IMG/VR virus record: IMGVR_UViG_3300028797_000097
Direction: 5' to 3' (one strand)
Length of the DNA: 64,000 bases
DNA from: a virus
Lineage: Duplodnaviria; Heunggongvirae; Uroviricota; Caudoviricetes
Shown here: positions 1-64,000 of the stretch, one piece after another
How the letters are laid out: each line of letters starts with the position of its first letter
Position numbering within the stretch: position 1 is the stretch's first letter
Translations under genes and position numbers: made by a program
The notes under the pieces: generated by a model
Told to the model about the DNA's origin: nothing
Databases searched by the model: none
The model's input: the letters and a program-made list of their open reading frames with translations, nothing else

Positions 1-554
1 CTATTCATGATTCCAGCTAATTCTTCACCTTTATCATAAGCTTGATAAACAGATTGTGCTTGTGATGTTATAGTATCAGAAAGTCTAAAATATTGTGGTG
101 TTGTTACAAAAATTAATAAACGAATAATATCATTAAATGCAGAGGTATTATAATAACCATCTATTGGATATGCTCTAAATTTAAAAGATATACTTAATGG
201 TTCGGCAGATTTAGGAAATTGTTGTGTCCAACCGTCAGTTACTAATGGCGGTTTGTAAGTATTTCTTTGCTGAGCAAACATTTTCATCCACTTGTGCTGA
301 GTAAACTTCTTAATCTTTTCATTAAGAACTGCAGCAGGTGAATCACCCCAAGTAGTAGAATATGAAATTTCAGGAATTTCATCAATTATTCCAGTAACAG
401 CGGTTTTACCAGCAAGAAAATTATTCATGCTTTCCACATCTTCTTGACATGTAGTAACAGTAAGAGTAACAGTATGTGCTCTTGTGTAAGGAGAGTCGTT
501 CAAATCTATAATATTTGAGCCAGTCGGCTGATTATAATAACTAATTAATGCCAT
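1..554 (-). CDS. Structural protein, partial (baseplate or tail-tube associated, in the gp48/gp54 position). The N-terminal 184 codons are in the window and the gene continues past the window start.
   Basis: ATG at 554-552 on the minus strand. I checked the frame codon by codon and it is open to position 1. It lies directly downstream of the tape-measure-like gene. The translation begins MALISYYNQPTGSNIIDLND. Confidence 0.4.
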   Translation of the reverse strand, partial: MALISYYNQPTGSNIIDLNDSPYTRAHTVTLTVTTCQEDVESMNNFLAGKTAVTGIIDEIPEISYSTTWGDSPAAVLNEKIKKFTQHKWMKMFAQQRNTYKPPLVTDGWTQQFPKSAEPLSISFKFRAYPIDGYYNTSAFNDIIRLLIFVTTPQYFRLSDTITSQAQSVYQAYDKGEELAGIMN

Positions 555-557
555 ATA

Positions 558-2339
558 TTAATCTTCTGCTTTACCTGCTGGAACGATTGGTTCTTGGTCC
601 TTAACATACTTGAACCACTTAGATAATGTAGTATTTATAGTATCAAGTGTTGTTTTAATTGCTGCACTCTGTTCATCCTTCTGCATCTGAGAAACATACT
701 GTGCAGAAATATTGGACTGAGTATTATCCGCATTATTAATACTTGCAACAGTATTATTTTCTTTTAAGATAGTCATAACAGACTTTGCAACAGCATTACT
801 GAAGGCATCAGTTGTAGGATTCATTACATCTGACGTGACTTTATCTTTAATTTCACCAACAGCAGTTTTAATATCAGTTAATATATTAGTTATTGGAGAA
901 AGTGCTTGTTCAAATGCATTGACTGTTGGAGATGTTTTTGCTTTAGAAGTTTCAGAAGCTGTTTCTTTCTTTTCTTCTGATGCTCCGCCAAATAACCACT
1001 TAATACCTTTAATAACGGCTTTGATTAAACCGCCAAGAAGACCAACTACGAGTGTTACAACAATATCAGCTAAGAATTTGACAATTCCTATGATAGCATC
1101 ATAAATCATACCACCAATCATAGCAAATACTTCTACAATCTTCTTAACTGCTTCTACAATCTTGTCACCAAAGAGGACGAATACAAGGATAATAAATCCG
1201 AGTAATAACAAGACTGCAGCGATAATTATAAGCCAACCACCGATAGAAACAGCAAGTTTAATACCTTCGAATACAAACTTTAATTTGTTCAATGCCATTT
1301 CAGCGATATGCTCGATGGTAGTACAAATTCTCTTGAATATACCGATAGAAACAGCCATTGAGTGTTCAGAACTGGTAAATGTAATTCTTAAAATATGGAA
1401 TGCAACTTCTAAGCCCCACTTAGCAATTAAGAACATGACCTTCATTACATGGAATACAGTAGTGAGTGTTGATATTAATATTGCAGGACCTTTGAATAGC
1501 AAGAATGCAATTCCAGCATAGAATATTATTGTCTTTGTAACTTCTTCAATTTTTTCTTTTATCGGTTTTGCAAGTTTATTCCAGAATCCTTTAAAGAATG
1601 CAATACCTAAAATTATATAAGGTAGCAAGTGCATAAATACACCTGCAATTAAAGCAACAGGATTTAAAATACCTTTTAAAATCTTTCCTAAACCAGCCAT
1701 GAACTGTTTTCCATTAACTGGGAATTTTGGCGCTGGTATTTTAGGGAATTTCTTCATATCAAAGATAAGCTGACTCTGATTTCCCTTTGGATTGAGCAAA
1801 CGTTGTCTTGCATCTGCTTCTTGACGTTTCTTTTCATTTTCAACAAATGCTTTTGTTTGTTCTGTTTGCGCTTTTACTTGATCACCACTTGTTTGTCTAA
1901 TTGTTTCCTGATTATCAATAAATCCTTTTTCAACAGCTGTTTGTAAACCGTTGAATGCAGAAGCTAAAATTGGGTCCATTGCACTAGCGACGCCAGTTGT
2001 TCCTTCACCTACGAAAGATTCTACATTTTCTGATGGCGGAGTTAATGTTTCAGTTAATTGTGCATCTTGTGCAGCAGCTTCAGTTGAAACTGGTTTTTCA
2101 AAAAAATCTCGCATTATTCCAACAAGCTGATTAATACCAGTATTAATATCAACAAGAGTTACTCTTATACTATCAAGGTTAATATTAGTGCTTCCTATTC
2201 CATGTTGACATGCGGATAAAATATAATCAATGGAGGTTAAGCTTCCATAACCATTACCTTTAAGAGAACGTAATATTGCTATCTTTTCGTCCTCATCTTT
2301 AATATTTTTTTGCACCAATGCCTTATTTAACTCTGCCAT
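558..2339 (-). CDS. Tail tape-measure / baseplate hub length-determinator-like protein (gp29-like, 593 aa)
   Basis: The size matches T4 gp29 (590 aa). It has a coiled-coil N-terminal part, multiple long hydrophobic segments and a Q/E/K-rich region. It sits between hub-like and tube-like genes. TATAAATA lies 6 nt upstream on the minus strand. Confidence 0.45.
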   Translation of the reverse strand: MAELNKALVQKNIKDEDEKIAILRSLKGNGYGSLTSIDYILSACQHGIGSTNINLDSIRVTLVDINTGINQLVGIMRDFFEKPVSTEAAAQDAQLTETLTPPSENVESFVGEGTTGVASAMDPILASAFNGLQTAVEKGFIDNQETIRQTSGDQVKAQTEQTKAFVENEKKRQEADARQRLLNPKGNQSQLIFDMKKFPKIPAPKFPVNGKQFMAGLGKILKGILNPVALIAGVFMHLLPYIILGIAFFKGFWNKLAKPIKEKIEEVTKTIIFYAGIAFLLFKGPAILISTLTTVFHVMKVMFLIAKWGLEVAFHILRITFTSSEHSMAVSIGIFKRICTTIEHIAEMALNKLKFVFEGIKLAVSIGGWLIIIAAVLLLLGFIILVFVLFGDKIVEAVKKIVEVFAMIGGMIYDAIIGIVKFLADIVVTLVVGLLGGLIKAVIKGIKWLFGGASEEKKETASETSKAKTSPTVNAFEQALSPITNILTDIKTAVGEIKDKVTSDVMNPTTDAFSNAVAKSVMTILKENNTVASINNADNTQSNISAQYVSQMQKDEQSAAIKTTLDTINTTLSKWFKYVKDQEPIVPAGKAED

Positions 2340-2371
2340 ATATACTATTTATAGTTTCTGATTTTTATAAT

Positions 2372-2398
2372 AAAAAATCACTCCCAAATAGGAGTGAT
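2372..2398 (-). terminator. Rho-independent terminator hairpin (atcactcc/ggagtgat) flanked by A and T runs
   Basis: 8-bp stem with a 6-nt loop. A T-run follows on the minus strand after the end of gene 2420..3895. Confidence 0.55.
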
Positions 2399-2419
2399 TT
2401 ATATTAAATTCTGAAATTT

Positions 2420-3895
2420 TTAGAAGTATTTGCCACCATCGAAATCAGTTTTTGGTTTTAGACCTTGTTTAGAGACTCTATAATAGTAGTCATAATCGCC
2501 TTCTTTATATTCTTCAGGATTAGAAGTATAGTTTCCTTCTTCATTGAACTGCGAATAATAGGCAGAATATGGAACATTATACTGGTCACGTAAGGTTTTA
2601 TTACCAAAAGAGATTGTTTGGTCGACATTATGACCGAAACCAGATAATGACATATATTCTTTTTCAACAAGCCATTCATTGGTGTATTCAACACCCCAAA
2701 CTTCTGGATTAAAACCAGATGTTATATCTTCTGGGTCTAAATACATTGGTTTATAACCAATAACATCACCTTTCTTGACATGCTGTTCATTTATGATACA
2801 GTCAGCAGATGCATAAATTGGTCGTGTGTGCAAGATTGGTTTATCTCCACTAACTGTTTCTGTAGCAGGAATCCAAATATTTGTTACCTTTGTAAGAAGC
2901 TTTGCATCTTCTTCATAAGTAGTCAATTCATCAGTTTCCCTATAATCATATGTCGTTATGTATGCAGAAGTTTTTATTCCTTTATATTCATACGGGACAA
3001 GTTCAGTCTTTGGATTACCGTTCAATACATAAGTATGACCAACCTTTGTCTGATAAATCTTGCTGAATTCATAAGGAGTAGTTAAAGAACCGTCTTTATT
3101 ACCAAATGTTGCAGCATGATAAAGATAATCTCCTTTATTTAAAGTAATATAGGTATTAATCTTTTCAATAATCTGTGCATCTTTAATCGGCTTATAAAGG
3201 AATGCTTCCATAGTAAAGTTAAACGAAACCTTAATCTGTCTCCAGTCTTCTTCACCCATGGATTCACTTTGAATGTCCCATGTCATAGTTTCAAGTTTCA
3301 TCTTGATACTTCTACGTTTATTGAAGAACCAGAATTCCTTAACATCAAAGAATGCAGCAGGCTGGAATCTTACAGCGATTTGTTCGACAATCTGTTCAGC
3401 ATCTGTCATTTTTTCGCAGTTTGCTTCCATTGAAACAGAAATATTATATGGAACCGGTTGAACATCAGACCAGAACTTATCTTGTTGGTCACATACCAAT
3501 CCAGCATTTTCCAAATCCTTGTTATAGAATGCACGAGTTTCGTAAATGCCTTTTGCTCTTTCAGTTGCAAATTGCATACTATCCAATCTATAAGTAAGAT
3601 TTGGTAAACTTATATAATATTTGTTACCAGATTCTTGTTCAGTTCTGAAGTCATGGGACTTGTTTCTTGGACCGAATTTAATCGGAACATTGATTGTTTT
3701 GACTGGTTCACCGAACTTATTATAACGAATAACTTTCAATTCGTTAAAGAAATTCTCGAACCCGATAAACAGACTACGCATTGTGTCTGCATAGAAATAA
3801 TTTTGAGGATAACCGAAATTAGGAGCTCCATCAGCAGTTCCTTTCCAATATCCATGTAAACTTGGGTCATACCCTTCTTGTGTGTAATTTGCCAT
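2420..3895 (-). CDS. Putative baseplate hub / tail structural protein (491 aa)
   Basis: Long ORF in the structural block upstream of the tape-measure-like gene. No recognisable enzymatic motif. Confidence 0.35.
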   Translation of the reverse strand: MANYTQEGYDPSLHGYWKGTADGAPNFGYPQNYFYADTMRSLFIGFENFFNELKVIRYNKFGEPVKTINVPIKFGPRNKSHDFRTEQESGNKYYISLPNLTYRLDSMQFATERAKGIYETRAFYNKDLENAGLVCDQQDKFWSDVQPVPYNISVSMEANCEKMTDAEQIVEQIAVRFQPAAFFDVKEFWFFNKRRSIKMKLETMTWDIQSESMGEEDWRQIKVSFNFTMEAFLYKPIKDAQIIEKINTYITLNKGDYLYHAATFGNKDGSLTTPYEFSKIYQTKVGHTYVLNGNPKTELVPYEYKGIKTSAYITTYDYRETDELTTYEEDAKLLTKVTNIWIPATETVSGDKPILHTRPIYASADCIINEQHVKKGDVIGYKPMYLDPEDITSGFNPEVWGVEYTNEWLVEKEYMSLSGFGHNVDQTISFGNKTLRDQYNVPYSAYYSQFNEEGNYTSNPEEYKEGDYDYYYRVSKQGLKPKTDFDGGKYF

Positions 3896-3940
3896 AAATA
3901 ACCTTTAATTATATGATATTTATAGAATTTAAAGTCTTTT

Positions 3941-3948
3941 TATAAATA
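3941..3948 (+). promoter_or_regulatory. T4-type late promoter motif TATAAATA, 4 nt upstream of ATG 3953
   Basis: Exact TATAAATA. The same motif recurs immediately upstream of many structural genes in this window. Confidence 0.45.
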
Positions 3949-3952
3949 TATT

Positions 3953-4960
3953 ATGAAATTAAAACTAGTATATAAATGTGAAATTTGTGGATTAAATGAC
4001 TTAAATAAGCGTGGTTTAGGTACACATTTACAATTTAAACATTCTGATATTTCTAAAGAAACATATTATAAAAAATATTTAAAATGTATTGATGAAGATA
4101 CTTGTAAAGTTTGCGGGAAACCAACAAAATTTTTATCATTCAAAGTGGGATTTGCTAATTGCTGTTCAAAAGAATGTAGTAGAAAATGGAATAATAAAAG
4201 AATACAAGATAGTAATTTAGATAAATTTGGGGTTAAAACACCATTTGAGTTAAAAGAAATACAAGAAAAAGTTAAAAATACAATAAAAGAAAAATACAAT
4301 TGTGATAATATATTTCAAGTATCAGAAATAAAAGAAAAAATAAAACGGACATTAAAAGAAAAATATAATGTTGAGTACCCGTTAGAGTGTGAATTTTTTA
4401 AGAATAAAGCAAAAGAAACAACGTTTTTAAGATATGGTAATGAAAATTATAGAAATTCATTAAAAGCAGAAGAAACTTGTTTAAAAAACAACGGGGTTAG
4501 ACATCCGGCACAGTCAGGTATAATTGCGAAAAAAACAAGAAGTAAATATATTTATAATAATATAACATTTGATTCTAGTTGGGAACTTGCATATTATATT
4601 TGGTTAAAAGATCATAATATTAATTTTGAATATCATACAATAAAATTAGAATATGAATTTAATAATAATTTATATTATTATTTTCCTGATTTTTTGGTAG
4701 AAAATGATTTGATAGAAATTAAAGGCGATCAGTTTTTATCGGAAACTGGAAATTTAATTTCACCCTATAAAAATACTAATAATGAAAAATTAATTAAAAA
4801 ATTTGAATGCATGAAAAATAATAATGTAAAAATTATTTCTAAAATAGAAATAAAACCTATTATTTTATATATAAAAGAAAAATATGGAAAAAACTTTTTA
4901 AATAAATTTAGGGAGAAAAATCAGAATGTTTCAGAAAACTGCAGAACTTCGTGGTCATAA
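3953..4960 (+). CDS. Zn-finger / tandem-repeat / PD-(D/E)XK nuclease-like protein. It is either homing-endonuclease-like or a DNA-recognition subunit, and it occupies the TerS position upstream of terL.
   Basis: N-terminal C-x2-C-x12-H-x4-H (YKCEICG...HLQFKH). Tandem repeats of about 30 aa (KEKYN...SEIKEKIKRTLKEKYN). C-terminal motif PDFLVENDLIEIKGD resembling a PD-(D/E)XK core. The stop overlaps the terL start. Confidence 0.45.
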   Translation: MKLKLVYKCEICGLNDLNKRGLGTHLQFKHSDISKETYYKKYLKCIDEDTCKVCGKPTKFLSFKVGFANCCSKECSRKWNNKRIQDSNLDKFGVKTPFELKEIQEKVKNTIKEKYNCDNIFQVSEIKEKIKRTLKEKYNVEYPLECEFFKNKAKETTFLRYGNENYRNSLKAEETCLKNNGVRHPAQSGIIAKKTRSKYIYNNITFDSSWELAYYIWLKDHNINFEYHTIKLEYEFNNNLYYYFPDFLVENDLIEIKGDQFLSETGNLISPYKNTNNEKLIKKFECMKNNNVKIISKIEIKPIILYIKEKYGKNFLNKFREKNQNVSENCRTSWS

Positions 4961-5846
4961 TGAGGTCGTAGAATTAACTAAAGAACAAATGGATGAATAT
5001 GTAAAATGTTCTACAGATATTTTTTATTTTTCCAAATACTTTTATATTTTAAGTGATGAAGGTGAAGCGCCAATACATTTAAGAGAATACCAAGAACGTA
5101 TAGTTCGCTGTCTTGTTGGAAAATATTATGATAAAGAAGGTTCTATTAGAAATAATAGAATAATAATGCAAGGGCGACAGACAGGCAAGACTACTCTGGC
5201 CACATTATATATTTTATGGTATGCACTTTTTAATGGAGACAAAACTATCGCTGTTCTGGCTAACAAGGAAGACCAAGCAAAAGAAATTATGTTGAGAATT
5301 CGCTCAGCTATTTTGAAACTTCCACTTTGGTTACAACAAGGAATTAATCCTGATAGAGGTGGTTGGTCAAAAGAAAGTATCGGTTTTGATAACGGAACTA
5401 AGATATTCTGTGCTGCTTCTGGTTCTTCTGCTATTAGAGGTAAATCTGTTGACTTGATGCTTGTCGACGAATTTGCATTCTTGCCTGAAGAAGAAGCTAA
5501 GGACTTCATTAAGTCTGTTTTCCCTACCCAATCTGGTAGAAAGGATGCTATGATGATTCTTATTTCTACACCGCATGGTATGAATGAATTTTATAACATC
5601 TGGATGAAAGCTATTTCTGGTGCAAGTTCTTATGTTCCTGCAAAGATTCAATGGTATGAAATTCCTGGAAGAGATGAAGCTTGGAAGAAGAGAATGATTC
5701 GAGACTTCGGTATTCAGATGTTCCAACAGGAATATGCTTGTTTAACTGGAGAACATAAAATAACAGTTCGATCCGAGGAAGGAATCGAACTAACGGAACC
5801 GATTTCAAAACTATATGAACTTTGGATGGACGGTTTCTTAAGATAA
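4926..5846 (+). CDS. terL: Terminase large subunit, ATPase domain only (gp17-like N-terminal domain, 306 aa)
   Basis: Walker A QGRQTGKTT, Walker B DLMLVDEFAF, coupling motif ILISTPHG and the FQQEYACL motif match the T4 gp17 ATPase. The ORF stops where the RNase-H-like nuclease domain would start. Confidence 0.8.
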   Translation: MFQKTAELRGHNEVVELTKEQMDEYVKCSTDIFYFSKYFYILSDEGEAPIHLREYQERIVRCLVGKYYDKEGSIRNNRIIMQGRQTGKTTLATLYILWYALFNGDKTIAVLANKEDQAKEIMLRIRSAILKLPLWLQQGINPDRGGWSKESIGFDNGTKIFCAASGSSAIRGKSVDLMLVDEFAFLPEEEAKDFIKSVFPTQSGRKDAMMILISTPHGMNEFYNIWMKAISGASSYVPAKIQWYEIPGRDEAWKKRMIRDFGIQMFQQEYACLTGEHKITVRSEEGIELTEPISKLYELWMDGFLR

Positions 5847-5849
5847 AAA

Positions 5850-5880
5850 TAAAATCACCTTTAAAGGTGATTTTTTATTT
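5850..5880. terminator. Bidirectional rho-independent terminator shared by convergent genes
   Basis: Hairpin atcacc-tttaaa-ggtgat flanked by an A-run and a T-run. The minus-strand stop of gene 5875..6738 lies inside the T-run. Confidence 0.6.
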
Positions 5881-6738
5881 TCGTTTAAACGGATTTAATA
5901 ATTTTGTATATTCATTTTCAGGATAATCTATTGATTTATCAGTAGGTTGATCCTTATATTTTAAATTTTCTACACTATCTATTCTTGTTCTATTTAATTT
6001 TTCTTCCCATTCATCTAATGAACGATGATAATAATGGAACAATCTAATATCACAATTTGATACATTTATTTTTGCTTTTGGTCCTACAACTTTTGGTTCA
6101 AATGTTGTATTATTTGGTAGTGTTACAGGATAATTATTAATAAAATGTGGATATACAAATTTTATATGGTCCATAGTATTTTTTAAAAATCTATGAATAA
6201 ATGGTTTTACATCAACAAATGTTTCTTGATTATATTTTTCACTGACATACTTACAATCATCAATCATTGGTTTTTGTCTTGTTTTTGGTGTTTTAGATGA
6301 TTTATAAGAAATATTTGTTCTAGGAACACCAAATTGATAAATATCATTTTCATTTAATTTTTTTAAATAATCATTTATTGTTTTATATTTTGTTTTATCA
6401 AACCATAGATATTCGTCATCATCACAGAAAAATTGATATGTGTATTTATTATTTGTATTAACATATCTAGTATAATAATATTGTTGAACATTTAAAAATT
6501 TAGATTTATCATATAATAAAACAACATCTACTTTTTCATTATCTTTAAATTTTTCTTTTATATTACAACAATTACTTTCATTATCTACAATAATAATATG
6601 GTCAAATCCACACCAATTTAAATAGTGGTCAACCCATGAATCTATATCGCATTTTTTATATAATTTTGTTATTAATATAACTTCAGAAGAAATTGGTTTT
6701 GTTTTATATGGATTTTTCAATTCACTAGTTCTAAACAT
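5875..6738 (-). CDS. Putative GT-A fold glycosyltransferase
   Basis: HIIIVDNESN (GT2-like nucleotide-sugar binding motif) and an acidic FCDDDEYLW (DXD-like) motif. Confidence 0.35.
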   Translation of the reverse strand: MFRTSELKNPYKTKPISSEVILITKLYKKCDIDSWVDHYLNWCGFDHIIIVDNESNCCNIKEKFKDNEKVDVVLLYDKSKFLNVQQYYYTRYVNTNNKYTYQFFCDDDEYLWFDKTKYKTINDYLKKLNENDIYQFGVPRTNISYKSSKTPKTRQKPMIDDCKYVSEKYNQETFVDVKPFIHRFLKNTMDHIKFVYPHFINNYPVTLPNNTTFEPKVVGPKAKINVSNCDIRLFHYYHRSLDEWEEKLNRTRIDSVENLKYKDQPTDKSIDYPENEYTKLLNPFKRK

Positions 6739-6748
6739 TTTTCACCTA

Positions 6749-7525
6749 TTAAATTACACTTTGATATTGTTCAGCAAAAGTTCTGAAAATTTCAATATAC
6801 ATCTTAATTATATTAACTGTTTCTTTTGCACTGAACTGATTATTCTTAAATCCATCAGAGTCAATAAAATCTATCTTTAATTTGACCGTAGCATATACAG
6901 AACGCTGATTTACTGAATACCCTAGTATATCTATTCTGGAACCATTATCGACGTTCTGGCGCACGTATGGAGCGAAATATTTATTTAATTGCTTAATATA
7001 ACTCTTAACATCTGTATTTATTTCATTACGCATTTCAAAGATTTTAATTTTTAAAACAGCAAAAGCTTCAGTCTTAGTAACTTCGACACCTTTTAAGGCA
7101 CAATTATCAATATTGTGAACTAATAATAAAAGTTGATTTTTTAACAATATATTATCAGCCTTTTTCTTATCGACTTTTATAGTATTCTTTTTAAGCTGTT
7201 CAAGGCAATAATTTGTTGGGACCATCGCATTATAGCCTTCATTGTAAAAATTAACAACAGATTCCATAAGTTCTCTTGGCATCTTAATTATATTATAACC
7301 AAAAGTTCTGACATTTCTTACTATTTTATCATAATATTTTGAAAATTCATTATTTTGAGAATTCTCATTAAGCGAGATAGAAGAACGAATAAAATCAATG
7401 GGGTTAACGTCATTAATATAAGCTTCAAACATTTTTTCCATGTTAAGCTTAACATCTTTATTGAGATGCTTAGCCTTTCTTTCCATAATTTTTTCGACTT
7501 CTTGTTTATAATCTAAAAATTCCAT
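6749..7525 (-). CDS. Hypothetical protein (258 aa), late-promoter driven
   Basis: ORF with TATAAATA about 30 nt upstream on the minus strand (7556-7563). Confidence 0.45.
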   Translation of the reverse strand: MEFLDYKQEVEKIMERKAKHLNKDVKLNMEKMFEAYINDVNPIDFIRSSISLNENSQNNEFSKYYDKIVRNVRTFGYNIIKMPRELMESVVNFYNEGYNAMVPTNYCLEQLKKNTIKVDKKKADNILLKNQLLLLVHNIDNCALKGVEVTKTEAFAVLKIKIFEMRNEINTDVKSYIKQLNKYFAPYVRQNVDNGSRIDILGYSVNQRSVYATVKLKIDFIDSDGFKNNQFSAKETVNIIKMYIEIFRTFAEQYQSVI

Positions 7526-7636
7526 AAGTTTCGTGTCCCAATAGTAGTCTTTTATTATTTATAGTTTAGGGGTTTACAATTATTTTGAAAAATGTTATAT
7601 TTAGGTCAAACACTTAACAAAAAGGAAAAATCATCT

Positions 7637-8413
7637 ATGAAAAAAATCTATTCAATCTTTATTATGTTGGCGTTTGCACTCTTTACGGGTTGTACGACAG
7701 TCGACGAAACCGAAAGAGCAGTTGTTCTTGAATTCGGTAAGTACAGCGAAACTTTCGGACCAGGATTGCACTTCTATAATGTGTTCATGAAGAGCATTGT
7801 TACGATTCCCGTCAAAACACAGCTTGAAGCAAGCACATTCGAAGCAGGTTCTAAGGACCTTCAGCAAGTTGTTGTATCGTCAAACGTTAACTATCACGTA
7901 GATCCGCAAGCAGTTGGTAAGGTATATTCGAATTATGGTGTAAATTATGTTCAGACTATTCTTCAGCCTAAAATTAAGGAAACGGTTACGTCTATTACAC
8001 CACAGTATGTCCCTGAAGAAATGTTGCAGAAGCGAGAAGAAATTAATATTAGAATGAAAAATGCATTGAAGGCAAAGCTTGATTCTGCAGATGCACATAT
8101 TGTTATCGATGGTTTTACTGTAACTGGTTTCCAATTTACTCCTGCATTTAATTCTGCTATTGAAGAAAAGCAGGTTGCAGAACAGAAGGCATTGAAGGAA
8201 AAGAACGTTCTTAAGCAGATTGAATATCAGAATGAACAGAAGGTCGCAAAGGCAAGAGCTGATTCTACCGAAATGGCAATTAAGATGGCAACATTGAAGT
8301 CCCAGTCTGGCAAGGAATACTTGATGCTCAAGTGGATTGAAAAGTGGAATGGTCAGTTGCCGAATATGATGCCTGGTGATAACAAGATTATCCCAATGGT
8401 TAATGGACTTTAA
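7637..8413 (+). CDS. SPFH/band-7 (prohibitin/HflC-like) lipoprotein
   Basis: RBS aaagga is 7 nt before ATG 7637. Signal peptide MKKIYSIFIMLAFALFTGC with a Cys lipobox. SPFH core (VVLEFGKYSETFGPGLHF...). The annotated 7592 start overlaps a promoter-like repeat. Confidence 0.7.
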   Translation: MKKIYSIFIMLAFALFTGCTTVDETERAVVLEFGKYSETFGPGLHFYNVFMKSIVTIPVKTQLEASTFEAGSKDLQQVVVSSNVNYHVDPQAVGKVYSNYGVNYVQTILQPKIKETVTSITPQYVPEEMLQKREEINIRMKNALKAKLDSADAHIVIDGFTVTGFQFTPAFNSAIEEKQVAEQKALKEKNVLKQIEYQNEQKVAKARADSTEMAIKMATLKSQSGKEYLMLKWIEKWNGQLPNMMPGDNKIIPMVNGL

Positions 8414-8449
8414 AAACACCTAAAAATCTCCATATTTAGGGTCAAATCA

Positions 8450-8482
8450 AAAATACCAGTATTTTATACTGGTATTTTTTTA
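8450..8482. terminator. Bidirectional terminator (ataccagta/tactggtat stem)
   Basis: 9-bp stem flanked by A and T runs between convergent genes. Confidence 0.6.
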
Positions 8483-8824
8483 TTTTTTATTATTATTTCT
8501 ATTATTTTTTGTCTTACTTAATCGCCACTTTAGAAAGTCTCTTACTTTTTGTAAATCTGGATATTTAACGACTTGGTTTTCTGTAATATCATTCCAAATG
8601 TCCATATAACCGTTATACCAGCAGATAAACCACCAATAGTTTTGTGTCCCATACGCACGATATGAAATAATATCTGGACGACATTCATCCATTTTTCTTA
8701 CAAACAGATAAGATTCTTTACCAAAGTCATATCCGTCTTGGAAGAAAGAACCTAAGTCATATTGGGCAATATTATCAACCAATTCTTTATTTAAAAAGTT
8801 TGTTCTACTAGTTATATTATCCAT
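8480..8824 (-). CDS. LysM-like phage tail/baseplate protein (tail protein X-like)
   Basis: RPDIISYRAYGTQNYWWFICWYNG...NQVVKYPDL resembles LysM-like tail-X family motifs. TATAAATA lies 5 nt upstream. Confidence 0.35.
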   Translation of the reverse strand: MDNITSRTNFLNKELVDNIAQYDLGSFFQDGYDFGKESYLFVRKMDECRPDIISYRAYGTQNYWWFICWYNGYMDIWNDITENQVVKYPDLQKVRDFLKWRLSKTKNNRNNNKK

Positions 8825-8832
8825 ATTATTAT

Positions 8833-9654
8833 TTATATCTGATAATTATTATATAAATTACGGTATCTTTCCATTATTAAATGTTTTCCTTTAATATGGT
8901 CAAATAATCCGTCAGTTCTTTCATGTGCTTGATGCATAATTTCAATATCTTTTGAAATTCCAACATTTAAACCAGCATACATAGCATCTATACCCATAGC
9001 TACATCTTCATAACCCCAGCCTTTAGCAAATGTTTTACTGTCAAATAAGGCATTATCTATACCATATTCTTTTTTCATAAATTCTATGTGTTTTAGTAAT
9101 CCTGTTTTAGTTATACCGAAATTACATGACCAGCCAATCATTCCAGTAAGCATTAAATCCATTTTTTCATCAAATGTTTTTGCATTATTCCATGCTTTTA
9201 TTGCACCAGAAGTTATCCTAAGATCGTCATAATTTAATGGTCTTTTTTGCCAAAGTTCATCCATATTAGCGGTCAATAAATCAGATGCTGGAACTTTTAT
9301 GTTATCGATTGGTGTATGTCTTCTAGTTCCAAAGACTAAATCATATTTTTCTAATAATTTTTTATAATTTACAATTACTTTTTTATTTGCTAGCCAAGAA
9401 TCACCATCTATAAAAATTAATGCATCTGTTTTATTATTAAGAAAATATGATATTACAGAATTTCTATTAGTGCATCTTCCAGGATTTTTACTATTATCAA
9501 TTATATAAACATTTTTATAAAAATTAACTGGCATTTTACCATCTGATAATACATATATCATTGTAGGTATTTCAGTTTGATTATATATTGAAAAAATGGC
9601 TTTACTTAAAGATTCTTCTTGATTATGATTTGTTATTGCTATTGTTATATCCAT
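8833..9654 (-). CDS. Family-2 (GT-A) glycosyltransferase
   Basis: IAITNHNQEESL...IYVLSDG, DXD motif IFIDGDSW and a WGYEDVAMG motif. TATAAATA lies 4 nt upstream. Confidence 0.65.
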   Translation of the reverse strand: MDITIAITNHNQEESLSKAIFSIYNQTEIPTMIYVLSDGKMPVNFYKNVYIIDNSKNPGRCTNRNSVISYFLNNKTDALIFIDGDSWLANKKVIVNYKKLLEKYDLVFGTRRHTPIDNIKVPASDLLTANMDELWQKRPLNYDDLRITSGAIKAWNNAKTFDEKMDLMLTGMIGWSCNFGITKTGLLKHIEFMKKEYGIDNALFDSKTFAKGWGYEDVAMGIDAMYAGLNVGISKDIEIMHQAHERTDGLFDHIKGKHLIMERYRNLYNNYQI

Positions 9655-9715
9655 GACATATTTATAAAAAGAAAACCGTCTTTATTCAAGACGGTTTATA
9701 ATATTCTAATTTAAA

Positions 9716-12700
9716 TTATTGAAATGACCATGTACTTGTTGAAGCATCCCAATGTAAATCACCTTGACCCATCGCAGTAGTAAGGAAATCAAATAGCTTA
9801 CCAAGCATGCTATTAGGATCAGCTTTATATGTTTTTGCGGAAACTGTACCATCAGCAGAAACAATCATTGCATTTGATAATTCTACAACATTTGGATTTT
9901 CAATATCTGCATAATTTACCTTATTACAATTTGGGTCAGATACATCATGATTTGCACCACTAAAGAAATAACCGTCATATTCATATGCTTTAAGGCGACC
10001 ATTACCAATAGCAAATATTATACCACTATTTGGTATTGCTACCATCTCATCATTAATCCAAGCAGATGTAGTTCTTACACAACCATCTACTTTTTGGTTA
10101 TACTGACCCATAATAGTTTGATGCTGATTTGCTTTTAAGTATGCGCCAATAGTTGTGGAATGATGTCCTCTATTAACGTTACCTATACCCATACCAATCT
10201 GACAAGAACCGCTTAAACCATTATTATAAGTACCAATTAAAATATTATTACTATAATAAAGGTCACTATCACTAAATAATGTATTTCTATCACCAATTAA
10301 TACATTAGAATTATATTTTTTAGAAACACCATTGAGAACACCAAACATATAGTTTCTATCATTATGATCACTAGTATGTCCTAGTATATTTCCATGATCT
10401 GTAATACCAAATAATGTACCTGATTTAGTTGCACCAAAATAGTTATCAGTACCAATAATAGCATTATCAGTAGTAGTACCAGCAGATGTTTTAATATAGT
10501 TATTAGCACCATATACGAAGTTACGGTCTAATCTGTTATTAGTTGGTGGGACAGTAATTTCTAATCTATTACCTACACCATAAACGAAGTTTCTACTTGC
10601 ATTATTACTGTCTGTAGTTAAGTGCGCAGTTTCTGAGCCTAAATAACCAACACTATTCATTTCACCTATAACATAGGTTCCAATTGAATTTTGAAGAGTA
10701 TTACCAATACCACAGAGTAAGCATTCACAAAGATATTTAGCAATAAAGTCTCCATAGATAAATGAACGGTTTGTATACATAGCAACAGAATCGCTAAGGT
10801 CATTATAAGTATCGGTTTCATGCATATTACCAAAAATATAAGTTTCATTGGTATTATATGCAGCTCCTTTAAATATTATATTATTTTTTAAGCATTGAGT
10901 AGCGCCATTTAAGCTAGAACAAAAATTATTCGGTTTATCTGCTCTATAATATCCTTTGAATAAGAAGTTTTCTGTGGTATATCTGTTATTTGCTGAAAGG
11001 ACAGAACCGAATAATACATTTTGTGTAAATACTGAATTAACTTGTTTTTCAGTATCAAATGTAGCAGTAACTTGTGAATTAATTATAATATTATCAGCTA
11101 GATATTCAACACCAGAGAAACTTAAAGTATCACAGTTTTCAGAACCTTGAGAATTTAAGAAGATATTTTCGGTGAAATATCCCTGTGCAAATGTTGGTGC
11201 ATATGCTTTCAAGTCAGTATTATGAAGAATATTAGCATTAGCTATACAAAAATGATCAATTTCAACTTTTCTGGAATTAAACATTATATTTTTACTAAAT
11301 GAACCATTAAAATAAGGCCAACCAATATGTTTATGTAATATTATCTCACCATCATTACCAAGACTTTCCAGATTATATAGGAAGTTATACTCAATATTAC
11401 CTTCTTCTGCAGAGAATGTATCAGGAAAATCTACACCATGAGCATAGTTTCCGTGTATTGTGGTTGCATATATAGATGTTGATCTGATATATTGTAAATC
11501 ATAAAGTTTGTTATCATCAAATGAATGTGAAAATATATTTACAGAACCATTTGCATGATTTATAATATTATTTGTTCCATAAGTTGAAATAAGTTTAAAA
11601 TTACCAGGACTACCAACATTTTCAAAGTAATTATTATATAATGAACCACTTAATTCAAACCTACCGCCACCACCGGCAACATGTTTAACGGTATTACGAT
11701 TAAACTCACCACCACCTGAAATAGTTACATTAGAGACATCGTAAAATTCGTTTCCAATAATTCCTGGCGATCCTTCATTGTAGTTTCTTATATATTTTAC
11801 TCCACGAGCATGAGTAAAATCATTATCTTGAAATGGCATTTCAACAAATTGATTACCATAATAAGTGCTACGAATATTGCCGTAATCTATTTTTACTGTA
11901 GCATTAGTAAATTCATTGTGTTCAAAACCATACTTATACCAATCATCTGGTTTATTAACACCAACAATAGTAGAAAAATATATTTTATTAAGACCTACAC
12001 CAGCATCAGAATGACCAAGTGAAAAGTCATAGCCAGAAAAAAGTGATAAAAATGCAATATTATTATGGCCATCAATACGCGAACGAATATTGAAATTTTG
12101 ATAACCGATACTTCTAGTGTCAAATTTTACCGTATTACTATAATCTGGCAAATAATAATTATTTGCATTTAAGTTAGTAACACCTATTACGATATTTTCA
12201 CCACCAGATGCTAATACTCCTTTACCAATTGCAATATCATAGTTACGAATAGCAGAGTTTTCAAGACCAAATGCTAATGTAAAACCATCGTTATTCTGGC
12301 TAGTACTATCTAATTCCAAATCACTTTGTGTGGTTTCGGAATAGTTTTTAGAACCGAAAATGAAAGCGTTTCTTGTAGTGTTGGCAGAGTTATCGTTACC
12401 AACAATAAAATTCTGCGTATTATAAACTTTTGTATTATTGTCTTTAATTAATTTATCAGTGCTTTTAGATTCATTACCATTACCAATAATGATAGAATTA
12501 CCATGTGCGGAGTTACCAGAACCAATATAGTAATTATTATCGCCTTCTATATCAGTATCATGATCTTCAGACCAGTTTTTCCAGCTATTGCTGGCACCTT
12601 CAAGATCTTGCAATAATTCTATAATTTTATCATCACGATTCTTTAACGGTCCAATTGTATTTGCTTGTAACCAGTTACCATCAGCAACGGTATTTCTATC

Positions 12701-12760
12701 CCAGCTTGAAACTGGCAATTCCTCATTAAATTCTTCTACGGTAGGTATATTAGTTGCCAT
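9716..12760 (-). CDS. Large beta-helix repeat tail fibre / tailspike-like protein (1014 aa)
   Basis: Long N/G/S/Y-rich degenerate repeats typical of beta-helical fibre proteins. Late promoter TATAAATA lies 25 nt upstream. Confidence 0.55.
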   Translation of the reverse strand: MATNIPTVEEFNEELPVSSWDRNTVADGNWLQANTIGPLKNRDDKIIELLQDLEGASNSWKNWSEDHDTDIEGDNNYYIGSGNSAHGNSIIIGNGNESKSTDKLIKDNNTKVYNTQNFIVGNDNSANTTRNAFIFGSKNYSETTQSDLELDSTSQNNDGFTLAFGLENSAIRNYDIAIGKGVLASGGENIVIGVTNLNANNYYLPDYSNTVKFDTRSIGYQNFNIRSRIDGHNNIAFLSLFSGYDFSLGHSDAGVGLNKIYFSTIVGVNKPDDWYKYGFEHNEFTNATVKIDYGNIRSTYYGNQFVEMPFQDNDFTHARGVKYIRNYNEGSPGIIGNEFYDVSNVTISGGGEFNRNTVKHVAGGGGRFELSGSLYNNYFENVGSPGNFKLISTYGTNNIINHANGSVNIFSHSFDDNKLYDLQYIRSTSIYATTIHGNYAHGVDFPDTFSAEEGNIEYNFLYNLESLGNDGEIILHKHIGWPYFNGSFSKNIMFNSRKVEIDHFCIANANILHNTDLKAYAPTFAQGYFTENIFLNSQGSENCDTLSFSGVEYLADNIIINSQVTATFDTEKQVNSVFTQNVLFGSVLSANNRYTTENFLFKGYYRADKPNNFCSSLNGATQCLKNNIIFKGAAYNTNETYIFGNMHETDTYNDLSDSVAMYTNRSFIYGDFIAKYLCECLLCGIGNTLQNSIGTYVIGEMNSVGYLGSETAHLTTDSNNASRNFVYGVGNRLEITVPPTNNRLDRNFVYGANNYIKTSAGTTTDNAIIGTDNYFGATKSGTLFGITDHGNILGHTSDHNDRNYMFGVLNGVSKKYNSNVLIGDRNTLFSDSDLYYSNNILIGTYNNGLSGSCQIGMGIGNVNRGHHSTTIGAYLKANQHQTIMGQYNQKVDGCVRTTSAWINDEMVAIPNSGIIFAIGNGRLKAYEYDGYFFSGANHDVSDPNCNKVNYADIENPNVVELSNAMIVSADGTVSAKTYKADPNSMLGKLFDFLTTAMGQGDLHWDASTSTWSFQ

Positions 12761-12785
12761 ATTAAGTCCTTTTTTAATCTTATCT

Positions 12786-12793
12786 TATTTATA
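12786..12793 (-). promoter_or_regulatory. T4-type late promoter TATAAATA (minus strand) upstream of the 1014-aa fibre gene
   Basis: Exact motif 25 nt upstream of the start at 12760. Confidence 0.45.
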
Positions 12794-12889
12794 ATATTTT
12801 CTGGACATTATAAAATATTATTTTAAAGAAATTTCAGAATTTATTTAAAATAAGTTTACAAAATTCTATAAACCTTTTATATTTGTTTC

Positions 12890-13200
12890 ATATTTTTTAC
12901 ATTAAAGTCCTATTACTGGCTCGGAGTTCAACTCAATGAATTGTCGGATAAGTTTAGGCTAGTTGGAATCATAGGTGTGGTTCCAGGTAAAAACTAATTC
13001 ACCATCGACGTATTACTATAGCATGTAATACTTTAAGCCGCCATTGGTATTGAAAGATGTAGCTGGAGTACAGGATGACCGACCCATAAGCTTTCAAATA
13101 AATCCACTTAGTCGAAGACAGATGATCTTTTGCCTATTTTCCTAAATAGGCTTATTGTCTCAGAACAGATATTTTGAACGTGTGTGTAGATAAGTTTAAT
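12890..13200. other. ORF-free region of about 300 bp with visibly elevated GC and several hairpins. Candidate structured RNA (sRNA, tRNA-like or intron remnant).
   Basis: No ORF of 60 aa or more. The region reads as GC-richer than its surroundings (estimated about 45% against a genome-typical 32%). It contains a perfect 8-bp stem gcctattt/aaataggc and a ggtg...cacc hairpin. Confidence 0.25.
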
Positions 13201-13211
13201 ATAAATAATAT

Positions 13212-13682
13212 ATGAATTTTAAAGATTATGTAGATAAACACTTAGATTTATTAAATGAGGTCAAAGGTATTGATTTAATCAATAATTTTAAAAAAGTATT
13301 CCCATTTTCTAAGGAAAGTAATCTTACAGTAAAGCATTTTAATATAAAAGGTGAAGATACTGATACATTAGAAGCTACTGGTACAGTTTCTTCAGAATCT
13401 GAACCAGGTAATTCATATGTTTGTATGGCAAAATTTCATAGAGAAAATAATGAATTGCCATTTTCTTTACAAAATATGTGTAAAGTTTCTTGTAATTGTA
13501 ATGCTTATAGATATAATTTAAGCCATCCAAATTCCAAGAATTCTTCTCAAGCAGAGCCTATTCCAGGATATGCAAGTATAGCTAACACAGTAAGAAACCC
13601 GGATAAAAATGTAGGTGTTTGCAAACATTTATATGCATTTCTGCACTTTTTATATGAAAAAGGAATTATAAGAAATAACTAG
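13212..13682 (+). CDS. Cys/His-rich protein with a SWIM-like CxC...CxH motif
   Basis: VSCNCNAY ... VCKHLYAF. The spacer is longer than in a canonical SWIM domain. Confidence 0.35.
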   Translation: MNFKDYVDKHLDLLNEVKGIDLINNFKKVFPFSKESNLTVKHFNIKGEDTDTLEATGTVSSESEPGNSYVCMAKFHRENNELPFSLQNMCKVSCNCNAYRYNLSHPNSKNSSQAEPIPGYASIANTVRNPDKNVGVCKHLYAFLHFLYEKGIIRNN

Positions 13683-13692
13683 GAGATAAAAA

Positions 13693-14001
13693 ATGTATAA
13701 AAACAAGTATTTTACAAAGAATAACGAAATCGACGTTACAGAGATGCTTAACGCAATTCCTGCACAGATGACTCTTGACGAAAAGACCGATTGGCTTGAA
13801 GCATTCGATTGTCTTGATGAAGAGACACAGGATGAATTGGTAGGTGTTCGTAACATCATGTCTGAACGTCGCCATACCCCAGTTGCAGACGATGAAATCG
13901 AAGATGAAACTGAATTTTCTGACGAACCAGAAGATGAAGCAGAAGCTTATTTCATGCGTAAAGCAAATGAATTCGATAGAAAGAAATCAATGTCTCGATA
14001 A
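13693..14001 (+). CDS. Small, highly acidic protein (102 aa)
   Basis: Strong RBS (taggagataaaaaATG). D/E-rich C-terminal half (DDEIEDETEFSDEPEDEAEAYF). Confidence 0.5.
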   Translation: MYKNKYFTKNNEIDVTEMLNAIPAQMTLDEKTDWLEAFDCLDEETQDELVGVRNIMSERRHTPVADDEIEDETEFSDEPEDEAEAYFMRKANEFDRKKSMSR

Positions 14002-14022
14002 TTAGAATAATTAGAAAAAAGT

Positions 14023-14059
14023 AACGTATTGTTTACATAGCAATACGTTTTTCTATATT
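14023..14059 (+). promoter_or_regulatory. Composite terminator hairpin plus sigma70-type promoter (TTTACA-N16-TATATT)
   Basis: Stem aacgtattg/caatacgtt with the -35 element in the loop, then a T-run and CTATATTT. The -10 ends 7 nt before ATG 14067. Confidence 0.5.
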
Positions 14060-14066
14060 TGTAAAT

Positions 14067-14942
14067 ATGATAAATTATAATAATCCTAAATTAAGAGTCC
14101 TTAATTGTACACACTATGACATGGACGGTTGCGGTGCTTCTATTGTCTTAAAGAATTTCTATGAAGATGTTATTGTAGTTCCTGTAACTTATAACACGGA
14201 ATGGAAACTTCTTGATGACATTCGTCAATATGAAGGAAAGTATGATGCAATTATTTGCACAGACTTCTATCCAGCACAGACAATCAATGATTTAAGAAAG
14301 TTGTCAACTACATTAGTTCTTGACCATCATGAATCGGTTGTCGATAAGAATAACGATACTGATATTATTATCAATACGTTATATTCTGGAACTAAGCTTG
14401 CCTATAAGTTTGTCAGTAAGTTCAAAGACGTTTCATATCTTGAAAAGCTAGTTGATATTATTGACGATTATGACATGTTTAGACTGAAGATTCCAGCAAG
14501 TGTATATTTCAATAACCTTTTCTGGGAAATGGGTCATAAGTGGTTTACCAGACGTTTCATTACTGGAAATACAGTAATGTACCCTGAAGAAAAGCGATAT
14601 TTTATCGATGCCAAGAAAGAATTTGATAAAATGTATGAAACACTTGAAATTACAGATTTAGCTAGAAACGGTGTATTCTTTGAAACAGACCGATTCCATT
14701 ATGAATGTATCGAAGCACTCAAGAAAGACGGTTATAAGTGGTTTGCAATCAAGAATAAAGGTAATATTTCTGTTCGTTGTGATGATATTGATTTAACTGA
14801 AATTTTCAAGAAACTTGGTCGCGGAGGTGGTCATGCACATGCGGGTGGAGTTCCTCTTACTAAGACAGATAATGTTGCAGAATGGGTAAGAAAAATTGAA
14901 TACTTTATCGATGATTATTACATGAATATGATTGATGATTAA
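14067..14942 (+). CDS. DHH-DHHA1 phosphoesterase (NrnA/RecJ-like)
   Basis: DHH motifs HYDMDGCGAS and LVLDHHE, and the DHHA1 motif GRGGGHAHAGG. Confidence 0.7.
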   Translation: MINYNNPKLRVLNCTHYDMDGCGASIVLKNFYEDVIVVPVTYNTEWKLLDDIRQYEGKYDAIICTDFYPAQTINDLRKLSTTLVLDHHESVVDKNNDTDIIINTLYSGTKLAYKFVSKFKDVSYLEKLVDIIDDYDMFRLKIPASVYFNNLFWEMGHKWFTRRFITGNTVMYPEEKRYFIDAKKEFDKMYETLEITDLARNGVFFETDRFHYECIEALKKDGYKWFAIKNKGNISVRCDDIDLTEIFKKLGRGGGHAHAGGVPLTKTDNVAEWVRKIEYFIDDYYMNMIDD

Positions 14943-14994
14943 AAAGAAAAGGATATATTTACATATATCCTTTTTTATATTTTAAATTTTTAAA

Positions 14995-15933
14995 TTAAAG
15001 AATTTTATAACCTTTTTGCTTTAAGAATTCAACCGCTTCTTGTACTTGCCTACTTGATCTTCTTTGCATGATTTCTTGTTGGAATTTTTGAGTAAATTTC
15101 TTAAGAGCATCTGGATCTTTTATCTCTGCAGGTAATCTATCGTAAACACCAAGTTCTTCAGCTTTTTTACAAAGGACGTTTGGTCTAAAACGTTTAGTAA
15201 TAACAAGGTCCATAATTTCATCTTCTGTTCCAGTGCGAAGAATATCTACAACTTCAGGTTGAGTTCTAATTTCCAATCTATTCCAAATCTTTGGTTTCAT
15301 AATTGGTTGGTTGAAATTGAACTTATAACTATCTTTATTTGCTCTTGATTGCAACTGACCGATAGTATAACCTTTTCTAATTAATTTACTATGGTTTCCA
15401 GAATAGAAATCAGCAATATCGCTTTCATCTTTCCAACCTTCAATAGTTGCTTTTAATATATGTTGACGAACAGCCTTTTGAACTTCTGCATCAGGTTTAA
15501 TATCAATGTCTAAGTCATTATTCGGCATTGCAACATAATCTTGAGAAGTATCTTCATCGTCTTCCTTAGGGAAACGGTTGATAGTTCCGGTATATTCAGG
15601 AATGTCGATATATTTGTTCTTATACTGTTCGATTACTTCATCAGTTAAAATTTCAGAAACGAACCAAGGAACACGATAATTTTCACCCATGGTTAAATAA
15701 CCAAACATTAAAGCTCGTTTTGCAAAATTATCTGCTCTTTTTAAGAACTCACTTTTTTCTTCCCTGTTATTACCAACATTGCCACTTTTTAAGAATTTGA
15801 TTAAGTTAGTAATTGTATTATGACATGCTACGAAATAACTTTTTTTGTATTGGCTATTTTTATTTTCTTCTACAAGTTCTTTAGTTTTTGCAAGTGCTTT
15901 TCTCAAGCCAAGCATTAATGAATCATATCCCAT
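14995..15933 (-). CDS. Hypothetical protein (312 aa)
   Basis: Clean ORF on the opposite strand between early genes. Confidence 0.45.
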   Translation of the reverse strand: MGYDSLMLGLRKALAKTKELVEENKNSQYKKSYFVACHNTITNLIKFLKSGNVGNNREEKSEFLKRADNFAKRALMFGYLTMGENYRVPWFVSEILTDEVIEQYKNKYIDIPEYTGTINRFPKEDDEDTSQDYVAMPNNDLDIDIKPDAEVQKAVRQHILKATIEGWKDESDIADFYSGNHSKLIRKGYTIGQLQSRANKDSYKFNFNQPIMKPKIWNRLEIRTQPEVVDILRTGTEDEIMDLVITKRFRPNVLCKKAEELGVYDRLPAEIKDPDALKKFTQKFQQEIMQRRSSRQVQEAVEFLKQKGYKIL

Positions 15934-15991
15934 AGTATTTTCCTTAATTTTTATTATATTTATAAAAAATACGGATAAATGTAAAATTTTA

Positions 15992-16019
15992 TTTACAATA
16001 ACCAGAAAATTTCTATATT
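15992..16019 (+). promoter_or_regulatory. Sigma70-type promoter TTTACA-N16-TATATT upstream of uvsW
   Basis: A good hexamer pair with the CTATATTT motif. Confidence 0.5.
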
Positions 16020-16051
16020 TTATATGATATAATATAAATAGAATAAAAAAT

Positions 16052-17533
16052 ATGGTTGATATTGTAATTGAAAAATCTAACGAATCTTTTGCTCAGCTAC
16101 ATTGTGACGAAGAAATAAATCATGAAATAAATAACCTTTTTTCGGCTTTTGCTCCAGGTTATAGATTCAATCCAAGATATGTAAATCACCTCTGGGATGG
16201 AAAAACCAGAGTCTATTCTCCTATTACACAGTTACTTCCAATAGGGTTAGTTTCTAACCTTATGAAGTGGTGTGATACTAAGAAATATACGTATAAAATG
16301 GATTTTTTCGATGATTTTACTGATGAAATTGATAAGGATGAATTAAGAGAAACTATCAATGGATATGTAAAAAAATTCGATGTAAGAGATTATCAGTTTA
16401 AGGCAGTTTATGAAGCATTAACTAATAAGAAAGGTATTTTGCTTTCTTGTACTGGTTCTGGTAAATCTTTGATGATTTATTGCATTTTCAGATATTTGCT
16501 TGAAAAGAAGAAATTGAAACATTTATTGCTTATTGTTCCTAATACATCGCTCGTAGAACAGATGTATACAGACTTTATTGATTATGGTTGGGATAATATC
16601 GAAGATTCTGTTGAATTATTGTATTCTGGTAAGAAACCAACTTATAGATTACCAGTTTTGATTTCCACTTGGCAAAGTTTACAAACTCAAGATAAGAGTT
16701 TCTTTGATAAGTATAATTGTGTTCTTGTTGACGAGTGCCAACAGAGTAAAGCAAACGTTCTTTCAAAAATTTTGAAAGCTTCATTCAATGCAGAATATAA
16801 GATAGGAACTACTGGTACTTTACCTAAGGAATTATCTGACCAGTTAGTTATTAATTCGGTCATTGGTAACGTTATTTTTGAATTGAAATCCTCTCAACTT
16901 ATCGATGAAGGATATTTGGCTAAAATGTCTGTTGCTGGTATTTTCTTGAAATATCCAGATGAATTTATTGCAGAAAATAAGAATAGAACGTATCAAGAAG
17001 AAGTAAAGATGGTCGAGGAATATGAGAATAGAAATGACGTCCTCAAGTTTATTATTGACCATTCGAAACCTACTGATAATATGCTCGTTTTATTGACTCA
17101 TAAGGCACATTTACAGTCTACTATTGAATATTTAAAGAAGTTATATCCTGATAGAAATGTAAGCGAAATTAGTGGTGATATTAAGACTAAGACTAGAGAA
17201 AATATTAGAACAGGAATTGAAAATGAAGAAGGTTCGATAATTGTTGCTACTTATAAAACAATGGCAGCAGGTGTCAATATTCCTAAATTACACAGTGTCG
17301 TTCTTTATTCTAATAGTAAATCCAGAATCCAAGTTTTACAGTCTATTGGTAGAGGATTGAGACTTCACAAGACTAAAAATAAGGTCATTATTTACGATAT
17401 TATTGACGATTTAAGTTATAAAACAAGAACTGGAAAAACCAAGAAAAATTATTGTATGCAACATTACGATGAAAGATTGGAGTTCTATAAAGAACAGAAT
17501 TTCCCAGTAATTACGATAAATCGCAACATTTAA
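16052..17533 (+). CDS. uvsW: UvsW-like SF2 DNA helicase
   Basis: The N-terminus HCDEEINHEINNLFSAFAPGYRFNPRY...WDGKTR aligns with the T4 UvsW N-terminus. Walker A TGSGKS, VDECQ and FLKYPDEF...KNRTYQEE are conserved. Confidence 0.85.
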   Translation: MVDIVIEKSNESFAQLHCDEEINHEINNLFSAFAPGYRFNPRYVNHLWDGKTRVYSPITQLLPIGLVSNLMKWCDTKKYTYKMDFFDDFTDEIDKDELRETINGYVKKFDVRDYQFKAVYEALTNKKGILLSCTGSGKSLMIYCIFRYLLEKKKLKHLLLIVPNTSLVEQMYTDFIDYGWDNIEDSVELLYSGKKPTYRLPVLISTWQSLQTQDKSFFDKYNCVLVDECQQSKANVLSKILKASFNAEYKIGTTGTLPKELSDQLVINSVIGNVIFELKSSQLIDEGYLAKMSVAGIFLKYPDEFIAENKNRTYQEEVKMVEEYENRNDVLKFIIDHSKPTDNMLVLLTHKAHLQSTIEYLKKLYPDRNVSEISGDIKTKTRENIRTGIENEEGSIIVATYKTMAAGVNIPKLHSVVLYSNSKSRIQVLQSIGRGLRLHKTKNKVIIYDIIDDLSYKTRTGKTKKNYCMQHYDERLEFYKEQNFPVITINRNI

Positions 17534-17582
17534 ATATAAATATCATACACACAAACGTATAAACAAAAGTGAGGAATAAAAA

Positions 17583-18218
17583 ATGAACTATCTATATATT
17601 GGCATTCTATCAATTGCCGCAATCATAATAATTGGCTTGGGTATCAAGCTTGCAATCACAAAAGCAAACATCAAGAAGAAGAAGGAACTTGCAGCAAAAC
17701 GTAAGGAACTTCTTGCAAAGCGTGACCATGAAATCATGGAAGACACAGCTAAGATTCTTGAAAAGTTCCCGCCTGCAAATGGTCCAGATCCGATTAAGGA
17801 ACCAGACTATGATAACCAGTATACTTCTGAAAATTCAGAACCGTTGGTTATTGCAGAAAAGGATGAACTTACTGAACTTTCTGAAAAGCTTGATGAAGTC
17901 GATACTCATGGTAATGTTATTACAGCTGCAACCGATAAACTTGGAATCATTGCATCTAAGCCAATTCCGGTTGAAGGTGTTATCGATGAAGAATCCTTAA
18001 AGACAATCGGTGAAGCAGTTGCAGCACTTGAACCTAAGAAGACTAGAAAGAAGACAACTAAGAAGGCTACAAAGAAGCCTGCCAAGAAACCAGCTAAGAA
18101 AGCAACTCCTAAGAAGGCAGTTAAACCAGTAAAGGCTAAGGATATTGGTGTTACAGTTGTTGAAGAACCAGTCAAGCCAAAACGTAAATACACTAAGAAA
18201 GCAAAGGTAACTAAATAA
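17583..18218 (+). CDS. Membrane-anchored protein with a histone-H1-like K/P/A-rich C-terminal tail
   Basis: N-terminal TM segment IGILSIAAIIIIGLGI. C-terminus KKTTKKATKKPAKKPAKKATPKKAVKPVKAK. Confidence 0.5.
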   Translation: MNYLYIGILSIAAIIIIGLGIKLAITKANIKKKKELAAKRKELLAKRDHEIMEDTAKILEKFPPANGPDPIKEPDYDNQYTSENSEPLVIAEKDELTELSEKLDEVDTHGNVITAATDKLGIIASKPIPVEGVIDEESLKTIGEAVAALEPKKTRKKTTKKATKKPAKKPAKKATPKKAVKPVKAKDIGVTVVEEPVKPKRKYTKKAKVTK

Positions 18219-18616
18219 TGAGTGATATGGTATGTGATATTTGTGGTGAACCATTTACATCTACCCGTCATAGAGGTTCACATTATTGGAATAAGCACAA
18301 GATTAAATATTCTGAATATGTAAATCAGAATTCTGCAATTAACAATGTTATTGACGAAATGAATAAGCCAGATGTTGCAGTCCAGCAACCACAGGTTATT
18401 CAAGAAGCTAAGACAGTAAAGCCTGCAGAAGCATTGTTCCAGCCGACTCAGATTACCGAAGCTAAGGAATTTGTCAATGAAGCACCAGCAGCAATTATTG
18501 ACAGAGAACTTATGAAGGAAGCTGAACGTAAGGACACAGATTTTGTTCAGACTGTCAGAAATCCATATAAGGATTTATATAATGATGGTGGTCAGGTTCT
18601 TAATGAATGGCTTTAA
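18218..18616 (+). CDS. Small protein with an N-terminal C2H2-like zinc finger
   Basis: CDICGEPFTSTRHRGSHYWNKH (C-x2-C-x12-H-x4-H), the same spacing as in the 3953 protein. Confidence 0.45.
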   Translation: MSDMVCDICGEPFTSTRHRGSHYWNKHKIKYSEYVNQNSAINNVIDEMNKPDVAVQQPQVIQEAKTVKPAEALFQPTQITEAKEFVNEAPAAIIDRELMKEAERKDTDFVQTVRNPYKDLYNDGGQVLNEWL

Positions 18617-18792
18617 AAATTAAATAAAAAATACAAATAAATGTTTCCAAACGCAAAAATTTGGAAACATTTTTCTATATTTACTTATATAAATAAACTA
18701 GTTGATAATAATAAAATGATGAAGATTGGGGCGTGGATTTTCATCAATTATCAATGGAAAGCGCATGACGATGAATAATAAGGAAGATAAAT

Positions 18793-19923
18793 ATGGCAAA
18801 TAAATTACTTGCGAAGATGAAGAAGGATAAGGCTTTTGTAGATTTGTTAACTACAGAAAAGAAGCCGATTGAATGGTTAAGTACCAACTGTATCTCAGTA
18901 AACTTATTGCTTTCTGGTAAAATCAGAGGTGGTATTAAGAAAGGTTCAATCAGTATGATTGCAGCAGGTTCTGGCTGGGGTAAATCTATGATTGGTTATG
19001 CGGTTCTCAAGTCTGCTCAGGATTCTGGTATGAACTGCTTTATTATCGACACAGAAAACAGTGTCAACTATGAATTGCTTACAAAACTTGGTATTGATAT
19101 GAAGGAAGTCGGTGTTTTCGGTCCGACAAACCTTATTCCAGCAATTAAGCAATTTATTATTAAGCTGGCTGATGGTCAGACTTTGGAAGAAAGACGTAAT
19201 ACCTTTATTTTGTTTGACTCTTGGGGCCCACTTGTTACCCAACAGTCTGTTGATAAGGGTGCAGAAGGTAGTTCCGCTGCTGATATGGGTAGCACTCCAA
19301 GATTCAAGAACGAACTTGCTAACCATTTGCTCGGTGCTGGTTTTACTACTCTCGTTATGAACCACGTCTATGCTTCTCTCGAAATGTATGGTGATCCGTA
19401 TAAGATTCCAGGTGGTATGAGACTTATCTTTAATGCTGATTCCATTATGCTTGGTTCTAGTGCTAAGAAGGAAAAGGATAAGGAAAAGAACATTCTCGGT
19501 AAGATTATTACTGCAGGTGTTGCAAAGGGTCGTTCTGCTAAGGAATTCGTTAAGACACAATATCTTATCTTGCATGCTGGTGGTATTTCTCCATATTACG
19601 GTTTGCTTGATGAAGCCATGGAATCTGGTTGTGTCTTCAAGCCGAAGCCGGGATATTATGCTAGAACTGATTATGACGTCGATAAGGAAACTGGCGAAGT
19701 CACTAAGCAGTGGAGAGAAACAGAACTTTATTGCGCACAATTCTGGATTCCATTATACAAGGATGAAAAGTTCAGACATTATGTAGAAAATAAGTTCGCA
19801 TTCGAAGATCAGGTTCTTATTTCTTCTAACCAGGACGTCATGAAAATGCTCAATGGTGAACAGGAAATCGTTGATGATGCTCCAGAAATTATTGATTCTG
19901 AAGAGTATGAAGACGAAGAATAA
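18793..19923 (+). CDS. uvsX: UvsX RecA-like recombinase
   Basis: ISVNLLLSGKIRGGIKKGSISMIAAGSGWGKS and PGYYARTDYDVDKETGEVTKQWRE match T4 UvsX blocks. It has an acidic C-terminus. Confidence 0.9.
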   Translation: MANKLLAKMKKDKAFVDLLTTEKKPIEWLSTNCISVNLLLSGKIRGGIKKGSISMIAAGSGWGKSMIGYAVLKSAQDSGMNCFIIDTENSVNYELLTKLGIDMKEVGVFGPTNLIPAIKQFIIKLADGQTLEERRNTFILFDSWGPLVTQQSVDKGAEGSSAADMGSTPRFKNELANHLLGAGFTTLVMNHVYASLEMYGDPYKIPGGMRLIFNADSIMLGSSAKKEKDKEKNILGKIITAGVAKGRSAKEFVKTQYLILHAGGISPYYGLLDEAMESGCVFKPKPGYYARTDYDVDKETGEVTKQWRETELYCAQFWIPLYKDEKFRHYVENKFAFEDQVLISSNQDVMKMLNGEQEIVDDAPEIIDSEEYEDEE

Positions 19924-19946
19924 GAAAAAATCTAAATAAAAATTAA

Positions 19947-19980
19947 AGGTAACTGTCGCCAGTTACCTTTTTTCTATATT
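19947..19980 (+). promoter_or_regulatory. Terminator hairpin (aggtaactg/cagttacct) followed by a T-run and the CTATATTT promoter-like element
   Basis: Same architecture as 14023, 18641, 30663 and 47683. Confidence 0.5.
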
Positions 19981-20032
19981 TGCATAAAAATGATTACGAT
20001 TATCCTGGTATATATAAGGATAAAGGTAAAAA

Positions 20033-21412
20033 ATGACTGATATTGAATTTGAACAAATAATTATTAAGACAATTTATGCAAATCCTGAAGTTTCTGGTAA
20101 GATAATTCCAGAACTTGATACTGGTTGGTTCACAAATGTTGACCACAAATACATCGTTAATGCCATTTTGGAATATAATTCTAAGTTTTCTGCAGTTCCT
20201 AATGCGATTGAAGTTAAAAGACTTTTGTCTGATCAGAGAACAGTAGATGAATTCGAAAAGTGCATGTCTATTAACGATGCAGATGTTAATACACCATATA
20301 TTCTTGATGAAATTCAGAATTTCATTAGAAAACGTTTAGGTAGACAAGTATGTATGGATTATAACGAATATTGTTCTACAGGTAAGTCTAAAGGTAGTTT
20401 TGCTGATGAAATGGCTTATGCTGAAACATTTACGTTTGATACCAAGGTTGGTTTCTCATTCTTCGAAGAACCAGAAGTAATCTTTAATGACATTATTACT
20501 AATGAAAGATTATATCCTACTGGTTGTAGAGCAATCGATGAAATGATTGGTGGTGGTTTACATCCTAAGTCTATTTCTTTGATTATGGCTCCTACCAACG
20601 TTGGTAAAACTTTGTTTATGTGTTCTATCGCATCTGCATTATTACTTGCAGGTTTGAGAGTTCTTTATGTTTCATTCGAAGACTCTGAAGTTAAGATTGG
20701 TCAAAGAATCATGCAGAATTTGTTTGATATTAACCAAACAGAACTTAGAGCTTTGTCTAAGGATGCATATAAGAAGCTTTGGATGAAGAATACACAACAG
20801 ATTGGTCATAATAAGCTTGTTATTAAGGAATATTCAGAAGGTTGTATTAATGCACTTGCATTGAAGGCATTGATTAGAGAACTTAGAGACAAGCGTGGTT
20901 TCGTTCCTGATGTATTGATTGTTGACTATATCGGATGTATGATTCCTAATGGACGACCAAATGCAAATGAAAACGATAACTCCAAGTTAAGAGAAATTTG
21001 TGCTCAGGTTAGAAGTATTGGTATGGAAATGGATATTCCAGTTCTTTCTGCAGCACAGTCTAACAGAGGTGGTTATGGTAAGGGTGAAATTGGACTTGAT
21101 GATGCAGCTGACTCTTTCGGTCAGACAATGAAGGCAGACGTTATCTTTGGTGTTACTCAGTCTCCAGAACTTAAGGAAGGAAGTATGTATCTGGTTAAGC
21201 TTCTGAAGACCAGATATGGTCAACCAAAGTGTCCATTAGCTACGATTGGTGTCGATATTGGTAAACAGCGTATTTTTGACTTGAAGACATTTAATAATGC
21301 TGCAGTTCCAACACAAGGTGCCAATATATTTAATCAACCACAAGAGCAACAATCTGTTTCTGCTTCTAATATTGAAGTAACACAGAATAATTTAAACACT
21401 TTTGAATTTTAA
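20033..21412 (+). CDS. DnaB-family replicative helicase (T4 gp41-like)
   Basis: Walker A MAPTNVGKT, Walker B LIVDYIGCM and the H4 block AAQSNRGGYGK. Confidence 0.8.
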   Translation: MTDIEFEQIIIKTIYANPEVSGKIIPELDTGWFTNVDHKYIVNAILEYNSKFSAVPNAIEVKRLLSDQRTVDEFEKCMSINDADVNTPYILDEIQNFIRKRLGRQVCMDYNEYCSTGKSKGSFADEMAYAETFTFDTKVGFSFFEEPEVIFNDIITNERLYPTGCRAIDEMIGGGLHPKSISLIMAPTNVGKTLFMCSIASALLLAGLRVLYVSFEDSEVKIGQRIMQNLFDINQTELRALSKDAYKKLWMKNTQQIGHNKLVIKEYSEGCINALALKALIRELRDKRGFVPDVLIVDYIGCMIPNGRPNANENDNSKLREICAQVRSIGMEMDIPVLSAAQSNRGGYGKGEIGLDDAADSFGQTMKADVIFGVTQSPELKEGSMYLVKLLKTRYGQPKCPLATIGVDIGKQRIFDLKTFNNAAVPTQGANIFNQPQEQQSVSASNIEVTQNNLNTFEF

Positions 21413-21424
21413 TGAAGGTAACTT

Positions 21425-21805
21425 ATGATAAACGTATCAGACTTATCAGTAAATGAGGAAGTAACAGAATCTGAGAGCAAAGATTCTTTTTACAAGCGAC
21501 TTAAAGCCGCTGGTATAGACTTTGACGACATCGATTCTGATTCCAGATTACCTAAATATATGATTAAGGTAATCAAGAATGAACCCAAGGAATATAATAA
21601 GTTCAATAATGTTCTTTATAAGCTTAATAAGGATAAGATTGTTACTATTGTCGATTCTATGGCCTATTTGGTCGAGGATTGGTTTGAACCCAATATCTTG
21701 ATTAAGTGTTTAGACGAAATGAACTATTATTCCCTTATGAACGGGTTAAAAAAGAAGTATTTAGTAGATAGAAGTTCATCTGATTTAGAAAATTTCTTTG
21801 TCTAA
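21425..21805 (+). CDS. Hypothetical protein (126 aa)
   Basis: ORF between the helicase and the loader-like gene. Confidence 0.4.
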   Translation: MINVSDLSVNEEVTESESKDSFYKRLKAAGIDFDDIDSDSRLPKYMIKVIKNEPKEYNKFNNVLYKLNKDKIVTIVDSMAYLVEDWFEPNILIKCLDEMNYYSLMNGLKKKYLVDRSSSDLENFFV

Positions 21806-22439
21806 TATGGTTGATAAATATCAAATTTATATGCTGTATAAAACCGTTAAGAAAATGTGGAATGCAAAACGGTTTAATACAGCAGTTTTTAACGATTTTT
21901 TTGATGATACTTTAGAGAACTATCTAATTTCTCAGTATATACATGAAAGTCCTAGAGTAGAATATATGGCAAATTACGGAATTAAGCTCGTAAATGAGAT
22001 TAATTGCGGTTTAATTGATGTTGAACATTGGTTAATGTATGTCATGATGAAGTGTCTTTGTGACAAAAAATGTCCCGAAATGCCCGAAATAAATTCTATA
22101 AATAAATTAAAGGACAACATGATTTTCAAAAAACGTCCTATTATAGATTCTCAAATCAAGCTTATTCAGAGTTTAATTGCTGAGAAAGGTTCTGGTTTGA
22201 ATGAATTTATGGACACAAGATTCTCTTTGTATGATCTGGACGCGAATCAAGAAAATCAAGCCTACAAAATGTATAGTATAAGCCAGTTGGATCCTGAGTT
22301 TTACATCCAGGGTTTTAAGGCAGGGAAGTTTAAAATAGATATGGACAAGATTAAGAGTATTGATTACAAAAGATTTATAATGTTTACAAAGATGATATTA
22401 AAATTAAATCAAGAAATATCAGATAAAAATGTAAACTGA
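21798..22439 (+). CDS. gp59-like helicase loading protein (putative)
   Basis: 213 aa against 217 aa for T4 gp59. It lies directly upstream of gene 32 as in T4. The N-terminus YQIYMLYKTVKK resembles gp59 YKLYLMIKQH. Confidence 0.4.
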   Translation: MSNMVDKYQIYMLYKTVKKMWNAKRFNTAVFNDFFDDTLENYLISQYIHESPRVEYMANYGIKLVNEINCGLIDVEHWLMYVMMKCLCDKKCPEMPEINSINKLKDNMIFKKRPIIDSQIKLIQSLIAEKGSGLNEFMDTRFSLYDLDANQENQAYKMYSISQLDPEFYIQGFKAGKFKIDMDKIKSIDYKRFIMFTKMILKLNQEISDKNVN

Positions 22440-22521
22440 TAGAAACGTAAAATTATGTTTCTATATTTAGAGCGTCAATTGAATGGTCAATTGGGATAAA
22501 AACAAAAGGATAAAATAAATT

Positions 22522-23589
22522 ATGCCAATAAAGAGAAATAACTTGAACGCACTTTATAGTGCAATGGATAACCTTAACATCGGTAAGAAAGACAACAAGC
22601 AGAAGTCATACGAAATCGAAGGCTTATTTAAGCCAAAGATGGGTGCTGACGGTAAGTTTACTGTTGTTCTTAGATTCCTTCCAGCACACCCAGACGAGGA
22701 AATTCCTTGGGTAGAAAACCGTTCTCACATGTTCCAGCTTTCTAATGGTGCATGGTTCGGTTGTGACTGTGCTAAGAAGTGGAATGAACCATGTCCGATT
22801 TGTGATTATAACGCAAAGATTTGGAATAAGTATGGTAGAACCGATGAAGCTCGTTCCCGTGTAAAGGATAAGTGGAAGCCAAAGTTCTATTCTAACGTTT
22901 ATATCGTTAAGAATCCGAATGCTCCAGAAACAGAAGGTCGTGTTTATCGTCTTGAATATGGTCGTGCAATCATGAAGATGATTCAAGATGCAATGGCTGA
23001 TAAGGATGATGCCGAACTTGGTGTAATTCCAGGTATTAATCCGTTCTCCTGGTGGGGTCCGAACGATAAGGCAGTTCTTGCTGGTGATGATAAGGCTGGT
23101 GCAAACTTTGTTTGGGAAGGCGTTAAGGGTTCTAACGGTCCTAACTACTCTAGCTCTCACTTTAGCAATCCTCGTAGAATGTGCAAGCTTGGTCAGGATG
23201 GTAAGCTCGTCGAAATGACTGATGCAGAACTTGATGTCGTTGAATCTCAGCTCTTCACATTGAAGGATATTGAAAAGCAGAAGGATCAGCTCCGTTCTTA
23301 CGAAGACATTCTTAAGTTCTACAAGACCAAGAGTGGTGAAGATTTGTTTGCAGAATTTGAAGATGGAACTGATTATACTGCAACTGTCAATACAGGTAAG
23401 ACTGTAGAAGCTGATGATGACGATATGTTTGAATCAACTCCGAAGAAGACTGCAGAAGTTCCAATGGAAAAGGAAGTTCCTACTGAACCGCTTTTCGAAC
23501 CAGAATTTGAAGCAACAAAGCCAACAACTTCTAGTGTCGAAGCAGCGGAAGATGAAGAAGACTTCTTTGCAAGACTTGCAAATGGTTAA
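22522..23589 (+). CDS. gp32 single-stranded DNA-binding protein
   Basis: LRFLPAHPDEE, a zinc site (H...CDC...CPIC) and YIVKNPNAPETEGRVYRLEYGRAIMKMIQDAM aligning with T4 gp32 [31 protein letters not shown]. It has an acidic C-terminal tail. Confidence 0.9.
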   Translation: MPIKRNNLNALYSAMDNLNIGKKDNKQKSYEIEGLFKPKMGADGKFTVVLRFLPAHPDEEIPWVENRSHMFQLSNGAWFGCDCAKKWNEPCPICDYNAKIWNKYGRTDEARSRVKDKWKPKFYSNVYIVKNPNAPETEGRVYRLEYGRAIMKMIQDAMADKDDAELGVIPGINPFSWWGPNDKAVLAGDDKAGANFVWEGVKGSNGPNYSSSHFSNPRRMCKLGQDGKLVEMTDAELDVVESQLFTLKDIEKQKDQLRSYEDILKFYKTKSGEDLFAEFEDGTDYTATVNTGKTVEADDDDMFESTPKKTAEVPMEKEVPTEPLFEPEFEATKPTTSSVEAAEDEEDFFARLANG

Positions 23590-23662
23590 ATTTTAGTTCT
23601 CCGAAATAAAAAATGTAAAACATAAGATGTAAAAGTCTTATGTTTTATTTTAGGATTTTATT

Positions 23663-23980
23663 ATGACAAAAAAGACAGAAACAAAAACAAAGAAAGTTGA
23701 TTTACAGAGAGCTAAGGATATTGCAGAAGTAATTGGAACACTTTCACAGTTTACACCAAGATTCGATACTGAAAATATTCCGCTCTTTTCAAGAAGATTT
23801 CTTCTCAAGAATTTACTTGGATTTACAGAAGAAGAATTAGAAGAAAATGACATTCTCATTAATGATGAATCTAATGCAATTCTTAAATCATTAGAATATA
23901 TGAGAAGTCCAGCAAATCAGGAAACTCCTGAAGTTGTAACAAAAACAAAAACTAAAAAACCAACAACAAAGGTAAATTAA
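23663..23980 (+). CDS. Hypothetical protein (105 aa)
   Basis: ORF with a plausible start; no recognisable motifs. Confidence 0.4.
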   Translation: MTKKTETKTKKVDLQRAKDIAEVIGTLSQFTPRFDTENIPLFSRRFLLKNLLGFTEEELEENDILINDESNAILKSLEYMRSPANQETPEVVTKTKTKKPTTKVN

Positions 23981-23981
23981 A

Positions 23982-24734
23982 ATGATTGATACAAATAGCA
24001 TGTATGGTAATGTTCAAGAAGAACAGGATTCATTCGTTCAACTTCAGAAGCAACTTAAGCAGAAGGTTGAAGGTCAAAAGTTAACAGCAGAAGAAATTCA
24101 ACTTCCAGATTTCCCAAAGGAATATAATCCAGAAACTGCACTTCAGACTATGTTCAATATGCAGGAAGCACTTCAAAATATTCTTGCTGCAAAGCGTGGA
24201 ACTTTGGCTCCGACAAATAAGGAAGATAATTTCAAGAATGCAGTTCGTTCTGGTTATTTTATGATGTCCACTGTTACTGAGATTTGGGAATTCTTTGACC
24301 AACTCAAGAAGGATAATTATGAAATTACTGACCTTGTTAAGTATGAAATTATTGATGCTTGGCACTTCGTTATGAATCAGCTTCTTTATCTCAAGTATAA
24401 GCCAACATTTACACTTCCACAGCTTTACGATTTTGCTGTCGCTGATTTGAAGACTGGTACAATCGGTACTTCTGACCTTCATTATCTCGTCGGTGAATTC
24501 ATTGAAGCAGTTGGTGAACTTTATCAGAATTCGAGTTATAAGGATTGGAAGACTTATAAGGAATGGAAGGAAGATCCTCTTAAGATTAAGGAACTTGGCG
24601 ATACAATGTTGATTAAGTTCTTTAAGATTTTTGTAGCAATTAACCTTACACCTGATCAGATTTATCAGTTCTATTATAACAAGAACATCGAAAATGTCGA
24701 AAGACAGAAGGTCGGTGGAAGATACGAAAAGTAA
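23982..24734 (+). CDS. All-alpha NTP pyrophosphatase (MazG / dimeric dUTPase / dCTPase-like)
   Basis: Tandem ExxE...ExxD-type motifs (EIWEFFD...YEIIDAWHF; GEFIEAVGEL). Confidence 0.45.
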   Translation: MIDTNSMYGNVQEEQDSFVQLQKQLKQKVEGQKLTAEEIQLPDFPKEYNPETALQTMFNMQEALQNILAAKRGTLAPTNKEDNFKNAVRSGYFMMSTVTEIWEFFDQLKKDNYEITDLVKYEIIDAWHFVMNQLLYLKYKPTFTLPQLYDFAVADLKTGTIGTSDLHYLVGEFIEAVGELYQNSSYKDWKTYKEWKEDPLKIKELGDTMLIKFFKIFVAINLTPDQIYQFYYNKNIENVERQKVGGRYEK

Positions 24735-24787
24735 TTAAATTCTGACATTTTTATAAGAAGAGAAGATTTCATATCTTCTCTTTTTAT

Positions 24788-24795
24788 TATAAATA
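24788..24795 (+). promoter_or_regulatory. T4-type late promoter TATAAATA, 4 nt before ATG 24800, preceded by a terminator hairpin
   Basis: Exact motif. Upstream hairpin agagaagat/atcttctct. Confidence 0.45.
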
Positions 24796-24799
24796 ATGT

Positions 24800-25948
24800 A
24801 TGGCAGTTAATGAAGATAAAAAATTATCAGATTATGAACTAAAGACTTTGAGAGAGCTTCAACAGTCTAGCAATACAGCATATGTTCCAGCATTTACTGA
24901 AACAGAAAACTATAAATTTGATTCTAAAGAATTAAATGGACAAGTTTTACAGGCTGGAACTAATGTAACTATTGATAATAATAACGTAATTCGTGCTACA
25001 GATACAAAATTAAAAAGTAGTGATAATATTTCTGTTACATCAGATAATAAATTAGTATATACTGGTCCTCAAGGAGAAGGAACAGATCTTGAAGAAGATA
25101 GTACAAATTTATCAATTGGAAGACAATCAGATGGTAAATATAAAGTAAATCTTAATCTTGGCTATGGTTCAGAAGTAGCACAAGTTCATAGCGGTGCAAC
25201 AACTTATAATTGTACTTCTACATTTTTTACTTCTTCAGATGGCGGTAAATCAATAAAAGGTAATTTTGCAGGATTTGTAAATAATGCCATAACATTTGGT
25301 AGAGACCCAAATGAAGGTAATGTTCCAAATAGTAACCTTAATCTTGTTATTAGTGAAGATATTTCTGTGCAATATTGGAATGGTGGTTCAACAGATAGAT
25401 GGATTTTAGCTACTCCAGATGATGTATTATCATTTAAAAAAGTAAATGGAACATATCCACCTTATGCAAGTCGTGTTCGTGGTGATTATTATTCTCAGCT
25501 TATTTTTAATATGCCAAATATTGCTGCATTAACTTTACATACATGGTGGCTTCAACATGTAACTCATAGAGAGAATATTTTTGTTCAAGTTAATATGGGT
25601 GAAAGAATGCATGCATTATATATTTTTAATGGTATTGGCGATGATAATGAAGGTGCAAATTTTTATTTCTATCATAATGGATTAGTATATAAAAAAGAAA
25701 ATGTAAGTAAAGGAACTTTTGTTAATATTGCTAATATAGTTAACTGGAAATTATATACTGATTTATCTGGGTATGGAATTGAAAATGGTGCAGGCAACTC
25801 AAGACTAGTTAATTCATTACCTTTTACAACAAACACTAGAGGTGATGGTCAGGATGAATGGCTGATTTGCACAGTTCAAAGATTTTATTGTATACATGAA
25901 ACAGTTAATAATAAACATAATTATTATTTTATTGAATCTATGTATTAA
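24800..25948 (+). CDS. Tail fibre / receptor-binding-like protein, paralog 1
   Basis: Shares an N-terminal module (AGTNVTIDNNNVIRATDT...DNISVTSDNKLVYTG) with the next two genes and with the long fibre at 53190. The C-terminus is variable. Confidence 0.5.
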   Translation: MAVNEDKKLSDYELKTLRELQQSSNTAYVPAFTETENYKFDSKELNGQVLQAGTNVTIDNNNVIRATDTKLKSSDNISVTSDNKLVYTGPQGEGTDLEEDSTNLSIGRQSDGKYKVNLNLGYGSEVAQVHSGATTYNCTSTFFTSSDGGKSIKGNFAGFVNNAITFGRDPNEGNVPNSNLNLVISEDISVQYWNGGSTDRWILATPDDVLSFKKVNGTYPPYASRVRGDYYSQLIFNMPNIAALTLHTWWLQHVTHRENIFVQVNMGERMHALYIFNGIGDDNEGANFYFYHNGLVYKKENVSKGTFVNIANIVNWKLYTDLSGYGIENGAGNSRLVNSLPFTTNTRGDGQDEWLICTVQRFYCIHETVNNKHNYYFIESMY

Positions 25949-25957
25949 TGAGGATTT

Positions 25958-27091
25958 ATGGGAAAAATTAAAAGAAAGAAATTGTCATCATTTGAAACTA
26001 AAACACTATCTGAATTAAAAGAAATGGATGATAGAGGTAATAGCGTTTATATCCCATATATTCAACCTATTGACAATAACTATAAGCATGAAATTTCAGA
26101 ATGTGCAGAAAAATTAACTGCTGGTGAAAATATTCAGATAACTAACGAAGGGAGAGTAAACGCTACTGACACCCGTTATGTTGCTGGCGATAATATTGAA
26201 ATTAGTTCTGATGGAAAAGTGTCTTATGTAGGTGATGCTCCACAAACATATGCAACAGGAAGAGGATTAAGATTAACAAATAATACTAATATTTTAGCAT
26301 TAAACCTAGAAACAGATGGTGGGTCAACGTTTACATCGCAATATGGTTCAAAATTATCGCCTGTTACATTTAAAAATAATTACACATTAGAATTAGCTGG
26401 AAATGCAATGGATTCACTTTTTGTTCAAGTTGCAGATAGTGATAGAACCGACGGTTATAAAGTAATATGTTTAGATAATGATGGAATTACATTAAGAACT
26501 TCTTTAACTGCTACTGATACTAAAAAATATTATTGCACAAATGGTACTACTCGTGCTTGGTATAAATCCGCACAACAACCGTCAGGATATACAAAAATAA
26601 GAACATCTGATTATACTCATTTTGCTATTGATGTAGGAAATATTGGTCTATTATCAATGTCTGCTTTATTTTTACAAAGTCATAATAATAGAGAAACAAT
26701 TATTAATATGTTAAATAGAACAAGTGATAAAGAACCTGATTTAATACTTGTAAATGATACGTCATATAAGGCTGATGCATTTATATATGAACAAGGTTTA
26801 TTATCAGGTGCTACTAATATAAGTTTAAATACATCATCTGCAAATTATGCAACTATTGCAAAATTTGAAAACTCACAAAATAAATGGGTATCGTCATTTA
26901 CTCCTAATTATTATATTAAGACTGATGGAACGACACGTGTTGCATTACCGCCATTTTGTGGAAATGTTTTATCAATGGTAAATGGTAGTACATATACTGG
27001 CTTATTTTCTACACTTAGATTTATTCCAGCTGTTTCACTAGATACAACAAATTCAAAAACAACTATATCAATGGTATCAATGGAGTATTAA
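25958..27091 (+). CDS. Tail fibre / receptor-binding-like protein, paralog 2
   Basis: AGENIQITNEGRVNATDTRYVAGDNIEISSDGKVSYVGD. Divergent C-terminus. Confidence 0.5.
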   Translation: MGKIKRKKLSSFETKTLSELKEMDDRGNSVYIPYIQPIDNNYKHEISECAEKLTAGENIQITNEGRVNATDTRYVAGDNIEISSDGKVSYVGDAPQTYATGRGLRLTNNTNILALNLETDGGSTFTSQYGSKLSPVTFKNNYTLELAGNAMDSLFVQVADSDRTDGYKVICLDNDGITLRTSLTATDTKKYYCTNGTTRAWYKSAQQPSGYTKIRTSDYTHFAIDVGNIGLLSMSALFLQSHNNRETIINMLNRTSDKEPDLILVNDTSYKADAFIYEQGLLSGATNISLNTSSANYATIAKFENSQNKWVSSFTPNYYIKTDGTTRVALPPFCGNVLSMVNGSTYTGLFSTLRFIPAVSLDTTNSKTTISMVSMEY

Positions 27092-27094
27092 ATT

Positions 27095-28633
27095 ATGGCA
27101 GGATGGAAACAAAATAATAAAAATGAATTAGTAAAATTAAATAGTTATAGTAAAACTGATACTACGGATGCCGAGATACCTGTTGTTATTCCAGATGCAG
27201 GTAAAAATGCAAGATTTAAAGTTACTGATTTAGCTCCTGTATATAAAGATGATGAAAATAATTGTCTTAAAATCGAAGATGGTGTTATTTCTAAAACAGA
27301 CACAACATATCAGTCAGGTGATGATGTTATAAAAGTTAATACTGTTGGTAATGAAAATATTATTAGTTGTGATGGTTTTGGTGGTAAAAAATATGTTGCA
27401 GGAACAGCAATCCAAGTAACTGAAACTACTAATACTACCACTAATAAAGCAACATTTTCAACGCTTAAATCCTCAGAAGATAAATTGATGGGTAATATCC
27501 AAACCTATCAAAAACATCAACCTACTTACAGAAAAAATAGTAAAACAGAATTTGCTGGTTTTGCCAATTTATATGGTGTTATTGGAGACCCATGGTGGTC
27601 AGAATCATCACCAAATTCATATACAACAATTGCTAGAATTTCTGGTGGCAGAATTCATTGTTATAATAGTCAAATACAAGAAAAAACATATTATATAAAT
27701 GGTGATACTTCATCAGATGGATTATATAAATTTAATCAATATGCAATACATATGGCACGTGTTGGTGGTATATATGTAGATTATGCTTTTTTAACAAATC
27801 ATTTTAATCGTGAATTATATATTTCAAGAACATATACTCAATTTGATGCTAATCAAGGATCAAATTATGGTTGTAAATTTTATATAACAGAAAATTCTGG
27901 AAGTACTCGTAGACTTAGAGTTATAATTTATTCATGCGGTTATATTTGTGAAGGTTATTCAACTTCAAGCAATCCAGAAATTTGTTTACAAGATATTTGT
28001 TATTGGAATTGGTCTAATGGCCAAAATGGAAATAGTTTTAATTATATATTAAGACCAATAGATTCTTCATATAAGTTAAGAGATTATGGTTATAATGCAG
28101 TTTCTGTTCCAATAGAAAATGATGGCGGTGGACATGCTTTTATTACTGGAGGGATATGGCAGCTTGATAAATATTATGATTCAAATAATATACCATGTAC
28201 AGTAATGAATGATACATGGACAGAATTTGACTATACATGGTCATATAGTCAAACTGTTGGTTGGCGGCCTCAAATAGTACCAGGAACAGGTGTATCATAT
28301 AGCGCGCCAAAAACTATAACACAATATTCTAATTTTTATAAAACAGCAGATCCTCGTTATAATTATTGGCAAACAGCAAATAAAATTAGAACAAAATATT
28401 GTTATAATACAGATGTTGCAACAATAATGACCCTATCTCCTGATAATGCAAATTATGGTAAATATTCAACAATTTTACATGAAGGTGAAGTTCATAGAAA
28501 TTTTAATGAAGTATGTCCAATCTCATATGATGAATATTTTTCTAGTTTTAAATTTATGGTTAATGGATATGGCGTAACAACAGTAAATGGTAAAGATTAT
28601 GATACTGTTTATTTAGTTGATATGAGAAACTAA
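27095..28633 (+). CDS. Tail fibre / receptor-binding-like protein, paralog 3
   Basis: N-terminal module DGVISKTDTTYQSGDDVIKVNTVGNENIISCDG. Trp/Tyr-rich C-terminal domain. Confidence 0.45.
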   Translation: MAGWKQNNKNELVKLNSYSKTDTTDAEIPVVIPDAGKNARFKVTDLAPVYKDDENNCLKIEDGVISKTDTTYQSGDDVIKVNTVGNENIISCDGFGGKKYVAGTAIQVTETTNTTTNKATFSTLKSSEDKLMGNIQTYQKHQPTYRKNSKTEFAGFANLYGVIGDPWWSESSPNSYTTIARISGGRIHCYNSQIQEKTYYINGDTSSDGLYKFNQYAIHMARVGGIYVDYAFLTNHFNRELYISRTYTQFDANQGSNYGCKFYITENSGSTRRLRVIIYSCGYICEGYSTSSNPEICLQDICYWNWSNGQNGNSFNYILRPIDSSYKLRDYGYNAVSVPIENDGGGHAFITGGIWQLDKYYDSNNIPCTVMNDTWTEFDYTWSYSQTVGWRPQIVPGTGVSYSAPKTITQYSNFYKTADPRYNYWQTANKIRTKYCYNTDVATIMTLSPDNANYGKYSTILHEGEVHRNFNEVCPISYDEYFSSFKFMVNGYGVTTVNGKDYDTVYLVDMRN

Positions 28634-29313
28634 TGAATATAGTAGTAATTAATAAAAATCAAGAAGATAAAATTAATTTAATTGAAGACAAGATACATGA
28701 GTTTAATCATGTATTTTGTTTTGATAGATATAAACCAGATACAACAGTTCCAGCTGTTTATAATACAGAAGGAACTGGATTCTTGGCAGGTAAATGTAGA
28801 GACATCGGTGCAGCATATTTTGACTATAAAGGAGATTTCTTATTTCTTGATGGCGATAAAGTTCCAGAAGGCGATTTGAATATTATTCCTGAAATCGGTG
28901 CTGCCTGTGTTTTACTCGGTGTTGGTAAAAATGATCATCGTCAATTTATGCAGCAAGAAAATATAACGAAAGAATATAATTGGGATGAAGGTTTCGATTG
29001 TAAAAATCCGTTAAATTTTGTATATAGTTGTGGTATTTATCTTTCTCAGAAAGCAGTAGACTTAATGAGGAAAATAAACGGCGGTAGGATATTTCATCCT
29101 TGTTTTGATGGAACTTGGGGTGATGAAGACCGTTGGATTGGTGATGTTTTAGGTTTTTATAAAATTCCGATTTTTTATACTACAAAGGTAACACTGTCTG
29201 GACATATTACTTCTACTAGAGATGACCCGATGTCAGAAAAAGCACAGAATTTACACATAAACATGATAAAACGAATTCATTTGAGACAGGAAAAGTTGGG
29301 ATTACAGTTCTAA
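28633..29313 (+). CDS. GT-A fold glycosyltransferase (DXD plus WGxED motifs)
   Basis: FLFLDGDK and TWGDEDRWIGDVLG. Confidence 0.45.
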   Translation: MNIVVINKNQEDKINLIEDKIHEFNHVFCFDRYKPDTTVPAVYNTEGTGFLAGKCRDIGAAYFDYKGDFLFLDGDKVPEGDLNIIPEIGAACVLLGVGKNDHRQFMQQENITKEYNWDEGFDCKNPLNFVYSCGIYLSQKAVDLMRKINGGRIFHPCFDGTWGDEDRWIGDVLGFYKIPIFYTTKVTLSGHITSTRDDPMSEKAQNLHINMIKRIHLRQEKLGLQF

Positions 29314-29350
29314 TTTTTTATAAATAATATAAAATTATTAAGGAGAAAAC

Positions 29351-30637
29351 ATGAATTTAAGTGAAGCAAGAGATATTCTCGGTAAATGTGGATATTCATT
29401 TTTGAAAGAATCTACAGAATTAACCAGAGATATTATGCTTAAATATGCTAAGCAATTAGCACAGCAAAATGATAAAATTGGTATTATCAAGGGAAAAAAC
29501 CCAGAAGATGGTGATTTTGATATAATCATTTATTATAATAATGATAAGATTAAAGTTGCATCATATAAAGGTTATGAAAATGAAGTTTATGTAAGGGAAT
29601 TCAAGAGTTCTTTATCTGGAATGCCAGCAAAGAAAGTTGAAACCTTAGAAGATTTACGTTCATATATTGATTCTACATTGAAATATATGGAAAAATATAA
29701 AGAAGACAACAATAATCAATACAAAACAAGTGTCGAAGATATTGAAAAAGATAAGGAAGAATGGGCTAACAACATGGATCAAAACGAGTCATTAAAACTT
29801 AAAAAAGCATTACAGTTCCTTGCTGAATGCGGTTATACAATTAGTAAAAATACAAGAATTGATGAAATGTCTCGTGCATCTGACCGTGTTCTTGGTCATG
29901 ATTCTGCAGAAAACTTGCTTTATATGCTTGCTGACTGGAAGAAACAGTATGACAGAACTGGTAAGAATGCTACATTAGGTCAATTTGCCAAATTTGTTCA
30001 AGATAATGGCATTAGTTGGGACTTAATTAGTGGTCTCAGCTTACCAGGATTACCAAGAACAGAACCTCCTACACGTTCATCTAGGAGAATTGATTTGGAA
30101 GCTATTATTGCTTCTTTACAAGGTCAGCTTGGACAAGATGTTAGCGATGTTCGTAACCGTGTTGATTTAGGTAAGGATGATTACGATAGATTAATCGACA
30201 CCTTCTGGGATTATTATGAAAAGAACCGTGATGGTGAAGATGTTTCTGCACTTGTTGATTCTGAAAATTTCCAGGCACTCATTAGATTGTTTGCTGAAGA
30301 ACCAGAAACTGCACAGGAAGTCTTTGGTAGAAACTATGACAAGGCTAATAGCAAGTTACAGAGATTTATTAATCCTGATTCCGCAGCTGCTTTGATTGGC
30401 GAATTCTGGGATTGGTATTATGCTAAGAAGGCTGGTCGTGACATTGACTTCGATCCAGAAAAGGCAGAAAAGATTGCAGACTTGCTTGAAACCCCGAATG
30501 CTAAGGATGAAATTTTCGGCGGTAACGGTTCTTACTATACTGTTCTTAGAACAATTAGTAACATTGTTGGTAGACAGCTTGGTCAGAGAGATGCAGACTT
30601 CGATTACGATTCTTTGAATGGTGATTTGAGCCTCTAA
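29351..30637 (+). CDS. Member of the N-terminal-module family (two copies of the module), 428 aa
   Basis: Strong RBS aaggag. MNLSEARDILGKCGYSFLKE at the N-terminus and a second copy LKLKKALQFLAECGYTISKNT at about residue 145. Confidence 0.5.
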   Translation: MNLSEARDILGKCGYSFLKESTELTRDIMLKYAKQLAQQNDKIGIIKGKNPEDGDFDIIIYYNNDKIKVASYKGYENEVYVREFKSSLSGMPAKKVETLEDLRSYIDSTLKYMEKYKEDNNNQYKTSVEDIEKDKEEWANNMDQNESLKLKKALQFLAECGYTISKNTRIDEMSRASDRVLGHDSAENLLYMLADWKKQYDRTGKNATLGQFAKFVQDNGISWDLISGLSLPGLPRTEPPTRSSRRIDLEAIIASLQGQLGQDVSDVRNRVDLGKDDYDRLIDTFWDYYEKNRDGEDVSALVDSENFQALIRLFAEEPETAQEVFGRNYDKANSKLQRFINPDSAAALIGEFWDWYYAKKAGRDIDFDPEKAEKIADLLETPNAKDEIFGGNGSYYTVLRTISNIVGRQLGQRDADFDYDSLNGDLSL

Positions 30638-30662
30638 TATATCGTTTCAGACAACATTAAAT

Positions 30663-30699
30663 AAAAAGGGTTGACGGCAGTCACCCTTTTTGCTATATT
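30663..30699 (+). promoter_or_regulatory. Terminator hairpin overlapping a canonical sigma70 promoter TTGACG-N17-TATATT
   Basis: Stem gggt(t)gac/gtcaccc with a T-run. The -35 is at 30671-30676 and the -10 at 30694-30699. It drives the NfeD-like/flotillin pair. Confidence 0.6.
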
Positions 30700-30726
30700 T
30701 AGGAAAAACTTACAAGGAGATATAAA

Positions 30727-31218
30727 ATGATAGTAATCGCTTGGACGATTGTTGGTTTAACTGCACTTTTCATTATCTGCAGCTGCATAAAGAGTTGCGT
30801 CAGAATGGCAACAATGGAACGCTTTAAAAACGTTCCCATTCAGACACCTACCTTAATTGCAGATAAGAATAAGATTATTCAGTCATTATTTGATGATGAC
30901 GCTGAAAAGTTTTTCAAATATAAAGGTATAACATTCTGGTATTATAAGGATTCAAAGGATTACTTTGAAAAGCAGAGTTTTAGTGTTGCTGATGTAAAGA
31001 ATAAGATTGCACAGAAGTATGATGAACTCAAACAAGAACATCCAGGAATTACAGATTTTTTTGTTTCCATGACAAAACAAAATAATTATTTGACATGGGA
31101 ATTTGATCCGATTGACTTAAACTCTTATGTTCCGCCAAAGTCAACTAAGGATATTTGTATCGATGAGCTTAACAAATTAATAGAAAACAATGAAATAAAG
31201 GAAAAACATGACATCTAA
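30727..31218 (+). CDS. NfeD/YuaF-like membrane protein partner of flotillin
   Basis: N-terminal TM helix followed by a soluble domain of about 130 aa. It is immediately upstream of and overlapping the flotillin gene, as in the host yuaF-floT / yqiJ-yqiK operons. Confidence 0.4.
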   Translation: MIVIAWTIVGLTALFIICSCIKSCVRMATMERFKNVPIQTPTLIADKNKIIQSLFDDDAEKFFKYKGITFWYYKDSKDYFEKQSFSVADVKNKIAQKYDELKQEHPGITDFFVSMTKQNNYLTWEFDPIDLNSYVPPKSTKDICIDELNKLIENNEIKEKHDI

Positions 31219-32806
31219 TATGATCTACCCAATACTTATCGGAATTGCAGTAATTGCTTTAAGTATTCTCTTTTTTGCGTCTTATATCAAAGCCGCACCA
31301 GATGAAGTTAAAATCATCTCTGGTTTCCGACAACTAAGGACAATTATCGGACATTCAGGATTTAGAATTCCGTTCCTTGAGCAAGTCGATACTTTAAGCT
31401 TAAAGCTTATTCCAATCGATGTTAAGACCTCCGGTATTCCAACGTCAGATTATATTAATATCGCAGTTGATGCAGTCGTTCAGGTCAAAATTTCTGATGA
31501 AACTGCTGATATTAAGGTTGCTGCACAGAACTTCTTAAATAAGAATCCAGATGAAATTAAGAAGATGATTAGTGAAGTTCTTGAAGCAAACATGAGAGAG
31601 ATTGTTGGTCAAATGGAACTTGTCAAGCTTGTTAATGACAGACAACAGGTTTCTAAGAAGGTTCTCGAAAATGCTTCTCCAGACTTAAAGAAACTCGGTA
31701 TTGTTATTCAAACATTTAATATTCAGAACTTCTCTGATTCAGCAAAGGTTATTGAAAACCTCGGTGTTGACAAGGCAGTTGCAATTCAGAAAGCAGCAGC
31801 AATTTCTAGGGCCAATGCAGAAAGAGACGTTAAGATTGCTCAGGCAGAAGCAGCTAAGGAAGCAAACGATGCACAGGTTGCATCTAACCTCGAAATCGCA
31901 CAGAAGCAAAACGACTTAGAAGTTAAGAAGGCTGACCTTAAGAGAATTTCCGATAGCAAGAAGGCTGAAGCTGATGCCGCTTACGAAATTCAGAAGCAAG
32001 AACAGCAAAAGACCATTAACATTGCAGCTGCAGCAGCTGAAGTTGCAAAGCAGGAAAAACAGATTGAAATTCGTGAAAGAATGGTAGCTGTTAGACAGAA
32101 GGAACTCGAAGCTGAAATCCAGAAGAAGGCAGAAGCAGAAAAGCAAGCACAAATTCAGAAGTCTGATGCTGACCTTTATAGACAACAGAAGGAAGCTGAA
32201 GCAGCACTCTTCACACAGAAGCAACAGGCTGAAGCTATTAAGGCTAAGGCTGAAGCTGATAAGCAAAAAGCATTCGCTGAAGCTGCAGCAACTAAGGCTA
32301 AGGGTGAAGCAGAAGCTGATGCTGTAAAGGCTAAGGGTCTTGCAGAAGCAGCAGCACTTGACCAGAAGGCTGAAGCTATGAAGAAGTATGGTGATGCAGC
32401 AAGACAGGAAATGCAGCTCAGAACTATTGAAAAGTATTTCGAACAGTTACCAGCTATTGCAAGTGCCGTTGCAAAACCGATGGAAAAGATTGGCAATATC
32501 AATATGTATGGTGAAAGCGGTACAGCTAAGCTCACTGGCGATATTACCAAGACACTTACACAAGTTTCTAGTGGTTTAACTGATTCTCTTGGTATTGATC
32601 TTAAGACTGTTCTCGGTTCTATGTTCGGTGCACATCTTGCTGGACTCGAAAAGAAACCGTCGCAGGTCCCTGTTGAAGTTGCAAAGAACGATCCAGCAGT
32701 TCCAGCTACCCCAGCTCAGGCTACTCCAGTAGAATCTCCGGTTCAAATGTCTGAATCTGATATTGAACAGGCAGCAGCAGCATTTCTTAGAAAGCGTAAG
32801 CACTAA
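31208..32806 (+). CDS. Flotillin-like SPFH protein (FloT/YqiK-like, 532 aa)
   Basis: N-terminal TM segment, SPFH domain and a long A/E/K-rich flotillin-type coiled-coil (AEAEKQAQIQK...KAEADKQKAFAEAAATKAKGEAEADAVKAKG). Confidence 0.85.
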   Translation: MTSNMIYPILIGIAVIALSILFFASYIKAAPDEVKIISGFRQLRTIIGHSGFRIPFLEQVDTLSLKLIPIDVKTSGIPTSDYINIAVDAVVQVKISDETADIKVAAQNFLNKNPDEIKKMISEVLEANMREIVGQMELVKLVNDRQQVSKKVLENASPDLKKLGIVIQTFNIQNFSDSAKVIENLGVDKAVAIQKAAAISRANAERDVKIAQAEAAKEANDAQVASNLEIAQKQNDLEVKKADLKRISDSKKAEADAAYEIQKQEQQKTINIAAAAAEVAKQEKQIEIRERMVAVRQKELEAEIQKKAEAEKQAQIQKSDADLYRQQKEAEAALFTQKQQAEAIKAKAEADKQKAFAEAAATKAKGEAEADAVKAKGLAEAAALDQKAEAMKKYGDAARQEMQLRTIEKYFEQLPAIASAVAKPMEKIGNINMYGESGTAKLTGDITKTLTQVSSGLTDSLGIDLKTVLGSMFGAHLAGLEKKPSQVPVEVAKNDPAVPATPAQATPVESPVQMSESDIEQAAAAFLRKRKH

Positions 32807-32919
32807 TAAGAAATAGATTAAATAAAAAGATCAGACTTATGTCTGGTCTTTTTGTTGTATTTTTAAAAAATTAAAATATTTTTACATTTAATAAATAAGA
32901 AAATAGAAAAATACTATAT

Positions 32920-33795
32920 TTGTTATTGATTATGAGAACAATCCAGACAATACAAAATCAATATGATAATATCATGAAGCCATTAGTATGGTCGGATAAA
33001 GTTGCAAAGAATTTTTTGAATTGTATAAAAAATCCAATTGTAGTAGAAAAGAAAGACATGATACCGCAATGGAAGATTTGTACTGTTAGCGACACTAAAA
33101 GACGAACTGAAAGTATTGGTTCTACTGATGTTTTAATTTTAGATTATGATGATCCGAATTATAGCATAAAGGAATTTGAAGATAGTTTTAGAGAATATTT
33201 CTATGTATTACATACTTCACATTCTTATGATGGAACAAACCAGAAGTTCAGAGTATTTTTGTTTCTTGATAAAGAATATGATATAAATAGAATGTTTTAT
33301 AAATGTTTTAATCAAGCATTTAGTCCATATCATTTTCTTGTAAATTATTTTCCACATGCAGATAAGGCATCATTCGTTAGAGCACAGTTCTTTAAGGTTC
33401 CTTGTGTAAAATATAAAGGTGCACCTTATTATTACAGTTGTCATAACGGTAAGTTATTTGACCCTGCTAGTGCAATCGGGTTTGAATTTAGAATGGCTTA
33501 TGAATATTGTGTAGAGAAACAAGAAGAACATCTTAAGCAACTTGAAAAACGAGCAAAATGGTATCGCAAGATGCATGGTTCAATCGATTTAACGAATGCA
33601 AAACAATATATAAATGAAAAGATTGAAACATGTGAAGCTGGTGGTAGACATATGCAGATTTTAGGTCTGGCATGTTGGTTTAAGAAGATTGGCGGAACGT
33701 TTAAAGAATTTGAGGAAATAATGCCATCATGGGCTGATAAAGGTTTCCATAAACAGATGGAACATATTAGACATGAATGGGATAGATTTAGGTAA
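32920..33795 (+). CDS. Archaeo-eukaryotic-type primase (Prim-Pol, BT4734-like) with a C-terminal PriCT-1 domain
   Basis: hhhDhD motif VLILDYDD, sxH motif YVLHTSHSYDG.NQKFRVFLFL and a PriCT-1-like GGRHMQILGLACWFKKIGGTFKEFEEIM. Confidence 0.55.
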   Translation: MLLIMRTIQTIQNQYDNIMKPLVWSDKVAKNFLNCIKNPIVVEKKDMIPQWKICTVSDTKRRTESIGSTDVLILDYDDPNYSIKEFEDSFREYFYVLHTSHSYDGTNQKFRVFLFLDKEYDINRMFYKCFNQAFSPYHFLVNYFPHADKASFVRAQFFKVPCVKYKGAPYYYSCHNGKLFDPASAIGFEFRMAYEYCVEKQEEHLKQLEKRAKWYRKMHGSIDLTNAKQYINEKIETCEAGGRHMQILGLACWFKKIGGTFKEFEEIMPSWADKGFHKQMEHIRHEWDRFR

Positions 33796-33797
33796 GT

Positions 33798-34583
33798 ATG
33801 AAAGACGTATATCAACAATTATGGGAAGCATTCAGTGATATATATTTCGAAGAAGTTCCGCACAAATATACAGATAGTTACGGAACGAAATATACATCAG
33901 TTACTACATTTGTCGGTCAACTTGAAGTAGAAAAAGACTGGGACTTAATTGCAGAAAAAGCAATTAAAAAGAAAGACAGTCAATATAAGGGAATGACTGT
34001 GGAACAAGTCAGAGCAGCCTGGAAAGCTTCAGGCGACTATGCTTGTCAGTTAGGAACTTATGTCCATAGTGTTATGGAACTTGGTTGGCAAAATAAGGAA
34101 TTTTATCCTGATGAGAATGTTCTTGCAAAATATCCTGGAATGAAGGAAGATTTTGAATATAGAAAACAAAGATGTAAGAAAGCTTTGTCTATTTTGAAAG
34201 AACGTTATATTCCCATCAAGAATGAAACAATTGTTTATGACCGTGACTGGCAGTTGTGTGGAACTATTGACTTCTTATGTTATAATAAAGTAAAGAATTG
34301 TATTGCAATCCTTGACTGGAAGACAAACAAGAAATGGGATTTTAACAATAGGTATCAGAAACTTAGAGCTCCGTTCGATATGATGGACGATTGTAATATT
34401 AACCATTATGAGTTACAGTTAAATACCTATAAGGCAATTTTAGAGAAACATACGGATATTAAAGTTGGTGAAATGTTATTGGTTCAAATTCCAAATAAAG
34501 AAAAGGAATTAATCGAAACACATCAATGTAAGGATTGGCAAAAAGTTTTAGTTCCGTATTTAGACAGTTTACACAAAAAATAA
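33798..34583 (+). CDS. PD-(D/E)XK exonuclease (YqaJ / lambda-Exo / Cas4-like)
   Basis: GTIDFLCY...IAILDWKTNKK (D...D/E-x-K) followed by a QxxxY motif (YELQLNTYKAILEK). Confidence 0.55.
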   Translation: MKDVYQQLWEAFSDIYFEEVPHKYTDSYGTKYTSVTTFVGQLEVEKDWDLIAEKAIKKKDSQYKGMTVEQVRAAWKASGDYACQLGTYVHSVMELGWQNKEFYPDENVLAKYPGMKEDFEYRKQRCKKALSILKERYIPIKNETIVYDRDWQLCGTIDFLCYNKVKNCIAILDWKTNKKWDFNNRYQKLRAPFDMMDDCNINHYELQLNTYKAILEKHTDIKVGEMLLVQIPNKEKELIETHQCKDWQKVLVPYLDSLHKK

Positions 34584-34616
34584 ATTATATATAAAAAACA
34601 ATATAAAGGTGAAAAA

Positions 34617-35108
34617 ATGAAAGTATCAGAAGTACAGATTACAAATTTCCAGCTCCAGCAACTTTTTGAGGAATTTAATTCCCGTTTGACTGTAGATGGT
34701 ATTAATGCTAAGTATTCTTGGTTCATGTATAAGAATAGCGAAGCAATGGCTCCATTGTATAGTCAGTTGATGAATGAACTTTATGATGAACGTAAGGAAC
34801 CAGATTTTCCGGCTATGTTCTCTGAAGGTCAGCTTCTTATCGAAAAGTATCGTGATCGCGATGCTGAAGGTAAGGAAATTAACGATAAGGCTGGTAATGC
34901 TCAGTTTACTCAGCATAGAGAAGAATATGTCAAAGAATATCAGGCTTTGAGAGAAAAGTATAAGGAATTATTCGAAAAGATTGACAAGAAACCCGAAGTA
35001 AACCGTGAAATTTATATGAAAAATGTAAGTTTTATGGCTACTCAGTTGGAATTGTCAGAATTCCCGAATAATACGAAGCCATATATTATTGGTCTTCTCG
35101 GCTATTAA
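34617..35108 (+). CDS. Hypothetical protein (163 aa)
   Basis: ORF with RBS; no recognisable motifs. Confidence 0.4.
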   Translation: MKVSEVQITNFQLQQLFEEFNSRLTVDGINAKYSWFMYKNSEAMAPLYSQLMNELYDERKEPDFPAMFSEGQLLIEKYRDRDAEGKEINDKAGNAQFTQHREEYVKEYQALREKYKELFEKIDKKPEVNREIYMKNVSFMATQLELSEFPNNTKPYIIGLLGY

Positions 35109-35157
35109 TTTAAAATAACATTTAAAAAGAAACCGCTTTTAACAAGCGGTTTTTTAT

Positions 35158-35165
35158 TATAAATA
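35158..35165 (+). promoter_or_regulatory. T4-type late promoter TATAAATA, 7 nt before ATG 35173, preceded by terminator aaccgctt/aagcggtt
   Basis: Exact motif. The upstream hairpin plus T-run at 35131-35156. Confidence 0.45.
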
Positions 35166-35172
35166 ATGTAAG

Positions 35173-35967
35173 ATGATAACTAATAAAACTGTATTTAATG
35201 TTAATCGTGTAGCAATACCATTCTCTAAGAAAGAATTAGAATCGGTAATCAATCAGAATGTAGTAAATGGGTATATTTCTACTACATATGATAATTTAAT
35301 ACAAACTTTGGAAGATATTTCCCGTTCTAAGGAATATCCAGTTGTATTAAATCCGAATGAAATTTTTACTTCATCTAATAATCCGTTAATTAGAAATGAC
35401 GTTTTGATTAGGGTTGAAGGTTTACAATCCTATGGTGAATTCATTAATAATGTTATAAGAGATAGCGAAGATGGTTATTGGACCGATTTTATGACTTATT
35501 CTGAATTATTCAAGGATGAAATCAAGAAAGTCAAAATACTTGCTTATAAGAAGTTTTTGTGGAATTATCATAATATTGATGAATGGTTTACGTCTAAGAA
35601 TATCGGTTTGATTGACGATGATAAGAATATGTTGGTTACTGATTTCCAGACATTTAAGGAAAGAGTTTTATTAACAGATGACTATGAAACCTTTATTGAT
35701 TCTTGTAAAACAGAAGATGTTGCTAACGCTATAAAATATATCATAAAGAAAGGTTGTGAAGTTTTACAAAAATATAAGGTTGAACTGAATAATCATATTG
35801 CGATTGATAATAAAAGACAGACAAATATAATTTTGAAGAATCCAATTATTACAAAGATATTCTTACAGTCTTCTGCTGCATCTCGTTGCAAGAAAGACTG
35901 GCCAAGAATTAAATTTACTACATTGGATAAGAAATCATTTGACACTATTGGTATTTGGGAAGTTTAA
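35173..35967 (+). CDS. Late (structural module) protein, 264 aa
   Basis: First gene after the late promoter; overlaps the next gene. Confidence 0.4.
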   Translation: MITNKTVFNVNRVAIPFSKKELESVINQNVVNGYISTTYDNLIQTLEDISRSKEYPVVLNPNEIFTSSNNPLIRNDVLIRVEGLQSYGEFINNVIRDSEDGYWTDFMTYSELFKDEIKKVKILAYKKFLWNYHNIDEWFTSKNIGLIDDDKNMLVTDFQTFKERVLLTDDYETFIDSCKTEDVANAIKYIIKKGCEVLQKYKVELNNHIAIDNKRQTNIILKNPIITKIFLQSSAASRCKKDWPRIKFTTLDKKSFDTIGIWEV

Positions 35968-37268
35968 TTATGTCATTTAAAAAATCAGAAACTATTACAA
36001 AGGAAGGCGGATATAGAAAGTTTGATTCCGTCGAGGAAATGCAATCAGCTACTAACTGGTTTTTTAAATACATTACTTATAATGATGGAACTACTGAAGA
36101 GTGGACTCCAGGACATTTACCAAATAAAAATAAGAATGATTATCCACCTCCGCTTGGAGAAGTAACTGGAACGATCTTCTTAGATTCTTCTCCTGGTATC
36201 ATTTACATGACCAGTCTTATTGGTGATATTATCATCGATACGAAAGGTCCTGAATTTGTTTCTGAAGATGTTCAGTATGTAGTTATTGATTCTAACAGAA
36301 AGTGTAGCTTTACAATTAATTCTGATACGTTAATTGATGTTTGCCAATTAAGAATAAAATGTGGTGATGACGTTCTTTATGAATGTCTTAGAAAAGAAAC
36401 AGAACATACAATTTCTGAAAGTATTTCTAAACTATCTTATAATAAGACAGGAAATACTTATGTTTTGTCTTTTACATTAGATAAAAGCTATTCAGTTGAT
36501 AAACTTAATGAAGATCAGCTTAAGATTGAAGTCTGGGATATTGCAGCAAATAAAGCTGAATATACAACAGATGGAAAATGGGATTATATAACACTTGATG
36601 ATGATGAGAAAATCCAACATCTTATTATTGATTTTATTGATATTTATCCAAAAAATATGATTGTTTCAAAAAACATTGAAGGAAAAGTATTAGTTAGGGT
36701 TACTAATCCAAATAAGTTTTTATGGGCTTATCAACCGACAGTAAATTTATTTAATGATAGTATTGGTGTTATTGATGAATCAACATTAACATATTATGCA
36801 GATCAGGGAGTATTAACCTTTTATATTACACATATTAATAAGAAAGGAAATATCAATGTTGAAGCATGGATTGATGTTGATAATAATGAAATTAAAGAAT
36901 TTGTAAGAAATGCAACTTATGCTGATGCTACATTAGGACCATTTATATTTGCTGATGAAGGACGTAAGTATAAATTTAATTCTTATACTCCAGAATATCT
37001 TACTGACGAAATATATAAGGCATTTGTAAAATTTACAGAAGATTTCTTGAATACTTCGCAGGAAAGTTTGTCTACTGGAAATGCTGTAAGTACACTTGAA
37101 AAAATTGCTAGAATAAATAATTTTAATGACCCATTCAGAACAGAAACTCCTTTGCTTAGTGAATATGTAAAGCAGTTTAATATTGAAGTAAATCCAAATT
37201 TAAATGAATATGTATATTTCTTGGATGCAGCAAGAACTATAAAGGACAAGGAAACTGATGGAAATTAA
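35955..37268 (+). CDS. Late structural-module protein, 437 aa (baseplate/wedge candidate)
   Basis: Translationally coupled chain of late genes. Confidence 0.4.
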   Translation: MGSLIMSFKKSETITKEGGYRKFDSVEEMQSATNWFFKYITYNDGTTEEWTPGHLPNKNKNDYPPPLGEVTGTIFLDSSPGIIYMTSLIGDIIIDTKGPEFVSEDVQYVVIDSNRKCSFTINSDTLIDVCQLRIKCGDDVLYECLRKETEHTISESISKLSYNKTGNTYVLSFTLDKSYSVDKLNEDQLKIEVWDIAANKAEYTTDGKWDYITLDDDEKIQHLIIDFIDIYPKNMIVSKNIEGKVLVRVTNPNKFLWAYQPTVNLFNDSIGVIDESTLTYYADQGVLTFYITHINKKGNINVEAWIDVDNNEIKEFVRNATYADATLGPFIFADEGRKYKFNSYTPEYLTDEIYKAFVKFTEDFLNTSQESLSTGNAVSTLEKIARINNFNDPFRTETPLLSEYVKQFNIEVNPNLNEYVYFLDAARTIKDKETDGN

Positions 37269-38577
37269 CGATTTACCACAACAATATAAAGACGAAGCAT
37301 ACAGACTTCTTCGTTCTATCTATAAGTTTATTCCTTATTATAACCAGATTAAAGGAACGTATCTTGGTATACAATTTATTTTAAATACCATGGGTTTATG
37401 TGCATCGATTGTCGAGCTTTGGGCAGCACCTAATAATATTACGAACTTTTCTGAAAATGCAGAATATTATAGAGAAGATGAAATCCATGCAGTTCGTAGA
37501 TTTACTGAAGATGTCGCAATGCATGCAGGAGTTAAAGATTATTATTTAACTTCTACATTTGATGTTGATTTGACTTCTCAAGCTGGCATTACATTTAAAG
37601 AATTTAACGGTATGGCTAAGACAATAATTACCGTTATTAATGAAGTTCGTCCAGTTACAAGATGTTTAAGAAAATTATATTACTTATTGCTTGTTAATTC
37701 AAATATTCATTTTGATTATTATTTTGAAAATCAAAAATCTCCTAATTTGGAATATGGTAATCCAGGTGTAGTTGGTGAAAATCCATATAATTTAGATTTT
37801 AGAAGATTTGACTATTTGTGGTATTGTTATAGAGATGAACCATTTAATAAATGTGAATATGATTTTAGATTAAAACAATTATCAAAAATATATTTACCTT
37901 ATGATGCATTAGGTGCTAGATTTACTCCAAATGGTGATGATTATACAACTGATAGCACTTATACAATGATTAATACTTATTTTAATCTAAATAAGTTAAA
38001 TGTAAAGTTAAGAAAATCGCAAGTAGAAAAATTTAGATTTAAGATTTTTATAAGACGTAGAGATAGGATTTTTGATATTCGTTCTACACCTGTTATAGAA
38101 GGAAATCTCGGAACTGATATTAGTATCAGTTTAGATCGTAACGGTATTTATATAAATTTATTAAATGCTGGTTTACAAACTGCATTAAATTTAGATGAGT
38201 TATTTTCTGATTTACGTCCATTACCAACACCAGCTGGGAAAAAAGGACAACTTGGTAATTATGATTTATTCATTGCGACTAATTTTATTATTGTCTTAGG
38301 AACTAATTACTTATTCCAAGATAAGGATATTTATGATTGGTCGCAGAATGCAGAAATTAACTTCTTATTAGACGAATACTGTGGATTAATTCCAGAAGCA
38401 TCGAGCTATGCTAGTGGTGTTCATCTTGCTTCTCAGCATAATGATGTATTGGTTGGTGAAGATATGTCTGAAGAAGATGATACTGAATATCCAGATGGAT
38501 TATTAACATATTCAGAAGATGATAATGATGATTCTGCATATATTACCACAGAAGACGGTGAATATATATATAGATAA
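37258..38577 (+). CDS. Late structural-module protein, 439 aa
   Basis: Overlapping start; acidic C-terminus. Confidence 0.4.
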   Translation: MEINDLPQQYKDEAYRLLRSIYKFIPYYNQIKGTYLGIQFILNTMGLCASIVELWAAPNNITNFSENAEYYREDEIHAVRRFTEDVAMHAGVKDYYLTSTFDVDLTSQAGITFKEFNGMAKTIITVINEVRPVTRCLRKLYYLLLVNSNIHFDYYFENQKSPNLEYGNPGVVGENPYNLDFRRFDYLWYCYRDEPFNKCEYDFRLKQLSKIYLPYDALGARFTPNGDDYTTDSTYTMINTYFNLNKLNVKLRKSQVEKFRFKIFIRRRDRIFDIRSTPVIEGNLGTDISISLDRNGIYINLLNAGLQTALNLDELFSDLRPLPTPAGKKGQLGNYDLFIATNFIIVLGTNYLFQDKDIYDWSQNAEINFLLDEYCGLIPEASSYASGVHLASQHNDVLVGEDMSEEDDTEYPDGLLTYSEDDNDDSAYITTEDGEYIYR

Positions 38578-38588
38578 AGAGAGGATTT

Positions 38589-39059
38589 ATGGCAAGAGCA
38601 AAAACACTTAAATTAAAAGCTGGAACTAATATTACATTGACAAAAGATGATACATCTGTAACAGTAGGATGTATTAGTGATGGTCCATCTGTTACTAATG
38701 AAAAAATCAAAATTTATGATATAAAAATTATAGCAGACCGGCAAGAATCAACAGGCTATCGTTTTGATGGTACGCCATCTGCAGAAGAATTAATATCTTT
38801 ATTGGTTGGTGATACTGGAGCTGGTAGTTTAGCAATATTAAGAGCTATAGAAGATGTCGGTGAAGGCATAAAAAATGAAAAATGGTATTATTTACAAGAT
38901 ATTAGTGGTTGGCATATTGAAATGCAGTCAAACATGTATGTTTTTACATTTATCCATACTAATGCAGTAACTAGTATTTCCCATGATGTTATTACATGTA
39001 ATGTTGGAAAAACTGGTGAAGGATATAGTACAGTATGGACACTATCACATATGCAATAA
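38589..39059 (+). CDS. Late structural-module protein, 156 aa
   Basis: N-terminus KLKAGTNITLTKDD resembles the fibre N-terminal module. Confidence 0.4.
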   Translation: MARAKTLKLKAGTNITLTKDDTSVTVGCISDGPSVTNEKIKIYDIKIIADRQESTGYRFDGTPSAEELISLLVGDTGAGSLAILRAIEDVGEGIKNEKWYYLQDISGWHIEMQSNMYVFTFIHTNAVTSISHDVITCNVGKTGEGYSTVWTLSHMQ

Positions 39060-39089
39060 TTTAAAACAATAATATTACAATAAAAAGGG

Positions 39090-39118
39090 TTGACAAAAGT
39101 CAGCTCTTTTTCTATATT
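39090..39118 (+). promoter_or_regulatory. Canonical sigma70 promoter TTGACA-N17-TATATT upstream of the cadherin-like gene
   Basis: -35 at 39090-39095 and -10 at 39113-39118. Near-identical context to the promoter at 30671 (aaaaagggTTGAC...tttttCTATATTT). Confidence 0.6.
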
Positions 39119-39177
39119 TATTTAAATTAATTAGAAAACTATAAATATATAGAATTTTTAATAAGAAGGTAATAAAA

Positions 39178-42100
39178 ATGAAAAAGATAATCGGAATATT
39201 ATTAGTTTTAGCTGCATTTGTTTTTTCTGCAGACTATAAGCCGTTTAACTTTGAAACTATCCCACAAGATTCTGCAAGTCAACAGGATCAATTTGATTAT
39301 ATGCTTCAATATAAGTTATATGGTCATGATTTTATCAAAATGGGAAATGATGTTCGTATTCCAGACAAGTCAGGTTGGAATGGTACTGTAGGTAATATTA
39401 CTTCTAATGCAAGATTGACCTTGGGCGGTCCGATTCTTGCAAATGGTAGTATTTCTATGGGTGATGGTCCAAATAATATTACTGGACCAGTTCGCTCAGT
39501 CGATTTTGATCTTGGAAATGTAAATAATTCCAAAATCGCAAGCCCTGTTTGCTTAAGCGGAACCGCAAATGCTAATGCATTGTCTGCGATTGAAGATCAT
39601 AAGACTTATTCTTTCGATGCAAACATTTGTAAGGACAGCGTTCCTGCTGCACCTACAAATCTTTATATGCCGATTGTTGATTGGGATAATCTTGGTGCTG
39701 ATGTTAAGTTGGATGATATTGTTTTAAGTGGCAATGATGCTACAGATACTATTTTTGTTCCTAAAGGTGAAGGCGCATATAAGATTTTAATTGATAAGAT
39801 TCAGTTTGGCCTTGGCGGAACTAATGCAAGCCATTTGTATGTTAAGATGCAAGATGGCGGTAGATTGACCCAGATTTTCGTAAAGAATTTTATTTATGGA
39901 AATCATGCTACAATTCAGGTTGTTTATGATACTGACAGTGGAAGCGTAGTATTGAATCAGGACCAATATCGTGGTAACTTGATGTTCTATTCTAATAATG
40001 TTATCAGTTTTGATAATATGGACTATGCTCCTATTCAAGGTTCATTTATTTCTACTGATTCAATTTTCTTGGGAAGAAACGTTAATATTTCTGGTCAGTT
40101 ATTGACTAATAAGCTTGAAATTGGAAATGATATTGATGGTAAAAACTTCAGATTTGTTAAATTCGACCCTGATACAATCGATGTTAAGCTTGATAAGTAT
40201 GGTGGTTTGAGAGAAAATGATTCTACTGTTATTATTCCTATTGAACTAAGTGATACTGCTACTATCGCTGTATATTTTAGATATTGTTTTGATTTGAAAG
40301 ATGGTGTAACTGTTGAAGATTTTAATATTCCGCCTACATTCCCTATTTGTAACATCGATCAACCGAAAGAAGTATCTATTCCTATCGGTTCAAAGATTCC
40401 AAGTGATCCAATTAAGGTAAATGTTAAAGTCGATACATTGACAGAAAATGAATATCTTGTAATTAAGATTGATAGCATTTCTGGTGCTATTCTTCCTGAT
40501 GGTAAGACTGAAGGAGAATTAAAGATTAAGATTATTGACGCTCCTATTGGACATGTTGAATTTGATACTACAAAGACATATGAGTTTGAGGAAAATAAAC
40601 TTGGTGAAGTAGATGTAATCAAGATTTTAAATGGAACTGAAAATACTCGTTTCCATCTTGATAGTGCATATACTGATAGATATGAATTGGATAGCTTGAC
40701 TGGTAAGTTGACACTTATTGGTGAACCATTAGATTATGAAAAGGCTGCAATCGATGTTATTAAGGTTACATTGACTGATACTGGCAATGTAAGTGTAACT
40801 CGTAATATTCCTATTACAGTAATTGACGTTAATGAAGCACCTACTATCGATGATGTAACTGCTAATCTTCCGGAAAATCTTATTCATCCATTCATGGTTG
40901 AAAAGTTAGTTGCAAAAGATCCAGATACTAAGACAACATTTACTCAAAATGTTTTCAGTATGCTTGAAGGTGATACAAGCTTATTTAGAGTAGATTCTGA
41001 TGGTGAAATTTGGGCAAAGAAGACATTTGACTATGAAACTGATCAGAAAACCTATACTTTGAAGGTTTTGGTTCATGATAAGACTAATCCAGCATTGAAG
41101 GATAGTGCTATTGTTACTGTTAATATCACAAACAGCAATGATGGTCCTAAGTTTGACAGAAATGATACTACATTCCATGTAAATGAAAATGAACCATTTA
41201 AGGATAGTGTAAAGGCAACTGACCAGGATGGTGATAAGATTACTTATTCTATCATTGGAAGTGTTCCATTCAAAATTGATTCTACTGGCGTAATTACTTC
41301 TACTAGAACATTTGACTATGAAAAAGAAAAAGAATTTACATTCAAGGTCATTGCTGATGATGGTAAAGCAAAAGATACAATGACTGTAAATATTATAGTA
41401 GACAATGTAAATGAGCCTGTTCATACCAAAGATACAACTTTTGTTGTAGATGAAGGTAAAACTGGTGAAATCGGTAAAGTCAAAGGAGAAGATGAAGATG
41501 GAAAGCCTGTTAAATTTTCTTGCGATGATAGTGTGCATTACAGCATCGATACTAATACTGGTATTCTTAGACTGGTAGACCCATTTGACTATGAGATTAC
41601 AAAATCTGATACCATAAAGGTATTTGTTACTGATAGTCTATTTACAGATACTGCCATAGTTATTATTAATGTTAATAATGTAAATGAACCTCCTGTATTA
41701 CAGCCAAATGATTCTCTTACAGTTCCAGAAAATTGTAAGAATTGTATTGTTGGTATTATTACAGCAGTTGACCCTGACAGTGATAAGGTAATTTACGAAG
41801 TTAAGGAACCTGGTTTCACAATCGATACAAATGGAGTATTAAAGCTCACTGATCCTCTTGATTATGAGAAAACTCCAGAAGTTAAGATTACAGTTATTGC
41901 AAAGGATTCTAGTGGCGCAGCTGATACTGCCACCTATATAATTAAGATAACTGATATTAATGAACCAGTCCATGTTCAAGATACAACTTGTTCTGTAAAG
42001 GAAAATTATACTGGTAAGGTTTGCAAGATTACAGCAACTGATGAAGATAAAACAACTCCTAAATATATAATTACCGATACTACAAATTATTCTATCGATT

Positions 42101-43986
42101 CTACTGGTGTAATTACTATTAAGAACCCGATTGATTATGAAAAGAAGACTAAGGACACAGTAACTGTTATTGTAACTGATGACGAATTTTCTGATACCGC
42201 ACAGGTAATTATCAGAGTTCTCGATGAACCTGAAAAGGTTGAAATTACCACATGGGATGATGAAAAGCCTAAAGATACAGTAAAGACAAATGACCCAGAT
42301 CATAAGTTCGAATGGGAACTTTGTGAAGGTGATAGCTGTATTAAGCATGAAGAATTTCCGCATATCAAGAAAGATACAACTATCAAGGTATGTAATGATA
42401 AGAAGACTGTTTGTGATTCAGTTGTAGTTTTATTCAATGATGCACCTCCAGTTGTTACTTTGACAAATGCAAAGTCTACTGATGCATTGATTGACTATAT
42501 TACAATCGAAGAACAGAAGGACGATAAGATTTATGTCAACAAGAAAGAAAATCCAATTACTGTAACTGTTAGAGATACTGTTCATAAGACAGAAAAGAAA
42601 TTTGATATTAAAGTTAAGCTTGATACAATTCCTACTAAGGATATTAAGATTAAGGAATATAACTACTTGATTGATGAATCTCTTGCAACTCATACAGCAA
42701 TAGGTAACAATCTTATTGAAGTTTCTGAAGTTATTTCTGTTGACGGTAATAAGATAACAATTTCTAAGATTGTTGATAAGAAGACAATGGAACCAATCGA
42801 TACAGTTCAAACTGTTACTTATCATAAGAAGGTTGGTGGTAAGGACGTAGTTGTTTCTTATAAGACTGATAATCTTACTGGTCAGAGAGTTTCTGATTAT
42901 GAAATTTCTTACATGGCTGATTCTTGCACTAAGGTTACATATACTGTAAATGATAAGAAGGAAATTGTTAAGAATAAGGAAGGAAATATTGCATATAATA
43001 TCACTTATGATTATGTAGATGATTTTGGTAACAAAGCATCTGCATCAGTTGAAATTATCTTCGACGATATTCCGCCTAAGGTTGAAATTCTTGGACCTGG
43101 TCCAATGGAACATTTCAATACAAATGCAATTCCAGTTAAGTGGACAGTTAATGGCGAAACACAAGATACTTTGACATTACAGAGACTTGAAAAAGGTGTT
43201 AACTATATTATCAGAAGATATGTAGATAAGGCTGGTAACGTCGCTGCTGATACAGTCACAGTTCTTATGAATGAAGCCAAGGATATTGATATTGAAATTA
43301 TCAATCCAGTAACCAAGGTTGACCAGGATAAAGTTGATGAATATTATTCTGAAGGTCATAAGTATAATGATAAGAAACCGTTTGACGTCAAGTTTGTTGA
43401 CCCGAAGAACGATACAATTCCAGATGTAATTGGTGTTGGTTTCAAGGTTGATATTGTACTTCCGTCTGTTTCTCCTACTGGTTCTCTTGCAACATTGGAT
43501 GACATTGTAAAGAATGGTCAGATTCCAGTTGATGATAAGGGAAATATCGTTGGTGCTTCTACAAAGGGAATTCCAGTAGATAAGTATGTTGAAGAACATT
43601 GTACTGAAGAATTCCAGAAGGATTACGATAAGTATGGTTTGAATATTCCGCTTTATGACGTTACTTATAAACTTCATCTTTGGGTATATACAACTACTGC
43701 AAACTATGTAAATGATTTTAATATTGAATTTACATTGAATGATGAAGCTAAGACTACTACAGCAGGAACTGTCCAGATGGTTATCGACTGGTTGTCTGAT
43801 AAGGATGGAAACGTCAAGGCTAAGAACCATCATGCTTTAGGAACAGGCGCATATATAACCAAGTTGTTCAGCACTTCTGTTGCAAAACACCGTTGTGATT
43901 ATAAGGATCAAGTTAAGGGTGATAGAACTGTAAAGAAGGATGAAACAATGAAAACATTTGGTTATAAGCGACCAAACAACAAGTAA
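39178..43986 (+). CDS. Giant secreted cadherin-repeat protein (1602 aa)
   Basis: Sec signal peptide MKKIIGILLVLAAFVFSADYK. Multiple repeats of about 100 aa ending in cadherin-type linkers (VIDVNEAPTI, NSNDGPKF, VDNVNEPVH, VNNVNEPPV, ITDINEPVH). Confidence 0.7.
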   Translation: MKKIIGILLVLAAFVFSADYKPFNFETIPQDSASQQDQFDYMLQYKLYGHDFIKMGNDVRIPDKSGWNGTVGNITSNARLTLGGPILANGSISMGDGPNNITGPVRSVDFDLGNVNNSKIASPVCLSGTANANALSAIEDHKTYSFDANICKDSVPAAPTNLYMPIVDWDNLGADVKLDDIVLSGNDATDTIFVPKGEGAYKILIDKIQFGLGGTNASHLYVKMQDGGRLTQIFVKNFIYGNHATIQVVYDTDSGSVVLNQDQYRGNLMFYSNNVISFDNMDYAPIQGSFISTDSIFLGRNVNISGQLLTNKLEIGNDIDGKNFRFVKFDPDTIDVKLDKYGGLRENDSTVIIPIELSDTATIAVYFRYCFDLKDGVTVEDFNIPPTFPICNIDQPKEVSIPIGSKIPSDPIKVNVKVDTLTENEYLVIKIDSISGAILPDGKTEGELKIKIIDAPIGHVEFDTTKTYEFEENKLGEVDVIKILNGTENTRFHLDSAYTDRYELDSLTGKLTLIGEPLDYEKAAIDVIKVTLTDTGNVSVTRNIPITVIDVNEAPTIDDVTANLPENLIHPFMVEKLVAKDPDTKTTFTQNVFSMLEGDTSLFRVDSDGEIWAKKTFDYETDQKTYTLKVLVHDKTNPALKDSAIVTVNITNSNDGPKFDRNDTTFHVNENEPFKDSVKATDQDGDKITYSIIGSVPFKIDSTGVITSTRTFDYEKEKEFTFKVIADDGKAKDTMTVNIIVDNVNEPVHTKDTTFVVDEGKTGEIGKVKGEDEDGKPVKFSCDDSVHYSIDTNTGILRLVDPFDYEITKSDTIKVFVTDSLFTDTAIVIINVNNVNEPPVLQPNDSLTVPENCKNCIVGIITAVDPDSDKVIYEVKEPGFTIDTNGVLKLTDPLDYEKTPEVKITVIAKDSSGAADTATYIIKITDINEPVHVQDTTCSVKENYTGKVCKITATDEDKTTPKYIITDTTNYSIDSTGVITIKNPIDYEKKTKDTVTVIVTDDEFSDTAQVIIRVLDEPEKVEITTWDDEKPKDTVKTNDPDHKFEWELCEGDSCIKHEEFPHIKKDTTIKVCNDKKTVCDSVVVLFNDAPPVVTLTNAKSTDALIDYITIEEQKDDKIYVNKKENPITVTVRDTVHKTEKKFDIKVKLDTIPTKDIKIKEYNYLIDESLATHTAIGNNLIEVSEVISVDGNKITISKIVDKKTMEPIDTVQTVTYHKKVGGKDVVVSYKTDNLTGQRVSDYEISYMADSCTKVTYTVNDKKEIVKNKEGNIAYNITYDYVDDFGNKASASVEIIFDDIPPKVEILGPGPMEHFNTNAIPVKWTVNGETQDTLTLQRLEKGVNYIIRRYVDKAGNVAADTVTVLMNEAKDIDIEIINPVTKVDQDKVDEYYSEGHKYNDKKPFDVKFVDPKNDTIPDVIGVGFKVDIVLPSVSPTGSLATLDDIVKNGQIPVDDKGNIVGASTKGIPVDKYVEEHCTEEFQKDYDKYGLNIPLYDVTYKLHLWVYTTTANYVNDFNIEFTLNDEAKTTTAGTVQMVIDWLSDKDGNVKAKNHHALGTGAYITKLFSTSVAKHRCDYKDQVKGDRTVKKDETMKTFGYKRPNNK

Positions 43987-44062
43987 TAAATAAACCAGGA
44001 GTAAATCCTGGTTTTTTATTTTAGGGTTTACAACTAAAAAATATTTGCTATATTATAATATT

Positions 44063-44245
44063 ATGCAAAAAACAAAAATTGATATCGTAGTATTTGTAGT
44101 TATTTTTATTTTCGTATTTAGTTTAATGATATTTGGATGTAGTTCTGAAAGTTCTACTTCTCCTGAAGATATGTATCAGAAGTGTATTACTGTTAACGAA
44201 GAAAATCCAGATGCATGTGACCAAGAATTTACAATATATAAATGA
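44063..44245 (+). CDS. Small lipoprotein (60 aa)
   Basis: ATG 44063 lies within the TTG-start ORF listed at 44045. Hydrophobic signal with IFGC, then an acidic Cys-containing mature part. Confidence 0.45.
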   Translation: MQKTKIDIVVFVVIFIFVFSLMIFGCSSESSTSPEDMYQKCITVNEENPDACDQEFTIYK

Positions 44246-44724
44246 ATTATTTAAAAACATATTTCGCAATTATTGCCAAAGCGGCAGGGAGAGAGCCATC
44301 GATATTATATGATAAGCATCATATAATTCCTCAGTCATTGGGTGGTCCAGACGTGCCTACGAACTGGATTTATTTAACCCCTAGGGAACATATGATTGCA
44401 CATCATTTGCTTGCCAGAGCTTATCCAGACGTCGAATTATTGCAGTCTGGATTTAACCTGAAGAAAGTCTGTATTAAGTATTATGACTATTATAGATGGT
44501 CTATGAGGTTAAAAGACTTAGCAGGTATGATAGAATATAGTAAGAATAAAAAAGAGATTGTAACGCGTTTAAGAGTGCTTCTGGACGCAATTGGTGATGT
44601 AGACCTAGATAAACATATTCCGGTAAAACAACAGCCTAATATGGTCAAATCTAAAGCACCAGCAGTTACTGAAAAAACTGAAAAAATAGAAACTAAAAAA
44701 GGAAAAAAGAAATGCAAAGAATAA
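44242..44724 (+). CDS. HNH homing-endonuclease-like protein
   Basis: DKHHIIPQSLGGPDVPTNWIYLTPREHMIAHH (HNH H-N-H core). Located upstream of nrdD, a common homing-endonuclease context in T4-like phages. Confidence 0.75.
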   Translation: MNYLKTYFAIIAKAAGREPSILYDKHHIIPQSLGGPDVPTNWIYLTPREHMIAHHLLARAYPDVELLQSGFNLKKVCIKYYDYYRWSMRLKDLAGMIEYSKNKKEIVTRLRVLLDAIGDVDLDKHIPVKQQPNMVKSKAPAVTEKTEKIETKKGKKKCKE

Positions 44725-44915
44725 TTGGAATCTTACTGTTACTATGTGGCATGTCATTTGCATGTTCACCCTTCTTCACTTCTGAATTTTGTAAGGAGAT
44801 AGATTTCTGGAATACTCAGTATTCTAGTTATCATTACAAATATTTTGAAATTTCTCCTAACTGGCTACTCTGGATTAACGGTTATCAAGCGTTTAATTTC
44901 ACGATTCGTTTCTAA
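44712..44915 (+). CDS. Small secreted or lipoprotein-like protein (67 aa)
   Basis: Signal-like N-terminus MQRIIGILLLLCGMSFAC. Confidence 0.3.
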   Translation: MQRIIGILLLLCGMSFACSPFFTSEFCKEIDFWNTQYSSYHYKYFEISPNWLLWINGYQAFNFTIRF

Positions 44916-44938
44916 ATAAAAATTTACAAATTAATTTA

Positions 44939-44968
44939 AACTATGCAAAATTTTGCATAGTTTTTTTT
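44939..44968 (+). terminator. Rho-independent terminator (aactatgcaa/ttgcatagtt) plus T8
   Basis: Perfect 10-bp stem followed by a T-run. Confidence 0.6.
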
Positions 44969-45188
44969 ATATTTGATATGAAATTTGTAACGTAAAAAAT
45001 AATAAATAATTATATTTGTCGGTTGAAGTTTATGTTAAATCTTAGTGAAAAAATTTCTCAAAAATGTAGCTTTAAAATAGTAAAGGCTACATTTTTCATT
45101 GTGCTATAAATATAAAACCGATAAAGAAAATGAAAGTTATTAGTGTTGTGAATTAAATGTTTATTGAGCGTTTATAAAGAGGAAATAG

Positions 45189-47660
45189 ATGATTAAAAAC
45201 GTAATTAAGCGAGATAATCGCAGACGAAAATTCAACATTGCAAAAGTATATACAGCCATAGAAAATGCATTTAAATCAATAAATGAAAAATATACAGAAG
45301 AAGGTATAGACCAATTAGTTGATGAAGTAGTCGAGAAGATTTCCGCAAATGATGCCAAGTCAGCAAGAGTTGAAGATATTCAGAATGTTATTGAAAAGAC
45401 ATTGATGAATAGCGGATTCGGAACAGTTGCTAAGGCATTTATTTTATATAGAGACGAACGTAACCGTGCACGTGAAACAAAATCAGAAATTGTAAAGACC
45501 ATTAAGGAAATTACAGAGTCTGATATTAAAAGTTCGAATATTTTAAGAGACAATGCAAACGAATCTGGTGCTACTCCTGCTGGAACATACGGTAAGATTG
45601 CATCTGAAACGAATAAGATGTATAACCTGTTGAATAACATCAACAGAAAGTATGCACAGGAACATAAGGACGGACATTTACATATCCATGACCTTAACCA
45701 GTATAATTTGACATTCAACTGCTTGTTTGCTCCAGTTGGAAAGTTATTGAAGAACGGTTTTGACTCTGGAACTGGTTTCTTACGTTCCCCGAAGTCAATC
45801 CAGACTGCAGCAGCATTGACAGCAGTTATTCTTCAGCTCCAGTCCAACCAGCAATATGGTGGTATCGCTGATGATAATCTCGATTTTGATTTAGCACCGT
45901 TTGTCGATATTTCATTTAGAAAGAATCTTAAGGAAGAATTAGAAAGATATATAGAATATAATCCAGATCATGAAGAAATGACCAATCTTGATGAAGTTGC
46001 AACAGCTTCTATGAACTGGCCTTCTGCACTTCTTTATACTAAGTTCCCTAAGATTTGTGTTATTAAGGCAATTCAGAAGACAGATGATGATACACATCAG
46101 GCTATGGAAGGTCTTATTGGTAATTTGAATTCTTTACAGTCTCGTTCTGGAAACCAAGTTCCATTTAGTTCTTTGAACTTCGGTCTTAATACTTCTAATT
46201 GTGGTCGTATGATTAGCAAGAATCTTATTAAGTCTCAGATGGAAGGTCTCGGTGACGGATTGACAGCAATTTTCCCAATCTTGATTTTCAAGTTGATGGA
46301 AGGTTACACAAAGAATCCAGAAGATCCTAACTATGATTTGTATCTCGACTCTATTAAGTGTCTTGCTCGTAGATTCTACCCGAACTTTGTAAAGGTCGAT
46401 AGTTCCTTCAATAAGCCATACATCAAGTATGAAACTAAGGAAGTTGAAATTCTTGAAAATGTTATTGGTGTTAAGGTTCGTGGTAAAGATGAAGCAACAA
46501 TTATCCCAATGCAAGACCAGAAGTTTGATAAGTTTGTCTATCAGTATGATGTAGGTCAAGGTGACTATTGGGAAATTGAAGAAATTTCTGGAAATAAGTT
46601 GAAGTTGAAGAAACTCATTGAAAATACAACTATTTCTACTATGGGTTGTAGAACCAGAGTTATTGGTAATATCAATGGTGCTGAACAGACAACTGGTAGA
46701 GGTAACTTTGCATTCCATACAATTAACCTTCCTAGACTTGCTATTGAAGCTCATATCGCAGCAAAGGATGAAGAAGAACGTAAGACTATTTTCTTCGAAA
46801 AGCTTGCTGAAATGCTTGAAGATGCAAAGGGAAGTTTGCTTGACAGATTCGCATTGATTTCTAACAAGACATATGAGAATTTCCCATTTACTATGCAACA
46901 GGGTCTTTATCTCACATCTGATGACCAACCGCATGAAGTTACTGATAAGATTGGTGAAGTTCTTAAACAGGCTTCGTTGTCAATCGGTTACGTCGGTCTT
47001 GCTGAAACCATGTTACTCTTGACAGGTAAGACTTATGGTGTTGACCATGAAATTGATGATTATGCTTTCTCTATTGTAAAGACTATTCGTGAATTTGTTG
47101 ATAAGACACAGAAGGAAACTCATTTGAACTGGTCTTGTTTCGCTACTCCAGCTGAAGCAGTTGCAGGTCGTTTTGCTAACATCGATAAAAATCTTTTCCA
47201 GAATGAAAAGAAGCTTGCTGATGTAGATTTACAGAGAGTCTTCGGTAAGGGTTATTACACAAATAGCCACATGCTTGATTATTCTTTGGAAACTACTCTT
47301 GAAAACAAGATTAAGATGGAAGCTCCATATCACAAGATTACAAATGCTGGTCATATCTTCTATTACAAGTTGAATGGTGACTTGTCTAAGAATCTTGAAG
47401 CGGTCAAGGCAACTATTGATGCCATGTATGAAGGTGACCTTGGTTATTTCACTTGCACATTTGACAGTGATACTTGTACTAAGTGCCATTTCCATGGAAT
47501 CATCAATAATGAATGTCCATGTTGTGGTAACAAGAATGAAGACGAGATTATTCGTGTTAGAAGAATTACCGGATATTTGACTGGTTCTCCTAAGAAGACT
47601 ATTTTTAAGTCTTGGAATGATGGAAAATTAGCAGAATTGAGAGACCGTCATAATATTTAA
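45189..47660 (+). CDS. nrdD: Anaerobic ribonucleoside-triphosphate reductase NrdD (class III, glycyl-radical)
   Basis: ATP-cone N-terminus. C-terminal Zn ribbon CTKCHFHG...CPCCG and glycyl-radical motif RVRRITGYL. Confidence 0.9.
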   Translation: MIKNVIKRDNRRRKFNIAKVYTAIENAFKSINEKYTEEGIDQLVDEVVEKISANDAKSARVEDIQNVIEKTLMNSGFGTVAKAFILYRDERNRARETKSEIVKTIKEITESDIKSSNILRDNANESGATPAGTYGKIASETNKMYNLLNNINRKYAQEHKDGHLHIHDLNQYNLTFNCLFAPVGKLLKNGFDSGTGFLRSPKSIQTAAALTAVILQLQSNQQYGGIADDNLDFDLAPFVDISFRKNLKEELERYIEYNPDHEEMTNLDEVATASMNWPSALLYTKFPKICVIKAIQKTDDDTHQAMEGLIGNLNSLQSRSGNQVPFSSLNFGLNTSNCGRMISKNLIKSQMEGLGDGLTAIFPILIFKLMEGYTKNPEDPNYDLYLDSIKCLARRFYPNFVKVDSSFNKPYIKYETKEVEILENVIGVKVRGKDEATIIPMQDQKFDKFVYQYDVGQGDYWEIEEISGNKLKLKKLIENTTISTMGCRTRVIGNINGAEQTTGRGNFAFHTINLPRLAIEAHIAAKDEEERKTIFFEKLAEMLEDAKGSLLDRFALISNKTYENFPFTMQQGLYLTSDDQPHEVTDKIGEVLKQASLSIGYVGLAETMLLLTGKTYGVDHEIDDYAFSIVKTIREFVDKTQKETHLNWSCFATPAEAVAGRFANIDKNLFQNEKKLADVDLQRVFGKGYYTNSHMLDYSLETTLENKIKMEAPYHKITNAGHIFYYKLNGDLSKNLEAVKATIDAMYEGDLGYFTCTFDSDTCTKCHFHGIINNECPCCGNKNEDEIIRVRRITGYLTGSPKKTIFKSWNDGKLAELRDRHNI

Positions 47661-47682
47661 TAAAAACAACTAGAAAAAAATC

Positions 47683-47711
47683 ATACGGGTTGAAAAACCG
47701 TATGGTTTTTC
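47683..47711 (+). terminator. Terminator hairpin (catacgg/ccgtatg) plus T-run, followed by CTATCTTT
   Basis: 7-bp stem with a 9-nt loop. Confidence 0.55.
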
Positions 47712-47734
47712 TATCTTTAAGCAAAAGGAAGCGA

Positions 47735-48028
47735 ATGTTAGATACTTTAATGTTAATCTGTGGTTTTTGTGGAGCTGGTGCTTTTGCAGTTTGTTCATTA
47801 CCACAAGTTATTAAAGCTTATAAAACTAAGTCGACAGGTGATATAAGTATTTTCTTTATTATCTTGTCAATTATCGGTAATTTATGTAGTGCTGCTTATA
47901 TATTCTATACTAATTATATAAGTGGAATGTGGCAATATCCGCAATATGTAAATTATACTTTGGCAACTATACTTATATTTATCCTTCTCGGGTTAAAACT
48001 AAAATATGATAAGGAAAATAAAAAATGA
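47735..48028 (+). CDS. PQ-loop / SemiSWEET-like small membrane protein (97 aa, three predicted TM segments)
   Basis: RBS aaaggaag before ATG 47735. PQ motif CSLPQVIKAYKTKSTGDISIFFIILSIIGN. The stop overlaps the next start (ATGA). Confidence 0.5.
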   Translation: MLDTLMLICGFCGAGAFAVCSLPQVIKAYKTKSTGDISIFFIILSIIGNLCSAAYIFYTNYISGMWQYPQYVNYTLATILIFILLGLKLKYDKENKK

Positions 48029-48684
48029 GTATAATGGATCTTATCGGTGTTCAAAGAGGAATTGATTTTGAACATAGTTTACCAACTGTAATGCGATATA
48101 AACCTGATATAAGAGAAGGTTATGAATATGGCAGTTTTGAACCTAAATATGGTCATACGCCAAATTGGCAACCTTTATGTAGTAATTCTTCAGACTTATA
48201 TAAAGAAATCGTTTTAGCATGTAAGCAGGTTGCAAAAGTTACAGAAATGAAAAATCCAATAGGTAATGATCCTTTTTGGCATCGTAGTGGACCTGAACGT
48301 GCAGGAACGATTGTTTCTAAGATAATACAGCTTTGTAATGATATTGCTATTGCTACTCGACAAGGTCAAGGCAATGTTATTGTATTAAATACTAAGATGT
48401 ATGATTTATTACGTGAGTTAACATTTGGTTTTATGGATTGCCCATTTATTTCTGAATCTGCTCCAGGCGTATTAAAGATTGTTGGAAGAGATGCTTTTAA
48501 AATGGATTTTGACGATTATTCAAATTATCCAGAAGCTATTATGACATATCATTCTAATAATTCGTGTGTATGTGGTGCTATTGCAGCACTTAGTCCTACC
48601 GAGACTTATTTTTCAATTAATACTGATATGGAAGGAACAGAGAATTATTATAGACTTTTAAGGGTAAAAGATGAATTACAGTAA
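48025..48684 (+). CDS. Paralog A of an uncharacterised 220-aa family flanking nrdG
   Basis: Homologous to 49152..49823 (M.I.DLI.VQ; GTIVSKIIQLCNDIAIATRQGQGNVIVLN vs CGVLLTNLMKECNSIRTSTRRCAGNYILIN; C-terminal YYRL). Confidence 0.5.
   Translation: MSIMDLIGVQRGIDFEHSLPTVMRYKPDIREGYEYGSFEPKYGHTPNWQPLCSNSSDLYKEIVLACKQVAKVTEMKNPIGNDPFWHRSGPERAGTIVSKIIQLCNDIAIATRQGQGNVIVLNTKMYDLLRELTFGFMDCPFISESAPGVLKIVGRDAFKMDFDDYSNYPEAIMTYHSNNSCVCGAIAALSPTETYFSINTDMEGTENYYRLLRVKDELQ

Positions 48685-64000: not shown

Follow-up and report, generated by a model that had tools for sequence, protein, structure and literature searches.

The 64,000-nucleotide stretch of DNA analyzed here (the window), from the genome of a T4-like rumen phage, carries a two-gene unit whose second gene encodes a full-length, intact flotillin, while the first (w163) encodes a small membrane protein. 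The flotillin forms one family with the chromosomal flotillins of Fibrobacter and, as judged from substitution patterns, is under purifying selection. The best explanation, to which we give about an even chance of being right, is that the pair is an accessory module that keeps the membrane of the infected cell organized and intact, and thereby gives a better yield under some conditions.

A flotillin gene in a T4-like phage genome

The two open reading frames are co-oriented, with w163 upstream, and overlap by 11 nt (Table 1), exactly as the original prediction had placed its overlapping genes for 163 and 532 aa; this overlap suggests translational coupling. The AAGGAG motif before w163 is identical in L001, in which the gene caller had picked a later start. 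The pair is a unit of two genes between an upstream terminator/promoter cassette and a downstream terminator. Several minus-strand open reading frames within the flotillin gene, among them ones of 116 aa and 124 aa, were judged to be by-products of the GCN/GAR-rich sequence that encodes the coiled coil.

Table 1. Features of the w163-flotillin locus and of the related cassette in the window
Feature	Position	Strand	Description
Intrinsic-terminator-like hairpin	30662..30692	+	A-run, GGGTTGAC / GTCACCC stem, GGCA loop, T-run
Sigma70-type promoter-like site	30671..30700	+	-35 TTGACG 30671-30676, 17-nt spacer, -10 TATATT 30694-30699
w163 ribosome-binding site AAGGAG	30714..30719	+	Predicted by sequence reading
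w163 gene	30727..31218	+	163 aa; predicted bitopic membrane protein, phage-only family
Flotillin ribosome-binding site AAGGAA	31198..31203	+	Predicted by sequence reading; within the 3' end of w163
Flotillin gene (SPFH2 / FloT-YqiK type)	31208..32806	+	532 aa
Flotillin parts (residues)			TM 6-25; SPFH 26-205; EA-rich helix 189-347; Flot C-terminal region 368-473; tail 480-532
Phage-specific C-terminal extension	32645..32803	+	Pro/Ala/Glu-rich linker, helix 516-531, basic end RKRKH
Strong intrinsic-terminator-like hairpin	32821..32856	+	16 pairs then T-run; closes the two-gene unit
Second terminator/promoter cassette GGTTGACAAAAGTCAGCTCTTTTTCTATATT	39088..39118	+	Upstream of a 1602-aa cadherin-repeat gene

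T4-type hallmark genes flank the pair on both sides, and those of the window include UvsW_N, T4_UVSX_C, gp32, DnaB-like gp41, T4-gp15 sheath stabilizer, Terminase_6N, and NrdD, with PHROG matches in agreement. The pair is therefore phage-borne, as had been proposed, and its flanks are phage genes rather than host DNA beside a prophage. In addition, the T4-type late promoter motif TATAAATA occurs 27 times in the window versus 14.6 +/- 4.0 expected, and a count of 27 was reached in 0 of 100 shuffles; no copy precedes w163 or the flotillin gene. A megablast search of GenBank phages returned no near-identical or distant DNA match, and the matches found were distant and at the protein level.

The expected combination of an SPFH domain and an EA-rich coiled coil was confirmed in the 532-aa product, for which both Pfam Band_7 (PF01145; residues 31-205; E = 6.7e-23; 82.1 bits, gathering score 23.6) and Flot (PF15975; residues 368-443; E = 1.5e-10; 41.6 bits, cut-off 27) exceeded their gathering scores. 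The match to NCBIfam FloT (NF058507; 252.7 bits; E = 7.7e-75) lies below the equivalog cut-off of 700 bits, and the protein is a relative within the family rather than an orthologue of FloT. Kyte-Doolittle analysis found one hydrophobic segment, N-terminal and within residues 1-31, and the AF2 model contains helices at residues 6-25 (the anchor) and 189-347 (the coiled coil). Human flotillin-1 and flotillin-2 build a 44-mer cage (PDB 9l3g, 9bq2; PMC13000311, PMC11260169). The alignment with human flotillin-1 (9l3g) runs end to end (residues 28-466; E = 1.3e-50), so that all cage-building parts are present in the phage protein, and homology to the solved cages suggests that it may likewise assemble into cages or microdomains. 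In the human complex, which is a hetero-oligomer, acylation and a hairpin provide the anchoring; the phage protein instead has a TM-like anchor at its N-terminus and ends in a polybasic tail that has no equivalent in the human cage.

Past the SMFGAxLAG motif, this tail measures 53 aa in the window copy, with a median of 63 aa in phage clade A, and 82-87 aa in a basal phage clade, compared with 12-16 aa in 25 Fibrobacter copies and 3-8 aa, which amounts to no tail, in a group of pig-gut T4-like phages. Most phage flotillins in two clades, that of the window and the basal one, carry a tail of 50-87 aa composed of linker, helix, and oligo-Arg stretch, which was found in no Fibrobacter copy examined. 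In the AF2 model, residues 474-515 are disordered (pLDDT about 33) and residues 516-531 are helical (pLDDT 66-81).

The closest cellular relatives are the chromosomal flotillins of Fibrobacter, with 65-71% identity over about 480 residues, compared with 45-49% for the flotillins of the next bacteria. A phylogeny against host flotillins had been proposed as a way to date the acquisition. In our neighbor-joining tree (200 bootstraps), the node uniting phage and Fibrobacter flotillins received 100% support; inside it support was low (25% for clade A and 29% for Fibrobacter plus the pig-gut phage group), and this weak branching allows neither a date nor a claim of a single acquisition or of the direction of transfer. 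The dN/dS values among phage flotillins (0.06-0.18) point to purifying selection and speak against a degraded remnant. The GC3 of the gene (0.31) falls in the phage range of 0.10-0.35, versus 0.52-0.86 in Fibrobacter, and synonymous sites between phage and Fibrobacter copies are saturated (pS 0.84). The Fibrobacter flotillins (for example WP_088629361.1, Fibrobacter sp. UWB16 cluster) have the same anchor at the N-terminus as the phage protein, the same SPFH domain and EA-rich coiled coil, and the same Flot region at the C-terminus, and differ from it in length (about 504 aa) as well as in their short tail and high GC3; next to them on the chromosome lie HrpA, PanD-like, and Fib_succ_major genes, and neither w163 nor LemA.

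This family link makes Fibrobacter the probable host group. A gene with a Fib_succ_major domain is present on one flotillin-bearing phage contig; within the window we found no tRNAs, and its large proteins showed no domains specific to Fibrobacter. The phage GC content of 32.5% is far from that of Fibrobacter, and near-identical contigs have been binned with Methanobrevibacter.

The upstream gene and the terminator/promoter cassette

The original prediction had labeled the upstream protein NfeD-like and the pair an operon of the yuaF-floT or yqiJK type. The C-terminal domain of NfeD is an all-beta OB-fold (PDB 2EXD type). Kyte-Doolittle analysis of w163 found a single hydrophobic segment, which is N-terminal and also single across family members, in accordance with the single TM that had been proposed; the TM spans about residues 3-25 with a predicted N-out/C-in topology, and the C-terminal domain is predicted to be alpha/beta (pLDDT 69.9 overall, which is moderate). 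NfeD proteins have three N-terminal hydrophobic stretches (PMC2636767), and none of the 21 members of the w163 family matched the PF01957 profile at E <= 10. We therefore rejected w163 as an NfeD protein: only its position upstream of, and co-orientation with, an SPFH gene fits the label, and TM count, fold, and profile do not. Searches of w163 against NCBIfam, PHROGs, and PADLOC returned nothing, as did a PDB profile search at E <= 1. The protein belongs to a narrow, phage-only family.

The B. subtilis yuaF-floT and E. coli yqiJ-yqiK pairs are NfeD2-SPFH2 operons (PMC2636767). The window resembles them in having a small membrane-protein gene directly upstream of, and predicted to be transcribed together with, an SPFH2-type flotillin, and differs in being phage-borne, in the one TM and alpha/beta nature of the upstream protein, and in the extra flotillin tail. 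In addition, no NfeD-like gene was found upstream of the nearest cellular flotillins (Fibrobacter, Streptococcus, and Treponema loci), so the pair did not arrive as an operon of the yuaF-floT or yqiJK type. Flotillin-family genes in phages have been annotated before, namely in Vibrio phage KIT04 (BBL19217.1; Band_7; T5-like Demerecviridae) and in the 151-kb gut phage csAssE-Sib (WOZ57345.1; Band_7 and Flot). Both show no more than 27-28% identity to the window copy over the SPFH domain, and both encode directly upstream a small hydrophobic protein unrelated to w163. In the literature, we found annotation remarks only, and no described function for phage-encoded flotillins or for SPFH proteins in defense.

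In three lineages that have diverged from one another (those of the window, L012, and L099), w163 is linked with flotillin, which is suggestive of a partnership, although w163 does not strictly need flotillin, as flotillin is cleanly absent and w163 kept in L102-L104, whose neighboring genes are 79-95% identical. These close relatives also indicate that flotillin is accessory and dispensable. Related phages carry a LemA cassette, with the order w163-like gene, LemA, 246-aa 2-TM protein, and flotillin in L010, L012, and L015, and LemA, 263-aa protein, bactofilin-like 136-aa protein, and flotillin in L018 and L096. The LemA-cassette phages share with the window a flotillin of 71-84% identity and the same promoter/terminator cassette, and L010, L012, and L015 also share the w163 family; unlike in these phages, w163 abuts flotillin directly in the window, and no LemA or 2-TM gene was found anywhere in its 64 kb.

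The pair had been described as driven by a near-consensus TTGACG-N17-TATATT promoter nested in a terminator hairpin, and this arrangement is indeed present, as a predicted sigma70-type site in a recurrent and conserved cassette. The hairpin (AAAAAGGGTTGACGGCAGTCACCCTTTTT; -15.2 kcal/mol, z = -4.1) ends the upstream 428-aa gene and has a 5' arm that includes the -35 element, and the spacer includes a TG upstream of the -10. Although this is the best-scoring promoter site of the region (10/12), a consensus scan found 22 sites versus 20.6 expected, which is not significant as a bare match, and we dropped significance from the scan; the promoter claim rests instead on the recurrence and conservation of the element. 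The composite GGTTGAC..TTTTnYTATATT has two copies in the window with 0 expected and is also conserved in front of the orthologue in phages that have diverged. The same hairpin/promoter architecture precedes the orthologues in L010, L012, L015, and L102, across which TTGAC is invariant and the 3' arm of the hairpin variable. The second copy in the window, outside the operon, comprises the full cassette, with 0 expected by chance, and establishes that elements of this kind form a class.

The -10 of the w163 promoter-like site lies within a CTATATTT element (30693-30700), nine copies of which occur in the window, all nine between genes and pointing in the direction of the gene that follows. As this element also precedes uvsW, uvsX, the gp41-like gene, and gp32, its sharing with replication genes suggests early expression of the pair, a timing class assigned by analogy with T4, since a recognizable -35 is absent at 4/9 sites. 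The downstream terminator folds at -20.2 kcal/mol (z = -9.1), and in the flotillin-less L102 a homologous terminator lies directly 3' of the w163 homologue.

Possible roles during infection

The roles put forward in the original prediction (assembly sites, superinfection exclusion, and countering abortive infection) are speculative. In the reading favored here, that of membrane upkeep, the host RNA polymerase in its unmodified form would transcribe the pair early, from the CTATATTT/-35 class, and w163 and flotillin would be translated in a coupled manner. Flotillin would insert through its N-terminal anchor and oligomerize, on the cytoplasmic side of the inner membrane of the host, into SPFH cages or microdomains, to which the polybasic tail and the part of w163 that lies in the cytoplasm may add phage-specific contacts. 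The stabilization of membrane proteins, fluidity, and integrity would in this way be sustained through the infection cycle by a gene that is dispensable and not part of the core. Such a role would agree with what flotillins are known for, which includes membrane organization, protein stabilization, and the handling of envelope stress (PMC11222466, PMC8581546), and with the cage architecture of flotillin/SPFH assemblies (PMC11260169, PMC13000311). Against it stands the variable presence of the gene in a plastic part of the genome, a pattern just as typical of conflict genes for exclusion or anti-defense.

Rather unlikely, in our estimation, is a role in superinfection exclusion or inter-phage competition, in which w163 and flotillin, joined by LemA and the 2-TM protein in relatives, would act as an early membrane module that alters the inner membrane and blocks DNA entry of later phages. 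Its role would resemble that of the early membrane proteins Imm and Sp of T4. The predicted early promoter class would suit exclusion, as would the membrane nature of every product of the module, the plastic region with presence and absence differing among close relatives, and the fact that flotillin is carried, in various contexts, by many phage lineages that occur together in the rumen and gut. However, the products have no homology to known exclusion proteins, no exclusion system using flotillin was found in the literature, and the flotillins of the window and L010 are 84% identical versus 54-65% for their neighbors, unlike typical fast-evolving conflict genes.

We also consider it unlikely that the module is a counter-defense, in which flotillin scaffolds would stabilize or repair the inner membrane against depolarizing abortive-infection effectors or a premature holin, so that the cell survives until progeny are complete. 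In B. subtilis, SPFH proteins connect PspA-type membrane repair to the membrane (PMC8581546), and the membrane-remodeling protein DynA alters lysis after phage infection (PMC8844932); both precedents favor such a role, as do the accessory nature and predicted early expression of the gene. Yet a search of PADLOC-DB gave no significant defense-protein match, only PDC-M03A over the flotillin coiled coil (16.5 bits, E = 7.7e-4), no defense or anti-defense family was matched, and nothing ties gene presence to particular host defense systems. Counter-defense moreover overlaps with membrane upkeep, from which it differs solely in the selective agent.

The tail bears on two further proposals. It is doubtful that the phage flotillin takes over the host by entering host cages as a dominant-negative or hijacking subunit whose tail disrupts or re-purposes them. 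Its identity to Fibrobacter flotillin is high across the oligomerization regions, the tail is confined to phage copies among those compared, and C-termini lie at the apex of the solved cages (PMC11260169, PMC13000311), all of which would favor co-assembly; the tail is not universal, however, being missing from the pig-gut T4-like group, mixed cages are hypothetical, and the Fibrobacter host is no more than probable. Similarly improbable is that the phage has turned a host-type flotillin into a virus-specific membrane organizer, a viral "raft" system in bacteria. Dozens of C-terminal tails, each composed of a flexible linker, an amphipathic helix, and an oligo-Arg end, would then project from each cage apex and hold phage nucleic acid, complexes for replication or assembly, or another membrane surface at defined inner-membrane microdomains, with w163 (in relatives, also LemA and the 2-TM protein) as phage-supplied clients, and this system would occur in several rumen and gut phage lineages.

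Finally, a neutral passenger, either recently captured from a host or mis-assembled into the phage contig and functionless for the phage, would fit the absence of flotillin in close relatives and the restriction of its nearest cellular homologues to one rumen genus, but is scarcely credible and contradicted by the evidence on selection and composition, namely the low dN/dS, the fully ameliorated GC3, and the saturated synonymous sites, besides the same position of the gene on many independent contigs from different samples, the conserved phage-specific tail, and its own conserved regulatory cassette.

Implications for flotillins and for rumen phages

The role of bacterial flotillins is debated, with a microdomain scaffold, a fluidity modulator, and an ATP-independent holdase all under discussion. 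Owing to its strong constraint in lytic phages, its new tail, the unrelated membrane proteins in place of the NfeD partner, and its clean loss in some relatives, the phage flotillin may be taken as a natural experiment on what flotillin contributes to an acutely stressed cell. The analysis also corrects an annotation trap, as a small TM gene before a flotillin is not necessarily NfeD, and flags phage contigs mis-binned in Methanobrevibacter MAGs. Fibrobacter is a key degrader of fiber in the rumen, for which we know of no well-studied lytic phages, and the analysis points to it as the probable host group of many uncultured phages, both T4-like ones and larger ones.

The flotillin and its non-NfeD partner

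Both ORFs were recovered as the original prediction describes them, and they overlap by 11 nt. An AAGGAG lies 7 nt ahead of the ATG of w163, the 163-aa one-TM protein, and AAGGAA precedes the flotillin ATG within the 3' end of the w163 gene, which suggests that their translation may be coupled. A Kyte-Doolittle scan found one N-terminal hydrophobic segment in each protein. The 532-aa protein matched Pfam Band_7 (6.7e-23) and Flot (1.5e-10), both above cut-off, and the NCBIfam FloT model at 252.7 bits, far below the 700-bit equivalog cut-off; it is thus a flotillin family member and not a FloT orthologue. Residues 28-466 align (E 1.3e-50) with human flotillin-1, a subunit of the solved 44-mer cage. 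The AF2 model comprises a TM helix (6-25), the SPFH domain, a helix of ~160 residues (189-347) and a helical C-terminal region, followed by disorder (474-515) and a terminal helix (516-531). The Pfam matches and the dN/dS of 0.06-0.18 between phage copies indicated a complete flotillin under selection, not a degraded remnant. Nor is the region host DNA: its flotillin GC3 of 0.31 falls within the phage's own range (0.10-0.35; Fibrobacter genes, 0.52-0.86), and T4-type hallmark genes are present in the window.

The closest cellular homologues are chromosomal Fibrobacter flotillins (65-71% identity), followed by those of Streptococcus, Treponema and a Bacteroidaceae MAG (45-49%). The comparison with host copies proposed in the original prediction established a common phage and Fibrobacter family (100% bootstrap, NJ tree), within which the core of the Fibrobacter copies and the group of pig-gut phages are each supported at 100%; at 25-40%, support for the order among clades is too low to give the number or direction of transfers. 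Synonymous sites are saturated between phage and Fibrobacter flotillins (pS 0.84), and the window and the related contig L010 share 84% identity in flotillin and 54-65% in flanking replication genes. As to the age of the transfer, composition data indicate only an old event. Flotillin is widespread among uncultured phages in varied contexts: T4-like relatives of the window; a T4-like group from the pig gut, which also encodes RegA and a T4 neck protein; a contig encoding IF3, NrdD/NrdG, a Dda-like helicase and a protein with a Fib_succ_major domain; contigs of 78 kb to 460 kb with a CCA-adding enzyme beside LemA and flotillin; and an ArdC-bearing element. The IS605 OrfB/TnpB gene in L005 is Cas12f-like, and some flotillin-bearing contigs are 405-470 kb.

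Counted after the conserved SMFGAxLAG motif, the C-terminal tail measures 12-16 aa in Fibrobacter copies (n=25), 3-21 aa in other bacteria, 3-8 aa in the pig-gut phage group, a median of 63 aa in the window's own clade A (53 aa in the window) and 82-87 aa in the basal phage clade. In the long phage tail, a Pro/Ala/Glu/Lys-rich linker leads into a short helix, and the last residues are basic (RKRKH, RRRRR), in agreement with AF2 (linker pLDDT ~33, terminal helix 66-81). As C-termini lie at the apex of solved flotillin cages (PMC11260169, PMC13000311), many tails would be expected to project from the cage top.

The label NfeD-like for w163 and the classification of the pair as a yuaF-floT / yqiJK-type operon had to be abandoned. 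By definition (PMC2636767), SPFH-associated NfeD is ~140-150 aa long and combines three hydrophobic stretches with an all-beta OB-fold domain, whereas w163 has one stretch, kept across 20 homologues; it departs from that definition on every point and is not NfeD. PF01957 gave no match at E <= 10 among 21 family members, and w163 matched nothing in NCBIfam, PHROGs, PADLOC or PDB profiles. The loci of the nearest bacterial flotillins hold no NfeD-like gene upstream, so the pair did not enter the phage in the form of a yuaF-floT or yqiJK operon. With four K/R after the TM and none before, the positive-inside rule predicts a cytoplasmic w163 domain, on the flotillin side of the membrane. The w163 family is very small, with 43 clusters in a 5.8-billion-sequence search and 9 representatives in 1.84 billion proteins. 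In phage csAssE-Sib (L107, OR575929.1), a 164-aa 'transmembrane protein' precedes the flotillin; it contains three hydrophobic stretches, and its C-terminus is rich in beta structure. Pfam gave no match, but on visual inspection the protein resembles a genuine partner of the NfeD/YqiJ type. If it truly is, NfeD-flotillin pairs exist in other phages.

A putative terminator/promoter cassette and a variable module

Upstream of w163 stands AAAAAGGGTTGACGGCAGTCACCCTTTTT-GCTATATT, with a hairpin (-15.2 kcal/mol, z = -4.1); TTGACG/TATATT is the top-scoring promoter-like site of the region (10/12, consensus scan). Bare consensus sites show no excess over chance (22 vs 20.6 expected). The octamer CTATATTT, by comparison, occurs nine times in the window, always between genes and in the orientation of the gene that follows, with TTGACA or TTTACA 16-17 nt upstream at five sites, and the composite GGTTGAC..TTTTnYTATATT occurs twice (30669, 39088) against 0 expected by chance. 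A hairpin with embedded TTGAC, then TATATT, also precedes the small-gene orthologue in L010, L012, L015 and L102, although their w163 proteins are only 26-54% identical; across relatives, TTGAC in the stem is invariant and the 3' arm variable. The recurrence of CTATATTT, the composite and this conservation in diverged phages together indicate that the element is a cassette conserved in this phage group, which would act as both terminator and promoter. TATAAATA, the late-promoter motif of T4, is enriched in the window (27 vs 14.6 expected) but was not found before the operon. By analogy with the promoter classes of T4, we infer that the operon would be expressed early and depend on host sigma70. 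The CTATATTT sites look like a phage promoter class separate from the T4-late-type TATAAATA sites.

Coordinates of features in the window and in related contigs
Feature	Position	Strand	Remark
w163 ORF	30727..31218	+	163 aa
Flotillin ORF	31208..32806	+	532 aa
-35-like TTGACG	30671-30676	+	promoter-like site before w163
-10-like TATATT	30694-30699	+	17 nt from TTGACG, with TG
Terminator-like hairpin, 16 pairs	32821-32856	+	3' of flotillin; -20.2 kcal/mol, z = -9.1
Second GGTTGAC hairpin + CTATATTT cassette	39088-39118	+	upstream of 1602-aa gene
CTATATTT sites (next gene)	14053, 16013 (uvsW), 18675 (uvsX), 19974 (gp41-like helicase), 22461 (gp32), 30693 (w163-flotillin operon), 32914 (primase-like), 39112 (1602-aa cadherin-repeat), 62764 (-)		-10-like octamer
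Four-gene stretch	24800-29313	+	382, 377, 512, 226 aa; TATAAATA at 24788
cow-rumen-2 RNA (RF02947)	13004-13110	+	full length, intergenic
Terminase N-terminal ORF	4926-5846	+	306 aa
ORF following terminase	5875-6738	-
Cadherin-repeat protein	39178-43986	+	1602 aa
NrdD	45189-47660	+
LemA + 246-263-aa genes	L012 4661-5958; L010 3287-4570; L018 2085-3913; L096 6211-7989
Genes near flotillin	L098 7292-7981; L097 7077-7490; L096 3610-6191; L005 6723-7973		IF3, RegA-type translational repressor, CCA-adding enzyme, IS605 OrfB/TnpB
csAssE-Sib 164-aa protein	L107 2474-2968		upstream of flotillin

In L010, L012 and L015, whose flotillins are 80-84% identical to the window's, a w163-like gene is followed by LemA (PF04011, 8.8e-28), then by a 246-aa protein that has TM segments at either end, and lastly by flotillin; in the higher-GC L018 and L096, LemA comes first, followed by a homologue of 263 aa, a bactofilin-like repeat protein of 136 aa and flotillin. 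Neither LemA nor the 246-aa gene was found in the window. The conserved 246-263-aa protein, directly upstream of flotillin with LemA, has a Cys-containing middle domain, and the 246-aa family comprises only 34 clusters, all unannotated. L099 shares the window's order (homologue of the upstream 428-aa gene w428, 172-aa w163-family protein with profile E 6e-15, flotillin), its flotillin being basal (62-65% identity). In the close relatives L102-L104, whose neighbouring genes are 79-95% identical, w428 and a w163 of 54% identity are retained but flotillin is missing, and the terminator that follows flotillin in the window directly follows their w163 stop. These relatives show flotillin to be an accessory gene; w163 is linked to flotillin in three lineages without depending on it. 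The neighbourhood is plastic, an indel hotspot. L001, a relative otherwise 98% identical, lacks four genes before w428 that have no family matches and a GC3 down to 0.096; its 428-aa gene directly follows the dUTPase gene.

The phage and its probable host

The T4-like character of the genome was borne out by UvsW_N, T4_UVSX_C/RecA, DnaB-like helicase, gp32, dUTPase_2, T4-gp15 tail sheath stabiliser, NrdD and the N-terminal portion of a large terminase of the T4 type, which together cover replication, recombination and structure. The terminase match is confined to one ORF followed by an opposite-strand ORF, and the gene may be split or interrupted. NrdD matches Pfam and PHROG in two stretches (residues ~3-408 and ~476-822), and the ~70-residue gap may be an insertion. 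The 1602-aa protein carries several cadherin and Big_9 repeats, has giant cadherin-repeat homologues in L001 and pig-gut phage L097, and is possibly an adhesin or fibre. The Rfam motif cow-rumen-2, an orphan metagenomic sRNA (102.8 bits vs 66 gathering score, E 1e-18), may be phage-borne.

The genome is that of a rumen phage. Near-identical contigs occur in ruminant metagenomes and IMG/VR, and no GenBank phage was similar at the DNA level. Two contigs deposited within Methanobrevibacter MAGs, JAFRFB010000097.1 (L016, 172,971 bp) and JAFQXD010000042.1 (L017, 191,090 bp), carry a flotillin 98% identical to the window's and flanking genes 87-99% identical. This assignment is most likely a binning error, given the phage's low GC (32.5%), its bacterial-type signals (sigma70-like sites, intrinsic-terminator-like hairpins), T4-type hallmarks and bacterial flotillin relatives, and such contigs could mislead host assignment. 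Flotillin-family links suggest Fibrobacter as the host group.

Function and significance

Flotillin would most likely serve the phage in membrane maintenance during infection, a reading based on known flotillin roles (PMC11222466, PMC8581546). A phage-made scaffold, probably produced early and with phage-specific contacts, would sit in the host inner membrane and maintain its organisation and integrity during infection. Superinfection exclusion by the module is unlikely; slightly less probable is counter-defence against membrane-targeting abortive infection, and we consider co-assembly with host flotillin, disrupting or hijacking it, the most doubtful of these. A neutral passenger is ruled out by the selection data.

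Flotillin-family genes were already annotated in Vibrio phage KIT04 and csAssE-Sib, and of an SPFH gene in another phage it was stated that "the reason ... remains unclear" (PMC13239085); no functional study of phage-encoded flotillins was found in the literature. To these annotations the present analysis adds a Fibrobacter-linked flotillin family found in several phage lineages of the rumen and gut, its non-NfeD partner and LemA/2-TM cassette, the polybasic flotillin tail, and the putative terminator/promoter cassette.

Follow-up and report, generated by a model that had tools for sequence, protein, structure and literature searches.

A stand-alone AEP-superfamily primase as a likely replacement for gp61 in the replisome gene cluster of a T4-like phage clade

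The T4 gp41-gp61 primosome is the textbook model of helicase-primase coupling at the replication fork. Its primase, which consists of a Zn ribbon and a Toprim domain, belongs to the T4 core gene set (PMC2993671), and the T4-like ('group 2') jumbo phages are reported to carry DnaG-type primases (PMC7824862). According to a global survey, dsDNA viruses encode either a primase of the archaeo-eukaryotic (AEP) superfamily or a DnaG-type primase and not both, the survey's only exception being Rhodothermus phage RM378 (PMC4889955). Other phage AEPs, such as S-2L PrimPol (AEP domain, PDB 6zp9) and NrS-1, are long primase-polymerase or primase-helicase fusions. RepB' of plasmid RSF1010 is a PrimPol-PV1 enzyme composed of an AEP domain and a helix bundle classed as PriCT-1 (PMC5862659); it initiates replication specifically at the plasmid origin, where it acts on the ssiA/ssiB hairpins and synthesizes DNA primers. 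Here, we describe a phage locus in which an AEP-PriCT protein resembling RepB' is encoded within a T4-type replisome gene cluster.

The window, that is, the whole 64-kb stretch of DNA that was analysed, encodes UvsW, UvsX, gp41, gp32, UvsY, a gp15-like tail sheath stabiliser, TerL, and NrdD/G, whereas gp43, gp44/62, and gp45 are absent from it. The initial annotation had placed an AEP-type primase and a nuclease in a T4-like replisome setting, and this setting agreed with the UvsW, UvsX, gp41, gp32, and UvsY genes of the window and with the gp43, gp44, and gp62 genes found near the AEP in relatives. Both ORFs that it had read at 32920-34583 were recovered in the ORF listing (32920-33795 and 33798-34583). 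The features of the locus are as follows.

20033-21412, + strand: gp41-type DnaB-family replicative helicase (phrog_19, E 2.6e-77; 28.8% identity to gp41 of cultured T4-likes)
21425-22439, + strand: two conserved small ORFs (126 aa, 213 aa), flanked by gp41 and gp32
22522-23589, + strand: gp32-type ssDNA-binding protein
24800-32806, + strand: variable insertion of 7 ORFs, among them those for a membrane protein and an SPFH/flotillin
32821-32856, + strand: terminator-like hairpin and T-run, 3' of the SPFH gene, marking off the AEP-nuclease transcription unit from the insertion
32932-33795, + strand: ORF1, stand-alone AEP-superfamily primase, 287 aa (listed ORF 32920-33795 from TTG, 291 aa)
33798-34583, + strand: ORF2, RecB/Cas4-type PD-(D/E)XK nuclease, 261 aa, with an ATG start 2 bp from ORF1
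34617-35108, + strand: ORF3, 163 aa, no assigned function, 3' of the nuclease in closer relatives only

The 213-aa ORF (21798-22439) occupies the place of gp59 in T4 and is a gp59 candidate by position only; searches of PDB, Pfam, and PHROG gave no match for it. The block at 24800-32806 separates a MazG-like gene from the AEP only in the window genome and is shorter or missing in relatives.

The start codon of ORF1 is most likely the ATG at 32932 and not the TTG at 32920, because all of its homologues (49/49) are about 285-288 aa long and share the N-terminus MR(T/x)IQ. When compared with PHROGs, ORF1 matched phrog_9765, 'DNA primase', with an E value of 4.8e-12, as well as three more primase/helicase PHROGs. 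A profile search yielded 401 relatives at E ≤ 1e-3; in the long ones, a homologous N-terminal domain was fused to the NrS-1 HBD plus D5_N, to AAA_25, or to DnaB_C, and some carried fused SF2 helicase modules whose matches fell below the Pfam cut-off. In contrast to these results, the curated Pfam AEP models gave zero matches to ORF1 and 33 clade members, and two names in the initial annotation were not recovered with Pfam. 'Prim-Pol' was not reproduced by the Pfam models (PF09250), which matched neither ORF1 nor the 33 clade members nor the wider relatives, and 'BT4734-like' found no counterpart in VirE_N/BT4734 (PF08800) matches in ORF1 (E ≤ 1), the 33 clade members (E ≤ 10), or 121 wider relatives (E ≤ 0.01). 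An hmmsearch of PDB sequences with the ORF1 family profile returned nothing at E ≤ 10. Among 50,697 phage records, tblastn of ORF1 was empty at E ≤ 1e-3, as were tblastn of the distant relative P0057 and megablast of window positions 30000-38000; judged from these searches, the cultured phages in that collection contain no close ORF1 homologue.

The predicted structure of ORF1 (AF2 model; pLDDT 92.2, pTM 0.80) had AEP primases as its best structural matches. Foldseek aligned the model with RepB', the closest solved structure, across the full length (E 1e-5), and the comparison with BFVD gave 62 matches at E ≤ 1e-3, mostly phage primase/helicase proteins, with names such as phage primase, VirE-like, PriCT, and NrS-1-like and a best E value of 3e-13. 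The VirE-like names among these structural neighbours reflect fold similarity only. Together with the phrog_9765 match, these data bore out the proposal of an AEP-type primase: sequence and model similarity far above chance identifies ORF1 as a member of the AEP superfamily, and primase activity would be expected of it. The domains and motifs of ORF1 are listed below.

32932-33477, + strand: AEP catalytic alpha/beta domain (RRM-like prim-pol fold), aa 1-182; fold present
33142-33150, + strand: AEP motif I, D71-Y-D73, with which strand 64-72 ends (L-I-L-D71-Y-D73); invariant across the clade (33/33)
33211-33228, + strand: motif II region, H94-T-S-H-S-Y99, with H94, T95, S98, and Y99 invariant in the clade
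33244-33252, + strand: K105-F-R107, at the beginning of the long strand 106-117, with R107 kept in 120/122 wider-family members
33361-33363, + strand: AEP motif III aspartate D144, invariant in 33/33 clade members and 122/122 wider-family members
33481-33576, + strand: long tether helix, aa 184-215, joining the catalytic domain to the helix bundle (AF2 model)
33592-33786, + strand: C-terminal PriCT-like helix bundle, aa 221-285, with invariant G237-x-R239-H240, G254-G255, W267, and D269

Residue conservation was determined from alignments of the clade (n = 33) and of the wider family (n = 122, about 20% identity). Position 71 was D in 109/122 and E in 13/122 wider-family members, and position 73 was D in 119/122. 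Of the motifs that the initial annotation had expected, DxD (D71/D73) was confirmed by profile and alignment, as was D144, whereas sxH was not found in its canonical form: the invariant His of the clade is at position 94, and most wider-family members have a His at 99. In the wider family, residues 94/99 were Y/H in 62 members, H/H in 21, and Y/Y in 17; the H/Y combination, with Tyr at the canonical motif II His position, is unique to the clade of ORF1, and its motif II histidine is classed, from the alignment, as non-canonical. A relaxed motif II His (His/Gln/Tyr) has been documented in active PrimPol-PV1 enzymes, including RepB' and PolpTN2 (PMC5862659). R107 is a candidate nucleotide-binding basic residue. 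PrimPol-PV1 proteins are marked by a conserved Arg in motif IV, an Rh motif that follows motif III, whereas the conserved R107 of ORF1 lies upstream of motif III. Past D144, in a stretch where the wider-family alignment is unstable, clade members carry K/R150 and, with a hydrophobic residue after it, an invariant K155.

For the C-terminus, the initial annotation had given a 'PriCT-1' domain. A PriCT-type helix bundle is present in the model and aligns with that of RepB' in Foldseek, and the tether-helix layout of RepB' is the same as that of ORF1 (PMC8567376). At the sequence level, however, PriCT_1 (PF08708) was marginal in 4/33 clade members (best E 0.073, which is far from significant), and the wider relatives matched PriCT_2 better (8 members, best E 1e-14) than PriCT_1 (3 members, best E 0.008). 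No zinc-ribbon or Toprim profile matched ORF1. A sequence bridge to NrS-1 through the NrS-1-like relative P0179 was considered and rejected: P0179 matches NrS-1 structures only in the helix bundle and not in the AEP domain.

The adjacent PD-(D/E)XK exonuclease predicted by the initial annotation was recovered with strong matches. ORF2 scored 29.6 bits against PDDEXK_1 (gathering score 22, E 8.5e-7), the sole Pfam report at E ≤ 1, and matched phrog_298, 'exonuclease', with an E value of 9e-28. An alignment of 36 sequences revealed the invariant residues H22xY24, G86-T-x-x-H90-x-x-x-E94, D158, D173-W-K175, and Q207-x-x-x-Y211. Like RecB/AddB/Cas4-type nucleases, ORF2 therefore has the GxxxHxxxE, D, (D/E)xK, and QxxxY motifs; unlike them, it has neither the Cas4 Fe-S cysteines nor a fused helicase, and it is not a T4 core gene. 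The earlier label 'YqaJ/Cas4-like' stood for the RecB/Cas4-type motifs but not for the remainder, since the 36 sequences had zero invariant cysteines, ORF2 itself shows no N-terminal C plus C-terminal CxxC...C of the 4-Cys Fe-S cluster, and YqaJ (PF09588) was unmatched at E ≤ 1. Proteins related to ORF2 carry exonuclease annotations in Flavobacterium, Bacteroides, Prevotella, and crAss-like phages. In the window genome, ORF1 and ORF2 probably share a transcript and are probably coupled in translation. Direct adjacency of the AEP and the nuclease was observed in only about half of the relatives and is lost in more distant ones; the pairing is not obligate. ORF3 gave zero matches to Pfam, PHROGs, PADLOC, NCBIfam, and PDB.

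The gene order UvsX, gp41, 126-aa ORF, 213-aa ORF, gp32, and, further downstream, AEP is kept in 60+ related metagenomic loci and holds wherever a related locus extends far enough upstream, so that ORF1 has a fixed place in the replisome gene cluster. Pfam matches in the relatives included UvsW_N, T4_UVSX_C, gp32, and DnaB_C, and also DNA_pol_B and 5_3_exonuc_N. In distant relatives, gp43/PolB, gp44, gp62, gp47 (the gp43, gp44, gp62, and gp47 assignments were made with phmmer), and an RNase H/FEN-type 5'-3' exonuclease lie within 10 kb of the AEP, and gp32 is followed by one DHH-family ORF and then by the AEP. AEP identity across the clade ranges from 45 to 100%, the catalytic residues are invariant, and AEP divergence parallels gp41 divergence. 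A gp41 homologue search for sister clades without the AEP returned in-clade proteins only, at identities of at least 43%. Stop-codon recoding was considered for distant relatives in which UvsX, gp41, and the nuclease are split; it was rejected because the pieces occupy different overlapping frames, indicating frameshifts rather than in-frame stops. Homing endonucleases and an IS605-type TnpB were observed near the locus in the clade, and one clade contig carries the NCBI label 'Clostridiales bacterium'. The clade, which has been seen in metagenomes only, apparently derives from ruminant guts, and its hosts are probably Bacteroidota.

The initial annotation had proposed a search for a gp61 homologue. 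This search covered the 64-kb window and its flanks of about 10 kb (about 84 kb, or roughly 20% of a genome of about 385-464 kb), together with 111 sources amounting to 1.63 Mb. No hit was obtained in the window or in the 1.63 Mb of related loci using tblastn with T4 gp61, a 6-sequence gp61 HMM, and the T7 primase domain. The HMM was run with --max on 1.02 Mb and then on about 0.6 Mb more, which came from relatives of the RNA ligase gene and homing endonuclease paralogues and also lacked gp61; it is weakly sensitive to very divergent DnaG primases, the T7 primase reaching an E value of 0.01 against a single-sequence database. The other large ORFs of the window had zero primase matches among PHROGs, the precomputed Pfam annotation of the flanks contained neither Toprim nor zf-CHC2, and the 20-kb replisome clusters of the relatives (PolB, UvsX, gp41, gp32, clamp loader, FEN) were devoid of a DnaG-type gene. 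A gp61 alignment compared with IMG/VR recovered ordinary T4-likes in all of the best 80 loci listed, a result that carries no information on the present clade. Two gp61 candidates were rejected. A putative zinc ribbon at 18218-18616, between UvsW and UvsX (gp61-HMM E 0.054), was a C2H2-type zinc finger (CxxC...HxxxxH), and a gp61 split between the 126-aa and 213-aa ORFs (339 aa combined) was dismissed as Zn-ribbon/Toprim features are missing from them. The outcome that the initial annotation had set against a primase swap was a canonical gp61 together with unconfirmed AEP motifs; in the sequence covered, no gp61 was found, and motifs I and III were confirmed.

Because no gp61/DnaG-type primase was found in the window or in 1.6 Mb of related loci, a primase swap, AEP for gp61, is likely though unproven, at a coverage of about 20% of the genome. 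The reading that we favour, with somewhat better than even confidence, is that ORF1 is a catalytically competent stand-alone AEP acting as the replisome primase in place of gp61, and that ORF2 is a recombination-linked nuclease. Like T4 gp61, ORF1 is a presumed primase that would work with a gp41-type helicase, a gp59-type loader, and gp32, and its gene lies in the neighbourhood of gp41; unlike gp61, it has an AEP fold and a PriCT bundle and zero sequence similarity. ORF1 shares the catalytic domain, long helix, and helix-bundle layout of RepB' at an identity of only 8-12%, and its gene is clustered with phage replisome genes, those for a DnaB-type helicase, gp32, and PolB, whereas RepB' serves a plasmid origin. 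It also differs from the S-2L and NrS-1 fusions in being a 287-aa stand-alone protein of a phage that has its own DnaB-type helicase, with PolB seen in relatives.

By analogy with homologous enzymes, the D71, D73, and D144 triad of the RRM-type catalytic domain would bind two metal ions, and the long tether helix would connect this domain with the PriCT-type helix bundle. The bundle may grip the template and the initiating nucleotide, such that the first dinucleotide is formed and then extended. Bundles play a role of this kind in RepB', pRN1 ORF904, and the large primase subunit PriL. ORF1 would act with the gp41-type helicase, its presumed partner, and with the protein at the gp59 position and gp32, instead of a DnaG-type gp61, and might synthesize DNA or mixed primers, like RepB' and NrS-1. 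ORF2 would most likely process DNA ends or flaps for recombination-dependent replication. On balance, the clade, with genomes of about 400-460 kb, seems to combine a T4-type replisome (PolB, clamp loader, gp41, gp32, UvsX/W/Y) with a RepB'-like AEP-PriCT protein in the place of gp61.

The main competitor of this reading, a possible but clearly less probable one, is that a gp61-type primase is encoded elsewhere in the genome and that ORF1 is an additional specialised primase-polymerase with a secondary task: it could initiate at particular origins or hairpins, like RepB', reprime synthesis after damage, like PrimPol, or act with the nuclease in priming recombination-dependent replication. Precedent exists in the far-T4 phage RM378, which, like the present clade, is T4-related and encodes an AEP primase and, unlike the clade as we read it, also encodes a DnaG-type primase (PMC4889955); this remains a single case in the global survey (PMC4889955), which argues against a second one here. 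An extra primase would also agree with the DnaG-type enzymes usual in T4-like jumbo phages (PMC7824862), with the core status of gp61 in T4 (PMC2993671), with the nuclease adjoining the AEP in closer relatives, with a gp61 search that covered about 20% of the genome, and with the nature of the closest structure, RepB', an origin-specific initiator making DNA primers (PMC8567376). Weighing against it are the 20-kb replisome clusters of the relatives, which contain no DnaG-type gene, and the clade-wide position of the AEP beside gp41-gp32, with 45-100% identity and invariant catalytic residues.

Two further explanations are much weaker. That the AEP and the nuclease are mobile or accessory cargo operating outside phage replication (a moron, a defence/anti-defence module, or the module by which an integrated element replicates) is improbable: AEP-PriCT proteins of the PrimPol-PV1 type are characteristically encoded by mobile elements (PMC5862659), the AEP adjoins the variable insertion hot spot at 24800-32806, and homing endonucleases and an IS605-type TnpB occur near the locus in the clade, but the position after gp32 is constant across 60+ loci drawn from many samples, in spite of the variability of the adjacent insert, and AEP divergence follows gp41 divergence clade-wide. 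Moreover, no integrase or repeat boundaries were seen, and PADLOC gave no match for ORF1 or ORF3 and only a weak generic PD-(D/E)XK match for ORF2 (E 0.007). Slightly less probable still is a catalytically dead AEP fold with a purely DNA-binding or scaffolding function. Such a protein would fit the Tyr at the canonical motif II His position and the lack of matches to curated AEP profiles, but it is difficult to reconcile with the invariance of the three acidic metal ligands and R107, with the relaxed motif II His of active PrimPol-PV1 enzymes, including RepB' and PolpTN2 (PMC5862659), and with the invariant H94 five residues upstream of the canonical position.

The family of about 287-aa AEPs to which ORF1 belongs (401 relatives at E ≤ 1e-3) is unmatched by Pfam and NCBIfam models and is annotated as 'hypothetical' in metagenomes and MAGs for this reason. 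If gp61 is encoded elsewhere in the genome, the finding would be less notable, a second instance, after RM378, of two primases in one phage. If the clade is truly without gp61, an archaeal/eukaryotic-type primase would operate on a gp41-type helicase, and the primase half of the primosome would have undergone non-orthologous replacement in nature. The clade would then provide a natural test case for how far helicase-primase coupling depends on the type of primase, and the T4 lineage would join the known cases in which bacterial-type and archaeal-type replication parts are mixed.

The ORF listing gave exactly the two ORFs at 32920-34583 that the initial annotation had described, with 2 bp between the ORF1 stop and the ORF2 ATG. 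All 49 ORF1 homologues in the database are about 285-288 aa long and start where an internal ATG of ORF1 falls; the most likely extent of ORF1 is accordingly 32932-33795 (287 aa). ORF1, ORF2, and perhaps ORF3 look like a single transcription unit in this genome. The features are as follows.

32821-32856, terminator-like hairpin after the gene preceding ORF1
32920-33795 (+), ORF1 as listed, TTG start, 291 aa
33798-34583 (+), ORF2, ATG start, 261 aa

ORF1 had no significant match in Pfam or NCBIfam, and matched four primase/helicase families in PHROGs, the top one being phrog_9765 "DNA primase" (E 4.8e-12, aa 56-186 of the 291-aa TTG-start translation). A confident AlphaFold2 model built from a 33-sequence alignment (pLDDT 92.2, pTM 0.80) contained three parts.

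ORF1 aa 1-182, alpha/beta domain
ORF1 aa 184-215, long helix
ORF1 aa 221-285, helical bundle

Using Foldseek, the single significant PDB match of this model was RepB', the primase of plasmid RSF1010, with a likeness spanning the full length, primase domain and helix bundle included (E 1e-5, 292 columns). Consistent with this, nearly all of the 62 matches among viral models (E<=1e-3) were phage primase, primase-helicase, VirE-like, PriCT-named, or NrS-1-like proteins. Searching 1.84 billion representative proteins with a profile retrieved 401 relatives, the majority stand-alone proteins of 270-300 aa. Long relatives carry, after a domain homologous to the ORF1 N-terminus, an NrS-1-type helix bundle plus D5_N, AAA_25, DnaB_C, or SF2 helicase modules (the last as matches below Pfam's cut-off), and the ORF1-like domain occupies the primase-domain position of primase-helicase fusions. 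ORF1 is thus predicted to be a divergent, uncurated, stand-alone AEP-PriCT primase, and RepB' has the closest architecture.

Alignment upheld AEP motifs I and III (D71/D73 and D144), but motif II was not canonical. D71 and D73 (L-I-L-D-Y-D, at a strand end), D144, K105-F-R107, H94-T-S-x-S-Y99, and G237-x-R239-H240 were invariant in the clade. Among 122 distant relatives (~20% identity), D144 was kept in 122, R107 in 120, and D73 in 119, and position 71 was D or E in all. The motif II region carried Y94 and H99 in most of these sequences, H at both positions in 21 and Y at both in 17; the H94/Y99 combination occurred in this clade only. In the PrimPol-PV1 supergroup, to which RepB' and active enzymes like PolpTN2 belong, a relaxed motif II histidine (His, Gln, or Tyr) has been described (PMC5862659).

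Pfam PriCT_1 was matched by 4 of the 33 clade members (best E 0.073); among distant relatives, eight matched PriCT_2 (best E 1e-14) and three PriCT_1. Since RepB' consists of a primase domain and PriCT-1 (PMC5862659), these matches and the full-length structural match justify the term PriCT-type helix bundle, but not the PriCT-1 label specifically. RepB' requires both domains for first-dinucleotide formation and extension (PMC8567376). On this basis, the catalytic domain and helix bundle of ORF1 would jointly form and extend the first dinucleotide, by analogy with RepB'.

ORF2 exceeded the gathering score of Pfam PDDEXK_1 (E 8.5e-7), and it matched phrog_298 "exonuclease" (E 9e-28). An alignment of 36 sequences kept H22xY24, G86-T-x-x-H90-x-x-x-E94, D158, D173-W-K175, and Q207-x-x-x-Y211, which is the RecB/AddB/Cas4-type motif set. 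ORF2 is not a Cas4 proper because this alignment held no conserved cysteines, and it had no Pfam YqaJ match. The initial observation was confirmed, and the general interpretation, a T4-like replication module carrying an AEP primase and a PD-(D/E)XK nuclease, was right, whereas the sub-family labels of both ORFs (BT4734-like, Prim-Pol, and PriCT-1 for ORF1; YqaJ/Cas4-like for ORF2) were unsupported as stated. Among catalogued phages, ORF2 relatives were found in Flavobacterium, Bacteroides, Prevotella, and crAss-like phages and in 634-642-kb uncultured phages, and none in classical T4-likes. This distribution, and the fact that no Shine-Dalgarno sequence is visible upstream of ORF1, whose ATG follows an AT-rich spacer, suggest a Bacteroidota host.

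The window belongs to a distant T4-like myovirus (GC ~31%), its gp41 sharing only 28.8% identity with that of cultured T4-likes. PHROGs identified a gp15-like tail sheath stabiliser, TerL with a homing endonuclease upstream, UvsW, UvsX, gp41, gp32, UvsY, a MazG-like NTP pyrophosphohydrolase, NrdD/NrdG, and RNA ligase. The ORF1 family came from metagenomic contigs only. Clade contigs with AEP or gp41 often end at 385-464 kb (one at 678,800 bp); these are therefore very large phages, with a suggested genome size of about 400-460 kb. Sample names point to the ruminant gut as the main source. A clade protein from an NCBI MAG (P0455), labelled "Clostridiales bacterium", probably comes from a phage contig binned as bacterium.

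In the 3953-5846 region, the TerL-like ORF encodes only 306 aa, and its start is overlapped by a 335-aa homing endonuclease ORF in this window. It is 304-306 aa in relatives (L001-L004, about 18.7-19.7 kb), where it matches Terminase_6N only; the nuclease half of the terminase may have a gene of its own. In the 44242-47660 region, a 160-aa ORF for an HNH-type homing endonuclease precedes NrdD (823 aa), whose PHROG match falls in two stretches; the gap (~aa 408-478) may represent an insertion within the reductase. The MazG-like gene and AEP are separated by seven ORFs that together span 8 kb (24800-32806). Relatives have none of this block or parts only (428-aa and 163-aa ORFs, or the 163-aa ORF with SPFH). 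It looks like an insertion hot spot carrying a phage-encoded flotillin pair.

30727-31218, small membrane protein, within the block, before SPFH/flotillin
31208-32806, SPFH/flotillin protein (Band_7 E 7e-23, Flot E 1.5e-10)

The order UvsX, gp41, 126-aa ORF, ~210-aa ORF, gp32, and further downstream AEP was found in 4 + 62 related loci, wherever upstream sequence sufficed. In distant relatives (AEP 45-53% identical), AEP lies within a compact T4-type replisome cluster ordered gp43/PolB, UvsX, gp41, then gp32, a DHH-family protein, and AEP, with gp44, gp62, and gp47, or an RNase H/FEN-type 5'-3' exonuclease, within 10 kb of AEP. The nuclease, 2 bp from AEP here, is more loosely linked elsewhere: across 58 evaluable loci, it directly follows AEP in about 28, lies 669 bp downstream in 2, on the opposite strand in 7, and 3.7-9 kb away in 13, and is absent from the available sequence in 9. 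Because its position varies, the conserved unit is helicase, SSB, and AEP rather than AEP and nuclease.

The DHH-family phosphoesterase (RecJ/NrnA family, Pfam DHH, ~290-308 aa) sits directly between gp32 and AEP in distant relatives (L024 9133-10020; L045 9085-10020; L199 9066-9992) and 18 kb upstream in this window (14067-14942); a functional link with AEP is possible. A few kb downstream of AEP, the most distant relatives encode a PolyA_pol/CCA-adding-type nucleotidyltransferase (L199 12325-13710) and a 5'-3' exonuclease (RNase H/FEN family, L199 16956-17849), the latter fitting a role in removing primers from Okazaki fragments. An IS605-type OrfB/TnpB (Cas12f1-like_TNB) gene separates UvsX from gp41 in one relative (L001 3681-4892, - strand), and not in three otherwise collinear ones. 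In several distant relatives (L049-L063), UvsX, gp41, and the nuclease occur as 2-3 overlapping pieces (e.g., L052 1719-2855, 4320-5792, 19336-20121), with the UvsX break at the same site with a 23-nt overlap in five loci. Possible causes are assembly indels, programmed frameshifts, and real splits; in-frame stop recoding was ruled out, as the pieces are in different frames. Between UvsW and UvsX, a small C2H2-type zinc-finger protein is conserved (window 18218-18616; L002 2486-2851); its weak gp61 HMM match as a Zn ribbon was spurious (CxxC...HxxxxH).

The initial annotation had proposed a primase swap or an additional module. T4 gene 61 is located immediately downstream of 41, whereas that position is taken here by a pair of ORFs lacking Zn-ribbon and Toprim features. 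No gp61 was found by tblastn with T4 gp61 in the window and 111 sources totalling 1.63 Mb (the window, both its flanks, and all AEP, RNA-ligase, and homing-endonuclease loci); of the genome itself, roughly 400 kb in size, ~1/5 was covered. A search of this sequence with an unfiltered HMM built on six diverse gp61 proteins detected no DnaG-type primase, although it would miss a very divergent one, and a T7 primase domain query returned nothing there. No other large window ORF matched a primase PHROG, and the precomputed Pfam annotation of relatives' flanking genes held no Toprim or zf-CHC2. Phages commonly carry AEP primases, and combinations of these with DnaB-type helicases are known.

The literature on a swap pulls both ways. 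In a global survey, dsDNA viruses had either an AEP or a DnaG primase, far-T4 phage RM378 being the sole exception, and SF4 helicase and AEP occurred together in 19% of cases (PMC4889955). Against a swap, DnaG-type primases have been reported from T4-like jumbo phages (PMC7824862), and lists of the T4 core genome include gp61 (PMC2993671). We consider it fairly probable that the clade lacks gp61 and uses AEP as its replicative primase. Because AEP has a fixed place in the T4-type replisome cluster and no gp61 was found, primase replacement in the T4 lineage is the most likely reading.

Follow-up and report, generated by a model that had tools for sequence, protein, structure and literature searches.

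Our analysis indicates that the 1602-aa protein encoded at 39178-43986 on the + strand is probably an adhesin-like protein of host origin, which the phage would produce during infection of Fibrobacter for export and display on the cell envelope, and not a part of the virion. The phage is a very large, T4-like one from the rumen. The window, i.e., the whole 64,000-nucleotide stretch of DNA that was analyzed, also encodes UvsW, UvsX, gp41-like, gp32-like, gp3-like, terminase, and NrdD proteins. The features of the gene and its surroundings are as follows:

39082..39111, + strand: intrinsic terminator hairpin (13 pairs) with a T-tail, closing the upstream operon 35173-39059
39090..39118, + strand: sigma70-like promoter of early/middle type, TTGACA-N17-TATATT, 11/12 consensus positions
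39140..39147, + strand: TATAAATA box, a T4-late-promoter-type motif 30 nt 5' of the ATG
39163..39169, + strand: Shine-Dalgarno-like AAGAAGG as read from the sequence, 8 nt 5' of the ATG (AAGGAG in this position in relatives)
39178..39228, + strand: Sec (SPI-type) signal peptide, aa 1-17, predicted cleavage between VFS and AD
39229..40182, + strand: head domain, aa 18-335, modeled as a right-handed beta-solenoid of the ice-binding-protein (DUF3494) / tapirin fold
40183..40542, + strand: Calx-beta-like domain, aa 336-455
40543..42240, + strand: six tandem cadherin repeats, aa 456-1021, with xEN, DxD, DYE, and DxNExP motifs
42241..43983, + strand: C-terminal region, aa 1022-1602, several Ig/FnIII-like sandwiches and a terminal module with the basic tail FGYKRPNNK
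43992..44014, + strand: intrinsic terminator just after the stop codon, 9-pair stem with a T-tail
44027..44054, + strand: second sigma70-like promoter, TTTACA-N16-TATATT, heading a separate small transcription unit
44063..44245, + strand: lipo1, a 60-aa orphan ORF with a lipoprotein-like signal read from the sequence (LMIFG before the cysteine)
44242..44724, + strand: HNH homing endonuclease, a mobile gene (phrog_655, E 4e-24)
44712..44915, + strand: lipo2, a 67-aa ORF with a lipoprotein-like signal read from the sequence (MSFA before the cysteine)
44938..44963, + strand: terminator closing the small-ORF/HNH unit

The original prediction named a giant ORF of 1602 aa with a Sec signal, and both were recovered. 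At the N-terminus, MKKIIGILLVLAAFVFS followed by ADYKPF shows the n, h, and c regions expected of a cleavable Sec signal. No other segment of the protein is strongly hydrophobic, a lipobox is absent, and AlphaFold places aa 2-16 in a detached helix of low confidence. Cleavage after residue 17 is predicted to leave an acidic mature protein of 176 kDa that starts with ADYKPF. A signal was present in 27/27 relatives; its sequence varies, its properties are kept, and the mature start that follows directly, AD[VYL][KR]PF, is conserved. In the 10 relatives checked, an in-frame stop 0-25 codons 5' of the start closes the frame. Given these stops and the retention of signal and mature start, the choice of start codon is not an artefact. 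Thus, the concern raised with the prediction, that the signal might stem from a wrongly chosen start, was rejected.

The relatives of the protein outside phages point to the origin of the gene. A search with the head domain among 1.84 billion representative proteins returned only 148 clusters, and nearly all full-length ones are a giant protein with the domain at its N-terminus. Ten clusters were looked up; the four that carried source names were all Fibrobacter "cadherin repeat domain-containing" proteins, one of them a RefSeq entry whose 660-kb contig includes MutS, ScpB, and Fib_succ_major genes. The head matched Fibrobacter proteins with phmmer E values of 1e-52 to 1e-13, nearly always over residues ~20-400, and BLASTP alignments to these proteins were collinear from the cadherin repeats to the last C-terminal residue, at 30-36% identity. 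The Fibrobacter homologues carry the same signal arrangement (A-x-A before ADVxPLYF). The phage protein also has two further marks of the Fibrobacterales family, a Sec signal followed by an AD-x-x-P-(F/L)-x-F mature start and a homologous C-terminal module ending in FGYKRPxxK. When one genome per species was scanned for the C-terminal module (185,579 species), it was found at 52 Fibrobacter, Fibrobacteraceae, or Fibrobacterales loci with 30-40% identity, and as four phage-type copies (63-81% identity) in MAGs that bear the names Prevotella, Methanobrevibacter, Clostridia, and Fibrobacter. At least the first three of these MAGs are evidently misbinned. Since the architecture, from the mature N-terminus (AD-x-x-P-F) to FGYKRPxxK, matches that of giants confined to Fibrobacterales, the gene is best read as host-derived. 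Based on the gene family and on a Fibrobacter-like GH10-CBM6 gene in a relative, the host of the phage is very probably Fibrobacter. FSU_2931 and FSU_2932 of F. succinogenes S85 are probably members of the giant-protein family, and a large protein search aimed at FSU_2932 returned short fragments only. FSU_2932, a 318-kDa signal-bearing "cadherin domain protein", was found in the envelope proteome of strain S85 with microcrystalline cellulose only (PMC4619616).

The predicted beta-solenoid of the head is that of DUF3494 / IBP-1 proteins. The likeness to ice-binding proteins and tapirins is in fold only, with 9-16% identity: Pfam DUF3494 matched neither the isolated head (E up to 10) nor the whole protein, the tapirin C-terminal domain had no detectable sequence homology to the head (12-16% identity; no phmmer match in the PDB), and no CBM model matched the protein sequence. 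The head is also the most divergent and fastest-evolving part of the protein, with 31-66% identity among relatives vs 63-88% for the last 312 aa. In allele pairs such as L009/L038, dS was 0.02-0.11 in the stalk and C-terminus and >1 in the head. As read from these comparisons, the head is swapped as a cassette between near-identical phage alleles. Such swapping is hard to square with an invariant ligand such as cellulose, and this counts against the explanation that we favor. The original prediction had overlooked the beta-solenoid head, its exchange as a cassette, and the derivation of the gene from a host.

Behind the head lies the Calx-beta-like domain, which no Calx-beta sequence model matched on isolated fragments, and then the cadherin repeats. 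The Pfam Cadherin model (PF00028) scored 144.4 bits, vs a gathering threshold of 28.8, over five stretches, and six units of ~90-110 aa each could be aligned with all four calcium-binding-type motifs. The predicted calcium-binding-like linkers are borne out, but the predicted ten or more cadherin repeats come down to six; the remainder comprises the head, the Calx-beta domain, and generic Ig-like sandwiches. The repeats presumably form a calcium-stiffened stalk. Their number differs among relatives, and total length ranges from 1306 to 2057 aa. At the other end, conservation is highest over the last 312 aa, which the Fibrobacter proteins also have; with the basic tail (pI 9.9), this module is a candidate for secretion or anchoring. 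Type IX secretion has been proposed for Fibrobacter BTD proteins (PMC6851124). The phage protein has the N-terminal Sec signal of such cargo, and Por_Secre_tail (TIGR04183 / Pfam) gave no match at E up to 10 in C-terminal fragments of phage and Fibrobacter proteins. No known outer-membrane transport or anchoring signal, lipobox, or second hydrophobic segment was detected in the protein, which counts against the favored explanation and leaves display on the surface, as opposed to periplasmic retention or release, a putative step. PHROGs and NCBIfam yielded nothing for the protein except the cadherin repeats, and phmmer against the PDB found no match for its N-terminal part, its C-terminal part, or two upstream proteins. 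In the GenBank phage collection, the only nucleotide or protein match was a weak, cadherin-only one in Brevundimonas phage Gurke.

The gene is flanked by two terminators of its own. The one downstream directly follows the stop codon, and the gene is therefore monocistronic. The one upstream (39082-39111) overlaps the -35 hexamer of the sigma70-like promoter, and relatives have hairpins at the same site with different stem sequences. A canonical sigma70 promoter had been predicted here, and the site at 39090-39118 fits it. Sigma70-like matches across the region were in no excess over chance (80 found vs 72.5 expected); of the class to which the site before the big gene belongs, 8/11 copies are intergenic, and by this placement the class is taken to be a real intergenic one. 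T(T/G)(T/G)ACA-N17-TATATT also precedes the gene in L001, L002, L018, L020, and L021 and is absent elsewhere, i.e., it occurs in six lineages in all. The TATAAATA box, or a copy with one mismatch, lies 20-35 nt before the ATG in 24/25 of the upstream regions listed, L024 being the one without it. The window has 27 copies of TATAAATA where 14.6 were expected, 19 of which lie between genes in the correct orientation, with a start codon 4-130 nt downstream; the box also precedes nrdD, sheath-stabiliser-like, and fibre-like genes. Since genes that are early in T4 (e.g., nrdD) are also headed by it, "late" timing is an analogy. Among the window ORFs scanned (the genome being ~400 kb), no gp55/gp33-type late transcription factors were found. 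Thus, the description of the gene as host-promoter-driven stands in part: the sigma70-like site belongs to a real intergenic class, but it occurs in six lineages only and overlaps a terminator, and the near-universal element is TATAAATA.

The big gene had also been grouped with two tiny lipoproteins in an envelope module followed by an HNH endonuclease. Both ORFs with lipoprotein-like signals exist, and so does the HNH gene, whose position differs among relatives; the grouping fails. Lipo1 had no tblastn match in 40 related loci. Lipo2 is kept only beside the HNH gene in L020/L030, one other lineage (58% identity, lipobox cysteine kept). Both are absent in L021, the closest syntenic relative. 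With the small ORFs missing from relatives and the big gene bracketed by its own terminators, the envelope module was rejected. This comparison among relatives, which had been suggested as a check, indicates that the HNH gene and the two small ORFs occur only in particular lineages and lie outside any conserved unit with the big gene.

In contrast to these small genes, the big gene is conserved at the level of UvsX and UvsW. Identity to the L001 counterparts was 77% for the big protein, 65% for UvsW, 80% for UvsX, and 56% for flotillin, and omega was 0.1-0.55 in every domain. The gene lies outside recognizable head, tail, and fibre genes; its neighbors are replication and nucleotide-metabolism genes that change between relatives. 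No tRNA genes were found in the window. The literature searched held nothing relevant on phage cadherin proteins, rumen or Fibrobacter jumbo phages, or Fibrobacter phages.

Herein, we propose how such a protein would act. It would be transcribed as a single-gene unit, from the sigma70-like promoter in the present lineage and from the T4-late-type TATAAATA in nearly all, as the motifs suggest. The predicted Sec signal would take the preprotein across the inner membrane and be cleaved after residue 17. The machinery that the host uses for its own giant cadherin-repeat proteins may then dock the shared C-terminal ~310 aa at the envelope. Judging from the folds, a stalk stiffened by calcium and built of the Calx-beta domain, the six cadherin repeats, and several Ig-like domains would hold the head off the cell, and the evolution and fold of the head suggest that it is the specificity module for ligand binding. 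The fold suggests a flat repetitive surface, e.g., crystalline cellulose or another fibre polysaccharide, as for tapirins and ice-binding proteins; the head swapping suggests a variable biological surface. The net effect would be that the phage alters what the infected cell adheres to, or what adheres to the cell. The conserved signal, the end-to-end signal-bearing Fibrobacter homologues, and the locus outside the structural genes all favor the earlier suggestion, an adhesin or surface-remodelling protein that is exported, over a part of the virion.

A tentative sub-case of this explanation is that the gene is an auxiliary adhesion gene, a compact stand-in for the host's fibre adhesin. The infected cell would thereby stay on cellulose or plant fibre during host shut-down, feeding and near new hosts. 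The head fold fits this idea, since it is common to the cellulose-binding adhesins known as tapirins and to ice-binding proteins, whose targets are flat lattices; so do the cellulose-only envelope occurrence of the candidate host homologue FSU_2932 (PMC4619616) and the two SPFH/flotillin membrane scaffolds that the phage encodes. In L002, a signal-bearing GH10+CBM6 xylanase lies directly upstream of the big gene; the F. succinogenes xylanases FSU_2292-2294 have the same domain plan (PMC3079729). However, heads that are swapped between near-identical alleles and evolve fastest are unexpected for an invariant ligand, and the sequence is matched by no CBM or DUF3494 model.

A second sub-case of export, which we consider doubtful, is superinfection exclusion or receptor replacement. 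If the host giants serve as phage receptors, then the shorter phage version could displace or mask them via the shared docking module, blocking adsorption to the infected cell and to debris. Envelope proteins by which phages block receptors are well established, e.g., T5 Llp and the Cor proteins. The docking end is the most conserved part and common to the host proteins, while the distal head is hypervariable and swapped as would be expected of a receptor or receptor-binding module, and an early-type sigma70-like promoter stands beside the TATAAATA box in the present lineage. Exclusion proteins are usually early, however, and the near-universal promoter is the late-type one only; a 176-kDa protein would be a very costly mask, and no PHROG or other family links it to known exclusion proteins.

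A virion role is unlikely, and we give little credence to a fibre or a protein decorating the capsid or tail (Hoc-like, or an Ig-like fibre- or mucus-binding protein) whose N-terminus is not an export signal. Ig-like and cadherin-like domains are common on virions, the head swapping recalls tail fibres, conservation is at core-gene level, and the late-type TATAAATA box also heads the sheath-stabiliser-like and fibre-like genes. However, the signal evolves as a signal, free in sequence with its properties and cleavage site kept, and the cellular homologues bear the same; tailed-phage virions assemble in the cytoplasm; the locus lies among replication and nucleotide-metabolism genes that vary between relatives; and neither a PHROG structural family nor a significant structural neighbor among the viral proteins of BFVD was found. 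Finally, that a bacterial gene sits on a chimeric or misassembled contig is scarcely credible and was rejected, since despite some copies in MAGs named after cellular organisms, the gene lies beside T4-like UvsW, UvsX, and nrdD on >30 independent contigs from many samples (several of 290-424 kb, the longest 424 kb), window GC is uniform at about 32%, and phage copies are 54-99% identical to one another, well clear of the 30-40% to Fibrobacter copies.

The exported, adhesin-like reading matters because Fibrobacter is a key rumen cellulose degrader, whose adhesion to crystalline cellulose is an unsettled question; if it is true, viruses have a direct hand in how bacteria attach while digesting fibre. 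Candidate adhesins or phage receptors would be supplied by the giant stalked proteins, specific to Fibrobacterales, that carry a tapirin/ice-binding-like head, and the swappable head would offer a ready-made collection of binding specificities. This gene family is also a marker linking a jumbo-phage clade to its host, with copies of the phage now binned under Methanobrevibacter, Prevotella, and Clostridia. In its boldest form, which we offer as speculation, T4-like rumen phages of ~350-420 kb, apparently the first attributable to Fibrobacter, captured and miniaturized the host's giant stalked adhesin, interchangeable heads on infected cells reprogram binding to plant fibre or neighboring cells, and the host family is the long-sought crystalline-cellulose adhesin.

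Among known systems, the Caldicellulosiruptor tapirins (PDB 6n2c, 6n2b, 4wa0) resemble the head in predicted fold; unlike the phage protein, they have no cadherin stalk and adjoin type IV pilus genes. DUF3494 / IBP-1 proteins, whose Pfam model misses the phage head, include a surface-anchored protein of Shewanella frigidimarina with Ig-like and DUF3494 domains (PDB 6bg8); in a rumen at 39 C, ice can be discounted as the ligand. T4 Hoc, also from a T4-like phage, likewise has tandem Ig-like/cadherin-like domains and a late-type promoter. However, Hoc is a capsid protein without a signal peptide, whereas the big protein has a conserved signal, signal-bearing cellular homologues, no structural-family match, and a locus away from structural modules. 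T5 Llp, Cor, lambda Lom/Bor, and cyanophage psbA are, like the big protein, host-type phage products that act in the host envelope or physiology. No sequence relation to these proteins was found; they are small, whereas the big protein has 176 kDa with a modular stalk and head, is an end-to-end host homologue, and has been kept throughout a clade of jumbo phages of lytic type. The Fibrobacter giants (e.g., WP_290914319.1, MCQ2105338.1) come closest in plan, with a Sec signal before AD-x-x-P-(F/L)-x-F, a beta-solenoid head (35-42% identity), cadherin repeats, and a C-terminal ~580 aa running to FGYKRPxxK (30-40% identity). The phage protein is at most half their size (1306-2057 aa vs about 1740-3330 aa) because it has fewer repeats. 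Unlike the giants, it is encoded by a phage under phage promoters, and phage alleles trade its head as a cassette.

The features around the cadherin gene in the window, and one from a related locus (L002), are as follows.

35173-39059: four-gene operon (264, 437, 439 and 156 aa) just 5' of the cadherin gene, with its own TATAAATA box
39082-39111: intrinsic terminator 5' of the cadherin gene
39090-39118: sigma70-like promoter, TTGACA-N17-TATATT, before the cadherin gene
39178-43986, + strand: ORF of the cadherin gene, 1602 aa
43992-44014: intrinsic terminator 3' of the cadherin gene
44027-44054: second sigma70-like promoter, heading a lipo1-HNH-lipo2 unit
44063-44245, + strand: lipo1, a small ORF with a lipoprotein-like signal
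44712-44915, + strand: lipo2, a genuine conserved small protein
44938-44963: terminator closing the lipo1-HNH-lipo2 unit
L002 8086-9846: Sec-signal-bearing xylanase (GH10 + CBM6), immediately 5' of the L002 cadherin gene

The original prediction of a Sec signal on the 1602-aa ORF was borne out. The N-terminus reads MKKIIGILLVLAAFVFS followed, after the cleavage site, by ADYKPF. Its beginning is positively charged, 13 hydrophobic residues follow, and positions -3 and -1 are V and S, which makes it a cleavable type of signal; no other stretch of the protein is strongly hydrophobic. In the AlphaFold model, residues 2-16 form a detached helix of low confidence. In 27 out of 27 relatives, the hydrophobic segment varies in sequence while its length, charge and small-residue cleavage site are kept, and the signal directly abuts a conserved mature start, AD[VYL][KR]PF. 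In the 10 relatives whose frame was traced, an in-frame stop lies 0-25 codons 5' of the start. Drift in sequence with retention of properties is how functional signal peptides evolve; together with the upstream stops, it rules out an artefact of start choice.

The Pfam Cadherin model matched the protein with 144 bits (cut-off 28.8). Six cadherin units, at residues 456-1021, align on the motifs xEN, DxD, DYE and DxNExP; the linker DxNExP occurs five times, and the sixth unit terminates in a degenerate LDEPE. The "at least ten" repeats counted earlier were thus an overcount. The AlphaFold model of residues 1-460, which include the head (residues 18-335), is confident (pLDDT 86, pTM 0.86), while that of the C-terminal 588 residues is weaker (pLDDT 68) and consists of beta-sandwiches for which all matches were generic Ig/FnIII ones. 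No ice-binding protein, tapirin or Calx-beta family was found in the protein at the sequence level. The mature protein, with a computed mass of 176 kDa, is acidic (pI 4.7) and ends in a basic tail of 45 residues (pI 9.9). Type IX secretion has been proposed for Fibrobacter enzymes with basic terminal domains (Raut et al., PMC6851124); models of the type IX (T9SS) C-terminal domain matched neither the phage protein nor its Fibrobacter homologue.

The head domain alone was searched against 1.84 billion representative proteins. The search returned 148 clusters, and nearly all full-length ones carry the head at residues ~20-400 of proteins of 1200-3300 aa. Ten more distant clusters were looked up; the four that were source-named were all Fibrobacter "cadherin repeat domain-containing" proteins. 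One of these four, P0269 (WP_290914319.1, 2877 aa), is encoded on a 660-kb contig beside a second family member, among CinA, MutS, ScpB and Fib_succ_major genes, and is therefore chromosomal. When the phage protein was compared by BLASTP with P0269 and P0155, the alignment was collinear from the cadherin repeats through the C-terminus to the motif FGYKRPxxK, at 30-36% identity. The signal of the Fibrobacter homologues ends in A-x-A, followed by ADVxPLYF. In total, the big protein had 395 homologues, encoded on contigs of up to 424 kb.

The C-terminal alignment was also scanned against one genome per species (185,579 species), yielding 56 loci. Fifty-two of these, often paired in tandem and 30-40% identical, belong to Fibrobacter, Fibrobacteraceae or Fibrobacterales. 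The other four are copies of the phage type, 63-81% identical, from MAGs that carry the labels Prevotella, Methanobrevibacter, Clostridia and Fibrobacter. At least three of these four labels must be due to misbinning. Contigs of the phage clade (P0004, L042, L044, L090) were deposited inside Methanobrevibacter, Prevotella and Clostridia MAGs, so that the NCBI protein name bears a misleading organism. The family is thus confined to Fibrobacterales and the phage clade. Judged by homology, the cadherin gene is a shortened host-derived copy, and Fibrobacter is the probable host of the phage. No Fibrobacter phage was found in the searched literature.

Fibrobacter genomes usually have the family as a tandem pair (L041 2677-18634, L054/L059, L047/L070, L046/L071). 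This arrangement matches the adjacent FSU_2931/FSU_2932 pair of F. succinogenes S85 (PMC4619616), whose two genes are candidate members. FSU_2932 is a 318-kDa signal-bearing cadherin-domain protein found in the S85 envelope proteome only on microcrystalline cellulose (PMC4619616); it is a candidate only, since a second large protein search did not confirm its membership.

Next, we consider how the gene has evolved within the phage clade. Compared with the relative L001, the big protein is 77% identical, UvsW 65%, UvsX 80% and flotillin 56%, so that its conservation is close to that of core replication genes. Omega was 0.1-0.55 in every domain, and on these estimates all domains are under purifying selection. 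The protein is far from evenly conserved along its length: identity to the window copy is 31-66% for the head and 63-88% for the last 312 residues. In pairs such as L009/L038 and L006/L005, the stalk and C-terminus are near-identical (dS 0.02-0.11), while the head and Calx-beta region are saturated (dS >1, dN 0.4-0.6); the head has therefore been swapped as a cassette. The closest syntenic relative, L021, has an nrdD 98% identical to that of the window, while its head is only 42% identical. The number of cadherin repeats varies, and total length ranges from 1306 to 2057 aa among relatives. The pattern is that of a stalked protein whose putative docking end is conserved while its ligand-binding tip varies.

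The window codes for a gp3-like sheath stabiliser, terminase, UvsW, UvsX, UvsY, a gp41-like helicase, a gp32-like SSB, NrdD/NrdG and fibre-like genes, and by this gene content is T4-type phage DNA. GC content is ~32% throughout, and searches of the GenBank phage collection found no similar cultured phage. A homing-endonuclease-like gene (3953-4960) abuts and overlaps a terminase-large-subunit fragment (4926-5846) of 306 aa whose match to the profile is confined to the C-terminal part, suggesting that the terminase gene is split or invaded. On the minus strand, four successive genes at 50994-53096 (203, 124, 144 and 211 aa) share the N-terminal motif MNLxEAxxLLKxxGY; a 267-aa ORF in L020 (14564-15367) begins in the same way.

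The neighbours of the cadherin gene vary among relatives: nrdD occurs on either side, and UvsW/UvsX, flotillin and, in L002, the xylanase also lie nearby. The gene is thus outside any conserved structural module. The four-gene operon preceding it had no match in Pfam, PHROG, PDB or phage searches, and its products are 79%, 57% and 47% identical to those of L021, with the fourth unmatched. Such hypervariability beside the 98%-identical nrdD places the cadherin gene in a recombination-prone zone. The L002 xylanase shares its GH10 + CBM6 architecture with FSU_2292-2294, xylanases of F. succinogenes (PMC3079729). Its C-terminus looks, by eye, like a short T9SS-type tail; no model matched it. Two SPFH/Band7 membrane-scaffold proteins are encoded in the window (7637-8413 and 31208-32806): one bears a lipoprotein-type signal (MKKIYSIFIMLAFALFTGC), and the other is a flotillin that has a membrane segment at its N-terminus. 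The flotillin gene of L001 and L002 is found one or two genes 3' of the cadherin gene.

With intrinsic terminators on both sides, the cadherin gene is monocistronic. The host sigma70 promoter originally predicted before it is a real motif of an intergenic class: 8 out of 11 copies of TTTACA-N16/17-TATATT (7573, 12855, 14032, 15992, 39090, 44027, and 62765 and 23590 on the minus strand) lie in intergenic DNA, which makes up 6% of the window. Before the cadherin gene, the promoter is kept in only six lineages. Its -35 hexamer falls within the stem of the terminator at 39082-39111. The second signal, TATAAATA, is the T4 late-promoter consensus. It occurs, exactly or with one mismatch, 20-35 nt 5' of the ATG in 24 out of 25 listed upstream regions. 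The window has 27 copies (14.6 expected); 19 of them lie between genes in the right orientation, at 4-130 nt 5' of a start codon, among others before sheath-stabiliser-like, fibre-like and UvsW genes. By analogy, it may be a "late" signal in this phage. UvsW and the cadherin gene have both promoter classes in tandem. At 3941, 9659(-), 13200, 24788, 35158, 2346(-) and 8830(-), TATAAATA is just 4-7 nt 5' of the ATG; if it is a T4-type late promoter, these genes would have leaderless or near-leaderless mRNAs.

The proposal that the big gene and the two small lipoproteins form a module found no support. None of 40 related loci has a counterpart of lipo1. Lipo2 (58% identity, lipobox cysteine kept) occurs elsewhere only in L020/L030, again beside an HNH gene and 2 kb from the big gene. 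Both are absent from L021, whose HNH gene is 97% identical to that of the window, and both belong to a separate unit with its own promoter and terminator. The position of the HNH gene differs from relative to relative. Sites of this homing-endonuclease family are 44242-44724 in the window, L001 9257-9631, L018 5161-5505, L020 16608-17054 and L016 7899-8015; the L016 copy apparently disrupts nrdD.

By sequence, the protein combines a Sec signal of the cleavable type with cadherin repeats of the calcium-binding type, and it is homologous from end to end to signal-bearing host proteins. Herein, we propose that it is exported via Sec, and that it would be transported to the envelope and docked there by the C-terminal module common to the host proteins, where a rigid stalk would project the beta-solenoid head. 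The fold, as known from tapirins and ice-binding proteins, points by analogy to a flat repetitive target such as crystalline cellulose. Cassette swapping of the head speaks against an invariant ligand and would fit one that varies, for instance the surface of a cell or a rival phage. On balance, we favor an adhesin-like protein of host origin that is exported, displayed on the envelope and active on the infected cell, a reading that we regard as reasonably probable. Its purpose could be fibre attachment, tethering of neighbouring cells, or superinfection exclusion or receptor replacement. A role in the virion is improbable, because the signal is maintained among relatives and shared by the host homologues, the gene neighbourhood is non-structural, and no viral structural relative was found in PHROG or BFVD. 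The original observation is confirmed in part, and the original prediction is supported in part: the signal, the host homologues and the non-structural neighbourhood speak for an exported adhesin or surface protein, but a module with the lipoproteins found no support.

In conclusion, the phage protein is a true member of both the cadherin-repeat superfamily and an unnamed Fibrobacterales giant-protein family; with ice-binding proteins, tapirins and Calx-beta domains it has only the fold in common. In its proposed mode of working, it would be akin to the envelope proteins and host-like auxiliary genes that phages carry. Its size and modularity set it apart from these, as do its homology to a host surface protein over the full length and the conservation of its gene across a jumbo-phage clade.

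Follow-up and report, generated by a model that had tools for sequence, protein, structure and literature searches.

The window, the whole stretch of viral DNA analysed here (64,000 nucleotides; Caudoviricetes; IMG/VR record IMGVR_UViG_3300028797_000097), comes from a very large gut phage and is T4-like, encoding UvsW, UvsX, gp32, a DnaB-type helicase and a sheath stabiliser. On its forward strand, at 47735..48028, lies a gene (ATG at 47735-47737, TGA at 48026-48028) for a 97-aa PQ-loop protein with the SemiSWEET fold (hereafter the PQ protein), an assignment based on PF04193, profile matches to PDB sequences, an AF2 model, Foldseek and dN/dS. A Shine-Dalgarno-like AAGGAAG, read from the sequence at 47725..47731 (forward strand), ends 3 nt 5' of the ATG; in aligned relatives the AGGA-type purine-rich core of this stretch is kept, with no invariant column. 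The ATG, the AAGGAAG and the MLD start common to close homologues agree with the 97-aa ORF that an earlier note had proposed at 47735-48028. A longer reading from a TTG at 47690, which falls inside the upstream hairpin described below, was dropped because all close homologues begin at MLD. The ORF is a genuine gene under strong purifying selection and no chance ORF, since its dN/dS against relatives is 0.05-0.10 (with synonymous sites near saturation).

The PQ gene directly follows nrdD (45189..47660, forward strand), which encodes an 823-aa class III (anaerobic) ribonucleotide reductase (RNR; Pfam NRDD 500 bits, ATP-cone and Gly_radical). This NrdD has an ATP-cone and an insertion of about 70 aa at about residues 410-480, and among solved structures 8P23 comes nearest to it (1.4e-122, the alignment falling into two blocks). 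A candidate promoter element, picked out by motif enrichment, lies 77 nt 5' of nrdD (TATAAATA, 45105..45112, forward strand); the motif has 27 copies in the window against 14.6 expected, often just 5' of gene starts, and this copy is the only one within the nrdD-nrdG unit. Between nrdD and the PQ gene, at 47680..47711 (forward strand), a hairpin (ATCATACGG / CCGTATGGT) followed by TTTTTC was detected by terminator scan (match at 47692-47711) and RNA folding (-19.3 kcal/mol, z = -3.84), its stem being held by compensatory changes (CGG/CCG to CAG/CTG) in L001, L002 and L015. This hairpin is probably an attenuator or terminator that would leave the genes 3' of it less strongly expressed than nrdD.

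The PQ gene is the first of a string of six overlapping genes, all on the forward strand. Its stop codon overlaps the ATG of a 219-aa ORF (48025..48684; ATGA; weak Pfam match to Gp23), followed by nrdG (48671..49183), which encodes the 170-aa radical-SAM activase of NrdD and overlaps both its neighbours (Fer4_12 165.7 bits; phrog_626 6.6e-52), a 223-aa ORF (49152..49823) that is a paralogue of the 219-aa ORF (28% identity, E=2e-20), a second radical-SAM protein of 309 aa (49827..50756; Radical_SAM 35.2 bits, Fer4_12 30 bits) and, as final cistron, a 66-aa Gly/Cys-rich ORF (50753..50953). The unit is ended by a bidirectional, 13-bp terminator-like hairpin (50956..50986; terminator scan), and a matching one lies 5' of nrdD at 44938-44963. 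The earlier note had placed the PQ gene between nrdD and nrdG: it does stand directly after nrdD, but the 219-aa ORF separates it from nrdG.

Fold and residues of the PQ protein

The PQ protein matches PF04193 (Pfam PQ-loop) over residues 7-61 (E=2.1e-13; 50.2 bits against a cutoff of 22) and contains the PQ-loop motif LPQVIKAYKTKS; precomputed PF04193 matches are also on record for its homologues. Profile comparison with the PDB matched 4RNG (4e-11) and 4QNC (1.6e-9), five SemiSWEET chain sequences representing three proteins (from Thermodesulfovibrio, Leptospira and Bradyrhizobium) being matched full-length (E=4e-11 to 9e-8) and the E. coli SemiSWEET over its TM1-TM2 part (2e-7). No Pfam match to NMN_transporter (PF04973) was found at E<=0.1 in the PQ protein, which has three TM helices only.

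From a 50-sequence alignment, AF2 modelled the monomer as a SemiSWEET three-helix bundle (pLDDT 90.8, pTM 0.75), with TM1 at residues 2-31, kinked at P23-Q24 and broken at residues 19-21, TM2 at 39-63 and TM3 at 68-96; a model from 15 near-identical sequences (pLDDT 64) was set aside in its favour. Ranks 1-11 of a Foldseek search with this model were SemiSWEET chains (target-normalised TM-scores 0.63-0.86; rmsd 2.0-4.1 Å), and a cytoplasmic location is predicted for both the basic loop (KAYKTKS) and the C-terminal tail (KLKYDKENKK). In length and build the protein resembles the SemiSWEETs of Leptospira biflexa (4QNC), Thermodesulfovibrio (4RNG), E. coli (4X5M) and Bradyrhizobium (9KAX), which have about 90-100 aa, a three-helix bundle and a PQ kink in TM1. 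The three TM segments and the PQ-loop motif described in the earlier note are thereby borne out, and the profile search it had proposed against SemiSWEET and PQ-loop families gave clear matches (PF04193, 4RNG and 4QNC, as above).

Residues were compared by profile alignment of the PQ protein to LbSemiSWEET (4QNC), with residue roles taken from PMC5972207. P19-Q20, D32, S34 and Y51 of LbSemiSWEET correspond to P23-Q24, D36, S38 and Y55 of the PQ protein, in which the cytoplasmic gate (formed by D32 and S34 in LbSemiSWEET; PMC5972207) and the TM2 tyrosine are conserved, as in bacterial SemiSWEETs. Of these, P23 and Y55 show no variation across 50 relatives, Q24 and S38 are conserved in at least 90%, and the invariance of D36 is restricted to close relatives. 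T13, W48 and N64, which contact glucose in LbSemiSWEET, the Trp being the best-conserved TM2 residue of SemiSWEETs (PMC5972207), are replaced by F17, S52 and Y74, with N73 standing one residue off the position of the Asn. A six-residue insertion (consensus G-x-W-Q-Y-P) is found in the TM2-TM3 loop. The PQ protein is thus unlike bacterial SemiSWEETs in its F17/S52/Y74 pocket and TM2-TM3 insertion, as well as in its viral host and RNR operon, and its MtN3_slv (PF03083) score of 16.9 bits falls under the cutoff of 23.7. Judged by these residues it is not a canonical sugar SemiSWEET, and the replacement of the three sugar-contact residues together with the loop insertion indicates that its cargo is probably not the glucose or sucrose of characterised SemiSWEETs. 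The description "SemiSWEET-like" in the earlier note therefore fits the fold and the PF04193 match, but neither the MtN3_slv score nor the pocket.

Eukaryotic PQ-loop carriers such as cystinosin and PQLC2 belong to PF04193 too, and cystinosin was matched weakly in both profile and fold searches. These carriers transport amino acids in lysosomes and have a double repeat with 7 TM helices, some being coupled to protons, whereas the PQ protein is a single repeat and has an Asn at position 49, where the eukaryotic carriers are acidic.

Conservation, rarity and gene neighbours

Seventeen homologues share 81-95% identity with the PQ protein, which is more conserved than NrdG, the dN of its gene being about 2-18 times lower in the same genome pairs. 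The PQ gene adjoins nrdD or nrdG in about 30 related metagenomic phage loci despite rearrangements, on source contigs of up to 679 kb (related-locus searches were based on sub-alignments narrower than the 50-sequence set). Close relatives have the order nrdD-PQ-(x)-nrdG or nrdD-(x)-nrdG-PQ, adjacent in every case, and the adjacency also holds at loci with an NrdD just 24-26% identical. A Bacteroidales (cellular) relative stands 3' of a thiamine biosynthesis operon (thiC, thiH).

In relatives P0013 and P0170-P0172, whose membrane part is 86-95% identical and whose genes occupy the same nrdG-adjacent place (contigs up to 679 kb), a chorismate mutase domain (CM_2) is fused at the C-terminus. It matches solved chorismate mutases (1YBZ 6.8e-10; 1ECM 3.5e-5), and R11, R28, K39, D48, R51 and E52 of 1ECM, which we take to be the catalytic positions, are all matched in the alignment; by these residues the fused enzyme is apparently catalytic. 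Chorismate mutase is an obligate dimer, and the fusion is compatible with a PQ dimer.

Among 50,697 INPHARED phage records, neither tblastn with the PQ protein or its relative P0062 nor megablast with the 5.6-kb nrdD-to-radical-SAM stretch gave any match, while tblastn with relative P0023 gave one, in an unannotated 642-kb uncultured phage whose gene context is uninformative. The earlier note called phage SemiSWEETs unusual, which is fair for cultured phages, INPHARED having no match to the PQ protein; BFVD, however, already lists roughly a dozen PQ-loop proteins of viruses, of which one bears the name SemiSWEET. No prior description was found in the literature on SemiSWEET or PQ-loop proteins together with phage, nucleoside or ribonucleotide reductase.

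More distant viral relatives were compared in a set of 18 lineages, with PQ proteins 28-58% identical to that of the window. A nucleotide-synthesis gene lies near the PQ gene in 10 of the 18, which corresponds to a binomial tail of 1e-5 to 5e-3 under background rates of 0.12-0.25 that were assumed rather than measured; the other eight have no nucleotide-pathway neighbour of PQ. In L061, the small and large subunits of a class I RNR are followed by PQ, overlapping the stop codon, and in L120 the order is ThyX, a 54-aa ORF, PQ and a class II-like RNR that contains an intein, the RNR start and the PQ stop overlapping. ThyX is encoded two genes 5' of PQ in L060, dUTPase directly 5' of it in L059 and two genes 5' in the L023 clade, dCMP deaminase directly 3' in L031, and a dNK about 0.9 kb 5' in L035 (a giant-virus contig). 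A DUF3310 protein encoded directly 3' of PQ in L053 matches PHROG "nucleotide kinase" families (gp1.7-like). Two "ThyX-like" neighbours of 214 and 177 aa score under the Pfam threshold (19.5 bits; "faint") and count as weak evidence. In the L126-L139 clade, an HAD phosphatase-like neighbour (Pfam E=0.0085) and an exonuclease-like neighbour (no Pfam match) were unconfirmed, and the clade was scored as having no nucleotide neighbour.

Neighbours were mixed in one related clade of 36 metagenomic clusters, mostly with G-E in TM2 (MscS in four, RNR in two, FolD in one), and no dominant theme was found among the 101 neighbour proteins of these clusters; the association is therefore not claimed for the whole PQ-loop family. 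Because phage DNA-metabolism genes cluster, the association of PQ with nucleotide genes may also partly reflect membership of an early-gene module.

Candidate cargo and alternative functions

We tentatively favour, at somewhat less than even chances, the reading that the PQ protein, in analogy to PnuN, carries a nucleoside-type precursor passively. It would act in the inner membrane as a small carrier of SemiSWEET fold, two copies of which would pair, by analogy with solved SemiSWEETs, into an alternating-access pore that passes a small solute down its gradient without energy; the moving parts (PQ hinge, D/S cytoplasmic gate and TM2 tyrosine) are retained, and the TM2-TM3 loop is predicted to be periplasmic. 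Placed behind the putative attenuator hairpin after nrdD, it would be co-expressed with the anaerobic RNR system. The cargo would be a DNA precursor of nucleoside type, whether a base, a ribonucleoside or a deoxyribonucleoside, that enters the infected cell passively and is trapped by phosphorylation, its import adding to the dNTPs supplied for a genome several hundred kb long. Such a cargo is judged the likeliest because distant relatives adjoin genes for RNR, ThyX, dUTPase, dCMP deaminase and kinases. The analysis establishes the gene, its fold, the selection on it, its synteny and the layout of the operon; we infer the dimer, the transport activity, its direction and the cargo, the last from gene neighbours only, no SemiSWEET or PQ-loop protein being known to carry a nucleoside. 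No nucleoside kinase was found among the approximately 37 of the 68 window ORFs (those of at least 120 aa) that were scanned with Pfam or PHROGs. Also against this reading are the eight lineages with no nucleotide-pathway neighbour, the mixed neighbours of the 36 metagenomic clusters, the endolysins near PQ in two lineages, the chorismate mutase fusions, which suggest another class of metabolite, and the place of the cellular relative after thiamine genes.

The PnuC family, with PnuN, follows the same proposed logic of passive riboside-type entry, a nucleotide reduction or salvage context and trapping by a kinase. A Pnu protein is one chain of about 230 aa (e.g. 4QTN) with 7-8 TM helices, whereas the PQ protein is a three-TM unit that would have to pair; the two show no match at the sequence level, and PnuC 4QTN gives a weak partial Foldseek match to the PQ model (probability 0.30), the PQ protein being an analogue and no member of the family. 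Passive entry with phosphorylation trapping has been proposed earlier for PnuC/NadR and PnuN; PnuN, of the PnuC family, is a predicted deoxynucleoside carrier according to a prediction cited in PMC7749635, and SWEET, PQ-loop and PnuC transporters are related according to a review cited in PMC5972207.

It is improbable that the PQ protein is instead a holin or pinholin-like lysis protein, which would gather in the membrane and by timed opening or depolarisation let endolysin reach the wall, its proximity to nrdDG being happenstance; a holin-like role was an alternative named in the earlier note. It resembles class I (three-TM) phage holins in its small size, three TM helices and short basic, charged C-terminal tail (KLKYDKENKK), features that are not specific, and an endolysin is adjacent or two genes off in two related lineages. 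An L023-type homologue, which has an extra C-terminal TM helix, is followed, 28 nt on, by a phrog_894 endolysin-like gene and by a patatin gene, and in a temperate phage (tail genes, PQ of 169 aa, DUF3310, Peptidase_M15_3, integrase) PQ is the sole multi-TM protein near the endolysin. However, both of these lineages have a nucleotide enzyme no farther from PQ than the endolysin (dUTPase and ThyX-like; nucleotide kinase-like), tblastn of the window found no homologue of the endolysins of the related clades, and in the window and all clade-A loci the neighbours of PQ are nrdD, nrdG and the paralogous ORFs. The window gene is translationally coupled to nrdG-type genes and, unlike those of class I holins, tied to nrdG rather than to a lysis gene. 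The family keeps its transporter residues, with hinge and gate invariant from phages to bacteria (in the degrees given above), and the cytoplasmic enzyme fused in close relatives fits a holin poorly. Holins usually diverge fast, whereas the PQ protein evolves more slowly than NrdG, and we know of no holin that carries a PQ-loop signature. Were it a holin nonetheless, a transporter fold would have been recruited for lysis.

Similarly doubtful is an ordinary SemiSWEET sugar uniporter, encoded as an auxiliary metabolic gene and supplying the infected cell with glucose, sucrose or another sugar for energy or pentose from an incidental position beside nrdDG. The nearest solved relatives are indeed sugar-carrying SemiSWEETs, BFVD annotates viral proteins of the same fold as SemiSWEET, and bacterial SemiSWEETs are reported from carbohydrate operons of various kinds (PMC5972207); but all three glucose-contact residues of LbSemiSWEET are replaced, the conserved TM2 Trp included, the MtN3_slv score is under its cutoff, and no sugar-metabolism gene was found adjacent to PQ in any viral member examined.

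A carrier of an aromatic-pathway or pyruvyl-type carboxylate (chorismate, prephenate or a related compound), on which the fused chorismate mutase would act, is distinctly unlikely. The nrdG-adjacent CM_2 fusions in 86-95% identical relatives would suit it, as would the mitochondrial pyruvate carrier, a related fold (weak fold matches) that moves a small carboxylate. The window gene, however, has no CM_2 domain, no further aromatic-pathway gene was found in any locus, and the RNR, ThyX, dUTPase and kinase neighbours would be left unexplained; the fusion might instead aid dimerisation or result from the chance capture of a domain.

Least probable by our estimate, and very unlikely, is a service to glycyl-radical or radical-SAM chemistry (import of formate as NrdD reductant, an idea raised in the earlier note, or export of 5'-deoxyadenosine): NrdD has an M-G-C thiyl-loop motif, which we presume to mark formate-dependent class III RNRs, the operon has two radical-SAM genes, and the thiC and thiH products of the Bacteroidales relative are both radical-SAM enzymes, but the formate idea finds no support and ranks low because relatives adjoin class I and class II-like RNR, ThyX, dUTPase, dCMP deaminase and kinases, which use neither formate nor such chemistry, while formate channels of known type are unrelated pentamers and little 5'-deoxyadenosine is made because NrdG spends SAM only on activating NrdD.

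The nucleoside-type carrier can also be put more broadly, in a form that we consider rather unlikely: the viral PQ-loop/SemiSWEET branch with the F17/S52/N73-Y74 pocket and loop insertion may be an unrecognised class of nucleoside/deoxynucleoside uniporters in dNTP-supply modules. If so, this would give a prokaryote-type SemiSWEET protein its first physiological role, and large phages would add precursor import to de novo synthesis. In these modules the carrier would stand with all three RNR classes, ThyX, dUTPase, dCMP deaminase and nucleotide kinases. According to a 2018 survey (PMC5972207), it was unknown what prokaryotic SemiSWEETs do physiologically, and a pocket-remodelled SemiSWEET found repeatedly beside DNA-precursor enzymes in viruses is a specific lead on this question. 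Should the PQ protein carry nucleosides or bases, phage "auxiliary metabolism" would reach to precursor uptake and the fold would gain a new substrate class; it would also become clearer how phages several hundred kb in genome size cover their need for nucleotides in the anaerobic gut. Independently of this, the chorismate mutase fused in near-identical relatives makes for an unusual membrane-enzyme architecture.

Fold, start and pocket of the PQ-loop protein

The PQ gene (+ strand) runs from ATG 47735, three bases after AAGGAAG, to TGA 48026-48028 and encodes 97 aa. A longer ORF from TTG 47690, present in a mechanical ORF list, was rejected because that codon lies within a hairpin and every close homologue shares the MLD start, and thus the start given in the earlier note (47735) is the right one. 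The PQ-loop identity proposed there was confirmed by Pfam (PF04193, E=2.1e-13; 50.2 bits, cutoff 22), whereas the MtN3_slv (SWEET) model remained below its cutoff (16.9 against 23.7 bits). A single PHROGs family is matched, phrog_25992, of unknown function. Of 1.84 billion representative proteins searched, just 466 matched at E<=1e-3, 51 of them at E<=1e-10; window-type PQ proteins are a small, distinct subfamily. The viral PQ-loop family as such is already known, with about a dozen members from giant viruses and uncultured phages in BFVD, one of them labelled SemiSWEET. Neither the remodelled pocket, nor the tie to RNR and thymidylate genes, nor the chorismate mutase fusion was found described in the searchable papers.

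The SemiSWEET likeness holds in both profile and structure searches. A profile of 15 close homologues matches the whole of Thermodesulfovibrio SemiSWEET (4RNG; E=1.5e-6), and a diverse profile of 50 relatives matches five SemiSWEET chain sequences from three proteins (Thermodesulfovibrio, Leptospira, Bradyrhizobium), also full-length (E=4e-11 to 9e-8), and E. coli SemiSWEET over TM1-TM2 only (E=2e-7), with cystinosin next after the SemiSWEETs (~1e-5). AlphaFold2 gave a poor model from a shallow alignment (pLDDT 64) and, from the 50-sequence alignment, one with pLDDT 90.8 and pTM 0.75, in which helices 2-18 and 22-31 form a TM1 kinked at P23-Q24, followed by helices 39-63 and 68-96. In a Foldseek search of the PDB, SemiSWEET chains fill ranks 1-11 (target-normalised TM-scores 0.63-0.86), followed by the KDEL receptor, cystinosin, SWEET13, the mitochondrial pyruvate carrier and PnuC. 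By the positive-inside rule, the TM1-TM2 loop and the C-terminal tail, both carrying basic residues, would be cytoplasmic.

When mapped onto Leptospira biflexa SemiSWEET (4QNC) through the 50-relative profile alignment, the hinge P19-Q20 is kept as P23-Q24, the gate residues D32 and S34 as D36 and S38, and Y51 as Y55. P23 and Y55 are invariant among the 50 relatives and Q24 and S38 nearly so, the invariance of D36 being limited to close relatives. In contrast, the glucose contacts T13, W48 and N64 (PMC5972207, where no TM2 residue of SemiSWEETs is said to be better conserved than the Trp) are all replaced, by F17, S52 and Y74. Y74 is invariant and the neighbouring N73 nearly invariant in the relatives' alignment, and the TM2-TM3 loop carries a six-residue insertion (consensus G-x-W-Q-Y-P-[QL]-Y-x-N-Y). 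Since its contact residues are replaced, the predicted pocket argues against the sugars of characterised SemiSWEETs as cargo.

The PQ gene is under strong selection. Its dN/dS is 0.05-0.10 against 13 relatives wherever dS is estimable; in several pairs synonymous sites are saturated, yet the proteins differ by <=12%, and PQ dN is ~2 to 18 times below that of NrdG in the same genome pairs. Residues 33 to 79 are almost invariant.

The nrd operon in the window and in close relatives

The window belongs to a T4-like phage, with UvsW, UvsX, gp32, a DnaB-type helicase and a sheath-stabiliser homologue as markers. A terminator-like hairpin (44938-44963) precedes the sole copy within the nrd unit of the motif TATAAATA (45105, +), which we take to be the T4 late-promoter consensus and which lies 5' of nrdD (45189-47660, +). 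It is over-represented across the window (27 copies against 14.6 expected, with no shuffle reaching 27; sites include 3941, 13200, 16033, 24788, 35158, 39140, 45105 and 53158) and often stands 10-40 nt 5' of a gene start, also at replication genes such as uvsW. The gap between nrdD and PQ holds a hairpin with a T-run (~47680-47711, +; z = -3.84) that is conserved in relatives, its stem kept via compensatory changes (CGG/CCG to CAG/CTG) and its tail TTTTTCTATCTTT invariant, and that is likely an attenuator.

The earlier note had placed the PQ gene between nrdD and nrdG; it does lie 3' of nrdD, but a 219-aa ORF (48025-48684, +), whose start overlaps the PQ stop (ATGA), separates it from nrdG (48671-49183, +). 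The latter overlaps both this ORF and a 223-aa ORF (49152-49823, +). After a 3-nt gap comes a second radical-SAM gene (309 aa, 49827-50756, +), whose end is overlapped by a 66-aa Gly/Cys/Tyr-rich ORF (50753-50953, +), and a strong bidirectional hairpin (50956-50986, both strands) closes the unit. We infer a single transcription unit from nrdD to the 66-aa ORF, attenuated after nrdD and translationally coupled from the PQ gene onward. The 219- and 223-aa ORFs flanking nrdG are paralogues (28% identical, E=2e-20) that both weakly match, in Pfam, the T4 major capsid protein Gp23 in its C-terminal part; relatives have a 252-aa counterpart or, at loci L002 and L015, none. Capsid-like fragments inside an nrd operon are odd. 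Across the bidirectional terminator from the 66-aa ORF lies a convergent 203-aa ORF with SGCGSS repeats (50994-51605, -), and the second radical-SAM gene with these two ORFs resembles a radical-SAM peptide-modification (RiPP-like) pair.

Close relatives comprise 17 PQ proteins at 81-95% identity, encoded by metagenomic contigs as long as 425 kb, and further loci from IMG/VR and two goat-gut MAGs labelled Methanobrevibacter. In every one of the ~30 close loci the PQ gene adjoins nrdD and/or nrdG, in the order nrdD, PQ, nrdG; nrdD, PQ, 219- or 252-aa ORF, nrdG; or nrdD, homing endonuclease, nrdG, PQ. In the last of these orders the final two genes share 7-8 nt. In some relatives NrdD is a 724-aa protein from another lineage while NrdG and PQ stay similar (in L006, L007 and L016, NrdD is 24-26%, PQ 84-85% and NrdG 57-61% identical to the window), which suggests that nrdD was replaced, and that the PQ-nrdG link outlasted both rearrangement and replacement.

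The nrd region is a mobile-endonuclease hotspot, with an HNH endonuclease ORF 5' of nrdD in the window (44242-44724), 341-345-aa homing-endonuclease-like ORFs (DUF7487, phrog_3339) between nrdD and nrdG in relatives (L006 4487-5512, L041 4414-5451), and additional 1.3-2.1 kb inserts in L011 and L037/L038. L037 and L038 (JAFQXD010000042.1, JAFRFB010000097.1), 173-191 kb contigs with a 98% identical copy of the window locus, are filed under goat-gut Methanobrevibacter sp. MAGs and are probably misbinned phage contigs, given their T4-like gene content and an NrdD closest to chain 8P23, presumably the Prevotella copri enzyme. Window NrdD is likewise closest to 8P23 (1.4e-122) among solved structures, and has a ~70-aa insertion relative to it at about residues 410-480.

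Genomic context of the family and candidate cargo

Four PQ clusters (P0013, P0170-P0172) whose membrane parts share 86-95% identity with the window protein end in a chorismate mutase (CM_2) domain, which the window gene lacks. They too lie next to nrdG, in the corresponding position, and their contigs reach 679 kb (L041-L044; L041 gene 6001-6531). Among solved structures this domain matches chorismate mutases 1YBZ (6.8e-10) and 1ECM (3.5e-5); it is AroQ-type, with active-site positions as in the E. coli enzyme: R11, R28, K39, D48, R51 and E52 of 1ECM, which we take to be catalytic, are all matched. The same domain is matched by a stand-alone phage family of unknown function, phrog_10027.

The conserved hinge and gate, slow evolution and fusion to a cytoplasmic enzyme favour a working carrier over a peptide that simply damages membranes, and a functional small-solute carrier of SemiSWEET type is the probable role. 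The holin-like role also raised in the earlier note, to which endolysins close to the PQ gene in two lineages would lend some weight, is unlikely on the same grounds.

Distant viral PQ proteins share 28-58% identity with that of the window, and their recurring neighbours belong to one pathway, dNTP making. The gene follows class I RNR small and large subunits, overlapping the stop codon (L061); lies downstream of ThyX and a 54-aa ORF and ends where a class II-like RNR with a LAGLIDADG-bearing intein begins (L120, RNR at 4246-6870); directly follows dUTPase (L059); sits between family B polymerase and dCMP deaminase (L031); or has ThyX two genes (L060) or a deoxynucleoside kinase ~0.9 kb (giant-virus contig L035) upstream. 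In L023-type loci (PQ ~145 aa, fourth TM helix) the order is dUTPase, weak ThyX-like ORF, PQ, phrog_894 endolysin-like gene, patatin; in a 133-aa clade, patatin, PQ, faint ThyX-like ORF, phosphoesterase, with an endolysin-like gene two genes upstream; and in temperate phages (L053/L055), tail genes, PQ (169-176 aa), a DUF3310 protein with matches to five 'nucleotide kinase' families of PHROGs, Peptidase_M15_3, integrase. A dNTP-pathway enzyme thus lies within ~three genes of PQ in 10 of 18 viral lineages (binomial tails 1e-5, 9e-4 and 5e-3 at assumed background rates of 0.12, 0.20 and 0.25, which module clustering would raise); no such neighbour was seen in L026/L054, L036, L051, L052, L056, L057/L058, L122-L124 or L126-L139.

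RNR classes use different reductants and cofactors, and all three recur beside PQ relatives, so cargo specific to NrdD chemistry, such as the formate once suggested, is disfavoured. A riboside- or base-type precursor trapped by phosphorylation fits most contexts and is our tentative choice; no nucleoside kinase was seen among the window ORFs scanned (~37 of 68 ORFs of >=120 aa), and we know of no member of the PQ-loop/SemiSWEET fold shown to transport nucleosides. The proposed riboside-type cargo has a parallel in the Pnu family, in which nicotinamide riboside, thiamine and riboflavin are transported and PnuN is a predicted deoxynucleoside carrier (PMC7749635). The chorismate mutase fusion in close relatives points instead to a different metabolite class, an aromatic-pathway-type carboxylate, which we consider even less probable than a holin-like role.

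Cellular relatives differ in context. In a Bacteroidales MAG (L048, L049; gene 5001-5294) a member with G-E instead of G-N in TM2 closes a thiC, thiD/E, thiE, thiG, thiH operon, which suggests thiamine or a precursor as its cargo; a SemiSWEET beside thiamin pyrophosphokinase has been described (PMC5972207). In one related clade, mostly with G-E in TM2, the 101 neighbour proteins of 36 metagenomic clusters of uncertain origin (at least two of them phage loci) show no dominant theme (MscS 4, RNR 2, FolD 1), so the nucleotide link is a trait of viral members and not of the whole family. On several large-phage contigs (L023-L034, L045-L047, L059) a patatin-like phospholipase, a phrog_894 endolysin-like peptidase, a divergent ThyX-like ORF and dUTPase accompany PQ in varying order.
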